This document shows, piece after piece, positions 1 through 64,000 of a stretch of 64,000 bases of DNA. The DNA lies in the NCBI GenBank assembly GCA_965644295.1, contig CBFFRP010000127.1, positions 62,001 through 126,000 of the forward strand, written 5' to 3'. Below the pieces are notes generated by a model that had not been told where the DNA came from, made no database searches, and saw only the letters and a list, made by a program, of their open reading frames with translations. The first letter of the stretch is position 1, and each line of letters begins with the position of its first letter. The position numbers were made by a program, and so were the translations under genes. This DNA is from Paraphysomonas bandaiensis. Taxonomy: Eukaryota; Protista; Chrysophyceae.

Positions 1-1226
1 AGGCCACTCCTTGGAAATCTAGCACGAATGAAAGACTCGTCCAATGACTTCCTTGGGTAAGTCACACGTAATGTAATTAATTATAACAATAATAGTTTAT
101 TGTGAACTGCCATAATTTTTCCCCATTTTTTAGTGTATAATAAAAATCGTCAGTGCTAGTCGACAACAAAATGGCTCCAAGTTCATTGAACGAGATGCAT
201 TTTTATTTGATAATGATACCTACACTACATGTACATCGTTAAAATGCAATGAAATAGAACTTTTCTATTGTGTCCTCCAGCTTTTTTATATCGTTTTCAA
301 GATAGATTAGGGTTTTGTAACCAATGGCAGATAAAATTTGATCAAAGCAGGGTTATTTTTATCCATCAAGTCTTTTCAATCGATTGCAGAGGGTACCCAT
401 TATATGACTCTTATTTCTAATATGCATGTGAGGGGGTATGTAGCACTATTAATAGTCACCATCTCATACATACGTGAACACGCATCACTTCAGTTGAGGG
501 GTTGAAGAGAACATGACGGTCACGTAGATTTATCGGCTTCTGTCTTGAAATCATCTCATTTCATAGCACTATTGAGAGCACTGCAAGAGAACAGTGAGTG
601 TCGACCGCATCTCATAAGGGCTTTTCACTGGGTCTGAAGTTGCAACCTCCGCCTTAAACAAGTGTGAGTTGAAGGAATGGAACAGCAAGAGCTTCCACAG
701 CTCACACGGCGGATGTACACACACACATAGTGAGCACGAGCAACATAATAATAGTCATGTAATCTTATTTATGCAGTGATACGAATTATCTCAACCTGCC
801 TTTACTACGTATAAGTGTCCACGTCTTGCGTCCATGTATGTCCATGTCACGCACAGAGCAGACGTCACTCCATGGTGTACTATTTTATTGGCTGAGAGTG
901 GATACGAAGTCATTTCTATAAAATTCTCCGATTTTTAGACTTAAATTGTACAGAGTATGGTATCACACACATCATAAAAACAGGTTATTTGGAAGACCAT
1001 TTCCCCGATTTGCGTAGAAATCTAAGAATTTTGTGCGAGTTAGTGTGTATGCCGTATGTACGGTATCTTGTGATGCGTATATGTACAGAGATGTACGATG
1101 CAAAGATGTCAGCAGGCTGAGAGTGAATATCTAGACTAGTATGATGGGGAAGGGAAGAGCAGTTGGACATATTTCACCATCAACCCTATATAAAATCATC
1201 CATAATATGGTTCTTAATCAATTAAC

Positions 1227-2252
1227 ATGCTAACTGACTCGCCGCTCTCGCCTAGCTGTCAATCACCAAGAAGGAACTGCGTGTATCCGTGTTCCCAGTC
1301 ATCTGATTCATTTGAATCTGAATTTGGTGCTGTTGTCACTGATAGTAACAAAGACAAATACGTCACTAAACTAGAATCATTTGATGATATCTCTGAAAAC
1401 TCTGAAGCAGTTCCGACTGCTACTGTAAAAGCAACAGACCCTAATGCTGAAATGGTTGCTCTGCTGCAACAAATGAAGATTTTGATACAAACCAGTATTG
1501 ACAATATGAATCCTGCCGATTCAGCGCGTGTTGACACAAAAGGGACTACTCCGGTTCGTGATCAGCCCGACGTGGCGCCAAGATGTTCATCTTTGCTATA
1601 TCGACTCCGAAATAGCACAATCTGGTCATATTGGTGGTGTGGTCAGGATATTGACAGCGTAGAAGTCGACAAGCTGATTCATATTTTCTTACTGGTAGGA
1701 TCACTGACCTTTATGATTTATTGTTGATTTTTCTTTCATTGACACATTCCTTACTCATTTTCTAACACACAAAACGTTATGTAAATGCAGGTAAATGTCA
1801 TCGTTATTATCGTACCATTTGAGTCCATTTTCAATTACAACTTTGAATTCTGGAGCGAAGTGGATGATTTGAGTCAAAATTGCGACAGAGAAGACAGATC
1901 ACGATATGTGGATGTCATGTCAGATATTCGTCGCGACTTTCTTACCATAATGGTTGGCTCTGTGCTGGCAACATCTATTTGTGTGATATACTTCATTCTC
2001 CGTCCAATAAAAAGAAAAGGCGACGAGTTTGTTCAATGGTGGATTCGTGGCGGCCGATACCCTATCTTTGTTTGCGCTGTGTGCACGCTTCTATCTCTTG
2101 ATACACTTGTGCGGTTTATGGCTCACATATTTCGAAACTACATGTTGCGCCCCGAAGACTTTTGCGATCAGCCTAATGGTGTGCACACTCGCTTAGGATA
2201 TGGCGTCTTTATATTTACACTTCTGCTATCTGCAGTCTTCATGACCATATAG
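1227..2252 (+). CDS. Hypothetical membrane protein (disordered N-terminus, about 4 TM segments), 2 exons
   Basis: ORFs 1227-1727 and 1785-2252 join in phase 0 through a GT-AG intron 1695-1790 (...IFLL|VNVIVIIVPF...). Hydrophobic segments lie in the C-terminal half. Confidence 0.65.
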
Positions 2253-2631
2253 AAATATTAAATCATATGGTTGATGGCAAGTGATATATCATATGTCATA
2301 TTATTTTTCATTTGTAATATGACAGCAGGTAATAAAATTTGATAATTTGGTTCAGTCTATGTATATAGTAATCAGTGCAAGTAATAGTACTGCAAAATCA
2401 AGAATTGCACGATAGTATAACAATTCGTCGTTGCCTACATTCATTCGATTAAGTCTATATATGTATGCAGTATTTAGTTAATGTAGCAATACTGCTAATC
2501 AAGTATTTTACAATAGCACTACAAGTCGTCCTGTCCCAATTCTGGCGACCTTGAGCATCCATTTTATATTATTACCAATTTCTACTATATTATTGAAATA
2601 TTTTGCTCAAATCGCAGTCATGACTCGTAGT

Positions 2632-3122
2632 GAATGTCTTATTAATAACAATAATACAATAATATGCGTGTAAGAGTGCTTAATTCTTAACCCTGATATC
2701 CTACTATTAAACACTTTGAAAGCTGCTTGTGCGTCCTACCAAGCACCAAGGTGCAGCCACTTTCGCTCTGACACTCAAATCGAACGCAGTTAGCGAGCAG
2801 AATGTTAATTAATCTACCTGACATTGTCTGACTTCAGGACTCTTGAGTCCTCAAAGTATACAGCCCGGAGGCTTGAATTCAGCAGGCAGCCCAATACCCC
2901 GAATGTGCTTGAGGTGGGTCTGTGTATTTGTCAAGGCCGAAAGAGGTCTACACAGGTGAATCTTAGTTGTGTCCTTTGTACCACACAAGCATTTGGCTAT
3001 GAGTGGGAAGAATGTTATCTGTCTACTATATATAATGGCTCACATTAGTTTCCCGGAAATATTTCTCCGGGACTTATCCTCCAGAACATCACGCAAAGGT
3101 GCGAGCTCAACTTCGTTGAGGG
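2632..3122 (-). mobile_element. RIME/SIDER-like short retroposon, copy 1 (near full length, tail type A)
   Basis: Aligns by eye with the copies at 5941, 20698, 28344, 41116, 52712 and 53531 (core GCTGCTTGTGCGTC..CAAGCACCAAGGTGC, and GCAGGCAGCCCAATAC). Shares the 3' end ...AATAAGACATTC and the 5' start CCCTCAACGAAG. Confidence 0.85.
3037..3122 (-). ncRNA. HDV-like ribozyme-like motif (Ingi Pr77-type) at the retroposon 5' end
   Basis: Order on the minus strand: CCCTCAAC..P2 GCTCGC, P3 ACC, L3 TTTGCGT, GAT, P1' GTTCTGG, TAAGT, P4 CCCGGAGA-AATA-TTTCCGGG, J4/2 AAACTAA, P2' GTGAGC. P1 and P3 are imperfect. Confidence 0.6.
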
Positions 3123-3778
3123 GCCGTTATAACTTAACTTTCCGATACTAAGGTATCCTAATATACCTGTTTGCTTCAACAATGATAATATGAGCGTATT
3201 TGCAATGTTCAGTCATGAACAATATACCATTACCACCTATTATTGTTCATTATTGAACTGGAAGGATACACATCCATATCTTGTCCTCATGTCCTAATAT
3301 CTTGGATATATTTTGGATGCATATTTTGGATATTTGCATATGTGCATTTTGCTTGTGGAGCAGATGATGAAGAAACTCTAAGCTAAACCAATCTAGAAAA
3401 CGATGTTTTTGAGGTGACTTGATTTCGAAAAGTGGCGATATCTAGATAATCCAGTACGACAGGAATACTGTATTATGCTGATACAGTGGTGTATATGTCA
3501 GAAAGTTCGTAGAAGTGCGTAGGCTAATTCTCACTGTATGCTATATACTGCAGTGCAGTGGTGTGAATACAGGCAGTCTCTATAGATATGAAGAAGAGAG
3601 AAGTAACTTTCGTCATGATTCTGCGATATATCTTGGAGGGTTCCTGTGGGAAGATACGGCATACAGCATACATCACAATACGAATACATCCATCTGATCT
3701 CATCGACACTCATATACATACACACACATATACAACTCATCTCAGTCACTTTACTCTATAAGCAACCAAACAACAGTC

Positions 3779-5733
3779 ATGGGTAACACACAACCTAGTA
3801 ACTCTTCTCAGTCCTGTGGGATTTGTACGACCTCTACAGCTAATACGACATGTATAACTCTAGCGTGCTGTGGTGCTATCTATCACCAGAAGTGTCTCAA
3901 GGCTCTCGTATCATCTGGAGCTACAAACTGCCCTTCCTGTGCTTCTCCTCTTCCATCTGATAGTGGTATTAGTATACCAGCCCCTCCTGCTCCTGCTCCA
4001 GCTCTACGACCTCCACCAGTCCCAACAACCCCGATAGTGTCCATAGCATCCATGCCTGAGGAACCTGTAGAACGATGGGTTCCACCACCTACAGATGAAG
4101 CTATTGCAGCACTCTCAAATGCGACTATTGTAATTGAAGCAATTCCTGAGCTGTGAGTAACTTTGCGTGTAAGAAATTGGTTTAATCTATCTCGTGTAGA
4201 CCTCAAGCCTCCCTCGATATGCAAAATAATTTTCATACTGTGGTAAGTCTTACCACAGAAGAGTCATCTACAGGAGCTTGTAATATGAATGAGACTTCCG
4301 CGGCTTCTCACTCTAGACCTCCTATGGATGTAATATGTGTCCTTGACACGAGCGGTTCTATGAGTTCATGCAATAAACTTGTAAATCTGAAACATGCCGG
4401 TACTTCATGTCATTCGTATATGTTTTTTTCTAATCTCATATACTCTTGATCTTTTAGTGGACTATGTGCGCAGCGAGTTGACAGATAAAGATCGAATGGC
4501 GGTGATCAACTTTGAAAATTCCGCGACCCTTGTCCATGACCTGTTACTGATGAACGATAGTAACAAGCAAACCACGACTGCTGTATGTTCCCAATTGCGA
4601 CCCGGGGGTGGTACAAGCATTGTGTCGGGTCTAGACGCAGCATACAACATGATATCCACAAGGGCCACAAGCAACCCTATTACCAGTGTGTTTCTTTTAA
4701 CGGACGGAATTGACTCCTCTCACATGGCCAGAAAGAAGGTAAATGAATGTCGCACATATTGGGATAAATTGCTTATTTTGTGAAAAGACCGTCTCTCGTC
4801 GTATTAAGGAGGCCGGGTGCTCGCTCTTTGTCTTCGGATTTGGCAATGACCATGACAGTGCTCACCTTCAGGTATATTGCTCTGCTTCCTCTGACTTTGA
4901 CAGAGCCACTTAATTTCACTCTTCAGGCGATCGCAGATGCTGGTGACGGCACTTTTACCTATATAGAACAGTCTGACATGGTAGTTGACGCTTTCGGAGG
5001 TGCCCTTGGAGCTGAACAGAGTATATTTGCTACCGAGGTGTGTCTACGTATTCAGACTATGGGAGGAACAACAATCACTACAGCAGAGACTGGTAGTTAT
5101 AGACACAATATAAGTTCAGATCGGCATAGCATGGATATATATCTGAGCAGAATGATGATTGGGGAAGAGCGCGACATGCTATTGACCCTGAGTATACCAG
5201 CCTGTGAATCCCCAGTGGAAAGATTCCCTATATTATGCACAAGTGCATCTTATATTTCAGTGGGTACTACTGAGACGAAAAGAGTGAGTGGCTCTGAATG
5301 CCACATTAGTAGGGTACACAAAAACGATCTTAACGCCAACGCTGTTCGTGACGAAAGGGTTGAAGTACAGTGTAATCGAATGGTTCTTCTGCGCGCGACA
5401 CGGGGATCATTGGAGGCAGCCGACAGAAATGACTATTCGGAAGCACGAAGGACTGTGGAAGAAGCACTGCGTACAGTGAAATCTTCACATTCTACTCAAG
5501 CAGGAAACCCTAAGTGTGCTGCTTTTGTTGCTGAACTAAACTCCACTCTCGAAAGTGTCTCGAATCGTGAAATATACACAACCCGCGGCGGGCGACATAA
5601 TCTAGCGGAGCAAACTCAGACCTTTTCGAAACAGAAACTGTGTTATGCAAAGGCTGGAAGGGCAAATTTGTACCAAAGCAAAGTTTCTGCGTCTAAACAG
5701 TCTGAGGCATCTGCATCAAAGAGAAAGTACTAA
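3779..5733 (+). CDS. RING finger + vWA (+Vwaint-like) domain protein, WAV3/EDA40-like E3 ligase architecture
   Basis: CGIC..CCGAIYHQKC..CPSC RING, proline-rich linker, vWA motifs DVICVLDTSGSM, GGGT and VFLLTDG. Four short introns join the ORFs at 3779, 4219, 4394 and 4780. Confidence 0.85.
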
Positions 5734-5940
5734 TTAAGATTTTGAAAAATTGTGTTCAAAGAGTATTTTAATTTAGGAGTCATATCTTATATCGAAAAGT
5801 TGTAATAAGTCGGTGCTTTTACCTTTCTTCTCTAGTATACAACTTTATTCCCACAATTATTTTCCCATTCTTTCATTCAACTTACTTCAAGTCTTCAAGT
5901 GTACTACTCTTAATTCTGAATGCTATAGAGTAGAAGTAAA

Positions 5941-6449
5941 TATGATATTATTAGCAATAATAGGCGTGTAAGAGTCAGAAGTAATGTAGCAAAACAATAT
6001 CAACTAACTTGTGGTTAACTCTAATATCCTAATATTTAAGAACGCTACAAAAGCTGCTTGTGCGTCCTACCAAGCACCAAGGTGCAGCCACTTTCGCTCT
6101 GACACTCAAATCAAACGCAGTGAACAAGCAGAATGTTAATTAATCTACCTGACATGTGCTGACTTTAGGATTCTTGAGTCCTTAAGGTGAACAGCCAGGA
6201 TGCTTGAATTCACAGCAGGCAGCCCAATACGCGGATGCCCTTGTGGTGTGGGCCCATTTCCGGCTGCCTGTTTATTTGTCAAGGCCCAAAGATATCTGCA
6301 CAAGTGAATGTCATTAGTGTCCCTCGTACCACCAAGTAGTAGGCTATGCGTAGGAAAAACAATATCTGCTTACTATATAAATGTGGCTCACATAAATTCC
6401 CCGGAGAAATAACTCCGGTACTTAGGCCCTTGGCACCACAAAAAGGAGC
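5941..6449 (-). mobile_element. RIME/SIDER-like short retroposon, copy 2 (tail type A)
   Basis: Nearly identical to copy 1 over 6051-6150. The 5' part reads GTGGTGCCAAGGGCCTAAGTACCGGAG-TTATTT-CTCCGGGGAATTTATGTGAGCC on the minus strand. Confidence 0.85.
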
Positions 6450-6499
6450 AATATATAGCAATTCTCTTGATAGATAGAGTTTTAACAATGTAAATGTTA

Positions 6500-6870
6500 G
6501 GCCCCGTTCGGTTCATCCAATGGATTTTGGTGCTGGATTTTCATTTACTGGATATTTGAAAAATTCCACTGGCTGAAAAATACTGTATTTGGGTAATCCA
6601 GCAAACAGATATATAGCACATCTTACAGAACGATTGTCACATCCGGTATACGTGTATTTAACGCATATACTGTATGTGTAAGCTGTGTAATCATGATTCA
6701 AAAATCTAGCGCTTCTCAAAAACCCAGTGAATAGTCTTTCGACTCAAAACTAATTTCGCTGGATTTTTTCCAGCAACTGAGCATATTTTGCTTTTTTACG
6801 TTCGGTACGATTTTCCAAATTCCAGTGGATGGACAAAATCCAGCACTTTTTAGGTCTACCGAACGCACCC
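6500..6870. mobile_element. PIF/Harbinger (Tourist)-like MITE, 371 bp
   Basis: Terminal inverted repeats GGCCCCGTTCGGT / ACCGAACGCACCC, flanks TTA and CTA, and repeated subterminal GCTGGATTTT/AAAATCCAGC motifs. No coding capacity. Confidence 0.7.
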
Positions 6871-7038
6871 CTACATATACTGATTGCAATATATTGTGAG
6901 CTACTAGCTGAACAGTAATAATTTTGATGCAACTATTATACAGTTATTTTCATACGCAACTATTGAAAAACGAAGTATAAAGAACATAGTATAGTCAATG
7001 AAAGTATATTAATGTATAAGAAATAAAAAAAAGTTCTG

Positions 7039-9519
7039 CTACATGCAAAAACACTGGCTCTGTTTAATTGGTATAGTTGAAGGAGGATCGACAAAAGGGT
7101 TACTATTTCGTAACGATTTCTGCTGCTGGTTGTTGGGGGTGTCCGGCATTATCTCCACATCTCTGTCTTGATTCACATCATCTTCAACAGATGCCTCTTT
7201 GATAGACTTAGTTGATGGTACTCGGCTGTTCTCCGGCTTACAAATTTCTGGGGACTGGGACACAGTAGTGCGAAGTTCAGATATAGTTGAGCGGGTATTA
7301 TACGACACATCTCGAAGGGTGAGTGCATTGCTGCTTGGAGAATCTGTTGATCGTTCTTCTTCTTCATCATCTGTTGTGTGACCGCTCACTGTATCTAGTA
7401 CAGTCAATGTCAGCGCATTGCAAGTCACAACATTATCACAGGAATTTCTGGTCTCTGGAGAAGCGCCACACACTTTATCCTCAACATCATCAGGCTCTAC
7501 TGAAGTTAATATTTGGGCCTCATCGCGAGTACATACAGTCTGAGTTACATCGCCTTCCACTCCAGCTTCAGGCGTATTCAGGATATCGTTCTCGTCTCCA
7601 GTGACATCTATCACATTCTTGCTCTGATCATCATTTGGTGCGCTATTGCCTGTTTCACACAAGTCAACATTTGTATGTTCTCCATTTTGTACAATATCCA
7701 CTGTTTCCGCTTCAACTTTGCCGGACAGACCTCCTATCACATTCTTGTCCTGGTCATTATCTGGTGCACTCTTACCAGTTTCACACAAGTCAACATTTGC
7801 TTGTTCTCCATTTTGTAGAGCATCGACAGTTTCCGCTTCAACTTTTCCGGAAAGAACTTCACAGACACCCACAGAATCACAATCGTTTCCTAAGCTTTTA
7901 ACTACGGGACGGCTATGTGTAGAACCCGATATTGGGGAGACATCACTGTTTGCGCCAGCATAAGATGATGTGACAGATTCATCTCGGTCGGAATTAAGAA
8001 AAGAATCAGATGAGGTGACGACTTGTTCAGGTTTAACCGGGGATGGGCATTCAGGTGCAGTAGCGAGAGACCATTTACTAGTCTCCCCATCTGACACTTT
8101 GCGGTAGAAACTGCCCTGTCTTGTTTTTGTCAAAGGGGACAAATCTGGGACAGAGTTATGTTTGGTGAAAGATGCACGCCGCTCAGCGACTAGACTTCTC
8201 CTCGGTGATTCCACAGTTGTATGTGCTTTCTCATCACTGCACTTGTCACTTTGGCTAGCTGATGGGGCAGATATCCATGAGTTGTCCGGGCTGTGAAGCT
8301 TATTTGGAGAAGTTGCGCTGGCTGAGCGACTTATTGGTATTATGCGTGGCGGGGCCCTGAAGTCTGTATACGTCGTTGTGCCATTACTACGAATATGAGG
8401 TTTTACATTGTTGCTACTATTATCACTGGAAATTTCGGATTGGGTTGCATCAACCACCTCCGTTTCTACTTTTAAGTCACTGCCGTTAACGCCACTTGAA
8501 ATTCTGTCCGAAGTCCATCGTTCAAACAGCAATTTAAAAACTATTGGCTCTTGAGTGCCATGAATGTGATGAACATTTTTCCCAGAGTTGTGGTATGTTT
8601 TGGAGACGGCGTCTAAAGCTTCTTCTGTCAGTAACACAGCATCTGGCGCCTTGCCAGTCCATACATAAACAACATATCCACACTCCACAATGTAAACCCC
8701 TTTATCAGATAATACACTGGGAGGAAGACGATTACATCGCCCGGAAGAGTCTACATTAAATTTTACCACAGTATCCAGAGTCGAAGAAGGATTATTAGAA
8801 TAGCGGAATACCTCCACCGGACTGTTGGGGACAGGCTCGTTAGTATCTACACACGGCTCAACTTCAGTGGTGGCAGATAATTTATCATCACCCGCCAACA
8901 GCTTCCACAACACCTTCTCATTTATGCCCATGTCGCCAGGTGGTTCAGTTTGGCGAATGAGGACTGGGGGACGAGAACATTTGAGATCCATCCCTGACAT
9001 TACCGGTGCAGCACCCGTTACAATATTTCCATCTTCCTGGTCACAGAGTTTGCCTATCCACATATATAACTGACGCTCCTTGGGGTTATGGATTAAATAT
9101 GCACAATGGATATTTAATTTGTCACCACTAGAGTGCGGAATGTACTGGAGAGACTTCTTGAAGCATCGGTATAGCTGTAATGAACCGCCGACAGTTTTAC
9201 GTATCGAGTTATCACTATGTGTTCCATAAACGGCTTTCTCTTTAGCGATGACCGGTACTGGTATCCGAGAGAGTGAGCGCCCCCCTCCCTCTCTGTCTCC
9301 ACTCCAGTCCCTTCCTCTCTCCCTACATGAAGACGCTCGTCGAAGAGTCATCTGCTGTCCGCGCTGAGATCTGATATGATCCTCTATATAAGGAGCCAAG
9401 TACTCGTCCAATCGTCCCTCTTCTTCAGCGGTCTGCAGGCCCATTGAGTCTGTTTTACGTAACTTGCTTTTCACCACCACCGCCGCCCGCTTCCTCTCAA
9501 ATTCAGAGAACTGATTCAT
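7039..9519 (-). CDS. Gelsolin/villin-repeat protein with long disordered tail and C-terminal CaaX (CFCM)
   Basis: 826-aa ORF with two gelsolin-like segments (LNIHCAYLIH..QLYMWIGK; VYIVECGYVVYVWTGK..EPIVFKLLFERW). Ends in CFCM-stop. Confidence 0.75.
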   Translation of the reverse strand: MNQFSEFERKRAAVVVKSKLRKTDSMGLQTAEEEGRLDEYLAPYIEDHIRSQRGQQMTLRRASSCRERGRDWSGDREGGGRSLSRIPVPVIAKEKAVYGTHSDNSIRKTVGGSLQLYRCFKKSLQYIPHSSGDKLNIHCAYLIHNPKERQLYMWIGKLCDQEDGNIVTGAAPVMSGMDLKCSRPPVLIRQTEPPGDMGINEKVLWKLLAGDDKLSATTEVEPCVDTNEPVPNSPVEVFRYSNNPSSTLDTVVKFNVDSSGRCNRLPPSVLSDKGVYIVECGYVVYVWTGKAPDAVLLTEEALDAVSKTYHNSGKNVHHIHGTQEPIVFKLLFERWTSDRISSGVNGSDLKVETEVVDATQSEISSDNSSNNVKPHIRSNGTTTYTDFRAPPRIIPISRSASATSPNKLHSPDNSWISAPSASQSDKCSDEKAHTTVESPRRSLVAERRASFTKHNSVPDLSPLTKTRQGSFYRKVSDGETSKWSLATAPECPSPVKPEQVVTSSDSFLNSDRDESVTSSYAGANSDVSPISGSTHSRPVVKSLGNDCDSVGVCEVLSGKVEAETVDALQNGEQANVDLCETGKSAPDNDQDKNVIGGLSGKVEAETVDIVQNGEHTNVDLCETGNSAPNDDQSKNVIDVTGDENDILNTPEAGVEGDVTQTVCTRDEAQILTSVEPDDVEDKVCGASPETRNSCDNVVTCNALTLTVLDTVSGHTTDDEEEERSTDSPSSNALTLRDVSYNTRSTISELRTTVSQSPEICKPENSRVPSTKSIKEASVEDDVNQDRDVEIMPDTPNNQQQKSLRNSNPFVDPPSTIPIKQSQCFCM
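7611..7851 (-). repeat. Intragenic tandem duplication, period 126 bp (42 aa)
   Basis: LSGKVEAETVD..QNGE..NVDLCETG.SAP..DQ.KNVI occurs twice. Confidence 0.9.
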
Positions 9520-9944
9520 AGTAGATATAAGAAGCGATCGTTGTGTACAAGGAATGGTGGAGAACCGTTCCCCTGAGGTCTGAAGTGGGGTAAGAATTAT
9601 TCAGGTCTGTAGTATCATAACTGAGCTGAGCTGAGAGGCTGCTCATGTGCGTGGACTGCTGCAGTCTGTACGTGGATGTATGTATAATGTATACGTTATT
9701 ATGTTGTGGGGGGGATGTGCTGAGGAGGGATGGTGTTGATGTTGTATACAGAATAGAATACAGATATGCTGTACAGTATTGTATACGGACACCACGAGCA
9801 GCACCTTGTCAGACCTCCAGTCGTCGTATTCATGTATAGGTATACAATGGTGTACAACGTATTGTGCTTACGACACAACACAGTCTCAGCTCAGTTAAAT
9901 AAGATATGGACATCTTGGATAATTGACACCAGACATTGAATAGC

Positions 9945-11744
9945 ATGGACAAAGGGCAACAAATACTACACAGCGGCGTGTTTCTTAAGCGCAGTAACCT
10001 CACCAAGCAATACATATGGAAACCCCGCGAGTACCAGTTAACGTATGACCAATACTCATTGCAATGTGCAGCTCATTATATGTTACTTATGTAGTGATGC
10101 CGGCGAACTGGTATACAAGAACAGAGTAGGTGAGAGCCGCGTATTTCTCTTTCTCTTTATAAAGTGACTAGTATTTGATGTAAGGTATAAAAGACGAAAG
10201 AAACATCGAAGATGCTATACTGCGCTTCGTGGAGGTATGTTTTATTACACATATTTAATTTCTCACTGCTATATAGGTTGGTGTTGCATCACAGGGAGTA
10301 GTGAAATCTGTCAGAGCACTTGAGATACGAACTGGGAAGTGTAGAGCACTAACTATGTGAGTTGTCTTTCTCGCGTTTGAATTGAGCGACCTGACCGCTT
10401 CCGACATAGAGCTTTTGATGCAGACGACACTGTTGCCAATGCGTCTCAACTACAAACATTGAAAGCCATACTGTTAGCAGTAAGTATAATTCTGTACGAT
10501 TTAGAAGAGATGACGTCTACGATGTGTATGTTCCCGAATTTGATGGTAAATCGCAGCGTTTCGGTTGTCGAGAAGTTTCAAACATGGACCCTCGCACATG
10601 TGAAGACCCACTTTCAGGGGATGAAGAAGACGATGATCGCGAAGAGCATATTGTAGTAGATACATCCTCTAATTCTCAACCTGTGTTGAAGTTTGAGGAG
10701 TCAGCAGAAAGAGACTGGAGCACACTGCTTGCTGGAACCTTCCTTAAACGAAGTAATTCTGACATTTATTTGATTGAATGAATGAAAGCAATATATAAGT
10801 CATCTCTATATGTTTGTCCCGTAACTGTGGAATTACTAACTACCTTATCACTAGGTAATTTCACCAACAAACATATATGGAAGCCGAGATCATTTGAACT
10901 ATGGTATGAATAGGAGTTCTGTACATTCAAAACGTAAAATGTATATGTAGCGCTTCTGGAAGACTATCATACAAGAATAGGCTAGGTGAGGACAGGATAG
11001 AAATGTAATCACGGTGTTAAATATCTATAGGAATAAAAGATGAGAGGAGCATTAAGGATGCAATTCTACACTGTGTAGAGGTTCCGCATTTTTATTCGTT
11101 TTTTTTAGAAATATGATTCCATGTTGCAGGTGAATATAGAATGTAATGGAAGTCTGAAGCCAGTAACAGCCATGGAGATTCGAACTGGCAAGAGAGTACT
11201 AACTATGTGAGTAGAGTGCTGCAGAATTTTTGCTTTTTGACTTCTTCTTCTGCAGTGCATTCGATGCTGACAATGCTGGGTCCAATTTCTTTCAATTGGA
11301 TGGATTGAAAGCTCTTCTGACTGAGGTACTTTTGCAACGTTGTTGTGGGATGATAGATTACTACAAGGCCTTTATATATAAGTATTTTGAGTTCCATTCC
11401 TGCAATATCAACTTTTTGCTTTGCTTAACTATTGTCGTCCCCTATATATCCAGAAATTTGGTGCGGTTGAGGTGTCCACCGAAGGCAGTTGCACTGAAGA
11501 ATATAACTCGGACTATGACGAGTGTGAAGAAGTGTTTGATGCAGAGGTGGATAGTGAGGATAAGTTGTGTACTCCCCGTGACGACATCCATATGTGGAAG
11601 CTGGAGTCTCTTGTAATGCATAAGTACGGACTCGTAAGTGCTGTAATTGTCACAGGTAAGACATATGGCGAACTGTTAATCGATAATCATGAATATATAC
11701 GTTCAGTTGTGGCGCTCATCGTGGGAATTATACTGACAAAATAG
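9945..11744 (+). CDS. Tandem PH-domain protein with C-terminal hydrophobic anchor, about 12 exons
   Basis: Spliced reading gives HSGVFLKRSNLTKQYIWKPREYQLT.DAGELVYK and LAGTFLKRSNFTNKHIWKPRSFEL.ASGRLSYK, 11 GT-AG introns, and the ending SVVALIVGIILTK-stop. Confidence 0.75.
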
Positions 11745-12437
11745 CTTGTGGCTAGTGCACTGCGTTAAAAAAGTATATATAGTATGTCCTGATTGTATCA
11801 TTACGTTTCAATGACTATTGTAAAAAAGTAGTTCTTGTTAGAATATTATTCTTATAAATTAGATAATAATTTCGTTCTTTCGCCCAAATCAAGACACTTT
11901 CCAAACTCACAAGCAAGTTTTGCATATAGCTCTAACTGAGTGAGACACTAATTGCAGTTATATATGTATTGGTCTAGAGGCGCCCCTGTATTTGCCATTC
12001 CAGTAATTGTTTAAGAACACTACTATATGCTCTGTATAGTTATGTAATTACCAGAATACTCTGGTATCACAGTTACAGCATACGAATATTTGTAATGAAC
12101 TCTTGTCGTAATATGACGATGACACTCTGCAAAGCTGACTATATGCCACTGAATCAACTCACAGTCTACGCACGATACACACCCTAAGAAGAATTAAGCC
12201 ACAGGTGGATCATACTCTACTTCTATCAAAGCCTTAGCAAATCATCGTACTACAAATAGATTATGAGCGATTTCATTGGATATATGGAAGGACAACTTTC
12301 CTTCAAATTCTCAGATTTTGACAGAAATTGAAAGTAAGGAAAAAAAACATCTCAATAATGTGAGACTTTCCCTCAAAAATCAACTCAAAACCACATAAAA
12401 AACACGACTACTCGTAGTTGTATCTAGTACCTCTCAG

Positions 12438-14042
12438 ATGGAAGAGCTGCTATCTTGTCAAATCTGCTTTGAGGCCTATGACTCGACGACTCATGAGCCA
12501 CGTGTGTGTCCATGTGGTCATACATTCTGTGTATCTTGTATCAATATCCTATTACTGGCATCGAATCCTCGGTCTATGCTGTGTCCTCTTTGCAAATTCA
12601 AGTTACCAAGAAACATCGGTCAGTTCCCGAGAAACTATGATATAATTGGCTTGTTTTCGCATAGTGAGAGTGAATGTAGTCCGATATGCTTGAACAGACT
12701 AGATATTGTTGCACGGTATAAGAAAGATATTGAGCGAGAGTATGAAATTGTGGCAGGCCAGGAATTGGAAGTCAGAAACTATGAAACACTAATATCTCAA
12801 ACTCATGAATATCTTCAACAACTGAGTTCAATGGCAACAAACGCATCTCGACAATTAGAACAGTCGCGCAGACGACTGGCTGAGTTGGAATTAACGGTAT
12901 CTAACATGGAGCTCACGAAATCAAACAGCTCAACAGGTACGGCCAGAGTTAAACAAGCTGTATAGTAGTGTACCAACAACAATATTACAGTAAACAAGCT
13001 TGGTCCTTTTCCTTCTGAATCGTTTCCACCACCCTCTGCAAGTGAGAGGCGATTCATAGACCGGTACGGCCTTTGTTTATTCGGTTTGTGGCTCACATTG
13101 CTGATAGGCAATATAGTGGACCAGGTCATCGACTATCGTTGCTAGATGACATAAGGTACATACAAACACCAACAGTGTGAACTTTCATCTGGACTTTGTA
13201 CTCACTAAAGATATAGGAGGCACCGTCTGACATCAACATCGCCTGTGCCTGCTCCACCACCACCTCCACTGAGGCAATCTAGAACTGAAGCCGTTCATGA
13301 TACAGAAATAGCACATCAAGACAGTCCGTCTGTGAGTTCTCCTGATGATCGACAATCCTTGCTAGATGACATAAGGTATATACAAACACCAACAGTGTGA
13401 ACTTTCATCTGGACTTTGTACTCACTAAAGATATAGGAGGCACCGTCTGACATCAACATCGCCTGTGCCTGCTCCACCACCACCTCCACTGAGGCAACCT
13501 AGAACTGAAGCCGTTCATGATACAGAAATAGCACATCAAGACAGTCCGTCTGTGAGTTCTCCTGATGATCGACAATCCTTGCTAGATGACATAAGGTATA
13601 TACAAACACCAACAGTGTGAACTTTCATCTGGACTTTGTACTCACTAAAGATATAGGAGGCATCGTCTGACATCAACATCGCCTGTGCCTGCTCCACCAC
13701 CACCTCCACTGAGGCAATCTAGAACTGAAGCCGTTCATGATACAGAAATAGCACATCAAGACAGTCCGTCTGTGAGTTCTCCTGATGATCGACAATCCTT
13801 GCTAGATGACATAAGGTACATACAAACGCCAACAGTGTGAACTTTCATCTGGACTTTGTACTCACTAAAGATATAGGAGGCATCGTCTGTTATCAACATC
13901 GCCTGTGCCTGCTCCACCACCACCTCCGCGCAGACAGAGAAGTGGTTCTCGATTCGAGTCCATGAGCTATTTGTTGCGAAATAATCCGTTTGTAAGACGT
14001 GATATGGTGGCAGCAGCAGGTACTGGTGTGAGCTTAGCGTAA
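12438..14042 (+). CDS. C3HC4 RING + coiled coil + 4 WH2-like/polyproline repeats
   Basis: CQIC..CPCGHTFCVSC..CPLC RING. Introns 12937-12990, 13064-13107 and one 61-nt intron per repeat give an open frame with repeated RQSLLDDIRRHRLTSTSPVPAPPPPP. The 3' end could include a further exon. Confidence 0.8.
13141..13927 (+). repeat. Tandem repeat, 220-bp unit x about 3.6, near identical (159-nt exon + 61-nt intron)
   Basis: Units start at 13141, 13361, 13581 and 13801 with GCTAGATGACATAAGGTA. Confidence 0.97.
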
Positions 14043-14788
14043 CCACTGAGAGAATCGTAAATATGCTCTACAATCAACTATCCAAATGTTAGATGCAGAG
14101 AGTTTTCATGATATTGTACACACATAATTAGTACTCTCTGTATTGTGTATTATATATTACTCTATAATATTTCTCAGGATTCAGAACTCAGCACTGTCAC
14201 TTTTCATGATTATAGTAGTAAATAATAAATAAGGCATTTCTAATTTCCTGAATGAGAGAATTTTTAAAGTTAATTCACTACACAAAGATATTTAAGGTGT
14301 TTGAGATCGGCTGCTAGCTCTATTAGTTTCGCTCTATCACTGTAGAATTGTGATAGTACGGGTTGCTGCAACAGAGCAGCAATCACTAACTCCAATATAC
14401 TATCAACACATCATTTCATGGCAAAAAGTATACTTAAGGGAGCTACTAGTATGCATTTAAGAGTTCGATGCGCTCAAATAAAATGCGCAATCAAATTTCT
14501 CTGAATATGAGCACAAGATTTTATCATTATTTTTATTGTCGTTCTTCCGATGGATTAATTAGGTACTCACATCGGATTTTCTGCTGAAATCATTAGCAGA
14601 TTTTATGTTCTGTACAATGTAGAGTAGCTTTGGTTCATAAACCCAGCCCCGCTGTGCGCTCGTCAACTAGGAGAATATGAAGTGTTTCCTTTACAAGCAA
14701 AGGTATTGCGGTAGTATTAATTAAACTTTTGCATAGCAGCATATAATTTTCGCCGTAAATTTGCAGTGTAGGACCACAAGGTAATTAA

Positions 14789-15400
<612 letters not shown>

Positions 15401-16010
15401 TTAGTGTCTTGGTTCTAGAACAATCAATGTGTGTGGTTGCTTTATACTTAGTGTTATCACTGTGCACGAAGATATACTCTATATATATATATACGTATGT
15501 ATATCAGGTAGGTAGACATACACTATATGCATATATTTTTGCAGCAACATGCAACACATCAACAATCAACTTGCATCATTATGATGGTCAGAACACACGA
15601 ACCCATTCCTCAACACACCAGAATCTAGATTTTCTACAACTATCATGTCATGAAATTACCTAGAAACTTCTACTAAAATAACCACTTGAATCTCAAAACC
15701 ACTGAAATATAAGATAACTGTTATAAAAAGGGGCGTATTTGGACACCGTAACCAGATATTGGGATATTACAGTGCACTGTGTATATGTGTATGGATGTGT
15801 ACAAGTGTATGTACACAGAGGATGGGTGGTGTTTTTTTATTGGGGAAGTACAGCAGGCAGCATACAGCAGTGCAGCAGTGCAGCAGAGGAGTGTATAGAT
15901 CCGCCCAGAGAGCAGACAGAGGAACTGATAGACGAAGATTATGAGGTAAGATAGATGCTCATTCTCTCCTCCCTAGGGGTAGTTGTAGTGTAGTCATAAG
16001 ATATCAGCCG

Positions 16011-19000
16011 ATGTTCACGCAGTTAACAGTCCTCACAGCGAGAGACTTCCATCTAGCCAACACATTCATACAGGGAGTATCCACTGGAAGTCAACGCTGT
16101 GTTCCTTCTATCACTACCAAGCATGCCATCTATCAATTTGAGACCGGAGCGGAGGTATTGCTCATCGAAGGCAGTGATATGGCAGAGGATCTGTTGGCAT
16201 CTTGTGAGTTTTCTCTGATAGTGTCGATCAGTGAATCAGAGGAAGTGCTCACAAGAGTTAAGCAGTCTGGTGGTATGGTAGTAGAAGAATGTTGTGTGAA
16301 TAGCAGCGCACTACATGTCATTACGGGCCCCGGAGGTATAACTCTCCGACTGATTGCTTTATCTGGTACCAGTACTGCGGCAGAGGTACTCTTGACATGG
16401 AAACTTTCAAAGGGTGATACATCAACTCTCAAAGAGACAGCCAATCCTACGAATGAAACCGATAATACTTCCTGGAGTCCTCCATCCGGGCCATTAATTC
16501 GAACACTTTTTCCGAGTTTGTTGCACAGAGGGTCCCTTCGCCCCATATACCCCAACTCATCAGTTCCTATTCCTTTCAAGACCGACTTATTTGAGGGAGA
16601 AATGCTCTTACTCATTCGCACTACACCACTCTCACCAGAATATCGACATTTTTTTGAAGGCAGCGATGCATGCTTTGAAGTGCAAGTGCAAGGAAGATTC
16701 CTCAGACGCCCGACCGGGAAACTTTTCATAGGTAGTTGATCTGGGCGCTGTGTGAGTAATATTGTAAATATACTGTTCAGGCGCAGAGATTACAAAGAAA
16801 ATGAATCTAGGCTTTATAACGCGGGGAATATGCAGCAGTATTCTTCAGTTTGTCCGCTCTGTGAACCCGTATATACACACCTCCTTTGGGGATGCAGAAG
16901 GTCGGGAACTTCCACATATCACAGGACCACTGTGGTGTATGGCTGATCGTATTGTGGTTACACCTGCAGGAGAGACTCCGCCAAAGTTAGGGTATGTTCT
17001 ACCTGAAAATGAACGTAATAGAGCTATAAGGCGTGCTAACCCACTACATGAGGAAATAGTCGACTTGGATGCGATATACAGCTTCTCTACAAATACCGAA
17101 AATATTGAGCTTTGTGACTGGTCAATGGTGAATGTGCCATTGATGAAAAAGTTTGATTTGCACACATTCTGGGCGGATGCTGATATTCGCCTGTGTTCCT
17201 ACTGTGTTCCGTTTGATTCGACCTCGGGTCCCGATCCCAGTACGAACACCTTTCCCAAGTACCACTACCAGGACCGCATCGAGTACATGCTCTGTGTTGA
17301 GATTGAACACCAGTCTAACCATCCTGACAGAGGAGCCAATACCGGACCTTTAATCCGCGCAGAAAGTATCTCCAGGAACTCCCCTCTTTCACTAGCGAAT
17401 GTGAGTCGAAGTGAGCTAGCAAGAGACAACACTTTTTTAGCCTTTAGTCACGACACGGGAGATATGGATATCCATGTGAGTGTCTCATGCCATTGTACCT
17501 ATATATTTCTCATCGTATTCTTGATTCCAATTATTTATAGAGAGGTATAAGGCTAGATGACGACGAAAGTATATACAGTGATGTTTTCTTCGATACGGAC
17601 GACGGATTTCGAGGTGGTGTTGATTGTTTACAGAATGCTGAACGCTCCGCTACACCTGTGTTATCACCTACCAAACTTTATGCCTCCGTGGTGGACTATT
17701 CCGATAGCGGATTAGTTTTCGTCCCTTCAGTGGTTTCCGTTGATGACTTACGCCGCACCGTGATAGGAATGAGGAGAGATTTATACGTTATATCTATCCC
17801 CAAGACATTTCTCCGACGTTCGGAGAAAACCAACGCTCAACCTTCTGTAGACAATCCGCACTCTTCTTACCTCACCACACTGTGCTCTTTTAAAGAATTT
17901 GAGGCGTGCTTTTCGGTTTATGTTGCGCCCAGACTGTGCTCAGTAGACAGAATGAGTATTACCGAAAAGCGTCGCTTAGATTTGCAAGAGTCGGTGGCTC
18001 ATTTATGCGCACTTGCTATAAGTGATGACAATGCGTATCAGGGCTTGCTATCCTTCATGGAGAAGCAAAGCCACAGTGCTACCTTTTTGTCATCTTCTAA
18101 GGCAAACCGAAACTCAGGAGTTGGGAGTACGAGATTGAGGTCGGATTTGGAAGACCCCACCCGACAGAGTTTTGTTTGTGTGCGTCAGGGTCAAACGCAC
18201 TGGTCTGAAGAATACATGGTACTCACCTCATCAGAAATTGTGTTTGTAAAGCACTCTGCTAGGTTCGGCCGTATGAGTCGGCTGCGCCTATCTCTTCGAG
18301 ATATACAAGACGTTGCTTTGATGGACTCCCGATACTGGCCTATGATTCTTGAAGGGTGTTTCTTCATGACGTTATCGTCCTTTTCCAGGGAGTATACCGT
18401 GATGATCAGAGGCCACGGGGTAGCCATGGACTGGGTTAATGCTATTGTTGCCACCAAGAAGAAGGTCAAGGCAGTTGGAACAAAAGCGAAGGACTCTATA
18501 TTGCGTCAGCCTGAGCTTTTCATGCAGTCGATGGACTGGAATCTGGGTGATAGAGTGATACTCAATTGCAGGGTTCTATGTGGAAGACTTAATTCTGAGA
18601 GACCACATATTGATGCAGTGCTCGATAGAAACTCAAGCGAGTTTCCGCTACAGCTGGTGCAACATGCCCTCGAAGAAATATCACACATATGTGTAGCTGC
18701 TACAAATGACCGCAATGAGTTGTTAGATCAGGCAAGCTGGCCCCGTGACCTTCAGAACCAACTGGTACACTTTTTGACCCTTGTATCTTACTTGCCGTGC
18801 ATTGATCTGAAGGCATATACCTATTCTGAAACAGAGTACACTTGTTTATTTGTAAACCTCTATCACGTAATAGTTTTGCATGCGTTTTTGGTCGCCGGAC
18901 CGCCATCATCAGTTCTTAAGTGGCCAAGTTTTTTCAACTCTTGTGCATATGAAGCGTTCGGTGACATATTCAGCTTGTCTGAACTAGAGCATTGTATCAT

Positions 19001-19682
19001 TAAAAATGGTACGATGTGTAATATTTGAAGTGTGTAGTGATTTCATACGCTCAAATATTTATTTGACAGGCATTGGGGCACCGAAAAGCTTTTTGATACA
19101 AGCCCTTATACCGCAGAGCGTGTACGATTTGAAGCTGACACAGAGTGATCCCCGCTTACTGTGGGCACTTAATTGTGGCTCCCTTTCGATGCCTGCAACG
19201 GTACCTATTCTTAATCCGAAGCAATGCGAGGAACAGCTGGATGACATTATGAAGTGAGTATTTGTTACACAGGAATATCGTATGCGATATCATGTGTTAT
19301 ACGAAACAGGAAATCGCTTGACGCACAACTGATGGTGTATAGATATGGTACCGGCCTGGTGGTCATGCTTCCACAAGTGTGTCAGTGGTACTCCAATGTC
19401 CTAGAAAGACAGGGTAGTAAACCTGGCACCGCAGCAATGCTGAAGTTTATAGAGAGATATGCCAGGTGACTTTGTGCACTTGTCAATATATTTGAAAATT
19501 ACCTGTATCGTAGTGGAGACAAGGCTGCTGCATTAAGAGAATTACATGAGAAAAAGGCGAAGTCGTATACTATAAAGTACAATGGATTAGACTATAGGTA
19601 TTATCTGTATAATATAGAGTATTGTTCCTATCACTAAAGGTGTTGCATCGTTAGGTGTAGGATCTTCAAAGCATATTCGTAA
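16011..19682 (+). CDS. Multidomain protein: possible VOC/glyoxalase-like N-terminus, DUF1769, PH-like, DUF547
   Basis: DUF1769-type PIPFKTDLFEG..FEVQVQGRF; PH-like HWSEEYMVLT..DWVNAI; DUF547-type LFVNLYH..FSLSELEH..DPRLLWALNCGSLSMP. Six short introns; stop TAA at 19680-19682. Confidence 0.75.
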
Positions 19683-20697
19683 ATGATGAATATGCGATTC
19701 CAAATTGCTCATCATATGTCACATATATTTTCTTTCGTTGTAGTTGTTGTTGCGATTACATAAGTAATAATATTTATAACCTTTGCTTTGTTGTTGATGT
19801 AGTTCTAATTTGCGACATACTCTTAATCACATCTGATCTCGGATATAGCAATGCACTCGGAAATTCGAAATTTCTATCAGATAAACGACGTATTGATAAG
19901 TAAAATACTGTCATATGATATATAGACATATTTAACCACGCATCATAAGGAGGCTGAGTCCTCCCACGGACAATGGGTGATATTTTTCCCAAGTATATAT
20001 TATATAGTTTATGCTATGTGTACTTTTCTATAGAATCAAAGACAGGCCACCAAATTGGGATAATAGATTTGATGCAGTGAAAACTAGGGCTAGGGAGCAA
20101 CATATTGAATTGCAATATATTGTAAATTATATTGATGGACTGGCCAAATATTTCATCCATATTGTTTCTGTTGATGTTACTCACTGCAATATAAAGCAGT
20201 CAATATTTTGATAGTATATATATATGTTGATCAAGAGGTCTGTGATAATTGTCCCCCTTTGTACCACTATGTAATTCTTTTAATGCGGAGAGTTAGTTGG
20301 TAGTTTGTACTGCTATTTAACTATTTCTGTAGAAATTATGCCTTATAGAAGTTTAAGTTAAAAACAAATGCGTTGAAAACTCAGACCTGTATTTTTTTAA
20401 CATAACAATGTTACTTTTAGTATATATCTACTATTCACCAACAAAACCAGGTAAAATCACTTTACCAGGTTTGGGCATTACAGGCACTTTTAGTCATAAC
20501 ATACGAAAAGTCTAACTTCTTAACTGTAAGGTGAAAAATGTAAGCTCCTGCACTTAAATATCCGGAATAATAGCAAAATGCCTATATCTGTTGTTGTGTT
20601 CTAGTTCAAAGAGGACTATACACTATACACCTCATGTCGTTACCATTAACGGCTACCAGGCCCTGATGTACAGTACTTCTCTTAATATAAAATAAAA

Positions 20698-21174
20698 TAC
20701 CCTCTACGAAGTCGGACTTTTTCGTGGTGTTCTGGGTGATAAGTACCGGAGAGATTCTCGCCGGGAAATTAAAGTGAGCCGCAAGCATATAGTCAGCAGA
20801 TAATTTTCTGCCTACCCATATAGCCGAATGCTTGTGTAGACGTCTTTGGGCCCCCATGAATAAACAGGCATCCGGGAATGGGCCCACCTCAAGGGCATCC
20901 GGGACAGGGCCCACCTAAAGGGTAACCGGGGTATTGGGCTGCCTGCTGAAGTCAAGCATCCGGGATGTTCACCTTAAGCCTTAAGGACAGAGAGCGAAAG
21001 TGATAGCACCTTGTTGGTGCTTGCGACGACGCACAAGCAGCTTTCGTACCATTAAATAGTAGGATAATTGAAACCGATTAGTTTCAGGTAGAGGTCTAAC
21101 TAGGTTGACTAGTATTCATCTAGCTACTAAGGTGGTGCAGGTTTTTAACGCCTATTGCTAATAATAAGACTTTC
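20698..21174 (+). mobile_element. RIME/SIDER-like short retroposon, copy 3 (full length, 477 bp, tail type B)
   Basis: Perfect 14-bp direct repeat AATATAAAATAAAA at 20684-20697 and 21175-21188. Starts (TA)CCCTCTACGAAG and ends TAATAATAAGACTTTC. Confidence 0.92.
20700..20780 (+). ncRNA. HDV-like ribozyme-like motif, probably inactive copy
   Basis: ACT-TTTTCGT-GGT (P3/L3), GTTCTGGG, TAAGTA, P4 CCGG-AGAG-ATT-CTC-G-CCGG, J4/2 GAAATTAA (T at the position of the catalytic C), GTGAGCC. The 5' strand of P2 is partly deleted. Confidence 0.5.
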
Positions 21175-21526
21175 AATATAAAATAAAACATATATTATAC
21201 TGATAAGTAGAGGCGCCTATGAATGCTTGAAAAGTAGTGATATATTCGACTGTTTTTGGAGTACGGTTGGAAGTGAATGCAATGCAACATCTGTGGACGC
21301 AAGAAAAAGGCTCAGTAAAGCAACAGAAAGCATCGATAGCAGAGGTGTAGATGTAACCTCCCAAATTTCGTCACACCGACAAATGTTTTTCGGCTACACT
21401 ATTTTTGATTATATTCCCTTAAGAGTGTGCAACATAGGTACACGTCCTACCTTTCCTATATAGGTCTATACTAATTCTTCCTTTTAATTTACTAGATGCT
21501 CACTTGTTCAAACTTATTGAAGTGAG

Positions 21527-23307
21527 CTAACCAACAAGGCCCATACTTCCCATGTCAATGTGACATCCATCTAAGTCGTCCACAGACGACAGTCTTCTTC
21601 TTCTCTCCCCCACGAAGTCATCATAGAACTCGTCTTCTACCAGGCTTTCCGTTGGCGGTGCCTCCTCTTCCTCGTCCTCAGAGTCCGTCTCCTGCGGCTG
21701 AACAAGAGGAAATCGCAAGGTTGCTGCCACACCAGTGTACTGATCCAGCTGCTCCCCACTGACATGCATACTACTGAATACATATACCTGAAAAAGATGG
21801 AACACATTCATTTGTGTGCACTAACATATCGTTTTGCCAACCTTTCCCCCATGCTCCCGAACGCTCTCCACTAAAGACACGTATTGCTGTCGCAACACTA
21901 CATCAGCAGCTTGAAACAGCTTGTCGGTAACAAGAAGCTCATCTATAGCCAAGTGTTCATCCGCATGAAGCACTTGCTTAAACCCATAAGCGGCCCGGTC
22001 TTCGTCTGACGAAAGGGTAGAATAAAACCTCTCTAATGCGCGAACCTTAAGTCATAGTGGTCAGATATATAAAGCATCCTGCTACCGAATACCTCAGCAA
22101 CAGCCTTGACATCATTGAGCTGCGAGCGCACTTCTGAAGATGCTAGCACCTGCTCAATAGCATTCTTGTGTCCTATTACACGAACAATATTATTATACGA
22201 TGTATAATGCACATTATGTGGCGTCGAAGGTACTCTACCTGACGAAGCATTGACACGAAGAAACTTCGACTTATTCTGCACGAGCACTGTATCCCCTCTC
22301 CTCACCGCTGTGTCGTTCAAGAAGTTCATGAAGTCGTCCTTTAGAAATCCAGGGCTACATAAAACGCATAAATGGGATGGAAACAGCATTCAATACTTAA
22401 ATACCTGCCCACAAGAACAACCCGCACAATATCAAAGTTAATATGTTTCTTTATTGCATCGTATATATCCTCCAAGAACTTCGCCAAAGCCTTACTGTGT
22501 GCCTGATTGAGCTATTTCGGCACACGTCACTACCCTGACTACGCAATTGACATGCGTATGTACCTGTCCCTTTTTCGGCATCCGGCGTTCAATCCTAGCC
22601 CTAGTAATGGTCATAGAGGAAGTGACCAGGCAGATATGGGCGAGACCCTCCTGCATAACAACAGCCGCCATGTCTGCTTTAGCCGCTGGATCGGCCGCCT
22701 GAAACAGCAGCGCATGATTCATATCATAGGCTTCCTTTATTGGAAAAATGTGTGAATACGCCATCATACCTCTTCTAATCGATCCAAACATATGACATCC
22801 CAGCATGACTTCTCCAGGCGAAGAGGCTGATTGGCTTCCAGGTCGACAGTGTGGTATTGCCCCATCTGTGGTAAAAAATAAAATAAAATCTACATGAAAG
22901 ATGTTATGTAATCGTACTTTGACAAATTCATTTTCCTCGACATTTCTTCCCACCAGTCTCAAGGAGCAGTGCTCCGAATCAAACTCTACTCTTTCAACTC
23001 GTATCGTTATCATCATTTTCACTCGGTTTTTACTTGTAGATCCAGTGTTACTCTCCCTCACAACCTGAAGTCTGATAACACACTCTCGTCATATCAATAT
23101 CGTAACAGACTTACATTGCGAACAGTGCTTGCTCGCACCACATCATTCTCTGTTATTAAATTATACAGATGCCACCTGTATGTCAAGAGATGATCAGTGA
23201 CGACAGCATCAGTGCAAGAGATCATACATGTCCTCATTATCATCTGCTTGTAGACGCACATATCCCGCTCCATTCTTAGCGGAGATTTCTTTCTTTAATA
23301 TACGCAT
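21527..23307 (-). CDS. PELO: Pelota/Dom34 ribosome rescue factor
   Basis: MRILKK..EDMWHLYNLI, IRVERVEFD..LRLVGRNVEENEFVK, AAVVMQEGLAHICL, SPGFLKDDF, FSSMHVSGEQLDQYTGVAATLRFPL. Multiple short introns. Confidence 0.96.
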
Positions 23308-23836
23308 ACTTTAACTGAGAATTATATATAGCTAATGCTTCTATGTGCAGATGAATGAGGGATGCATCTGCTAACTGTGATATAGTGGAGAGAGGAGTGT
23401 ATGTATATATATGTATGTATATATATGTCGAACTCTATGTGAAACTAACAGACAAACACTTCACTTCACTCTCTACATGCATACACGGTACATACATCTA
23501 TGGAACATGCAATGAGCACCTCCGAGTACTCCTCTACAATGCATACTACTCCAAATAGTATATAGCTGTACTGATACAGTATATACAGCAGTACATGTAT
23601 ATGTATGTATATCACTGTAGAGATAGTGAGTGTACTGTAATATCGTATACAGGTACTGTATACGGTTTTCATTACTACGCACTATGTGCAGAGAAGACTG
23701 CTGTACCCATGCATGTATCTATGCAGAGTATGGCTGTATCCTCTATGATGATCTTCATATATATTAACACACACACAACTATGAGCACAGGGGTGAATCT
23801 CAAGTAATCATCAATAAATAAACACGAGCAGTAGAT

Positions 23837-26639
23837 ATGCAGGCGGAGAGACAGGCCCGTATGGGCAGACGACAGCCAATGAGTCTTCAGATCTTATCTG
23901 CGGCGGAATTACTGGAATTAGAGAACGCTACAAGAGAGCGCCACTTCATTGATCACATTCGAGTCTTTATCCCGCTATTGCTATGGCTAGTGGATGAATA
24001 ACATCATGTGTTTGCTCATGTTGCATGTGTAGGGTGCTGTGGATGATGGTCGGGACTTGCTTCTACGCGGTGCATTCAGACTATGGATGGGCAAAAGGAC
24101 TGTACATGAGTGTTAATATTGGTATATATAATCTATAAATGCATTATGCGTCTATCTTATGTTGATGAACAGGGTGGGGTCTAAATTGGCCACTTGATGA
24201 GTCGTTTTATCAAGACGGATCATATAACACGCCGTCGTTTCGGTTGTATTCCCTCTTCCATACAGCCGCAGGGACTGTATTTTTAGGTGCATCCACCATA
24301 TATATTGCTCAGGTAATGACGGGTAGCAAAGACAATTGGATCAATAGGACAAGGGCGGATACAGGTGACTCTTGGTTGTCCCACTTGTCTGCACGCCTCC
24401 CGCATTATAGAGCCATCATGTTGCTAATTGTGTGGTTTTTCCTTGGAGTTGTATGGTTTTGGGCTCTACAAGATTGGGATATATTAAGTTCTATTGACTT
24501 CGTAATATCTACTCTTACGGGTGGTGGATACCGAAGCATAGTATTTTCTTCACCGAATTGGCAGTACGCGATGGCAGCATTGTACACTACAGCGGGCGTC
24601 CCACTCATGGCGATTACCATCGGACTCTCGGTTAGTGTTTTCTTTGAGCCTACTAATGATGACCTCATTAGCAAACTTATTGCTGATATAACGCAAGAGG
24701 AGCTTAGTTTCATGGAAGAATATGGGGTGATTGACGGTGACGGTGAGGTAGATAGGTCTGAGTTCATCATTCTTATGACCGTAAGGATTGGAAAAGCGTC
24801 TCCCGATCTCATCGGAACTATAAATGATCGTTTCAGAGAACTGGATCGAAGGCATATGAAACGAATTCCCTACGACGACATAATAGCTGGGCGCCGACAG
24901 GTGACTCCAGCAATGCGGAAACTCGCGTTTGCACGAGGATTGAGTTCCATCAACCTCAACTCATTTGCTGATGTGGTGTCTGGTTCACTCTCTCCCCGTC
25001 AACTTGTATCTTCGGGTTCGTTTTTAAGCTCTCGTTGTAGTGTAGACAGCATTGTAGAAGAGACAAGTGCAGCTGAAACTAATATGGATGGCGTTCCTTC
25101 CGCTCCTAACGAAGGGTGTGTATGTGCCAATTCTGGGGATGTGGAATTGGAAGTTGTTCAGCAAGACATTTCCGTGTCAAGCCCAAATACAAGTAATCAC
25201 ACTGCCGGAATTAAGCTCGAGATAGAAATCCCTGAGGTTGAAGATGACTCTCATTCATCCAGAAGTACAGGCTCTTCTCAAGATGAACATAGTACTGTGG
25301 AGTGTGGAAGTAGGAGCGACGATAAGGTCCAAGAGATGAAAACTGCATTCAGATCACGTCGTGGTCAAGCTAAATCACTACACTCCATCATTGGGAATCT
25401 TAGGGATACACCCATTGCCTCATCACGGAGAGGCAGTGTGTATGCTCCGTCTCCACTTTACGCCCCATCTCCAATGCTCCTGCGTACTCTCTCTTCAACT
25501 CTTAAGATAGAGGATCAGGACACTTTGTCCCCATCAGGCAGTGATATGGCTGTTGTTGGCGACAGATTGCTTTGTATGTCGCATGCATTTCGCTCCTTTC
25601 ACCCGTATGTGAAGATATTTATTTCATGGTACATTATATACTTGTATATATTGTTTCTGGTGGCTGACGGTTTTCAGGGTACTCTGGGTCCTCATTGGGA
25701 CATTATTCTACTCTCTGTATGACGCTACTGGAAGTGGAAGTAGAATATCCCCTGCAAGAGGCTTTTACATATCCACTAGTGTTGGTGTGGGTATGTTTTG
25801 GATGAGAGGCGAGAACAGCCTTGAATACGATGCAGTGGTAAAGGTTTTCACATTGGCTCACATGTTGCTGGGAGCTGTAGCGGTGGGAGTCGTTCGTGCT
25901 GCTGTAGCCAATGAGCTCGCAGAGTCGAAATCAAACTGGTATTTTGCTGAAATGAGCATTGTGTATATGTGTAATAGAAATAATTGCTAGGTATAAAGAC
26001 GTGTTACGTAAAAAGAAATTAGCTGCCTGCGCTAAATCGTCAAGCGTGTGGGATTACGCAGTCGAATTGTGTAAGTATTACGGCCCCAAGGAGAAGGCTC
26101 ACATAGCGTTCTTGTCCTTTTGCGCAGTTGGGGTGGGATGGTGTTGTGGCCGATTTGATTTCTACTTTCTCCGAGCACTGTTTTTTAGCTTTTCTTCCAT
26201 GACAGGTGGAGGTCTTCAGCCAGTACCGCTTGACGCGAAGGACTGGGAATATGCAGTAGTTGGACTATATGTTGCATGTGGAACACCAATAGCGGCTGTA
26301 TCGTTGAGTCTTTTGGCTCAAACCATAGCATCTACAGGAGCAAAAATGAATTTAACTGATATTATGAATACGCTCATTACCGAAAAAGAACTCGAAATGA
26401 TGAGATCATTTGAAATTGAAAATGGCGATGGCTACATTACAATGAGTGAGTTTGCTGTCTTAATGCTTGTACGAATGGATGCCATAAGTACGGATATGAT
26501 AAAGGTTATTAATGAGTGGTACCATGGGCTTGATCCGGGAGATGCCGGAGGAATATCATATGATAAGCTGACCCGATCTCATGTTGTCACCGGTCGCTCG
26601 TGGAGGAAGAAAGTCGCAGCTGTAATTGGGCGTGGGTAA
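23837..26639 (+). CDS. Tandem TPK/K2P-like ion channel: 2 x (4TM/2P + EF-hand pair)
   Basis: Pore-like segments SVNIGWG, TLTGGGY, STSVGVG and SMTGGGL; EF loops DGDGEVDRSE and NGDGYITMSE. Four introns, including 23986-24032 (GC-AG) and 25629-25677. Confidence 0.8.
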
Positions 26640-27429
26640 GATAGTCGTCGTATGGTTCCGGTGGCCTTCGTATTTACGCAGTAAATACCATAGCTTTACC
26701 GGCGGTTGAGTTCAAATTACTTCCCGAAATTGTATATATATCCCTGGTACATTAACAGATCAGTAGTCGTGATGGCTTTTGTGATGTTGATGATCAGTAA
26801 TTTATCAGTGCAGAAAGCACTGTTTTTATGTGACATCGCTTCAGTGATTTCTGTCAATACTGTAAATTATATTAATTGAAAGGATCTTTTTTTGTTTGTA
26901 AGTGCGTAACCAGCAAACCCATCAACGTTTTTGATAAAAATATATAAAATATGGGGGTCGAATTTGAATCTGATGTCGGATGAATATGATGTAAAAAGTG
27001 TGTGGTTCAAAAAAATCTACTCAATTCTTGAAAGTGAGTTACTGTGTTTCAAAGTCCAAAGCTGGTGTTTAACTACAGTGTATTGTCCTATATGTCAACA
27101 AAACAACAATTACACATCAGATGATGGCAGTCAACTAATTACGAAACGCAAAGATAGTACTACCTATATACTATATATAGGTTATGTTAAATTGGGAAAT
27201 TGTTGCCCAGCCCTATAACAGTAAGACACGTATATTGATGGAATATACATATTAGGACGATGATAAGGTTGTGTTGTTGTATGGTGATTTTGGGGAACAC
27301 AACAATAACCAACATGAATATTTCTCTCTACAAGTCGTGTTTTTAATTGCTACTGTATTTTCAGTTTCTTTACATAATTTATTCCTTTTCCTGTTGTTGT
27401 AGTTTTTTGTAGATTCTGTATTTCATTGA

Positions 27430-27515
27430 TACACAGAATTCAGGATAGCTACTAGTTAGCAATATCATCAACATACTACAAGTACATACTTGAAGTAGGT
27501 TGGATTTAATAAATA
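27430..27515 (-). repeat. Degenerate dispersed repeat (family 3), matches 40812-40890
   Basis: Minus strand CTAGTAGCTATCCTGAATTCTGTGTA vs CTAGCAGCTATCCTGTATTCTGTGTA, plus upstream TATTTATTAA..ACTTGTAGT. Confidence 0.7.
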
Positions 27516-28343
27516 GAGAAAAGATCATATGAATTCGTTCATAGCGTAACAATGTAATCGTGGCATTTACACAACCGAGTAATTTATTACACAAATACTT
27601 AAAAATCTAATAAGATACAGAATCACATAACAATAAAATGGCAGTCCGAGGTAGACCTGGTTTTCCCGCCTTAAATTTTAAAAGGTTAACTGGTCCAAGC
27701 AAATAATATCTTCATAGATAGTATCTTTGTGTTACTTTTTCCTGTATCACCTTCGTTTCGTTCTGCGCAGTGTAAAAAGGGTGCTCATAAGTCTCTCTCG
27801 AAGATCAAGTTAGTATCTTGATCTTTACCGTGGGTAGCTGCTGGCAGGTGTTGAACTTGATGAATACTTTTAGCGTGCATACGAGAGGGTGGTCTAATAT
27901 AATAATATATATGTATATATATAGTATAAAAGCTACGTCTGACTGTTCAGTGTTATAAAACCTTCTCGACGTATACTACAGTTATGTTGTTTATGGCATG
28001 CATCAAGGTCTGATGCACAGTTCTTCGCAGATATAGGCATCCTTGAAACACTTTAAATGGAATATGTAGACTGAGTCCCAAGTAAGTGCACAAGCGTGAT
28101 AAAAAGTTGGGGCAATATACCTAACCTGATAAAATTGACTTTTATACCAGGTTTCATTAAAGATTATTTTATTGTAGTGTGTATCTCAGTAGTAGGGTTC
28201 ACAATAAAAAAAAATCACAACTAAATCTATTGAAAATTAGGTCGTGTAAGATATGGCGCACTTTTTCACGTATGGACGCTTTTATTTACTCACACTTATG
28301 GCTAATATACATATTAAAAATATTTATTTCTCTGTGTTATATT

Positions 28344-28613
28344 GAAAGTCTTATTATTAGCAATAGGCGTTAAAAACCTGCACCAACTTTTAGTAGCTAG
28401 ATGAATGCTAGACAAACTAGTTAGACCTCTACCTGTAACTAATCAGTACACACTTTTTTTATCCTACTATATTTAGCGCTACGAAAGATGCTTGTGCGTC
28501 GTCGCAAGCACCAAGGTGCGACCACTTTCGCTCTGAGTTCTTATAAGGTGAACATCCCGGATGTTTGACTTCAGCAGGCAGCCCAATACCCCGGTTACCC
28601 TTCAGGTGGGCCC
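28344..28613 (-). mobile_element. RIME/SIDER-like retroposon, copy 4 (5'-truncated, tail type B)
   Basis: Colinear with the reverse complement of about 20906-21174. Confidence 0.88.
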
Positions 28614-28749
28614 AGTCATCTCTTCCTTCATTCTGGCTTTATGTTTGTTTTCTGACACAAAGCGAGCAAACTGGCATTTCTTGATGAAAGATCTAAAGAC
28701 GTTTAAGAATGCCAGTTTGCTCTAATCCGTCAGCAATTACGACAAAAGT

Positions 28750-28990
28750 GCACGAACTGATTCTGGACAGCGCCAAGGTCACTAAGAGAGCTCGACTTGG
28801 TACCTATGAGTCCAGCTACCGCTGCTTGCTTCATATCAAAGCACAATCTAATATCTAATGTTGTTGAGAGGCTCTGTAGTCGTGCAAAGTTGATTATATG
28901 ACACCTGGGCGTAGATGCATGAACCCTTCTTGTCTAGAATCGTTGCTATTCCTACGAGCCAATTACATCTTGTGGGATGAAGCCCTGCAA
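28750..28990 (+). pseudogene. hAT transposase C-terminal dimerisation domain relic
   Basis: With two frameshifts it reads YRCLLHIKAQSNVVERLCSRAKLI/MTPGRRCMNPSCLESLLFLRANYILWD, matching the hAT SxxxERxFS..R..L.P..LE.LLFL.xN pattern. Confidence 0.8.
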
Positions 28991-29052
28991 GAAGCAAGAA
29001 GATCCTGATGTGTCAGTGGAGAGCGAGAAGTATTGCTTTACGACTCGTAGTC

Positions 29053-29132
29053 ATAATCATTCAGTGGATTCTTCTAGCCACTAATTAGTGCAGGTTTTCA
29101 ACGCCTATTGCTAAATAATAAGACATTCAATA
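29053..29132 (+). mobile_element. RIME/SIDER-like retroposon, copy 5 (80 bp, severely 5'-truncated)
   Basis: Tail GTGCAGGTTTTCAACGCCTATTGCTAAATAATAAGACATTC, flanked by ACGACTCGTAGTC (29040-29052) and ACGATTCGTAGTC (29133-29145), 12/13 identical. Confidence 0.85.
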
Positions 29133-29729
29133 ACGATTCGTAGTCTGCTATTACACTAAATTAATTAGTAATCAAGTGCAAAATTCATACTTTCTCTCGA
29201 CATTTCTTTCGTGAATAGTTTTCAACTATCAGTATAATATATTTGACAGGAGAGGTTTGCTTACGGATAAATTTTCAATTTATTATGAAAACCTTTAAAA
29301 TATACAAAAAACCAATTAAACCACCAATAACTGGGTCAATACAGCATATCAATATGCGAGGATCACTAGTAGTTTGGGATACTCATTTACTACTAGTACG
29401 CTCTGATATAAAACGAAGCATCAATACACATATACTCGAACATAGCCTAAGCTTTCGTTAGAATAAGAAGATAGATGTTCCGCATCTATCGGAACAAAAT
29501 TAATGTACTCCGCAAGCCGCATATATATATACTTGAGGTCACCTGTATCAGGCAACCTATAAATAAAAAATGGTATAGTATTTGTAAATTGGAACAGTGA
29601 ACTAAAGAATAACTGACTCATGAATACGGTGGTACAGCAGCTGGTGGACAGACTACAATGATATATTGAAGTCTCCTCACAAGATTTCTCGGCTCCACAT
29701 ACGCTCAAGGCACAATGACTTCATGGTGC

Positions 29730-31337
29730 CTAATATATCGACTCATAAGGTCGATGACACTGCGGTGCGACAGTAACGCGAGGGTGCGCTTTCTCCAAAG
29801 TAGAGCCTACACGCGTCATCATCATTGCGTTGTGGGGAGAGAGATCCCACCGCTCCATCGCCATCGCAGTAGATGTCGGCGAGTCAGCAAGAGTCCGAGA
29901 AACCCTTCGCGGAGGAGACCGAACTGAATGATCCCCTGGAATTCGAAAGACCCTTGGGTAGTCAGCATCCACAGTACATTCTGCAGAAATTAAATAATAA
30001 GATATTGAAAATAACCGTAGAATCCATACAGCTTACTCACCACGATCAGCAGATTGGAGCACAAACCCGTCAGCTGTCTCCCAATCATCCAGCCCATACG
30101 AAACTGGACTGGATGCCATAGTGTGTGGATTCGAGGTAGGTGGGGTGCTAAACTCGTCAAGGAAGGATGATGCGGACGACGATGTTGTGGACGCAGAAGA
30201 TCTTGACAGTCTCCTAATAGCTATGGAGGAAAGCTCAGATTCCTCCAACAGACGATCATGAACAGTAGAGAGGTTCACGAACACGGCAAGGCGAGACCCA
30301 CTGCTATGCTTGTTGCGAGTGTTAAACGGATCATCGTATGATGTGGTGGAGTCGGAAAGATGAGTTTCGCGAGACTTGTTCTTGCGATTTACTGTGGTGT
30401 TGTCAGTGCGAACAGATGCTGCAGCGACTGTGCAGAAATCAACAAAGTGGTTCCACCTGAATGAAAACTATGAACAAGGCATACTGAATACAGGGGTATA
30501 AAAACTCGGAGTAGGCTAACAAAACCAATTTAGTCTAGCTGCTAGATACGAATACTTACAGGCTGTACATTGCTTCGGAATCACTATAACACCCAGTCGG
30601 AGTCGTGGCAGCAGGAACAGTGTACCTGCTGTAAACAGATCCCTTCCCGTGAGTAGTACGCGGGATTGTGGGCCAGTAGAAGCTATCTTGCGACTCCTTA
30701 TCCTCCTTGTTTTTCTTCTGTACAGAAGTCAGAGGGTATTGACGAAAACATGGGTACCTACCCTTGTCTTGCTCTTTGCAGTGGGGTGCATAAGTCGCGG
30801 ATCATGGATGTATATACCTGCCCATATACATAAGGAAAACATAACCAGGTCGTAAATATCTTACATCTATCGCGGTATGGGCACCAACCAACAGAGATGA
30901 AAGTCCTGTGTAATGGAAATTTGTATTAGAATAGGCAATCTAGAGAGGTATAAGTACGTACTTGCATGGCAGTTGGCGAGTTTTATCATTATTATCATCT
31001 GGACACATTGATGACACAGCACAATGACTTCTACCACGCCTGTCCATATCAAAAGGGACACTGCCTACTGATAGTGACGTTAGAGTCGAAGGGAATGAAG
31101 TTAAGTCAAGTGTGTACCTGGACGGGACGTGGAAGTGGAGAGAGAGAAGGCCTTATTCATAGAGGGCTGTCTCATTGCAGTCATATCAGTTCTCTGCGAT
31201 ACTCATTAGAAGCGACATACAGCATTGAAAGGCTGTACCTGATAAGGGTAAGAGAGGGAAGGAGCAACTCCTCGGTCCAAGGGTGCTCTCTCTACACGCA
31301 TATCCCGGTAGTGGTCGTGACTTATCTGGGCAAGCAT
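29730..31337 (-). CDS. CCCH zinc finger RNA-binding protein (single finger, TTP/ZFP36-like spacing)
   Basis: Spliced KTRQLPCK|TFISVGWCPYRDR|CIYIHDPR (C-x8-C-x5-C-x3-H), with a 41-nt exon at 30865-30905. Ser-rich C-terminus from ORFs 30033 and 29730. Confidence 0.8.
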
Positions 31338-31454
31338 TGCTACTACTAACTCTTCTTATCGTCTCTTTAACAGAGCAATACAATAACTATGTATATTGGT
31401 GTAATTATGATGAGGCTGTGGCGTCATTAACCCCAAGGGCGGGTGTCGTTAGCT

Positions 31455-31521
31455 GTTCCAATGGTCGTATGTCTAAAGTCATTGGATTCCTTTATTAGCC
31501 AATCACAGCTTATCACGTGCG
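31455..31521. promoter_or_regulatory. CCAAT boxes and CACGTG E-box in a divergent promoter
   Basis: TCCAATGG, ATTGG, AGCCAATCAC and TCACGTG cluster within about 65 bp between the divergent CCCH and MGACGS genes. Confidence 0.45.
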
Positions 31522-31994
31522 ACTTTATTAGGGCTGTCCTCATGTAAGTACGCACGACACGTATATGTATCTTTGCACCTACACGTCATCCACATTCTAA
31601 CATTCCCACATCAGGAGCAGCATACACAATTCCAACCACCAATTCTTTGGTGGATGCTGTATACAGCAGTATACAGTCTATGTAGTCTAAACAATGTCAT
31701 ACGAAGTAGTACCGAAAGTACGATGGACATAGCAGCGACCACCACATCACTGGCAAAGGGAATTCTGGGGAATAGTGGTTTATTTTTGCTGGCGTCGCTG
31801 ATTTCGATCAGTGTCAGAGTTTCCATTTCGATTTAAACCCATCTACAGTTAGCGTATCACCCTTGCAGATATATCTAGCATTTAGTCCGTATACTTCAGA
31901 GTTTTTTAAATAAAATTCTTTGTATATTGTGGAACCAGGGAATGCCGTCTGTGCGCAGCAAATTTTATTGATAAAGCGTTTATTATTATCACTT

Positions 31995-32912
31995 ATGGGA
32001 GCCTGTGGTAGTACCGGAACGAAGCTCTATCTTCACGGCGGGGTCGTGGGCGAGGATGATGTTTACCCGACCCCTATTCCGTCTCCAAAGAGTTCGAAAT
32101 CTGTCAAACGCGTGAGTGATAGATCGACGCGATCGATGTGTGCAGACAGTCTCATGGATTCCACCCCTGAAAATACAAGTCAGCGTGTGGTCACACCTCG
32201 CTTAACATCCTGCAAAGATTCTCAGCAGGAAAGTAGTGGTGAAGAACAATGTACAACCACGAGGACCGTCCCTGTTCCGATGACTCCTTTGCAAATGCTT
32301 AGCAGAGGCAGTTCTCACTCCGATGACGGTGCACCAGAATCCAATGTAGACATTGCTCTCGATCATGGTTGCGATAATAAAGATTCACGCAGTGTGAGCG
32401 TTGCCTATAGCAGTATCTACAATAGCGATGCCACAGTAATTTCACGCGAGGGCGGCTGTCAATCAGTTACCAGTCTATCTCGTGTTCCCATCAACATTTC
32501 CCCCCCTCGGTCACGTCACAATAGTATCTCAAATTTGTTACCGTCGCATAATACGTCACCGATAATTTCGAGAGTCAACAGTCGGACGGTGCCCTCCATG
32601 GACTCTCGTGATGATGATGATACACGGGGAGATTATTCTAGCGGCTCGCCAAATATTTCAAATATTTCAAGCCTCACATCTTGTTCCACGTCCCCTTCCC
32701 CGAAACTATCTTTCTCGTTGTCCGTTCAAAACTCTAGATCAGGAGATTCCCATGATTACTTACAAGTAGATAGAGACTTTCTACGCACTATTTCGTATCA
32801 CACTATGCCTAATCAGCGCCCCCTCAAGGTTATACCTTGGAACGATGGGGACAGCAGTCTAGACACTGTGCATGCTAGCGTCAATTGGATAGATGATAAT
32901 ATGACTCTGTAA
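31995..32912 (+). CDS. Ser-rich disordered protein with N-myristoylation/palmitoylation motif
   Basis: The first ATG gives MGACGSTGTK (G2, C4, S6). Single-exon ORF. Confidence 0.7.
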   Translation: MGACGSTGTKLYLHGGVVGEDDVYPTPIPSPKSSKSVKRVSDRSTRSMCADSLMDSTPENTSQRVVTPRLTSCKDSQQESSGEEQCTTTRTVPVPMTPLQMLSRGSSHSDDGAPESNVDIALDHGCDNKDSRSVSVAYSSIYNSDATVISREGGCQSVTSLSRVPINISPPRSRHNSISNLLPSHNTSPIISRVNSRTVPSMDSRDDDDTRGDYSSGSPNISNISSLTSCSTSPSPKLSFSLSVQNSRSGDSHDYLQVDRDFLRTISYHTMPNQRPLKVIPWNDGDSSLDTVHASVNWIDDNMTL

Positions 32913-34310
32913 GTGTGATGTGGCTGTGTATTATGTGTACTAGTGTTGCTCACTGTTCACATGGAGTGTTCTATACGTGTTTCCTCCTTTTTGTTACATC
33001 TTCGTTTGTACCTCTCAATTGTAGAGGCTGTCTCCTCTGCATGGAGTCACTTTTATAAAGTTTTTTTGGTGATCACCGGAGAAGTACATTAGTAATAAGT
33101 ATAATACAACTTCTAGAAGTGCGAACGGTAAATGGAATGTGCTTGCAATTATTTCCGAAATGTATGCGGTTATCAAGTGTATGCAAATAGCCACATGTAC
33201 TTTCAGTCACATTCTTGGGGAAGTAGTGTAGGGTACAGGAATATAGGAACATACACTTAATAGATTTTGTTATCAGGACTGCACGTACTATTTGGTTGAT
33301 TTCATACTACTAATTTAATTCACTGGTATTGAGGTTCGTAATTAAATTGATTCTGCGAATTTACCGATTAAATGATTGCTATTATTATGGTGTACAAGTT
33401 TCACGCGTATATATAAAGAAAGGTATAGAGTTTTAAACAAAACAAAATCAAGCAGCTGCAGCAAAATACAGGTGAATATTCACTGTAACGCGTGAGTTCT
33501 GGTCAAATGTCCCCTTATTCCAGAGGGCATATTTTAGAAGTACAGGCAAAACTATTTTAAATGCCTTGGTTCATAGTTCATACTCTTCCATTGACCATTC
33601 TCGAGCAGACGTTGTGCACGGAGGCGATTAGAAGCTTCCAATCAATGGTCCTTTAATTGTAGTAACTGATGTATGCGATAATAACTACAAGTATGGTTGA
33701 TTACATACTACTCCAATTAAAGATCTTGTATAATCTCAATTTCAAAACTCTTGTACTCATCATCGCACCAAGGCTTCCCAATAAGCTGTAGAACTTTTAT
33801 AAAATAAGGTCTTGTTCATCCCAGAAGTCATGGTTTGGTACACAAGCTAGAGTAACTTTCGAACTCCTTGTCACAACACCACACTGTGTCCGAGGATTCG
33901 GTGGGTGAGCCTGAACACTCCATGTAGGCATCGCAGATGCTGGACCTTGGGGTGAACTTATTCGACCCGAAAACTAGATAGTCAAGATGACCGATGCCAC
34001 GGACATGTACAGTATATATATATATCTGGATGTGCTGTTGGCGGTGTCTGACAGTCGTGAGGCGAAGAAAGATCGCGGCGAAGATCACAGAGCAGCATAT
34101 GGAGATCGATCTGCTGATGATGGTTTCGGGCTGTCCAGTGGTATGATACGTGTATCAGTTTCATGGCAGTAGGGGGTGTATGTATACGGTGTATTATGTA
34201 TGTACCATTCGACAGCAGCACTGATGAAGCATCTCAAGTTGTCTGTTATACTCTGCGGAACTGTGACTTACTCATCATTGTTCAGACTCTAAAATATATA
34301 CAACGAGAAA

Positions 34311-35148
34311 ATGGATGCGTTTATGATGGGACAAGAGGAAGAAGAGCCTATTCCAATCACTCCGCAGGAGGAAAAAGAGTTGCGGCGTGTATTCGAGATG
34401 CTCTGTGACTATAAAAAGAAATTAACGATAAAGGATCAGATCAGAGAAATACAGGCCAATTCATACATGGCCAAAATACAAGCCCAGATGGATTCTCGTG
34501 TGACTCCAAATTATAAGGAACTCGAGGAAGCAGAAAGCGACGCACAAAATCAAATTGACAAGCTGCATCATGACTATAATCAGCTAGAGAATAACCCAGA
34601 CAAAAAGATATCATGTAATGATGTACTAGAGATGCTTAAGAAGCTGAAGGTGAAGACTAATAAAAGAGAGGTACAGGAAATGATATGGGAGGTTGATGAC
34701 GATTTGGATGGATGTCTTGATTGGGCGGAGTTCAGACTTATGTTCACTCGAAATATAATGGATAACTGTGGCCTGGAACCGAGTAAAATGTTCAACTTAG
34801 CCCAGTTTTTAATATACGACCACAATTGCAATGGTCGTGTGTCAGTGGACGAGACAATGAATATGCTTTACGCGAGGTATATATTCGTTAACTATGTTCA
34901 AGTTGTAGACTTAGTGTGATTGTAGATACGGACGGATTAAAATGGAGACAAAATTGAAGGAGTTATTCGGAGAAAACATGCATGAGACAGGGAGAGAGGG
35001 AGGAGAAATTTCCTATCCAGAGTTTATTAAAGCCGTTGAGAAGGTTCAAGTGCACAGCTTCTGGAATACTACTCAAGGGCGAATTGCAGCATCGCATAGT
35101 AAAAAAGACCTACCTGACCTTCAAGCAACCCTGGCGTCAACGTTTTAG
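34311..35148 (+). CDS. EF-hand calcium-binding protein (calmodulin/centrin-like, with coiled-coil insert)
   Basis: EMIWEVDDDLDGCLDWAEF, DHNCNGRVSVDE and GEISYPEF motifs; one intron near 34877-34926. Confidence 0.85.
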
Positions 35149-35433
35149 AGTTTGCTTTGGATTTATTTATTGGTGTTGATGTATGATTTAATTTTTGGTA
35201 GCCATGTTGTCACTGCGGTAGCGTATATGTATTTGGCCAACGGAATCGGTGACAATACTTGAATCAGGAGAACGATAATGCCACCGCAACAATGGATGTA
35301 TTTAATATCATATTTATGCAAAACTGTTGTGACATATGCCCCACGCATAGTACTATATCTGTATTTAAAGATTCAAAGTGGATTCGATTTATAGGGGCCT
35401 AGTATATAGTATATGGGGGGATAGGGGCTAAGG

Positions 35434-35713
35434 AACGATAGCATCCCATCAATAATATTGCAAATCTTTTGTACCCGTCCCAACAATACGATTATAATAT
35501 ATTCCAATATAGTGATGTCATTAATCAGTAAATAAGCACATGCGTAGATCCCACTAGTCATTAAGATAAAGATTACATGCTAACTAATCTACTGCGCTGG
35601 CAAGTGGCAAGCAATACTACCTGCTGTCTAGCTAATCACAGGTTTCCTCATACTAATCCTCTGAGCTGTGACGTTACCAGAACTACATTCATTTTAAAAA
35701 ATTGAAATATGCA
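35434..35713 (+). repeat. Degenerate dispersed repeat (family 2), inverted match to 42471-42766
   Basis: Colinear blocks: GATARCRTYCCRTCAATAMTATTG, GCTGGCAAG, TAGCTAATCRCA..TTTCCTCATACT, GTGACGT and AATTGAAATATGCAT. Confidence 0.75.
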
Positions 35714-36268
35714 TACCACAAATGTACACAGATTACACGACTCAGGACAGGTGGTTTGGAGCAGTGGTACCCATGCATATGCAACTGTACTGATAAAGAA
35801 CTACGTTTAATACTTTTTTTGAATGGCCAATGTCGCTTCATCATCATGCTTCGACGAAGGTATATTTCTTGAAAGTTGGCTGTGTTCAATATATTCAAGG
35901 AGATAAAATACATATAGCTTTTTCTCAATGCTAGGCAAACATTGATATTACTTAAAACTTAACTGACATTATATGCAATATGCACTTGATTAATACTTGA
36001 AGTCATACACCATATATTAATCTATATGCGATATATGTTTATATTAACCATCCCCGTAAGCTTTAGGAAAAGAAAGTTATGTACATCTACAACGTGAAGA
36101 ATTTACAGTAGCTCATGTTTACAGTCCCAACAGAGAAAAATTCTCGTACGAGCAATAAATACCCTTCAAGTATAGTATGATAGCATTCACCTTCAGCACG
36201 GAGTAAAAGTCCGGTTATTATATTACTACTGCGCAACTCATATCCACATCACATGAAATTCAAAAGCA

Positions 36269-36666
36269 CTAGCAATCCAAGTAATTTGCAGCCATTAATA
36301 TCTCCAGGGCAATCTCAGGTTCAATGTCAAAGTTCGGTACTCTCTGACTACTATTTGTATAGCGGACCTAAAATAACAGTAAGAAATATTTTCGACTTGC
36401 GTAATATGCACCTTATAATACAAATATTGAATGACTTTCTCAAGAATTATGGCAGGAATTTCAGGGAAGCGAACTTCTCCACTGCTCTCCGCAAACTGGC
36501 CTGCATTGAGAATGGCGTTATATCACAACGAAAAATTCTTATACTTACCGGACAACATCGCTTTAATTGTCCCAGAAACCATTGCACACTTTTTGTTTAC
36601 AAAAAATTCGTGACCCTCCGCACTGATCACCTTAATCATATTAGCTTGATGCTGATCCTCATCCAT
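36269..36666 (-). CDS. ELOC: Elongin C (Skp1/POZ family), 3 exons; absent from the ORF track
   Basis: [39 protein letters not shown]|[30 protein letters not shown]|[32 protein letters not shown]. Introns 36501-36548 and 36368-36411. Confidence 0.96.
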
Positions 36667-36905
36667 TATAGTAGAAGTGTTATTAACACGGAACAAAGCA
36701 GAAAGGTGAATGAAAAGTGGATGAAAGTATTCTTTACCCTGACGAAATAGCTATGAGACTTCACCTGAATGACTCTCCAATACACTGCTATAGTTTCTAC
36801 CCGTCTATGTGACGATGATAATATATAACCACCCGCCACTGCTGCTCCTGCTGCTGCGTCTCATACACTGCACATTGTACCTACATACCTACATACATCT
36901 AGACA

Positions 36906-39900
36906 TGTACAGTGTACAGAGTACCGCAGATGATATACTCCCCTTCCTCTGTACTGTATACCTTGTTGTAGTACTCCGGTATTCTGTGTATGTTATCGTT
37001 ACTGTATCATAGAGGTGTACAGCACACGTATGTATGTTAACACTCTCCTTAACTGCATATTAACACATTAGAAATAGCTTGACATCCGTATTGGGACTCA
37101 TCTTTGGGACCCAGAGTGCAGCTATCTAGTCTGTGATATGTATGGTTGAACGTACTATCATGGGACCGCCTCCAGCCCCTTCACTGAATAGAAAGCAGAG
37201 CCATATGGGCTACGGTGGCCACTACTCCATTGAAGCCAAGCCTTTGGTATCACAGTCTGAATTGGAAGCTATCAGCAATAATCCTGATGCCGCCAATGCC
37301 GTGATACACAAATACAATTCTGCTGACAGGAAGAGTCAGATGGTGCTCGTTAGCGAGAGAGATTTCGTAGACACTGATACTGACGGCGGTGAGTGTTATA
37401 TCATCTCGTATGTTATTTTTGATATGAAAGCAGTCAGTCCAAGAGTCGGAATCTTAGACGATATATACCAGCGCATATCTAATGCGGATGATTTCAAGCG
37501 GGGAGATTTCATGTTTACACCCATGGTCACGTCTATCATGACGACATGTGCTGTAGAAGTGAAGCAAGCTGGCATACGAAACTGTGGTAAGCTGAAATCT
37601 CGTGTTAACACTGTCGCAAGTGGGGAGCTGAGTCCACGTATATCTGATCTTCGTAAAAAACGAAACGCAGTTAGGTATTCAGATCGTCGAGAAGGGCGTG
37701 TAAAAGCACGTGTGACAGACAAGAGCACTATAATGCTGCGGAAGTATCTCAAGAAACAAACGACTGAGAAGGGTACATATGTGTCTGATAGATCTTTTAA
37801 TAAAATAGGTGCGCTTAATTCGCCAATTCGAGTTCCCAGGTCCGACATAGACACGTCGATGCCGCTATCCAACCCCTGCTTGACGCACGCTGTGACCAGT
37901 CGTCCGTTTGACGACTCCAAACCTCCGCCAGATACCGCTCCTGAATCCCGGTATAACCAGTCTGGTACCCAGAGAAAAAAAACTGAGGACAAAAAAGTGA
38001 AACAGGGTCAGCCGAAACCAAGGCCTCGACGGCCGAATACGGCTCAGCCCTCTCGGTACAATCAGAAGCGTCTTCAAATGGGTAACCGTTGCCGCAGTCG
38101 ATCTGAATCGATGGATTCACTTTTTGAAGAGAGTACAAAGAGCTCGTCTGATGGAGATGAGTTTAATACTTTCGACTCGAAAGGAGCATATCTGCGCAAA
38201 AAGAGAGGGGTATGTGCTACTTGTTGTGTTAATTGCATTTGCATGTAGTTTCATGTTACCCCTGCTGAGATCACGAGACTCAGACGTATGACCACACATA
38301 CAGTGCCTGCTTCTACTTGTATCTGTGGTAGTCCTCCTGGTTTGATTTTTTTGTTATTAAATAGGAAATAAAATGAAATTACTTGCAACTCTTTAAGTTA
38401 TATCATGGCATGCCTGACAATGATATTTATATGTATACAGGGTCTAATGGGTACAACGACAGACCCTAATGGTTACGCCTCTGAGGTGGATAGAAGGTTA
38501 GTGTTTCATCTTTTATTTCTTGGTAATCTGTTCGGCCTGAGAAGTTTCCAATTGTTGTTTAGTGCGTATTCAAACGTGTTTTTATGCGCGCAGTCTGTTA
38601 ACTATGAACCATTCAGGGCGACAAGGAGATTGTCCAGACCCCCCACAGCTGAGCAAATGGCTTCTTATCTAATGACAGGGGCTGATGGAACCAAGACAGG
38701 CACTTCGGAAACCGTAAGCAGCGTGGCTGCTTCGGAAGGAGTTAGTGAGGGAGCCAAAATGGCTGCCCAGTTTTTTAGAGGAGTGTTAGTTAAGAATCGA
38801 CATAACTTTACTACTGCTACTGAAAGAGCTGCGTCTAATCATCCGACGGTGGGTACTTATATTAATGTGGTTCTGTCATCATATTGCACGCATTTTAGCT
38901 GTTAGTAGTATTCTGTAGAGCGTGTTGTGCTCTAAACTATGTTTGTAAATTCGCCATGTGCACTTACACATACAAAGCGTCATTTCTCATTTGTGGTTCA
39001 AAAGGGTTCGAGCTCTGACTACTCGAATAGTTCTACCTCGTCCTCCTGTACAAGCCCAGTGCAAGATACCATGAATGACCCTGACCCAGCCATCCAATCA
39101 CCGACAGATCGATATAACTCGCAGAGTAAGGCACTCTCAAAAGGACTATCGATATCGTCAGCACCAGAAAATCCTAAATTGTCTATACCTCATGCACGAT
39201 CCCTTTCTTCTCAAGTATCAAGTAATAGTCAAACCCCAATGGCTGTGAGAACAACCCCTGTGGCAGGTGATGAAGAGATGTCGTTGACGAATGCTTCTGC
39301 CCCAACATCACCACTTAGACCGCCTGTACAGGACAACCGGTCACCAAATGAAATAGACAAGCCACTAGTTGTAAAAATGACTCCAGCGACGGGCGATAAT
39401 TTATTGAATTCTGCCCCAGTTCCTGCGAGTGCTATTGCAACGTCTGCTAAACGACCGTTGTCACATCCTCAATCGAAACCAATACCTGTTCCACCACCAG
39501 CACCACCGACTACTGATTTATCCAGTCGACCTAAGACATGCTCCTCATATTTAGCGAAAGCTTTTCATCAAAATAGTGTGAAGTTCGAAATGTCTGATTC
39601 AGTTGAAGAGAATACTACTGACCGCCGAGTTCATAAAGCTCAAGAGGACTGGTTAGTCAAAAGAATGGAAGGTCTTCTCAGTGAATACGTTGATTCGAAG
39701 AAGCAGGACGAAGCTTCTGATGGAGACAAGCAGCCGGAGATTAACTTCGATGAAGGGTAATTATTTTATTCCATTTGTTTTGTTTTCAGTTTAACCACTG
39801 CTATGATTAACGAATAGGACAATATCGATTGAAATGTCGCTATTGTTCCGAGGATATCAGACTATGGGTGAGTCTTTCTGCTATATCTAAATGTCATATA

Positions 39901-40660
39901 CTACCATCACTGGGTATATATATTCGAATTTCACCCAATGTAATATGTTGGTGCAGACAAAAATAAGGATGGCTTCCTGTCAGCAGATGATATATATTAC
40001 TACTGCAAAGAAAATAAAGTACATTTGTCGCGATCTGAAATTGAGAATGTAATGTGGCTGATGGACGATAATAGAAGAGGCTATTTGACATTTGAAGATA
40101 TAATGAGTTTTTATGTTCGCAAGAGACGGGAGTTTCTAGCTAGTGGTCAAGACTATAAAATGCGCGGTCCTGTGGAAGCGGAAGAAGTAGCCAAGCTGAA
40201 GTTACGACATCAGCAATATGTATTAACGGAGTGCGATATGCATTCTCAACCTTTGTTGTTGTTTAGAATACTTTTCTTCACGTCAATGCAAGATTCCAAA
40301 GGTGAAATACACCTATTGACTGGGTTTCAAGTGAGTGTGCCATTCGATCTCAGTCGTGATGTTTTTCATGATTAAATATAGAATCTATCTCAATTGTTTG
40401 GGCGTGCAGCTGAGGAGCAGTTCAACTGCATATTTTTGAAGAAATTTTCCGATATCACAGACGACGATAGACAAACGTTATCGGATTTTGTAGAGTACAT
40501 GAAGCTATTCCGTGTTAAAGTGAAGAGAACGAAAGTTATTATGCGGGAACACACACTCCGCAAGGCTGCCTTGGTTCGATTTTCTACGAATAAAGGTAAA
40601 GCATCATATGCTGCAGATCGGAGGAATGCAATTGTTGATGATGTAATTAAATTGACATAA
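36906..40660 (+). CDS. Large, mostly disordered protein with a C-terminal EF-hand-like region
   Basis: Chain of same-strand ORFs (37133, 38405, 38939, 40025, 40394) separated by GT-AG introns; EF-like MDDNRRGYLTFEDI. The start codon is uncertain. Confidence 0.6.
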
Positions 40661-40811
40661 ACTCAATGACTTAAAATTATTATGACTTTGTAAACTTAAA
40701 GTTATACGTATTTGCTGTATATGATTTGAAACTACTGAGTGATATGATATATTAACGTAAGATAGACTGTGATGTGTTTTTGCTTACCTGGCTGGCGTCG
40801 TTCAAAGCTTT

Positions 40812-40890
40812 TATTTATTAACTACAACTTACTCCGAGTTCGACTTGTAGTTTGATGCTTACCGCTAGCAGCTATCCTGTATTCTGTGTA
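40812..40890 (+). repeat. Degenerate dispersed repeat (family 3)
   Basis: Matches the reverse complement of 27430-27515. Confidence 0.7.
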
Positions 40891-41115
40891 GCAGGGCACG
40901 GTAACAATATAATATCGTAAACTATATTGAACCGGCCAAAAATTCCATCGATATTGTTTCTCTGTTAAAGTGGCTCACAATATTTTGATAGTTATATTAT
41001 ACGAAAAGCTTCTTATCTGTAGGGTGTAAAATATCAGTCCATGTACATAATATATATACGGAAAAAGAAGTAAAGCTTATTTCGTATCACCAGCTCATAT
41101 ATAGTAAACTCAAAT

Positions 41116-41644
41116 GAATGTCTCATTATTAGCAATAGGCGTGTAATAGTCAGAACTAATATATATCAAACAATTTAACTAACTTGTGATTAACTCTGAT
41201 ATCCTAATATTTTTAGCGCTACGAAAACTTCTTGTGCCTCACCGCAAGCACCAAGGTACAGTAAGCAAGCAGAATGTTGATATACCTGACACCTGACATC
41301 TGCTGACTTCAAGATTCTTGAGTCATAAAAGGTGAACAGCCCGGATGCTTACTTCAAGGGAAGGGGTCTTTTGCCCACAGCTGAGGCACCATCAAAGTGG
41401 GGGTATTTATGGGTTTTGTGGTGATAGTTGGAGGTGTTGACCTGGGGTGGGGTTGGGTATAGGTCACAGACCGTCTTGTCACTCCTAGAAGTCGGAGGAC
41501 TGGCGGCTGTCTCTGCTTACTACTACGCGTTCTGGGAGGGAGTCTGTGTGTAGCCCTCGAGGAAGCAGCGTAGCGTTGACTGCGATCTTAAAGCACATCT
41601 GTTTGACCGCTGCAAATAGTGGTTGAAGTATACTCACCACAGGG
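41116..41644 (-). mobile_element. Retroposon copy 6: family 3' half (41116-41356) joined to about 290 bp of unrelated C/A-rich sequence
   Basis: Type A tail and core with an internal deletion. Possible decayed TSD ATAGTAA..ACTC at 41101 and 41645. The 5' boundary is uncertain. Confidence 0.7.
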
Positions 41645-41990
41645 ATAGTAATCTACTCCACATAAACAATGCTTCCGTTAATATAATATATATATAACAT
41701 CATACTATCATACTTTTCAATAATTATGTAATTTGAAGTTTATATAATGACTAGCTAGAACTAGTTTGAAGCTCATTCAAGTACATAGCAGTCAAACGGT
41801 TAGTTGAGCCCATCTTTATACTGAAAATAATATTAATTTGCAATTTTAGTCAATAATATATATATTATCAATACCAATGCAGAGAACTATTTCTTAGCGC
41901 TCTAGAAACTAGCTAGTTTTAACAAGGAATGCACGTCAAAAACGTGAGCATATTATGCATATTTTCCCCCACGTTTGCATATTGTTTACT

Positions 41991-42290
41991 TCAAGAAGAG
42001 GCTCCTGAACGATGAGTGCATACAAAGTAGATATATTTGCCACTGTTTTTGGAGTCCGGTTGAAGGAGAACTAAACAAGCACGAGCAGACGACTTCAGAA
42101 TATTAAGCATTAGTTGGCCTCTTATTTGGCAAGTAGACCTGCTAATAGAGGGAATTTGAAGCCAAAACATCCTGTTACCAGAAAAGATGACTGTCATACG
42201 AGGGCTCTTTATCTTTCAGGTTCTGTTAAAGCGGTTGTATCCAGAACGAGAAAGGCTTACCGGATGCAGTGAGCTCTTACTGCTCGACAT
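41991..42290 (-). CDS. Possible small 3-exon gene or gene fragment (about 73 aa), unknown function
   Basis: ATG at 42290; GT-AG introns 42223-42260 and 42139-42178 keep the frame: MSSSKSSLHP|NLKDKEPSYDSHLFW|STCQIRGQ...GASS-stop. Confidence 0.35.
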
Positions 42291-42470
42291 AATTCCTATA
42301 TCACCACTATTGTTAACGATCAGAGAAAGGTTAAAAGCGGCTTCAAACAGGAGGCTCAAGTCAAGTGAACCTTTTTGTCAGCTTATTACGAGACTTCGGG
42401 GCTAGGTATCCCCCATCCGCATTTCATAGAAAAACAGTTCCATCGTTAATCGACAAGTGTGGCTAGATAC

Positions 42471-42766
42471 ATGCATATTTCAATTAATTTTGAATAAATA
42501 CAGTAATGTTGACGTCACCGATGATGGCTAAGAGAATGAGTATGAGGAAAATTGCGATTAGCTAAGCTGTTGCTAGAGTCTTTGCTTGCCAGCGTAGAGC
42601 GTAGTTGGTTGTGGGTTGTCATGAATGTGATCTCAAATCTTATTAACTAGTACAATTTCTATGGATATGTTTACCTACTAATTAATTATACTTATATATT
42701 GCAATAGTATTATTGGCCCGGTTTAAAACGCCCATCTACGATCAATAGTATTGACGGAACGTTATC
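42471..42766 (-). repeat. Degenerate dispersed repeat (family 2)
   Basis: Reverse complement aligns with 35434-35713. Confidence 0.75.
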
Positions 42767-43100
42767 TAACAATAGTTTTGCGATATATCAATATATATTG
42801 TTCCCTAGTCCAGCTGTGTAGCAATGTATTCTGGTGTTTCGTTTCATAGCTGTGTTTGATGATACAATTGGCTAATATTTATGAACCTATCAACACTAAT
42901 AACGACTTCTATAATCTGCCTGTCATTAATTACGACATCCGACCAACTCCAAAATAATAGTACAAAATGTTATTTTCAATAAAAAGCTGGCTGATACTAC
43001 CAAAGTGGACACATATTCAGCAGCCTAAACCGAGATGTAAGACAGTGGAACAGTATTACATCTCTCATGATGCAGATATCAGACAAAAATAATAGTACAT

Positions 43101-43883
43101 TTACACTCCGTCCCAACATGGCAGGCCGGCATTGTTTCTTATAGTTGCATCGGCTCCTTTCGTCATCAAATATTGACCCAAGGTGTCACCATAGCCGTAA
43201 TGAAAACAATAATGCAAAGGCGTATTGCCTTTGTGATTACGAGCATTTATATCTGCCCCTCGTCGTAACACTGCTTTAGCCACTTTCTTATTCCCATTTT
43301 GACATGCAATAGTTAAAATTGTATTCCCATACTCGTCTCGGACATTTAATGGTATCCCCCGGTCCAAAAGACGCTCCATATCAGCGCACCTACAGTAGAG
43401 AGCCTGATTAAACTGCCACAAAAGAAAAGTATCGCAAAAGAGGAATAACAAGGTGTGATACCTGCCATGCCGTGCGTAACTAAAAATGTCTTCCACGTCT
43501 TGTTCTGATACACCTTCCATAATGCCGAGGCCATTTTCATAGTCATCATCATCATTATATTTGGAATCCTGAGGGTAAACTTGTTGCGACGTATCTTGAT
43601 ATGCATTGTACGAAGCATGGGCAGCAACATTATTCCAGTAACTATGAGGGTCGGCTACTACATAGTTCCCATTCTTGTAGTCATTGTAGTCCTTATAATC
43701 TTTGTAATCTCCAGTGCGAGGTGTACCGTAGTCACCATCAGATGTGTTACCAAGAGGTCCATTTCGAGGAGTTTGCCACTCATCACTTGAGCTGGTTGGC
43801 TGTATGCCGCGCGGAGTATAGAATCGATCATCTCGAGGTGTGCCGAAACCGAAATCACTCCTGGGGGTGTCGTCCGCATACAT
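43101..43883 (-). CDS. Ankyrin repeat protein with low-complexity N-terminus
   Basis: DEYGNTILTIACQNG, GADINARNHKGNTPLHY and GADATIRN motifs; one in-frame intron near 43390-43461. Confidence 0.88.
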   Translation of the reverse strand: MYADDTPRSDFGFGTPRDDRFYTPRGIQPTSSSDEWQTPRNGPLGNTSDGDYGTPRTGDYKDYKDYNDYKNGNYVVADPHSYWNNVAAHASYNAYQDTSQQVYPQDSKYNDDDDYENGLGIMEGVSEQDVEDIFSYARHGRYHTLLFLFCDTFLLWQFNQALYCRCADMERLLDRGIPLNVRDEYGNTILTIACQNGNKKVAKAVLRRGADINARNHKGNTPLHYCFHYGYGDTLGQYLMTKGADATIRNNAGLPCWDGV

Positions 43884-44371
43884 CAGTAGTACACGGTGTT
43901 GGCGTGTATAACTGGTCACTGGAGGGTCAGTTGAGGGTGCAGTGCTCTGCTATGAGGGTAATCTATGCACTGTGAGGGTGTCTCGTGGAATGCATATGGC
44001 TCGGCTCATATGTATGTTCCGCTGCACTGGAGTGGACTACACTCGGTATTGTGCTATGCAGCGTTGTACATCCACTGCTGTATTATCACACCAGTACAAG
44101 AATACGGAATATGGAATACTGCTGTACATTCGAGGAACATCGAGAAGGACTGAAAATATGGTGACGTCTCAAGATACGCTGTGAGAGTATTCGGGTACTG
44201 ACAGTTGACATTTTGATTTTTGTATTTGTTAAGATGTTTTTGAGGTATGTTTGATGCAGTGAGGCAATGCTCATATACTGCCACCTCATAACACATTGCT
44301 CACTTATCGTCACGGAATCATTAGCCCTAAGATCTCATTATCCCTCAAATATGCTTACTGATACAACTGAG

Positions 44372-45667
44372 ATGAATTTTGATTGTATGGATACTCATTT
44401 TCAGGTATTTGTTCATAAGTTTATCTACTCTATGCATTGATTACAAGTCATACTTAGTCTCCAGTCGTACGGAAACGCAATTCTTTTCGACGAACAAGAG
44501 CTCCTAAGGTAATATATATATACTATTAATGTTCAATTTAATACTCTTTCTACGTAGAAACCGGAGCCATGGGGAACCCTAACTGGAAAAAATGTTCAGT
44601 CTATTGTTATTTCAATGATCAATGACCAACGAGAACATCATTATAAAAACCTACGCCCATCTTACCTCAAAGTACGGATACTCTTCGTTATATTGATACG
44701 ATAGTAATATTTTGTGCAGTTTCGGTCAAAAGTTGCCCAGTGGATGCTTGATTTGGGAGAATACTTTGACCTTCACCCTACCACAATCCATGCAGCTGTA
44801 TCTTATATGGACAGAATTCAGCCTAATGAAAAGTTTTGCACCTTTCAGTGGCAAATGGTGGCTATATGCTGCATCACTGTTGCAAGTACGTCCATGCTAA
44901 TCATGTGATTACTGCTCTGAATCTGTGATTGATATTGTGCATGCATATATGTGACTATGTCTCACGGTTTATCCACCGTTGCAGCCAAATACAATGAAAT
45001 GGAAGAAGATGTTCCTGATTTGAAGTCATTCAGTGCGATTATTCAGCATGAAATACCTTATAAAGTTGCCTTAGAGTATGAACTTTGGGTTTTAAAGCAG
45101 ATGGGTTGGAAACTTAATGGTGAGTTACGTGATATTGTTCCTGTCTTTTGTGATGTCATGTCTCTAGCCCGAACACCTTTGGCTTTCCTATGCTGTTTTT
45201 CTTCTCTTGGTGTGGTATCAGAGGCAGATATTGGGGAGCACATGCCTTGTGGGCGTGGCACTCTCGAAACAATCCTTCAGAAGCAGTTCTCTCTGCTCTC
45301 CACCCTTACCCTTTTGGACACGCGTTTCAAAATGTTTCCTGCCTCCCTTGTCGCTGCTGCAATTATATATGTGTCTCGTATGAAGCTTGGTTTGGAGAGT
45401 GTGTGGACAATTGAGCTCAGTGAAATTACTACGACAGAACCATCAGCTTTCGCGGATATTGTTGACCTGTTGGAGCTAGTGTCAAGTGATGTGTTAGCCC
45501 AAGTCGCCCCTACAGCTTCCCATACAATGACAGTCAGTCCAGTGAAATATGTTCCACAGACACGGGGTGTGGATGAGTTGACCTCAAAGACCCTGTTCAC
45601 TCCCTCAAAAGATGTCGAGGGAGTCAGACGAGATGAGTCACCTTACTCTGTTACAGATGTAATCTAG
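44372..45667 (+). CDS. Cyclin (N- and C-terminal cyclin boxes)
   Basis: FRSKVAQWM..FDLHPTTIHAAVSYMDR..WQMVAICCITVA.KYNE..ELWVLKQMGWKL..FPASLVAAA; five short introns. Confidence 0.9.
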
Positions 45668-46680
45668 ACGACCCTCAACCAGTTTACGCATACAGGAACC
45701 ATTTGTGGTAGTGAAGGTCTTTATGGTGAATGTATCAAAACAATTTGAGTCAGAAATTCAACCAGTGATTGGTCTGAATGCTGTTATAATACTTGTTGTA
45801 GAACCGCGTGTGTGTTTTCGTGATGATGCAGCTCTGTTGCTTTCTTTTTTACTATGATATGATGATATTAACAATGAGTTGGATGTAAGTTTGATGTGGT
45901 AACATCATGACTGATAATAATTATGAACTTTTGATGATATCATTAGAGCAATCGAGTGTGAACCCAGTAATACTGTTGTCATCGTTTTCACATATGTAGA
46001 ATAGTAATGTAGTATGCACCTATTTCTAACAAAACTAATGTTGATAAAGTGTATTGGTGAGTTGAACCAACCGGGCCGCTAATGGACTATATGTAAACGA
46101 ATAGTATAGTTACTCAGAAACCTGTCTGGATACACTCTTTAATGCACATAGAGTTTATTCTATTAACTACATGTAATATTCCAGATATGTCCATGTTCTG
46201 TTATGCTTCTCTTGATATCAACGAAGGAAGAACTCTACTTCGTGCACAACGTCTGATATTTGCGTCGACAGTCAAACTAAATCAAACTGGTCATGAGATA
46301 TATATAATTGATGCAGTTAAATCTCGTTGTAGTGCATATTATTGTAGCAGTTGAGCAACTGGTACGGTCTTCTATGTGACCAATTGAGAGAGTCGTTAGG
46401 GCATATGGATCATTGCATATCTATATATCTATCCAAGATTGGATGCCATATTCTTGATATCAGGGAAAATTAGATCAAATCAGCAAAAAGCTCATATTTT
46501 GGTTATGAAAACTGGGATTTTCCAATGTACTACTATTTGCTCGTACAATGTAGATGCTTATACCCAGAAGACACGCACCACATCACCATCCTTATAAATA
46601 CGAATATATCATATGCCGATTGCACCTTTTGTGTATACGAAGCTCAACAGCATGTAACTGAGTGGTGTGCTAACACCCGT

Positions 46681-47745
46681 ATGTTACCCAGAGCAGCCAA
46701 TCCCCTATATGTGATAGTAATCTGCCTCGTGGCCTATGCAGGTTACTATTCTCTGTTTATACAGCATATGGATGGAGGAAGCCCCCCTTCCCCCTCATTG
46801 GGGCCTACAAGTGCCATGTGGGATTACTTTCCCCAAGGAAGTACTCCGACATATGGAATTATTATGGGTGGTACGAGCGATAGGTTTTCCGGCACTAATG
46901 GAGTGTCTATCCCGGCTTGTGTGGCCAGGATATATGCAATGCGACATGGGTATGCATTTAAATTAGTCAAGAACCTTGAGTATATCAGTAATAGAACGTA
47001 TGGGAATTGTACCTCAAGACATATGTCTCCATGGAACAAGATTCCTCTCATGGCTCAATATTTACCCACAGTGGAAATTCTTGTCTGGATTGATCTAGAT
47101 GCAATTATACAACGACATGAACTTCCCTTGAGCAAAGTATTGCCTAATCAGCCTCTTGAATCGGCATGCAATTATTTTCCTCACATAAAAGAGCTGGGTT
47201 CGGGGTTTATAGCAGATGATCCGAACTTTTTTCCTGGAGCAGCCAACCGTACATTTTTTTGGGCCACTCTTGACATCAACCCAACCTACGCAGTTAATGT
47301 AAACACAGCTGTGATGGCTTTGCGTCGAGGAGAAAGAGCGATAGAATTTCTTAGATATGTCTGGGAGGCAGGAAAAGACCCACAGACGTTTAAAAAGCAC
47401 GACCCTAAGTGGCAGTCGAAACAGGAATGCGTGGGCTATTGGGGTTGGCCTTGGGAACAAGGTGGTGTGTGGGATGTGCTATTGGACACATCTCGACCTG
47501 AGTTTCTGAGGGAAAGTTGCATACTGCCGCATAATGGTGGTCATGCACTTAATTCAGTTAACGACTTTTGGGGGGACACTCATATTCACTCTGGACGTCC
47601 GTTCATTCTTCATGGAACGAAAACTCCGTATATCGTATGGCTCAAAGTGTTGCTTAAGTTAGGAAAAGTGTCTTTACAAAGCGTTCAAGAAGTGTGTGGT
47701 ATTGATAATCTTTCGACAGAAATTTTGTTGAGTAGTATGGAGTAA
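46681..47745 (+). CDS. Type II membrane glycosyltransferase, GT34 (GMA12/MNN10)-like
   Basis: N-terminal TM, PWNKIPL, VWIDLDA (DxD), VNTAVMALR and WEQG motifs. Confidence 0.8.
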   Translation: MLPRAANPLYVIVICLVAYAGYYSLFIQHMDGGSPPSPSLGPTSAMWDYFPQGSTPTYGIIMGGTSDRFSGTNGVSIPACVARIYAMRHGYAFKLVKNLEYISNRTYGNCTSRHMSPWNKIPLMAQYLPTVEILVWIDLDAIIQRHELPLSKVLPNQPLESACNYFPHIKELGSGFIADDPNFFPGAANRTFFWATLDINPTYAVNVNTAVMALRRGERAIEFLRYVWEAGKDPQTFKKHDPKWQSKQECVGYWGWPWEQGGVWDVLLDTSRPEFLRESCILPHNGGHALNSVNDFWGDTHIHSGRPFILHGTKTPYIVWLKVLLKLGKVSLQSVQEVCGIDNLSTEILLSSME

Positions 47746-49432
47746 AGGCTGTAAGTATATTGTGTTGTATTGGTGATCAGATGCAGCCCAATATGACTCT
47801 CCACCAGCATAGTTATCTACTGTTTGGAGATAGTTTTTATTTTGAGTGGTAATAAAACGGTTGACTTAGTTGTGTTAGATTGTTTTCCATTTAATTAATA
47901 CGCAATTATTTCTTGTACTTGATTAGTTTAATCGCTATATATTTCAATATGTAAACGAAGTATATCTCAGTCCTTAGTTTACAATCTATATAACTTCTGT
48001 ATAAACGTAAATGTAGAATATGTTATCTTATTAAAATCGCGCTTTATATTATATTAAAGGATAACAACATACACGATGTAGTTTACTGTTTACTTTGATA
48101 ATAGTAACACGGCTGCTTCATCACGAAAGAGGTACTTTGATACTCCTCAAATTAAGTTCTATTACTTTCCATGACAATTATATATTTTTGAAATATATTT
48201 GTCAAAAGTCAATAAATAACTGGCAATATTATAGCTATGAGAAGGCATAGCTAACCCATACTTTATATTCTATTACAGATTGAGCCCTCTTGGATCGTGT
48301 AAAACGGTCGTCAACGCAAGCGCTTTTCGCAGACCGGATTTTCATATTCCTTATCCCAATTGGGGGTCTATGGTAGGGGCGTACATGCATTTCCTCTGTA
48401 TCATGGTTTGAACATGAATAAAGTAAATTTAGAGATTTACTTTCAATGACAGTAGCTAATCTCATACGGCTCTGATGCCCTGATTTGTTTACGCTGATAG
48501 TGTGTACCTGTAAGGGATATTATATGATGTGAATCTTAATCTCAAAATTCTAAACAAAACAGTTTTACTATGATAGGACCCTATTAGCTGGTCCTGTGAT
48601 TGCATAATCACCGTCATATATATATTATGTCAGCTGTACTACTAGAGTACTAGAGATGTAGTAGATGATAGCGGCTATGTGAGAAACTCTCATGGCAACA
48701 CCGATGGTATCTGCGGTGCAGTCTACTACTACGACCGAAAAGATTGGTTTCGACTGAATAACTTATCTTTGAAAGGTAAATATGAATAGTGTTTTTGCTA
48801 AGATTGAGAGAAATTGTAAGTAGTAGTAAGGAGTAAGGAGATAAATGTCGGTATTAATTATTCATATAATCAAATACACAACTAAATTTTAAGTAATGTG
48901 GTCTCATTGTTTTGTATAGGCACTACTTATTGTGTCCGTATAAGCGTATAAGCATTACGCACTTAGCATTATCTAAACAAATTGTAGATTTGAAAAAGTT
49001 TAAACCCGGTGTTAACCTCAGCACGTTGTATATCAACATATATTAATAAACGTATATACAAGCATTCTACTATTAGGAGTAAGGAAACCCTACCATCTAC
49101 TCAGTTCATGCTTCTTCACTTTACATGGATTATACAACTTCTAAACGGTCAATTTCAGCCTACCCCGAAATTAAACAAGAACAACAATAAACGGATTATT
49201 TGAAAATTCCTAGTTATTATATTTCAGAGTATGTTGTGGCCGCATTGCTAAAGTTAAATACAGCACAATAAACAAATGTATATGTAGACTACAGTTCATC
49301 ACTAACTTTCTCTTCCTACTACCTGGAAGTCACTGTATTCGACATTATCGGTTTATTGCTTGAAATGTCACAGTACTTTCGACTACAACCACCCGTCATC
49401 ATTGATAAGTGTTCTGTGGAAGCATATTGTAC

Positions 49433-51251
49433 CTAGTCTTCGTACGTGACTTGCATTGGTGTAGCAGCAGCAGCAACAGATTCTACTGCTGACGATGACG
49501 TAATCTGTGACATAAGGAGGTCAAGTCTTCCTGCTAGAGACGCCAGACGAGTGTAGGTCGAAAGCCTTTGGTCTAGCATTTGACTAAGAGCAGCAAGCTG
49601 GTGTGAGAGATCAGGAACAGATAGCAAATATGACGTGTGGAAACGAAGAAGAGCGTGTATCCATCTCGTGAGAATAATTCCACGAGATGGGCGCTTTTCG
49701 AACTTAGCTACCAATTTCCTCAGTAGACCTACCACTCTGCTAGCAGGAAGACGTCTTGCAGTCTCAGTCACTACGTCCTCGTCTCCACAGGTCAAACACT
49801 GCTCCAACAAGGTATCATCCCCAGCCTGCAATGCCTGTTCCAACAGAGTCACTAGTGAGTCGCTTGATGGTGCAAGCTCTGAAGGTGCTCCTTTATTCTT
49901 CGCAGAACGCTCGCGCGCTTCAATCTCAGTGAGACTGGCAGTAAGACCACGAAGACGCTCCTCCATGGTCATCTGCTGAGCCCCGTCTGTCACACCATTC
50001 ACCCCATTTTCCCGAGATTTTTTAGATTTTGGAGCAATGTCGTCGTCGGCTTCATATGTGATGGGTCGTTTAACAGCCCCCATTTCGTGTGGGCCCAGCA
50101 CATCTACTTCGATAGGTCCAGCGGATTCAGCTGAGCCGGCAGTGTCCACAGTGGCTGTCGATGGCTCCTCAGGCGTAGGAAGATCAACAGTACTCTTCAA
50201 TACACCGGACTCAGGTTCCTCATAGGGTACAGATACAAAGCGAGGAGATGACACTTTGCCTGTGGCCAAAAGGACCGCCCCATTTGAGGTAAAGCAACCA
50301 GTGAGTATAGTTTCCTTGGATTCTATGGGAGCTGTAAATACAGCAGGAGTGCTGCCAGTAAGCTCTGTCCGCAAAATGCATCCTCCATTTTCCTTCACCA
50401 AACACACAATATCCAACTTGGTGTGATGCGCTTTCTTATTTGTAACATTTTTTAAAACTAGTGAGTGGACAGACCCTGTAACCGGTATAACAGCCACGGG
50501 ACCATTCTCACCACCTGTGTTCTTGATTGCTTGCATGTCAAATACAAGCACTTCACCAACTCCCTCACCAGCACAAGCAAAGTACGCTCCACAATATGAG
50601 AAAACAACACAAGATGCTCCGCCAGTAGAGAATGGGCAAGATATCTTCAGTTTCGATCCATCAGCATCGTAGTACTTGAGGGAGCCACTGTACAGATACA
50701 AGTTAGTTGCAGCTTAGTATGACACAGTTTTAAATATGCATGCATAGTATAACTACTTTACTTCTAGCCAAACTAACGCACCTAGCGGCAATAAAACTAT
50801 TGGACTTCGGGTGTACGGCAAGCTTCTGTGTTCCTTTCTTGAAACCCTTGTGGGTTTTACTGATCTCACCTGTGGCAATAATATACTCATTGATCTGACT
50901 AGACTGGGAGTAGCACACGATGATGCGTTTCAAATCATTCGAAAATTTAATATCGCTAGGGATTGGTGTTTCGTTTGCAACTCCGAGCGTAGCAATTACA
51001 ACCCCACGAGTCAAGTCCCACACAACAACTACACCGTCGGATGCACCGACAGCAAATAATCCTAGATCATCTTTCGCAGTTTGACCCCACGCAACACAGC
51101 AGTAAGTGTGTGCAAGGTGATGCTTCTCTACAAACCTACGGCGCTCTTTGTGGCTGTCTATGTCCCAGAGCCTTAATCTATTATCTTTCGATATCGTAGT
51201 AAAGTTCTTCGCCCCTTTACCAAGCACGGTGTATTCATTCGACTTGGGCAT
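49433..51251 (-). CDS. WDR43: WD40 + Utp12-domain SSU processome protein (WDR43/Utp5)
   Basis: DNRLRLWD and VVVWDL WD repeats; C-terminal SLVTLLEQALQAGDDTLLEQCL..WIHALLRFHTSYL..LAGRLDLL. One intron near 50690-50781. Confidence 0.9.
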
Positions 51252-51561
51252 GATGCGAATCTACTATATAATATAATGCAACACTCCCTGCTGTGAAATG
51301 CTTATAGAAACTAAGCAATAAAACCCAATCGACTTCCTTCTACGACGCCTCCAAGATAAGATCAGAGACACACTCAGAGGCCTGGATGGCCTTTTACTTG
51401 TTTTTGTGGACCGGACTGTGTATTGAATGGCTGCACAGTTGTTCACCTTCACCAGCAGCAGTATACTACTACAGTCAACCAGCCATTTACATACCAAACA
51501 CACAGCATCACTCATCCCATCAATACCAAAAAAAACACACTTGAAACGGAACCTACTGCTA

Positions 51562-51712
51562 CGTATCGGCAGTCAGCATCTTATTTTTCGGAAATAAATT
51601 GAAGCAAATATTCTCTATATTACTGCAATACAACTACGGCTGGAATACAGAGAATTGCTGTCTCAATATATGAGGCATTTTTGAACAAAAATACACAAAG
51701 GATGCCGATACG
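51562..51712. mobile_element. Small Tc1/mariner-type MITE candidate, 151 bp
   Basis: TA|CGTATCGGCA...TGCCGATACG|TA: perfect 10-bp TIR with TA flanks. Confidence 0.55.
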
Positions 51713-51879
51713 TATATTTTTTTGGAACGATGAGTAGACCAGTCCAGCCTGCAGTGAGACAAGGAGGCTCATCACTCATATGAACAAGATCGACATCGTT
51801 GTATCGTAGTTACTTAGAGACAGTCGTCAGTTCTATTGGTAAAAGATAAACCCGCTGGTCTGCCTGGACCAAGACGTTA

Positions 51880-52503
51880 ATGCTGAGAATAGTTTTAATA
51901 TTTAGTATATTTTATGGGGCGCATTGTGCGTGTAATGTCAGTAAATACTTGTATGATTGGTCAAACATAGATTACAATGGTGATCTCAGATTTGATCCCG
52001 AGTTCTGGCGTTATCAAACACAACGTCAGTTTCAGCTCTCAAATGGACTAGCTTTACAGCTCGCCTATGGGCTTTGTAAAGCTCATATGGATAACTTAAT
52101 TGATTGGAAGGCGGGAAGACACGGCCCCGTTGATGATATTACCACTCATGGTGTCATGTGCTCCAAATATTGCCTAGAAAATGACGAGATTCATCTTCGT
52201 GCAATGGACTATTCCGACTGCTCATGCCTTGAGCTCTCTTCACAGCCAGGAGATTCAGCGTTCGTTGTTGAGGGTGACTGGTGCCGTCATAACACGGGTA
52301 GAATGCAATGTGAAATCCTCGGTATGTGCGGCTTCTGGGAGTGTCGTATAGATGATTTTATGTGTCCCAGATACGAATATAATAAGCGGTCGATTCCATA
52401 TGCCGGCCCAGGACACTGTCGGAATGCAGGAAGCATGATTCAGCCTAGTTTACTTTTGTCAATTGGTATAGCAGTTGCAGGGTGCTTAGTGATCTGGATA
52501 TAA
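51880..52503 (+). CDS. Secreted Cys-rich protein with C-terminal GPI/TM anchor
   Basis: Signal peptide MLRIVLIFSIFYGAHC, 14 Cys, and hydrophobic C-terminus NAGS..LLLSIGIAVAGCLVIWI. Confidence 0.75.
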   Translation: MLRIVLIFSIFYGAHCACNVSKYLYDWSNIDYNGDLRFDPEFWRYQTQRQFQLSNGLALQLAYGLCKAHMDNLIDWKAGRHGPVDDITTHGVMCSKYCLENDEIHLRAMDYSDCSCLELSSQPGDSAFVVEGDWCRHNTGRMQCEILGMCGFWECRIDDFMCPRYEYNKRSIPYAGPGHCRNAGSMIQPSLLLSIGIAVAGCLVIWI

Positions 52504-52711
52504 ATACTAAAATATATGTAAAATATCTGTGACCGAAAGTGAAAGTATTTGCAGTGAAGTAATTTCGATGAGTGTTATTGAATTATTTGTATTATATTTC
52601 GTAGTAATAAGCAATGACTATTTCGAGTAACTGTGCAGTTGTTAGGGATGAAATGCTGAATTCAGATACAATAAATGACTATGGGAAATACGCACCCCAA
52701 ATCATGCAAGT

Positions 52712-52983
52712 AAAAGACTAATATTAGCAAAAGGCGTCTAAGAGTCAGACCTAGTTTAGCGTTGCCAACTTGTACTTAACACTAATATCTACTATTTAAC
52801 ACTACGGAAACTGCTTGTGCGTCACCGCAAGTACGAGGGTGCAACCACTTACCCTCTATCACTTAAAGCAAAGGCAGTGACCAAGCAGAGTCTTTTTATA
52901 CCTGACATCTGCTGACTTTAGAATTTTTGAGTCCTCAAGGTGAACAGTCCGGATGCTTGACTTCTGCAGGCAGCCCAATACCC
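52712..52983 (-). mobile_element. RIME/SIDER-like retroposon, copy 7 (5'-truncated, tail type A)
   Basis: ATTAGCAAAAGGCGTCTAAGAGTCAGA..CTGCTTGTGCGTCACCGCAAG..GCAGGCAGCCCAATACCC. Confidence 0.85.
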
Positions 52984-53530
52984 AATACTGAGATTATAAA
53001 TTATAACTCTATGCTGAGATTAAAAATTAGTAAAAAGTATAGTAAAATTATATTTAATTTTTAATACTACTTGCCATTCGCAGTCAATCGCCAAATGCAT
53101 AATATCTCCCCTACCAAACACTTTCACAAGACCTTATATATTTCACGATCTTACATGGTCAATATATTTCAGTTTCACCACTAGGATTCTATGATTGCTA
53201 TTTTAGAAGAACATTGGCACAAAGCTTGCATAGCGCCAACTTTTCCAAGGGAATGGAGTTAGAACGCTTTTCTACCCGTTGGTGTTATCGTCTAAGAACA
53301 TCGGGATTTATCCGTTCAGTGCCATTCCATTCTCTCGTGACAATAGACCGGAAAAACACCATTCTTGATTCCAAACCAGGTGTTAAGCAAGCTTCTTTAC
53401 AGAAGAAAAAGTAAGTGGACCTCAGATCGGTTTCCCTTGTTATCGAATAAGCAATCAGCCCATGATCGGTATATAAGTAACAAGTAACTGCAACTAAATG
53501 TGGCTTGTTAACTTACTAAAGGCAAATGAT

Positions 53531-54051
53531 ACATATGAACCCCACCAATCATACGCATATGACCATAGCACCGGACAGTATGAAACCACCAGGCCCTAGA
53601 CAGCGGCGACGCCGTCTCCGGCAACTCCACCTATGCCTGACGCCCAGACGGTGCACGGCGACACCGCCACATTCCACCACATCATCAACCTCTCAGCACA
53701 CACATCTAGCGCTTGGTACACTCAGAACCTTAATACAGAACCCTGTACCTCAGAGCCTGGCGGAACCTTATCCAAAGGGGAGACCCCCGGACAACTCGCG
53801 CTGAGTTCCAAGACACACAAGCAGGGCGAAACTCACAAACAACATTAAGAACGGAAGTGGTTGCACCTTGGTGCTTGCGGCGATGCACAAGCAGCTTCTG
53901 TAGCGCTAAATAGTAGGATAATAGAATTTGTGCGGATTATTTATGGGTAGAGGTCTAACTAGTAGATCTAGCATACCACTAGCCATTCGATCGGGACGAG
54001 TTTTTAACGCCTATTGCTAAATAAAAAGACTTTCAATAAAGACTTTCAATA
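53531..54051 (+). mobile_element. Retroposon copy 8: about 320 bp unrelated sequence + family 3' 200 bp, inside one TSD
   Basis: Perfect 13-bp direct repeat AAAGGCAAATGAT at 53518-53530 and 54052-54064. The terminal 13-mer AAAGACTTTCAAT is duplicated. Confidence 0.88.
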
Positions 54052-54392
54052 AAAGGCAAATGATTTCTTGCGAATACTATAAATCATTTTAGTATCTCCG
54101 GGCGTCAAAATGCTTTTGACGCCCTGGTGGTGTTTCAAAATCACTTTCTTCGCCCTACATACTATATATTACTGCTTCTCAAATTATCCTTTATAGATAA
54201 TACATCATTCTAATATCCGTCTTCCAACACAGCAAGTGGTAGGAACAATAACTTTCCCTATTAATTTACTCCAAATATGAGAAACACAGTGCAATAATTT
54301 TGACACTAAGCCGATTACAATACTAGCTGCCGATCACCTGAATCAGTCAGCTACAAGATAATGATACATGCAGGTCAATTCCGCAGTCATTG

Positions 54393-56945
54393 CTATGTCC
54401 CATCCTCTGTATACTCCACACTTAGTTCACCCTTTTGATTAAACAGGGGTATTCCTCCTTTTCTATAAGGTTCTGGTTCCACAATATCCTTTTCCAATAG
54501 AGCTGGCTGCGTATATAAAGTCGGTGTAAAAGACCGCAAAATTTCATCACTTGCAGATTCATCTGAGTCCGCTTGTACAGCTCTGGAATATGCTAGATCA
54601 GACGAGACACGCTCAAACATATTGACAGTGCGGTTCCATGCGTACAATATTACAAATGGAATGGGTAGTGCAAATGGAGCTTGGGCTACGCCTTCTTTCA
54701 CAGCCAGGTATCCTACCATAGTAACAGAGCTAACTAAAAGCCCCTTCATGCTGAACCCATACAGGCCGTACCAAAACCTCCCACCTGTTTCAAACTGCGG
54801 AACATAAACATAGAGATATTGGTACTTCATGACTGCATAGAACACAAGAAAGTAAAGGGCTCCTAGAACTGTGATAAACGGTGCAATCACCATGTAGGTA
54901 AGTACAATGCAGACAATAAACAGGACACTAGGCAAAGAGGTACCGTAGTCTACCTCAACGGGTGCTAAAGGCCCGTCTAGGAGAGATCGTATCGTTAGTG
55001 TTCGCTCGTTTAAGACGCGTTTGTAGAAATTATAAATGAGCATCGGTACTAGTTGTAGGAGCTCCCCTGGAGCCGATGTAAGGATTTCTGTAATAATATA
55101 GTTACTAAAGAACACGGACACCGAAGGTAGGGCAGCCGCAAGCAAGCGGATAATAGATGGTGGATGGGCGAGAGCTTCTGCCAGTGCACTGAACATCGAA
55201 CCAGTCAATAACGTTAAATACACATTCGCCAACTGATACCCAAAAAACCTTTGTACAAAAATTACTGTCACTGCATAAATAGCTGTAACTAGATAACTCA
55301 CCATTGAAATACTTCGAATTGAACATCGCTGTTGCGTTTGCGTTTTTCGATGCATTTAGCACCGTAGGCAAAAATTGCTGGTAGCATAGATAGAAAAATA
55401 TTCATCACTATAACAGGAAGTACACCAGCCAGAAGAGAGTACACGATGGGATTCAGGTCGCGAATAAATGGTAAATACTTTTCCAGATTTGAAAGCTTCG
55501 AAACAGCTGCGATGAAAGCTAACACAGAACCCCAGAAAAGCATTCCGAGAGAAAATACCGTCTTTGTAATTATCCTTCCAGACTCCTCCTGCTGATTCGA
55601 TACCGTTAAGTTCTCCCATATAATATCAGCAGGACCACTGGCCTGAGATACTGTCATATGTGAGTGAACATCAGACAAGACACGCATCTGGTAGGCTGAT
55701 GAGTGCGCCCTACGAGTAGTAAAAGTAATAAACCCAGTTCCTGAATGAGCCCCAAATTTACGAAGGGATATATCAGGAGGAGTGGTATCTTCGTATTCAA
55801 ACATAGTGGGGCCATTGGAAGTGCTCATCGCAAATTTTACTACTTCATCGACTTTGGAATTCAATTTATCATTCATGCATACTTCACTACCACTTGGACT
55901 TATAATATTTCCACTTGAGTCCGCTATAGAGTTTCGCAACGTACAAATTTCATTACTAAGACTGGCAATGTTATCTGTATAATAGTCAATGGCGTCAGCT
56001 TTCTCTGTCCCACCACACCACACCGGTAGACCACCTCGCAGCGAAATCACTTTACGCTCTTCCATATTCTTACTTTTATAATATGCCACGGCCAACTCGA
56101 GCTCACGTAGTGATTTCTCTCGCCGCTTGATCAATTTTTCAAGTTCTACAAGATTGCATGCAATATATGATGAGTAAACCTGACCAGGAAAAAGATCTTC
56201 GAACAGCTTCCTAAGTCTAGAAGGAGAACGGTAATAAAATGGAATGTTTTCAACTTGTATAGTGTAATTCTTTTGAGCAGGAACATCTTCGTCTCCTTCA
56301 TACATATGTGCCTGTCTCAGCCGCACGAAATATCTGTATTCTTCGTGCATGAGGTACAGAAAATATAAGCTAAACAACCAGCAAAACACCACCGACGCCC
56401 ATAGCCTATTCCCTCCCTGTTCGATATTGCCCATGGTGTAGAGGTTAATGCCTGCGATTCCTTCAACATGTCCAAATGATGTAAAATATACAGGCCATAG
56501 AATTAGAGCCCCTGCTAACCCACATACTATTGAAAAATTCGCGCATAAGCGCAGAAAACGGAGAAAGAGATACCCATCGACTCCAACACATCGCAGTGTT
56601 TCTTCATCAGAAATGGATAACGTATGTGTTAGCCACTTCAACAGTCCAGTTGGGGGAAGGGGAGGCACTCGGTGTTTTTTCTCCCGCTTTTTTGATGCAT
56701 ATATGTCGTTCTGGTATCTGATAATACACTGATTATCCCGATAGAAATATAACAGTGACAACTATAGCAGGGCGAACCTCAATAGCTCGAATAGTATGTA
56801 GAACGCACCTCCAGTGAGCGCATTGACCGATATGGTGGCAATGACTACAGTGGTTATTAGATTATATGTTGAATAAGTGTGACTGAAACTAAACGTCACA
56901 AGCATACGCACCTGTAGACGTCTCATCGTCAGGATGATATGTCAT
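54393..56945 (-). CDS. OSCA/CSC1/TMEM63 mechanosensitive channel
   Basis: GVDGYLFLRFL, NLYTMGNI, YTIQVENIP, GFITF, PADIIWENL, FFGYQLANV, KYQYLYVY..ETGGRFW; two introns. Confidence 0.93.
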
Positions 56946-57468
56946 CTCAAACGACCAATAGAGTGTGTAGATCTGCAGGTAGATTGCTATGAGATGCACT
57001 TCAAGCTCACTGCATTATCATTCTTTGCATCAACAAGTATTTAAAAGGGAGTATACTATGAAAGCATCTACATACAGCAGAACTTCAGGGTGGGAATAGT
57101 ACGTACAGTACATAGCAGTACACTCTCAATAGCATGGATTTCATACAAAGCACCTAAAAATCAGTCTATGACTGAGAACTAAACTAAAAGTAGGGCATTT
57201 TGGACTTGTTGAGGGGTGTACCTGAATTTCTATCACCAAAAAACTCGAATAAATCCGTTTTTGTCAAACATTTTCTCCAAAAACTGTGAAAATTCATCAA
57301 TATATCCCATTTTTAGCATGAGGTTAGAAATCCATGCACTGACGTGGAGCATCTTCAGTCTGTACTCTGAATATCATGAGCATATATATATATGTGCTTC
57401 CGACTATACCATCCCTTCACACTCGGGCCCTTTCGTAGTTCTTCCTGAACTCTGAGGATTTGTTGATC

Positions 57469-60400
57469 ATGAAGAAAGCAGTGAAGGAGGGCGTATGGTC
57501 GCTCAAAGATTTAAATGGAGATGTTGTCTGGCAGGGGGCATTTGATAAGTACCCTTCATTGTCCAATATCCATCGCATGTTGTCTGCTCAGTCTCCTACA
57601 CTCCTCGATGAAATTACCAACTACATTATTCAATTACTCCAACACTGTCCAACCAAAGCTCTACCGCATTTACTCAATTGTCTTGCGAGCGGGCTGTGGT
57701 GTATACACGACAGCGTGGAGCCAAAGAAATTGTTCAGTTTACCCAATGCGAATAAGCGCTCGCTATGTGGAAAGCCCATAAAGAAAGGCGACATTATGTG
57801 GGTTTGCAGAGAATGTGGTAATGACGCCACATGCGTACAGTGTGACGACTGCTTTCAGGATAGCGATCACACTAACCATGAGGTCTATTTTCATCGCGCA
57901 TCATCTGGTGGTGGTTGTTGTGATTGTGGAGACCATGAGGCGTGGAACCCGGCAGGTACCTGCTCCTATCATGGGGTTGCTGACAGTGATATGAGTGTGG
58001 ACCCTGTGTCAGTATTACCGCCTCCTCTAGTCAGTGGTATAGACGCAGTATGCAAAGGCATACTGGTTGTTTTCATGCACACTGTAATTGCTGTTGTGGA
58101 AAGTTTAAACCCTCTACATGACAATCACATAGTAGATGCCGCTCTGGAGAGCGGATATGAAGTGGTAGTTCGAGTTCATAATGATGACATACATACATAC
58201 GACGAAGTCACTGGACTCTTTGTTAGTGTCGGCCTTGCGTCTTCACAAGCAGCGGAGTTGACGGTTGCTGTAGATATGGAAGGTTCCGCTGTTGTTCTCA
58301 GCACGACAGATATGTCACGCATAAAACGGTTTTGGGATGTGCTGGCGAAAGGAGGCCTTCTGGTATCAGTTATTCCTAAATCTGTCCTGGAACTGGAAGA
58401 GAGACTGGTGGTGGCTTTAGGATGGATGGTGCACTTAGCATCCTCCAATGATGGATTGATGAGACTAATGTGTCAGCATCTTCTTACTCTTAATGAATAT
58501 ATTTGCGAGGCTACAGCAGAATCATTCATTCCTGGTATGGGCATTGCACCATTTCCGCGACATTTTCCTTTACGTCATGATCCTCCTAGTAATCTGGCAC
58601 CGAACATGTTAGCCAGTAACAGTGTGAATGGTCATGTTGCCCGAATAACTCTACCGGCAGGTTCTATTGGTGCTATTCCGGAGCGACATATCCCATTCTT
58701 AAAGCCTTTCAATCAATCACATGAAAGCAGTCGGATACAGTTGGCCACACCGAGACTGTTGGCACTCTATGTCTGCTCTTCACCGTACTTAGCGAAGCCA
58801 CTTCAACGTGCTCTGAATGATATGGTTCTGCTCATGCAACAAGATATCATGTTTAAAATGGCATTTTCTCAAATACTGGTACAGTTGTATCCTACACTAT
58901 CTGCCCTCTTCTGTCATGGAATCGGGACACATAGTGAATCTGTGTTCGCTCTCTCTGTTCAAGTTTTCACTTCGGACTCCATAGTTCGTATGATGTCCTC
59001 TGAAGGTGTACACACTAGGCCATTTATTGAAGACATACGTGATGAAGCGAAATTCAGTATTTTTACGACCCTAACTTCTACACTTCGAACTGTTCTCGAG
59101 GAGGCAGGTTGCACCAGTACCCGGAATGATGATAGCTTTTTGTCCAGTTTTACTCTTAGAAATCGCCGTATAAATCATATATGCCGAGATATTGAGTTTG
59201 TTGTGGGCTGTGGAGATCTGGTTAAAGACTTTTTCACTCACGAAGGGCCTGACGGGTGTAGTGCGGTATGTGTGTTGTAGCTGTAGTGTTGTTGACGCCA
59301 CATGCCGATGACACTGTTGTAATACCATTGTCTGCAATATCACCATTGTCATTTGATAATGTGTGAATGTGCAGCTGGAGCACTGGCTGGATGTTCTGGG
59401 CAATTTGAACTTCTTGAATCTGCACACGAGAATTCCTGAGGGGAATCCACACGTACAATTTGAGGATAATTCTTGGCAGGTAATATTTACTCTCGTAGGA
59501 TGCTGTTTACCTTGATATATTTTTGTGCGAATATTCTTTATGCCAGTTTTGTGATAAGTGATTTTGTCCTTGTTAATGTTTTGCTCATGCAGGATGCTAT
59601 GACGTTGATTCTTGAAGTTGAATCCGTGACTAGCTGTATATTGTATAATATATTCTCACCCAAAAACAATTTAAGAGAAGATAAAGTAGAGATTCGTTCA
59701 ATATTTTCGCGCTGTGTGGAGGCGGTTGTTAATCGCATCGCTAAATCTATTGAAAAATTGAATACCGAATTTGCTGCTGTCTCAATATCTCCTCCAGAGT
59801 CAATTATATCTTATGAGTGGCGGTCGTTGTTCAATGTTTCTTCCAGGATGCCTGTTTCTGTGTTAATACCTCTCGCCCGGTTTCTGGCTAGACTTTTTCT
59901 CTGTGCATGTGAGAGTGGTATATCATTTGACTTGCAGTCTTTGTATCGACCAACCGATGAGTACATGTTTTTTAGTGTATGTACGATGTGTGAGTATTCC
60001 TTGCGGAGTTTGTCGTTTTCTGCCCAGGTGGAGTCGGAGTTATGGCGGAGGAATGGCGTGGGCGTAGTGAACCTGCTTTACAATTACAATCGTGCTCCTC
60101 TCTGTCGCCATCTCCGTGACTTAGACTTATGCACGGTGCAACTCGCTATATGTTGGTTAGGCCCTGATGCGGTGATTCGGAATGTCGTCAACGTCTTCGA
60201 GGCGTTTGGTTTATCTGAAAGCAAAAAGAGTAAATTACGGGTAAAATTCCGTGCATCCATGACAACTGAGATGCTTCGTGTACTGATTTTGGTGACGTCC
60301 TATTTACCGCAAAACATAAATAAGCATGATGACACTACTGGTGAGCAATCAAATCGCGAAACTAAGGAAGAAGGAGTTTCCATCAATGAATTGAATGAAT

Positions 60401-63400
60401 GTAGTATCTCTGGATTTAGAAACTCTATCGACAAGCGCGTTGCACATATCCTTTTGAGTGGCAATAATACGCTCGGGAAGGTCCATGCGGTCAAGCCCAT
60501 GATAGGGGCAGTGGATTTTGTTGGCGATGAAGATGTGAATGAAAGTGTGCGACGTCTCTGCTCCAAGACGTCTCCCACGTCCTCCTCGGAACCAACTTCT
60601 CTGGACCTTCTACCTGAAGCGTGTATTCCACTTTTCGACCCAGAGCACCCGTATATATCTAAGAAAGATTTGCACTTGGCGAATGACACTGTGCGCAATC
60701 ATATGGATAAAGCTGCTACCTGCAACAAGGTCCTACGACTCTGTAGTCATGCCGATAAGTCTGCTATTCCAATATTATTTCCAACTGCCGTTCCTACATG
60801 TCATCCTGAATTTACGAGAGTTAGGAAAATGCTGTACTGCAAAACAATGATTGAGGTTGTCACAAGGATATTAGATGTATGTATCGCCAACACAGATAAT
60901 GATGACGACGATTCTAAGATTCCAGAATCGATTGTTGTTTCCATGGCTTCTCGGTGTGTACACCTTGTGACATTGCAGTTGCACTGCCTGAGTAGTGCTG
61001 TGTCATGCAATTCTCCGGACAAACTGCCCCCTTCAAATTTTGAAGCATATGAAACCCAAAATAATGTTCAGATTACACCAGAGGAAGTGTCGAGCCACAT
61101 GGAGTATATATGGCGAGGTTCTGAATCATTTTTGCAACCCTGCTCTGCGAACTTAGAAGATGATGTGGCGAGAATGCTGAAGTCCCTCGCAGCTGTGTAC
61201 GCCTCAAAATTGCTCAATGTGGATACTTTCTATAGTAGAGGCCTTGAGTGGGTTCTAAAAGAATTTTGTTCCAGGAGTGAGGCGGCGAAGCGCGTGATAT
61301 CATCCTGTGGTGTGGTGTTCACTGCAAGCTCTGGTGTAGAGGTAGAAACAGACGAGGAAAAGAGGGAAAGGGTGATGAAAGCTCGTCGAATGGCAGCAAA
61401 TCAGAAAGCTATGGATGCTATGAGACGAAAGGCCGAAGCGTTTTCTGCACTGATTGATGCAGAAAAAGAGAGTGATGAATGTGACGATGACACCGAATTC
61501 ATCCCAGAATGCATCATTTGCCGGTACGGTACTCACTTTCGTTGTTTGACATCAGTTTGGTGTCAGTATTATTAACTGTATTTTGTGCTATTTGCTGTGT
61601 AGGAATCTTACTGAATGCAATATGATGCTATCATTATTTTAATATTTACTTTATGTGGTACAGTGAAAAAACAAGTGATCCTATGGGGTACCTGGCATAT
61701 ATACAACCATCAACCTTAATTCACAATTGTCGTGAACGGGTTCCTGATGACCCACGTGAGCAGAGTATGTACCTAGTTGTTGCTTACAACGAAAGTCTCC
61801 CTGTATACTCAAAGCGCATTCAGAATGATGACCCAGACACTGTGGACACGCAAGAAAACGTAATTGGTTATCTCGAGTGCGGTGAGGTGGTTAGCATCTC
61901 ATCGCGTGCTAAAGATGCTTGGGTTAAACTTGCAACACCTGTGGTGGGATGGGCGAAACTCTATACCAGCGTTAACACAGCAACCGCTGGGAGTAGTAGC
62001 TATGCACAGAGACTCCAGCTTTTTCCTCTCTCACGTCTAGCTCACGCAAGACACGGAAGATCGCGGCCACATATATCTGCTTGTGGACATGCACTGCATT
62101 TGAACTGCTGGGACACATATTGTGCATCCAGGTATTTTTTTTGCGTGTTAGAACTTTTTCATTTCTTGGATATACAAGGATAGAATGTGACTATTTCATG
62201 TTGTGTAATTTACTCTTACGGAAGTAATTATTCTTATATACGTAGTTTGGCCAGACAGATTAACTCCCACCAGCATATGGCGTTTATGTCTCACGATACC
62301 GAGAAGGGAGAGGTCATATGTCCTCTCTGCAAATCCATTTCCAACGTGGCGTTGCCTCTATACCAACCGACTGCTGACTGTATCACTCTAACACACAATA
62401 ATGGGTGTGTCGACGGCAATGACTTCTCTCTGTCGCCTCTACCAGTATCGATATCTATGGATGAGTGGACTGACCGTGCTGCGGCTGCTTACCGCTCAGT
62501 TCGCGACAGCATTGATAAGTCAACCGTGGAGGCCATGACTTTGCGTGCTCAGATTCTCTCGGAATCGTGTCTCACTAGGTCCCAGCTGCCTTGGAGAAAA
62601 TGTGCCAGTACAAGCCCGAGTTTTAATGTCAACAATGATATTGGGAAGTTCGTTGCCGCAATGAGAACTCTCCATGCAACCTGGTCAGCGACTGCAAATA
62701 CTCTCTTTTCTCTCATCAAGCGCACTGAGCTCAGTCACGTTGATGCCACAGATCCGTTTGTGTCAATGGAAACACTCACCAGGGCCGCTGATAGTGGAGG
62801 TGGTACAGTATCTGATGTTCTGGTAGTGGAACAGCTCATTCGATGTTTATATCTTGCGCCATATTGGCTTGGACCTAGCATAGATTTTGACAAGCATATC
62901 CATCAACCCCTGCATGAATTGCTCGTGAGAAAAAAGTTTTCTTCGTATTCTCCTCCTGTGAAGTCATCGTCTTCGTCTGATATTGGGGAGTGTCTGTTGC
63001 TACACCATCCATTGCCTGTTGTTTTTGATGCTCTTTCTCCTGAGGATCAGCACAGTATTAGCTGGGCCCTTAATGTCATGAAGGATGAGGCTCCAGCTCC
63101 GTCTGCTTGGCCCATATTACGACAACCATTGTTGACTCAAGACTTAACGGTAATGGCCGTTGCCTACACTACAAGTGCTCTACATCCCAAAAATTCGTTG
63201 GGTTACATGAGTCTAATGTGTATCGCTCGCCTGTTACAGATATTACTCGAACCGGTCGTGACAGGTCGTATAAGCTGTGCCACTGCTGATCAAACGATCG
63301 CTGTTAAGAACGGCGACACAGTAAATAACACTGGAGTAGTTGGAAGTATGTCTATAGATGATCTGTCAGCGGCTTCAATTACACATGGAAGTAAAAAGCG

Positions 63401-64000
63401 CGACAGTAATGGCGAGGTGCTACGGTCTACGGTTCCGGTTTCTCCACCTTCACGATTGGATGCCACTGTATTTAATAGCGGGGACTTGGATAATCTGAGA
63501 GATTTTGTCTGCCAAGTAGCCAATGTACCGATTCAATCATCGGGGCCCCATGCCATCCCTGAGGGTAAATCCCTTGAGCAGCTCGTGATTGACACATGGC
63601 TGCCTTACCTGGAATTTATATGTGCCCTTCGATTGATTATTACAAATCAACGCGAAGATGCTATGCCATATTCCGATGCACACCATCAATCTGATGGAAG
63701 CAGGTTGTTAGCAGCTATCCATAGGGCTGGCCTTGGCCACCTATTGGACCCTCAAACCAAAAAGTTATCGCTCGATTGGCCATTGATTAGCGACGCAGCT
63801 CGTCTGTGGGGAGAACAATATGCCAAATACTACGAACACTTGCTAACCGATCAGCCGTCTTCTGAAGTAGGTTATACTATGCGTCCACATATGCACTCTC
63901 GTGCACACAGTGTATCCAGTATAGGGGATGAATCCAGCACCAGTGGTATACATGAGGAAAGTAAATATGAGTTAGTTCAAGGAATTGTGGATGCATTGCA
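57469..64000 (+). CDS. UBR-box N-recognin E3 ligase (UBR1/PRT6 family), runs off the window
   Basis: UBR box CRECGNDATCVQCDDCF..H..H..GGCCDCGDHEAW; ClpS-like VRVHNDDIHTYDEV; LWRRNG; split RING CIIC..CGHALHLNCW..CPLCKSISNVALP. Confidence 0.93.

Follow-up and report, generated by a model that had tools for sequence, protein, structure and literature searches.

A block of about 89 nucleotides on the minus strand of the 64-kb window (positions 3034-3122) is probably the mutated 5' head of a high-copy, non-autonomous non-LTR retroposon of about 0.5 kb that carries an HDV-like ribozyme at its head. The window is the whole stretch of DNA that was analysed, C127:62001-126000 of a 62.5-Mb assembly, and the 86 bases flagged in it by a first-pass annotation are a decayed copy of the repeat head. 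A complete element would consist of a head of ~89 nt folding into the nested double pseudoknot of HDV-like ribozymes, a body, and a tail of ~190 nt that corresponds to the 3' UTR of a LINE.

Copies and fragments of the repeat were located by a self-BLAST of the 64-kb window. Copy 1 (2627..3122, minus strand) has head, body and LINE-derived tail and ends in ...AATAAGACATTCACTAC. It is old, with about 75% identity to other copies, and its flanks show no recognisable target-site duplication (TSD). Its head (3034..3122, minus strand, element nt 1-89) is a decayed HDV-like ribozyme module with 86% identity to the family head consensus; read in minus-strand order from 3122 to 3034, it is CCCTCAACGAAGTTGAGCTCGCACC-TTTGCGT-GAT-GTTCTGGAGG-ATAAGT-[CCCGGAG..CCGGG]-AAACTAA-TGTGAGCC, with mutations in L3 (TTTGCGT) and P3 (GAT). 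Copy 2 (5935..6473, minus strand) is full length and flanked by a 7-bp TSD (ACTCTAT), and its head is strongly mutated, most heavily across the first ~45 nt. Copy 3 (20700..21178, plus strand) belongs to a subfamily with a P4 variant and a type-2 tail; it has a TSD of ~10 bp (TAAAATAAAA) and internal deletions, the 5' strand of P3 being among the losses. The window further contains a 5'-truncated fragment with body and tail (52775..52983, minus strand), two fragments with parts of body and tail (28460..28610 and 41190..41350, both minus strand) and a tail fragment (53848..53920, plus strand).

The first-pass annotation had described a homologous block at the start of copies 1, 2 and 3, and this is what we find: the starts lie at 3122 and near 6473 (both minus strand) and at 20700 (plus strand). 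The order of parts that it gave (P1/P2/ACC/L3/GGT/P1'/TAAGTA/P4/J4-2/GTGAGCC) also matches. All three heads are decayed, and none of the three passes even the core of the HDV descriptor described below. Two caveats of the earlier description hold for single copies but not for the family. The catalytic C is indeed lost in copies 2 and 3, but the family consensus retains it as C75; the hairpin CTCAAC-GAA-GTTGAG, which was said to compete with P1, is present in copy 1 but is private to that copy and missing from the consensus.

Searching the 62.5-Mb genome with a 36-mer of the head and allowing up to three mismatches gave 905 matches (reversed control: 0), far more than chance would give, which puts the copy number at about 900 genome-wide; a typical copy measures ~480-550 nt. 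Copies start sharply at CCCTCAAC, with upstream DNA that is unrelated, and end in ...TTGCTAATAATAAGAC(A/T)TTCA(C/A)TA without a poly(A) tail. TSDs of 7-13 bp flank them. A long variant of 1186 nt (1.19 kb), which has an 11-bp TSD, shares its first ~354 nt with the standard element; copies of this variant at different loci are 98-99% identical. Across the first 124 nt, identity reaches 100% among at least 22 copies. One young 1.19-kb insertion (L031:207-1406, on G000:C399) is polymorphic between runs: X1 and X7 contigs join its flanks precisely, with a 9-bp overlap, and thus represent the empty-site allele. Near-identical copies, TSDs and an empty-site allele together mean that the retroposon was recently active.

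No ORF of note is found in the element, and whole elements show no likeness to tRNA, 5S or 7SL RNA (Rfam at E<=1; ARAGORN). The family thus lacks the tRNA-, 7SL- or 5S-derived head with a pol III promoter that defines a canonical SINE. It does have the features of a LINE-mobilised retroposon, namely TSDs, a defined 5' end, an empty-site allele and a 3' tail like that of a resident LINE. The earlier proposal of a non-autonomous, LINE-dependent retroposon headed by the block is therefore well founded, on the strength of the TSDs, the LINE-derived tail and the empty-site allele.

To assess the fold of the head, the published RNArobo descriptor for HDV-like ribozymes (PMC4870747 supplement Figs S11-S14) was implemented and applied to the family consensus. 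P3 pairs A23-C25 with G33-U35 (ACC/GGU, 3 bp) as the descriptor demands, and the loop L3, UUUUCGU, fits TYYHCG*Y. J1/4 is AUAAGUA, in agreement with the RN rule. P4 pairs C53-A59 with U64-G70 (CCGGAGA-UAUU-UCUCCGG) and has the hairpin form required. J4/2 reads GAAAC75UAA(C), followed by GUGAGCC, and C75-U-A-A fits CNRA. P2 pairs G15-C22 with G80-C86 (GG(A)CUCGC/GUGAGCC, 7 bp, A17 bulged); the rule that it have 6-7 bp and abut P3 and J4/2 is satisfied only by the insertion-tolerant version of the descriptor. P1 fails: its 3' strand, between P3 and J1/4, has 10 nt (GUUCUGGGGG) where 5-7 are allowed. The structural check that the first-pass annotation had called for thus comes out in favour of P2, P3, L3, J1/4, J4/2 and P4, but against P1.

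The best P1 pairs C1-A6 with U40-G45, or forms 8 bp with C39/U40 bulged. Relaxed options are 6 bp plus four linker nucleotides, 8 bp interrupted by a 2-nt bulge, or the 7 bp of the canonical register with two central mismatches. The 6-bp helix from C1 (-8.7 kcal/mol) starts precisely at the 5' boundary of the element, which agrees with cleavage 5' of P1. P1.1 of the consensus would be weak, at best A-U or G-U. As modelled, the head consensus contains an HDV-like ribozyme core and could be catalytic; in silico, the claim of such a core at the head is borne out for the family consensus.

We consider it very improbable that the HDV fold is a coincidence in what is really an ordinary SINE head or promoter. 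The core of the descriptor does occur by chance, about 1.35 times per Mb in shuffled window sequence, and Rfam gives no match; its HDV-like models, which describe narrow subfamilies and ignore pseudoknots, hit neither the window at the gathering score nor the head or whole element at E<=10, and no meaningful match to a different Rfam family emerged. But all 27 core matches in 487 kb of examined DNA are heads of the SINE-like family. Among 400,000 dinucleotide shuffles of the head there were 50 core passes and 9 full passes with the relaxed P1 models, which were added post hoc after the sequence had been seen (unlike the core test), and a single one had a P1 starting at the terminus. Similarity of the head to tRNA, 5S or 7SL RNA, as expected of an ordinary SINE head, was not seen.

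In favour of the fold, P1, P3 and P4 (-20 kcal/mol) together with P2 (~-7.5 kcal/mol) roughly match the minimum free energy of the nested structure (-26 to -27 kcal/mol). The nested fold is no more stable than that of shuffled sequences (z = -0.9), a score that is uninformative because the HDV fold is a pseudoknot. Two large subfamilies differ solely in the distal part of P4 and both stay paired, the variant CCGGAGAG-AUU-CUCUCUGG being found in 347 copies. The earlier statement that P4 pairing is kept while its interior differs can therefore be extended from the window copies to whole subfamilies. One further copy (G000:C376:79963-80015) has the P4 CUAAAGA/UCUUUGG, again with pairing retained. 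Covariation within the family was considered as evidence for a ribozyme and rejected, since the differences between copies are neutral decay, much of it at CpG. Head conservation among copies is no higher than that of the body and is flat along the element. Heads in L011, L013, L017, L018 and others show many CpG to TpG/CpA differences, for example in the CCGG of P4, a pattern which suggests cytosine methylation of these repeats.

The RNA runs, which consist of assembled contigs, were also consulted. One RNA-library contig spans the upstream junction of the element, which counts against the ribozyme reading. Contig breaks at the element edge were considered as possible RNA ends and dismissed as assembly effects.

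The letters common to the head and the active ribozyme of L1Tco were combined into a search pattern, ACCTNNNCGTGGTG..AGTAC..GAANCTAA, which matched 70 metagenome contigs; L065, a human-skin metagenome contig with one motif match, was left out of all analyses. A perfect 7-bp P1 lies at the expected place in 40 of the 54 unique sequences, compared with 1 and 5 in two controls. This P1 occurs in 19 distinct versions with strong covariation, and the core motif therefore marks genuine HDV-like ribozymes. The SINE head shares 23 specified core bases with these covarying ribozymes, which further argues against a fold that arose by chance. Nearly all of the metagenomic relatives have a clean 7-bp P1, whereas the SINE head has three extra nucleotides.

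A rival reading is that the head is a relic, a sequence of HDV-like descent that was inactivated by the three extra P1 nucleotides and is retained because it serves as a promoter or binds proteins; initiation at an internal promoter would then set the element's 5' end. The head fails the strict descriptor at P1, whereas 35/54 of the unique metagenomic sequences pass it. It also contains CGTG at +30 to +33, resembling the downstream promoter element that Pr77 is reported to have at +25 to +28 (PMC4748587). Several trypanosomatid SIDER ribozymes proved inactive in vitro despite adequate folds (PMC4035085). We nevertheless rate a relic as rather unlikely. Old and young subfamilies alike have a consensus with the full core (L3, P3, catalytic C, P2 and P4) intact, which would be unexpected for a ribozyme long dead, and the best P1 helix has its 5' end right at the boundary of the element.

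The metagenomic matches occur in diverse surroundings. On phage-like contigs (L087:649-713, L117:6065-6129 and L128) the motif directly follows tRNA-Glu. These three fit the published theta ribozymes of gut phages, which are minimal, HDV-like and linked to tRNAs (PMC10879173). The core letters of these ribozymes are nearly identical to those of the SINE head, as in L087 (ACCUUUACGUGGUG...AUAAGUACC...GGGAAACUAA); they differ from it in their role in 3' processing of phage tRNAs, in a canonical 7-bp P1 and in a short P4. Contigs of this type also carry tRNA arrays and a TnpB-like ORF. Canonical HDV-like motifs were further found on AT-rich contigs (L062:4858, L068:5935, L097:966 and L103, minus strand, near 7418-7466) that are rich in tRNA genes and encode a subunit of NADH dehydrogenase. 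These contigs look like organelle (mitochondrial) genomes; their ribozymes have a P1 of CAATATC or CGATATC paired with GATATTG. Finally, an APE-RT LINE on L106 (ORF 1482-5924), with an RT only 23% identical to that of the local LINE, has a canonical ribozyme with the same core at its 5' end (L106:164-236). Directly ahead of the L106 ribozyme, the P1-P2 segment is partly repeated in tandem. The presence of the motif in tRNA-linked phage, mitochondrion-like and unrelated-LINE ribozymes indicates that the letters shared with Pr77 are general features of HDV-like ribozymes and do not single out Pr77, as far as sequence comparison can tell.

An HDV-like ribozyme at the 5' end of L1Tc, ingi, NARTc, RIME and SIDER elements is the hallmark known as L1TcRz/Pr77 (PMC3185411, PMC4035085). 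The Pr77 sequence quoted in the first-pass annotation agrees with published primers (PMC3185411) and element sequences (PMC4035085 supplement). It had also classified the block as Ingi/Pr77-type. Likenesses do exist. In both systems the first ~80 nt of the retroposons, non-autonomous ones included, form an HDV-like ribozyme that begins with CCCU; P3 is ACC/GGU, L3 has 7 nt and ends in CGU, J1/4 ends in AGUA and J4/2 is GAARCUAA. TSDs are of ~10-12 bp, and nucleotide 1 is C in the active L1Tc ribozyme as in the SINE head consensus. Two points favour a true homologue of Pr77, acting as ribozyme and promoter within an ingi-clade pair of LINE and RIME-like element. The common CCCU start is followed by CACCU...CGUGGUG, AGUAC and GGAA.CUAA in the same order, and a global alignment of the head with the active L1Tco ribozyme has 53 identities in 79 nt (z = 2.4), a modest similarity whose score is reached by 42 of 2000 shuffles. 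We still judge such homology improbable. The motifs ACC-U...CGU-GGUG, AGUAC and GAARCUAA recur in L087, L117 and L128, on the mitochondrion-like contigs and in the L106 LINE with its distant RT; since they are generic, the similarity to L1Tco does not establish a specific relationship to Pr77, and the type assignment is not supported. The 3' strand of P1 also differs, with 10 nt here and 7 in Pr77. Common descent of the head and Pr77 is, on this sequence comparison, unproven.

The LINE that shares the tail points in the same direction. It encodes APE and RT domains within a 1722-aa frame. Full-length copies have an extra N-terminal region of ~1400 aa with a SET domain. The resulting polyprotein is very long, with a SET/PR methyltransferase domain before APE and RT (L052:843-4998, plus strand; L051:1426-6591, minus strand; L053-L058), and SET+APE+RT relatives of it are present in ENA and JGI assemblies. 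Over its final ~190 nt, the repeat is colinear with the ~180-nt 3' UTR of this LINE. Within this stretch, the block GGTTGCACC(A/T)TGGTGCT.GC.GCGA.GCACAAGCAG is near-identical in repeat and LINE, and the terminal motif TAATAAT.AGAC.TTCA is common to both. At its 5' end, the LINE has 2.5 to ~10 tandem 162-bp monomers with a constant start phase, an array reminiscent of the promoter monomers of mouse L1. The ribozyme head is absent from this 5' end, and a motif search among the LINE families inspected gave no second family with the head.

A LINE sharing both ends with the repeat had been sought; the tail is indeed common to the repeat and the SET-APE-RT LINE, but the head is missing from the latter. 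A shared tail with an unshared head makes the pair SINE-like and not RIME/ingi-like. The earlier label "RIME/SIDER-like" fits poorly for this reason, given that the Pr77 signature is common to LINEs and their derivatives. Placement in the Ingi clade is not favoured either: with Pfam, RNase H is not detected in the C-terminal 720 aa of the LINE, which counts against a Pr77 homologue as well. Among named relatives, those nearest to its RT come from a mollusc and a fungus (APE-RT-RNase H elements, 24-27% identity); most matches are unnamed and none bears a trypanosomatid name. Genome scans with Pfam PF14529 and PF00075 did not pick up the partner LINE.

Some observations concern the neighbourhood of retroelements in this genome. 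Two LINE copies are directly preceded by part of the SINE tail in inverted orientation (L053:1336-1500, and L051, reverse complement 1004-1081), which could be a coincidence or could reflect an insertion preference for the tail sequence. On L050 (G000:C169:176600-186599, minus strand), a SINE 5' fragment of ~280 nt is part of a unit of 1041 bp, which occurs as a tandem duplication directly ahead of a Ty3/gypsy ORF (RT-RNase H-integrase); a third head lies downstream. The RT adjoining the heads on contig C169 was considered and rejected, as it proved to belong to a Ty3/gypsy element; the heads close to it are nested fragments with no relation to it.

The host is not a kinetoplastid, in line with the first-pass annotation. 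A housekeeping protein encoded in the window has its nearest named relatives in ochrophyte stramenopiles (38-42% identity) and is 100% identical to an MMETSP/EukProt transcript. Ty3/gypsy elements are present in the genome, and the retroposon is found in poly(A) marine metatranscriptome assemblies, for which DNA carry-over is a possible source. A PF00504 scan of the genome gave no light-harvesting genes, and the idea of a diatom host was discarded on this ground. No kinetoplastid-named sequence was returned by any of the homology searches made, a set that did not include a direct search for kinetoplastid markers. Host and partner thus add to the differences from Pr77 systems, with a non-kinetoplastid genome and a SET-APE-RT LINE in which RNase H was not detected.

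Among other known systems, R2, RTE-type and further LINEs carry 5'-terminal HDV-like ribozymes that release the element RNA from co-transcripts (PMC6765202). The R2 ribozyme and R2 SIDEs resemble the present family in having such a ribozyme at the 5' end and in the reliance of non-autonomous elements on LINE proteins. However, SIDEs are internal deletions that retain both ends of the LINE, whereas here a ribozyme head is joined to the tail of a LINE with a different 5' end, the 162-bp monomers. In contrast to R2, the family is not specific for a site in rDNA. The family also resembles the SINEs of stringent-type SINE/LINE pairs: both are non-coding, ~0.5 kb long, flanked by TSDs and present in high copy number, with a tail homologous to the LINE 3' UTR and no poly(A). 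The difference is that the head is ribozyme-like and not derived from tRNA, 7SL or 5S RNA.

For the preferred reading, a retroposon with an HDV-like ribozyme head, we propose the following life cycle. The element would be transcribed within longer transcripts or from its own start. The head would then cleave just 5' of C1, giving an RNA whose 5' end is exactly CCCUCAAC. The RT of the LINE may recognise the structured, poly(A)-less tail, which is homologous in the two elements, and target-primed reverse transcription would insert the copy, leaving the 7-13 bp duplications that flank it. Catalysis is the weakest step of this scheme because of the three extra nucleotides in P1. A more specific version, which we put forward tentatively and hold to be possible but short of probable, is that of a "ribozyme SINE" in which an HDV-like ribozyme takes the place of the pol III head, was captured independently of the LINE, is active, and sets the 5' end by cutting the element out of read-through transcripts.

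It is well established that non-LTR retrotransposons can carry an HDV-like ribozyme at the 5' end, and one more example is not surprising per se. This family is nevertheless a clear case, in a marine protist distant from trypanosomatids and animals, and with recent activity. One short core motif links ribozymes that are LINE-borne, tRNA-linked in phages or organelle-like, which calls for caution when it is used as a lineage marker in the manner of Pr77. The architecture of the element is chimeric, in that a ribozyme head is combined with a tail borrowed from a LINE whose own 5' end has tandem monomers; definition of the 5' end is thereby separated from recognition by the partner. The P1 variant is natural and, by copy number, successful, and would probe how strict the junction between P3 and P1 is in HDV-like ribozymes. 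If the "ribozyme SINE" is true, activity in spite of three extra nucleotides between P3 and P1 would widen the known tolerance of the HDV fold.

Follow-up and report, generated by a model that had tools for sequence, protein, structure and literature searches.

A short non-coding retroposon family that shares its 3′ tail with a LINE in a marine protist genome

Repeat copies in the window

The window, i.e. the whole 64-kb stretch of DNA that was analysed, carries genes of eukaryotic type (UBR box, Utp12, an RSN1/OSCA channel and DUF547) and eight related repeat segments, whose coordinates are collected in Table 1. One of the encoded proteins matches an MMETSP transcript at 100% identity, its next best match standing at 65%, and the host is accordingly a marine protist. 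An earlier note on this DNA had claimed eight such segments as copies of one non-coding family, and a combination of blastn and a repeat finder recovered all eight. The 27-mer that it quoted occurs three times in the window at up to three mismatches, compared with no occurrence in 100 shuffles, and the remaining copies contain more diverged forms of it. The two tail subfamilies described there, A and B, exist, the longest open frame is 67 amino acids, in agreement with the claimed lack of an ORF, and no poly(A) tail was found, again as claimed. The assignment of all eight segments to a single family stands for copies 1–4, 6 and 7, which are copies of a SINE, but falls for copies 5 and 8. Copy 8 matches nt 6921–7273 of the LINE described below at 75% identity, i.e. 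it extends upstream of the tail common to LINE and SINE, and copy 5 has tail variants of the LINE type, so that both were rejected as SINE copies and are regarded as 5′-truncated 3′ ends of the LINE. Copy 3 is 81% identical to the main SINE subfamily, and its head bears a 6-nt deletion that takes out part of the candidate helices P2 and P3 of the fold considered below. Copy 4 covers positions 238–510 of the element with 94.6% identity to a young full-length copy.

Table 1. Repeat copies, flanking repeats and candidate head structure. Positions are those of the window, except for the candidate helices, which are numbered in nt of the element.
Feature	Position	Strand	Description
Copy 1	2627–3122	-	Full-length A-type SINE, short A-type tail
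Copy 1 head	3036–3122	-	Candidate P1 and P3 carry decay mutations
Copy 2	5940–6449	-	A-type SINE; 5′ end truncated or rearranged near head position 17–21
Copy 3 5′ direct repeat	20684–20697		14 bp, AATATAAAATAAAA
Copy 3 TSD proper	20689–20699		AAAATAAAA(TA)
Copy 3	20700–21179	+	SINE, full-length yet old, 480 bp
Copy 3 3′ direct repeat	21175–21188		14 bp, AATATAAAATAAAA; first 5 bases, AATAT, belong to the end of the element
Copy 4	28339–28617	-	B-type SINE, 5′-truncated
Copy 5 5′ flank	29040–29052		ACGACTCGTAGTC; 13-bp TSD, 1 mismatch
Copy 5	29053–29132	+	80-bp LINE-type tail, 5′-truncated
Copy 5 3′ flank	29133–29145		ACGATTCGTAGTC; 13-bp TSD, 1 mismatch
Copy 6	41115–41356	-	A-type SINE, 5′-truncated
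Copy 7	52710–52983	-	A-type SINE, 5′-truncated
Copy 8	53690–54038 (to 54051 with tandem tail duplicate)	+	5′-truncated LINE 3′ end
Candidate P1	nt 1–6 with 40–45
Candidate P2	nt 14–22 with 80–87		A17 bulged
Candidate P3	nt 23–25 with 33–35
Candidate L3			7 nt, UUUUCGU
Candidate P4	nt 53–58 with 65–70
Candidate J4/2			GAAAC75UAAC

The direct repeats reported around three of the segments fared differently. The 14-bp repeat that flanks copy 3 is present as stated; however, every full-length copy of the family terminates ...CTTTCAATAT, so five of the 14 repeated bases belong to the element itself, and the target-site duplication (TSD) proper is AAAATAAAA(TA/CA), 9–11 bp in length. Around copy 5, the 13-bp repeat with one mismatch was found at both sides as described. 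The 13-bp repeat of copy 8 (54026–54038 and 54039–54051) is not the TSD that it had been taken for, but a head-to-tail duplicate of the tail terminus AAGACTTTCAATA, i.e. a tandem duplication of the tail end.

A genome-wide family and its partner LINE

A search of the 62.6-Mb genome assembly (669 contigs) with copy 3 as the query returned 3351 first-look candidates. The 30-nt head has at least 959 near-identical occurrences in the genome, and the 30-nt end of the B-type tail has 420 at up to two mismatches, against 0 for the reversed pattern in both cases, numbers which bear out the earlier guess of a large genome-wide family. For the analysis of ends and TSDs, 30 full-length loci were retrieved. 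The length of 26 full-length copies is 492–515 bp with a mode of 510, the median pairwise identity of the full-length copies is 97.3%, and their divergence from the family profile is 0.2–3.9%, from which it follows that the family is young. Full-length copies start CCCTCAAC (CCCTCAACAAAGTCGGAC) and finish ...AAGACTTTCAATAT.

TSDs of 9–16 bp (median 12) were found by an automated search in 23 of the 30 full-length copies, whereas mismatched flank pairs, used as a control, gave a repeat of at least 8 bp in 3 of 870. A lack of TSDs among the genome-wide copies, which the earlier note had named as a refutation of its reading, is thus not what is seen. The TSD directly adjoins C1 in 19 of the 23 copies that have one, and begins immediately past CAATAT in 19 of the 23. 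A single extra G precedes C1 in one copy (L009), three other copies have two extra non-G bases, and (AT)n extensions, or the final 13–14 nt repeated in tandem, occur in some copies (e.g. L006 and window copy 8). Several copies sit within other copies as nested insertions (e.g. L014, L024 and L027), and 5′ truncation is common, as in copies 2, 4, 6 and 7 of the window. Being short, non-coding and dispersed, with variable TSDs, 5′ truncation and a tail in common with a LINE, the family is a SINE in the broad sense; it is not one in the strict sense, since it has no Pol III head.

Genome profile searches with RVT_1 and Exo_endo_phos revealed several LINE families, comprising dozens of copies with long open frames; a PF14529 profile search of the genome gave no matches. 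In one of these families (LINE D), the sequence 3′ of the reverse transcriptase (RT) matches SINE positions 320–509 at 87% identity, and the SINE-like tail lies 2363–2551 bp downstream of the RT, at equal distance in two copies on different contigs. These two copies are 99.5–99.7% identical across exactly 7,275 bp (C352:172968–180242, and the second on C433), and the 3′ boundary of the LINE is the last base of the SINE, SINE 320–509 corresponding to LINE 7085–7273 (190 nt). The LINE contains a single ORF (nt 82–7029, 2,316 aa) with a SET domain (E 2.5e-9), an AP endonuclease (Exo_endo_phos) and an RT (RVT_1). Its 5′ end, CTATCCTG..., is unrelated to the head of the SINE, and a comparison of SINE nt 1–319 with the entire 7,275-bp LINE produced no match.

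Seven LINE and SINE tails were aligned and folded with RNAalifold, which gave two domains with a total of 54 pairs. In this fold 97.5% of the cells are paired, as against 33–47% with the partners slid, and compensatory changes, i.e. changes on both sides, occur at four pairs. The 3′ UTRs of LINE families A and B are analogous, sharing the first stem-loop and carrying a similar terminal motif; this motif reads AATAAT(C/A)AGA(C/T), and it is followed by (A/T)TTC in the A, D and SINE tails. Stem-loop 1 has 17 pairs, and when the three LINE families and the SINE subfamilies are compared, 5 of these are changed on both sides and still paired. By analogy with stringent LINE-SINE pairs, we infer that the tail structure may be the feature that the RT recognizes.

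A full-length element is composed of three parts. A putatively structured head of 87 nt is followed by a body of some 230 nt, which contains 2.4 copies of a 27-nt repeat, and by a tail of 190 nt that derives from the 3′ UTR of an active LINE. The fixed 3′ end, 5′ truncation and TSDs support the proposal of the earlier note that this is a non-coding retroposon spread by target-primed reverse transcription (TPRT), and the family is very probably a LINE-dependent non-coding SINE-like retroposon spread in this way, a reading to which we give a probability of roughly 85%, a figure that excludes the ribozyme step considered below. Counting against the TPRT account of SINE and LINE, no empty site came from the public runs, whose short-read contigs are broken at the repeat, no clear TSD was found at the two full-length LINE copies, and the A-type SINE tails are shorter than the LINE D tail.

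The head and the origin of the 5′ end

The first 87 nt of the element can be drawn, on the young master sequence, in a fold resembling the nested double pseudoknot of the HDV ribozyme (Table 1), and the chances that they form an HDV-like ribozyme cutting before base 1 appear to us about even; its main rival is a Pol II promoter inside the element. The candidate catalytic base in J4/2, C75, is followed by U-A-A in almost every one of the 38 aligned heads, 5 nt before the 3′ strand of candidate P2; one decayed head has T-T-A-A in place of C-U-A-A. A relaxed descriptor with P1 fixed at base 1, which was composed after seeing the sequence and is therefore post hoc, fits 11 times among 20,000 dinucleotide shuffles, and in natural sequence it fits at 0.18% of start positions, 226 of about 128,000 in the window. 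The same descriptor does not recognize Pr77 of L1Tc, the validated ribozyme that served as a positive control, and is thus not a validated detector. The ensemble centroid of the head recovers P2 and P3. Several features count against a ribozyme: the minimum free energy of the head is ordinary (z = -0.41), its first base is C in place of the usual G, the drawn fold has a 4-nt P3/P1 linker, and its P1.1 comprises at most one A-U pair. No curated Rfam covariance model gave a relevant match to two copies of the element at E up to 10, which is weak evidence as these models are narrow. All 38 collected heads belong to one lineage of close relatives, so that no covariation is readable among them; the changes seen in P2 and P4 are only one-sided compatible ones, and P1 and P3 of old copies carry decay mutations. 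A metagenome scan with the head pattern gave 62 loci, none of them like the SINE or the LINE by blastn, and these were set aside as chance matches.

The published sequence of the Pr77 oligonucleotide of L1Tc (PMC1874656) allows a direct comparison, in which the head and Pr77 have the local motifs CCCT, CACC-N7-GGTG and GAARCTAA in register. The global score of the pair is 48, compared with 31.5 ± 4.7 for shuffles, 5 of 2000 of which reach 48, and 0.2% of natural windows score as high. Under stricter local scoring the head does not stand out (22 versus a window maximum of 32).

The exact 5′ end, with 19 of 23 TSDs adjoining C1, would also be produced by a precise start site, and the head could accordingly act from within the element as a Pol II promoter or initiator, setting the start at C1 without any self-cleavage (cf. 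jockey, the I factor and Pr77 in its role as promoter). The Pr77 sequence of L1Tc has promoter function itself (PMC1874656), and the extra G before C1 in L009 can come from a cap. A promoter leaves unexplained, however, the complementarity between nt 1–6 and nt 40–45 inside the nested P2, P3 and P4, which is rare by chance, and we consider this explanation somewhat unlikely, and less probable than the candidate ribozyme.

It is improbable that the family consists of internally deleted LINEs (SIDEs, like RIME and NARTc), or of hybrids that took their 5′ 319 nt from the 5′ end of another LINE. The comparison with RIME made in the earlier note points in this direction, and in the R2/R1 hybrid SIDEs, which do exist, the two ends of one element may differ in origin (PMC3414825). 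Tail stem-loop 1 is common to three LINE families, and the excess of heads over B tails (959 versus 420) suggests a modular head that is combined with other tails as well. On the other hand, SINE nt 1–319 are unmatched in the partner LINE, and no head lies upstream of the roughly 12 LINE copies with comparable coordinates. The RIME analogy therefore applies in part: RIME shares both of its ends with ingi, whereas here the last 190 nt alone are shared with the LINE, and because the 5′ end differs the family cannot be counted as a SIDE of LINE D in the sense of RIME.

The typical length, the tripartite organization of head, body and tail, and the LINE-derived tail would all suit a classical Pol III SINE with a head from a small RNA that has diverged past recognition. 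The sequence of the element makes this more doubtful still than a SIDE or hybrid. The earlier note had reported no tRNA-like A and B boxes, and this is upheld: the best A box in the element has two mismatches and the best B box three, ARAGORN found no tRNA in the window, and Rfam returned nothing at the gathering threshold on the window and nothing relevant at E up to 10 for two copies. The only Rfam match, to a lncRNA at E 0.4, was rejected as chance, and no tRNA, 5S, 7SL or snRNA matched at E up to 10. In addition, the internal runs TTTT (nt 26–29) and TTTTT (nt 473–477) would terminate Pol III before the terminal motif common to the LINE tail. Solo terminal repeats of an LTR, DIRS or Penelope element, which the earlier note had named as the alternative to a retroposon, would account for nothing beyond the dispersed nature of the repeats and can be set aside almost entirely, since it is with the 3′ UTR of a LINE carrying AP endonuclease and RT that the end is shared, the TSD length varies between 9 and 16 bp, and there are no paired copies around a coding body.

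Proposed life cycle, related systems and transcripts

In the life cycle that we propose for this LINE-dependent SINE, the RNA would be a Pol II transcript that arises in part by read-through of host genes. This is the least certain of the steps, and a Pol II origin is suggested by the lack of a Pol III promoter together with the T4 and T5 runs inside the element. The HDV-like ribozyme of nt 1–87 may then cut the exact 5′ end at C1, a step that could as easily be wrong as right. The RT of the LINE would bind, in trans, the two stem-loop domains in the tail of the SINE RNA, the LINE endonuclease would nick A/T-rich DNA, and the terminal AAUAU would pair with the nicked target, where slippage at initiation could give rise to the (AT)n extensions and tail-end duplications, and TPRT would then copy the SINE RNA. 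A more tentative extension, which we rate a little below even, is that of a promoter-less ‘ribozyme SINE’, in which a self-cleaving, HDV-like head of Pr77 type, absent from the partner LINE, frees the RNA out of read-through transcripts of the host, the borrowed LINE tail recruits the RT, and the head is portable across several non-autonomous families.

In its workings the system resembles a stringent LINE-SINE pair, to which it may add the ribozyme-head strategy of L1Tc/NARTc/SIDER and of the R2 SIDEs. The eel elements UnaL2 and UnaSINE1, reportedly described by Kajikawa and Okada in 2002, are a pair of this stringent type with a shared structured 3′ tail. As in that pair, the 190-nt SINE tail comes from the 3′ UTR of the LINE, with the same end base and conserved stem-loops; there is no poly(A), the terminal repeats and tail-end duplications suggest slippage, and TSDs and 5′ truncation are present. 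The present family differs from such pairs in its head, which is not derived from tRNA, 5S or 7SL RNA and lacks Pol III boxes, in its marine protist host and in the SET domain of the LINE. Stringent pairs with a shared structured tail have been reviewed (PMC3747384).

The trypanosomatid elements NARTc, RIME and SIDER are headed by Pr77, the HDV-like ribozyme L1TcRz (PMC3185411, PMC4035085). Like these, the present family is non-coding and LINE-dependent, and its first ~77–90 nt can be drawn in an HDV-like fold from C1; its local motifs, too, resemble theirs, with the CCCT start, CACC-N7(..CGT)-GGTG and GAARCTAA. The autonomous LINE of the trypanosomatids shares the head, whereas the partner LINE here is without it, and the tail here is structured while theirs is poly(A). 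The similarity to Pr77 is, moreover, borderline in sequence, the P3/P1 linker has 4 nt, and the head, in contrast to Pr77, is a candidate ribozyme. The R2 SIDEs and R2/R1 hybrid SIDEs of Drosophila likewise combine a 5′ ribozyme module, here a candidate one, with a 3′ end that is recognized by a LINE protein (PMC3414825). They are specific to rDNA and few in number, unlike the present family, which is genome-wide at about 1000 or more sites.

These data suggest a complete, recently active LINE-SINE pair, whose putative 3′ recognition structure covaries, from a lineage of marine protists; our literature search, in which diatoms were the only protist group covered, turned up no diatom SINE. With a ribozyme as its head, the family would be a clean case of self-cleavage replacing the Pol III promoter in a SINE, as well as a natural system for the shuffling of ribozyme and tail modules between retroposons. 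Should the ribozyme SINE prove true, the strategy of L1Tc and R2 would reach a non-kinetoplastid lineage and a high-copy, genome-wide SINE. At one copy per 10–20 kb, the repeats matter for annotation, for assembly breaks and as strain markers.

Four public runs were examined over 24800–30700 as contig sets, which are broken at the repeat and show neither an empty site nor 5′ ends. In DNA contigs of public runs the tail has 2000–4400 times the depth of the unique flanks, a ratio that fits thousands of copies and is not a copy number. SINE sequence occurs in transcripts, and in some cases within longer RNAs, as shown by contigs of a kind that give no starts, ends or strand. Run X10 represents spliced RNA, since its contigs skip introns of 49–52 nt. 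In this run SINE sequence is present at a summed depth well above that of the neighbouring genes, and one 1.56-kb RNA contig carries the SINE tail at its end.

Shared 3' UTR Structure and Tail-end Variation

Three LINE families of this genome have in common a stem-loop in the 3' UTR, the basal helix of which covaries among them (GGGA/UCCC versus GAAG/CUUC), as well as a similar terminal motif, AATAAT(C/A)AGA(C/T), which in families A and D (the latter being the partner LINE of the SINE) is directly followed by (A/T)TTC. Judged from the sequences, the stem-loop and terminal motif together look like a superfamily-wide RT recognition element. At the tail, some insertions carry a head-to-tail duplicate of its last 13–14 nt (AAGACTTTCAATA[T]) and other copies have (AT)n extensions, which suggests slippage or re-priming of the RT at initiation. 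SINE insertions are often found within other SINE copies or clustered within 1–2 kb (genomic loci L014, L024, L027, L029, and L069); at L024, 3.5 kb of sequence includes at least four copies with a head.

A SET Domain in the Partner LINE

In the partner LINE, a single ORF of 2,316 aa codes for the endonuclease and RT and, on their N-terminal side, for a SET (histone methyltransferase-like) domain. A literature search found no description of a LINE with a SET domain. The domain is present in both of two copies of the element, which are 99.5% identical to each other, and SET and endonuclease are also joined in a 73%-identical ENA protein.

Short Introns and Other Repeats in the Window

The ion-channel gene has two very short spliceosomal introns, stretches of 49 and 52 nt that the assembled contigs of public RNA run X10 skip. 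A 59-nt direct repeat (78% identity), separate from the SINE, has one unit just 3' of copy 3, an old full-length SINE, and the other 21 kb away. Within a coding region, a unit occurs four times at 220-bp spacing, three of the copies being 97–98% identical, and an 826-aa ORF on the minus strand contains a 126-bp tandem duplication (85% identity).

Positions of the features in the window and in loci (L) or contigs of the same assembly
Feature	Position
LINE 3' UTR stem-loop	L066:2320-2376; L067:2261-2317 and 3171-3227; L068:2456-2512
SET-bearing partner LINE	L070:2550-4199; L072; L068:1-2397 (G000:C352:172968-180242)
Tail-end duplication	window 54026-54051 (copy 8, a truncated LINE 3' end); L006 about 2000-2030
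Short introns	window 25628-25676; 25938-25989
59-nt direct repeat	window 21219-21277; 42012-42070
220-bp-spaced unit	window 13121-14080
126-bp tandem duplication	window 7608-7858
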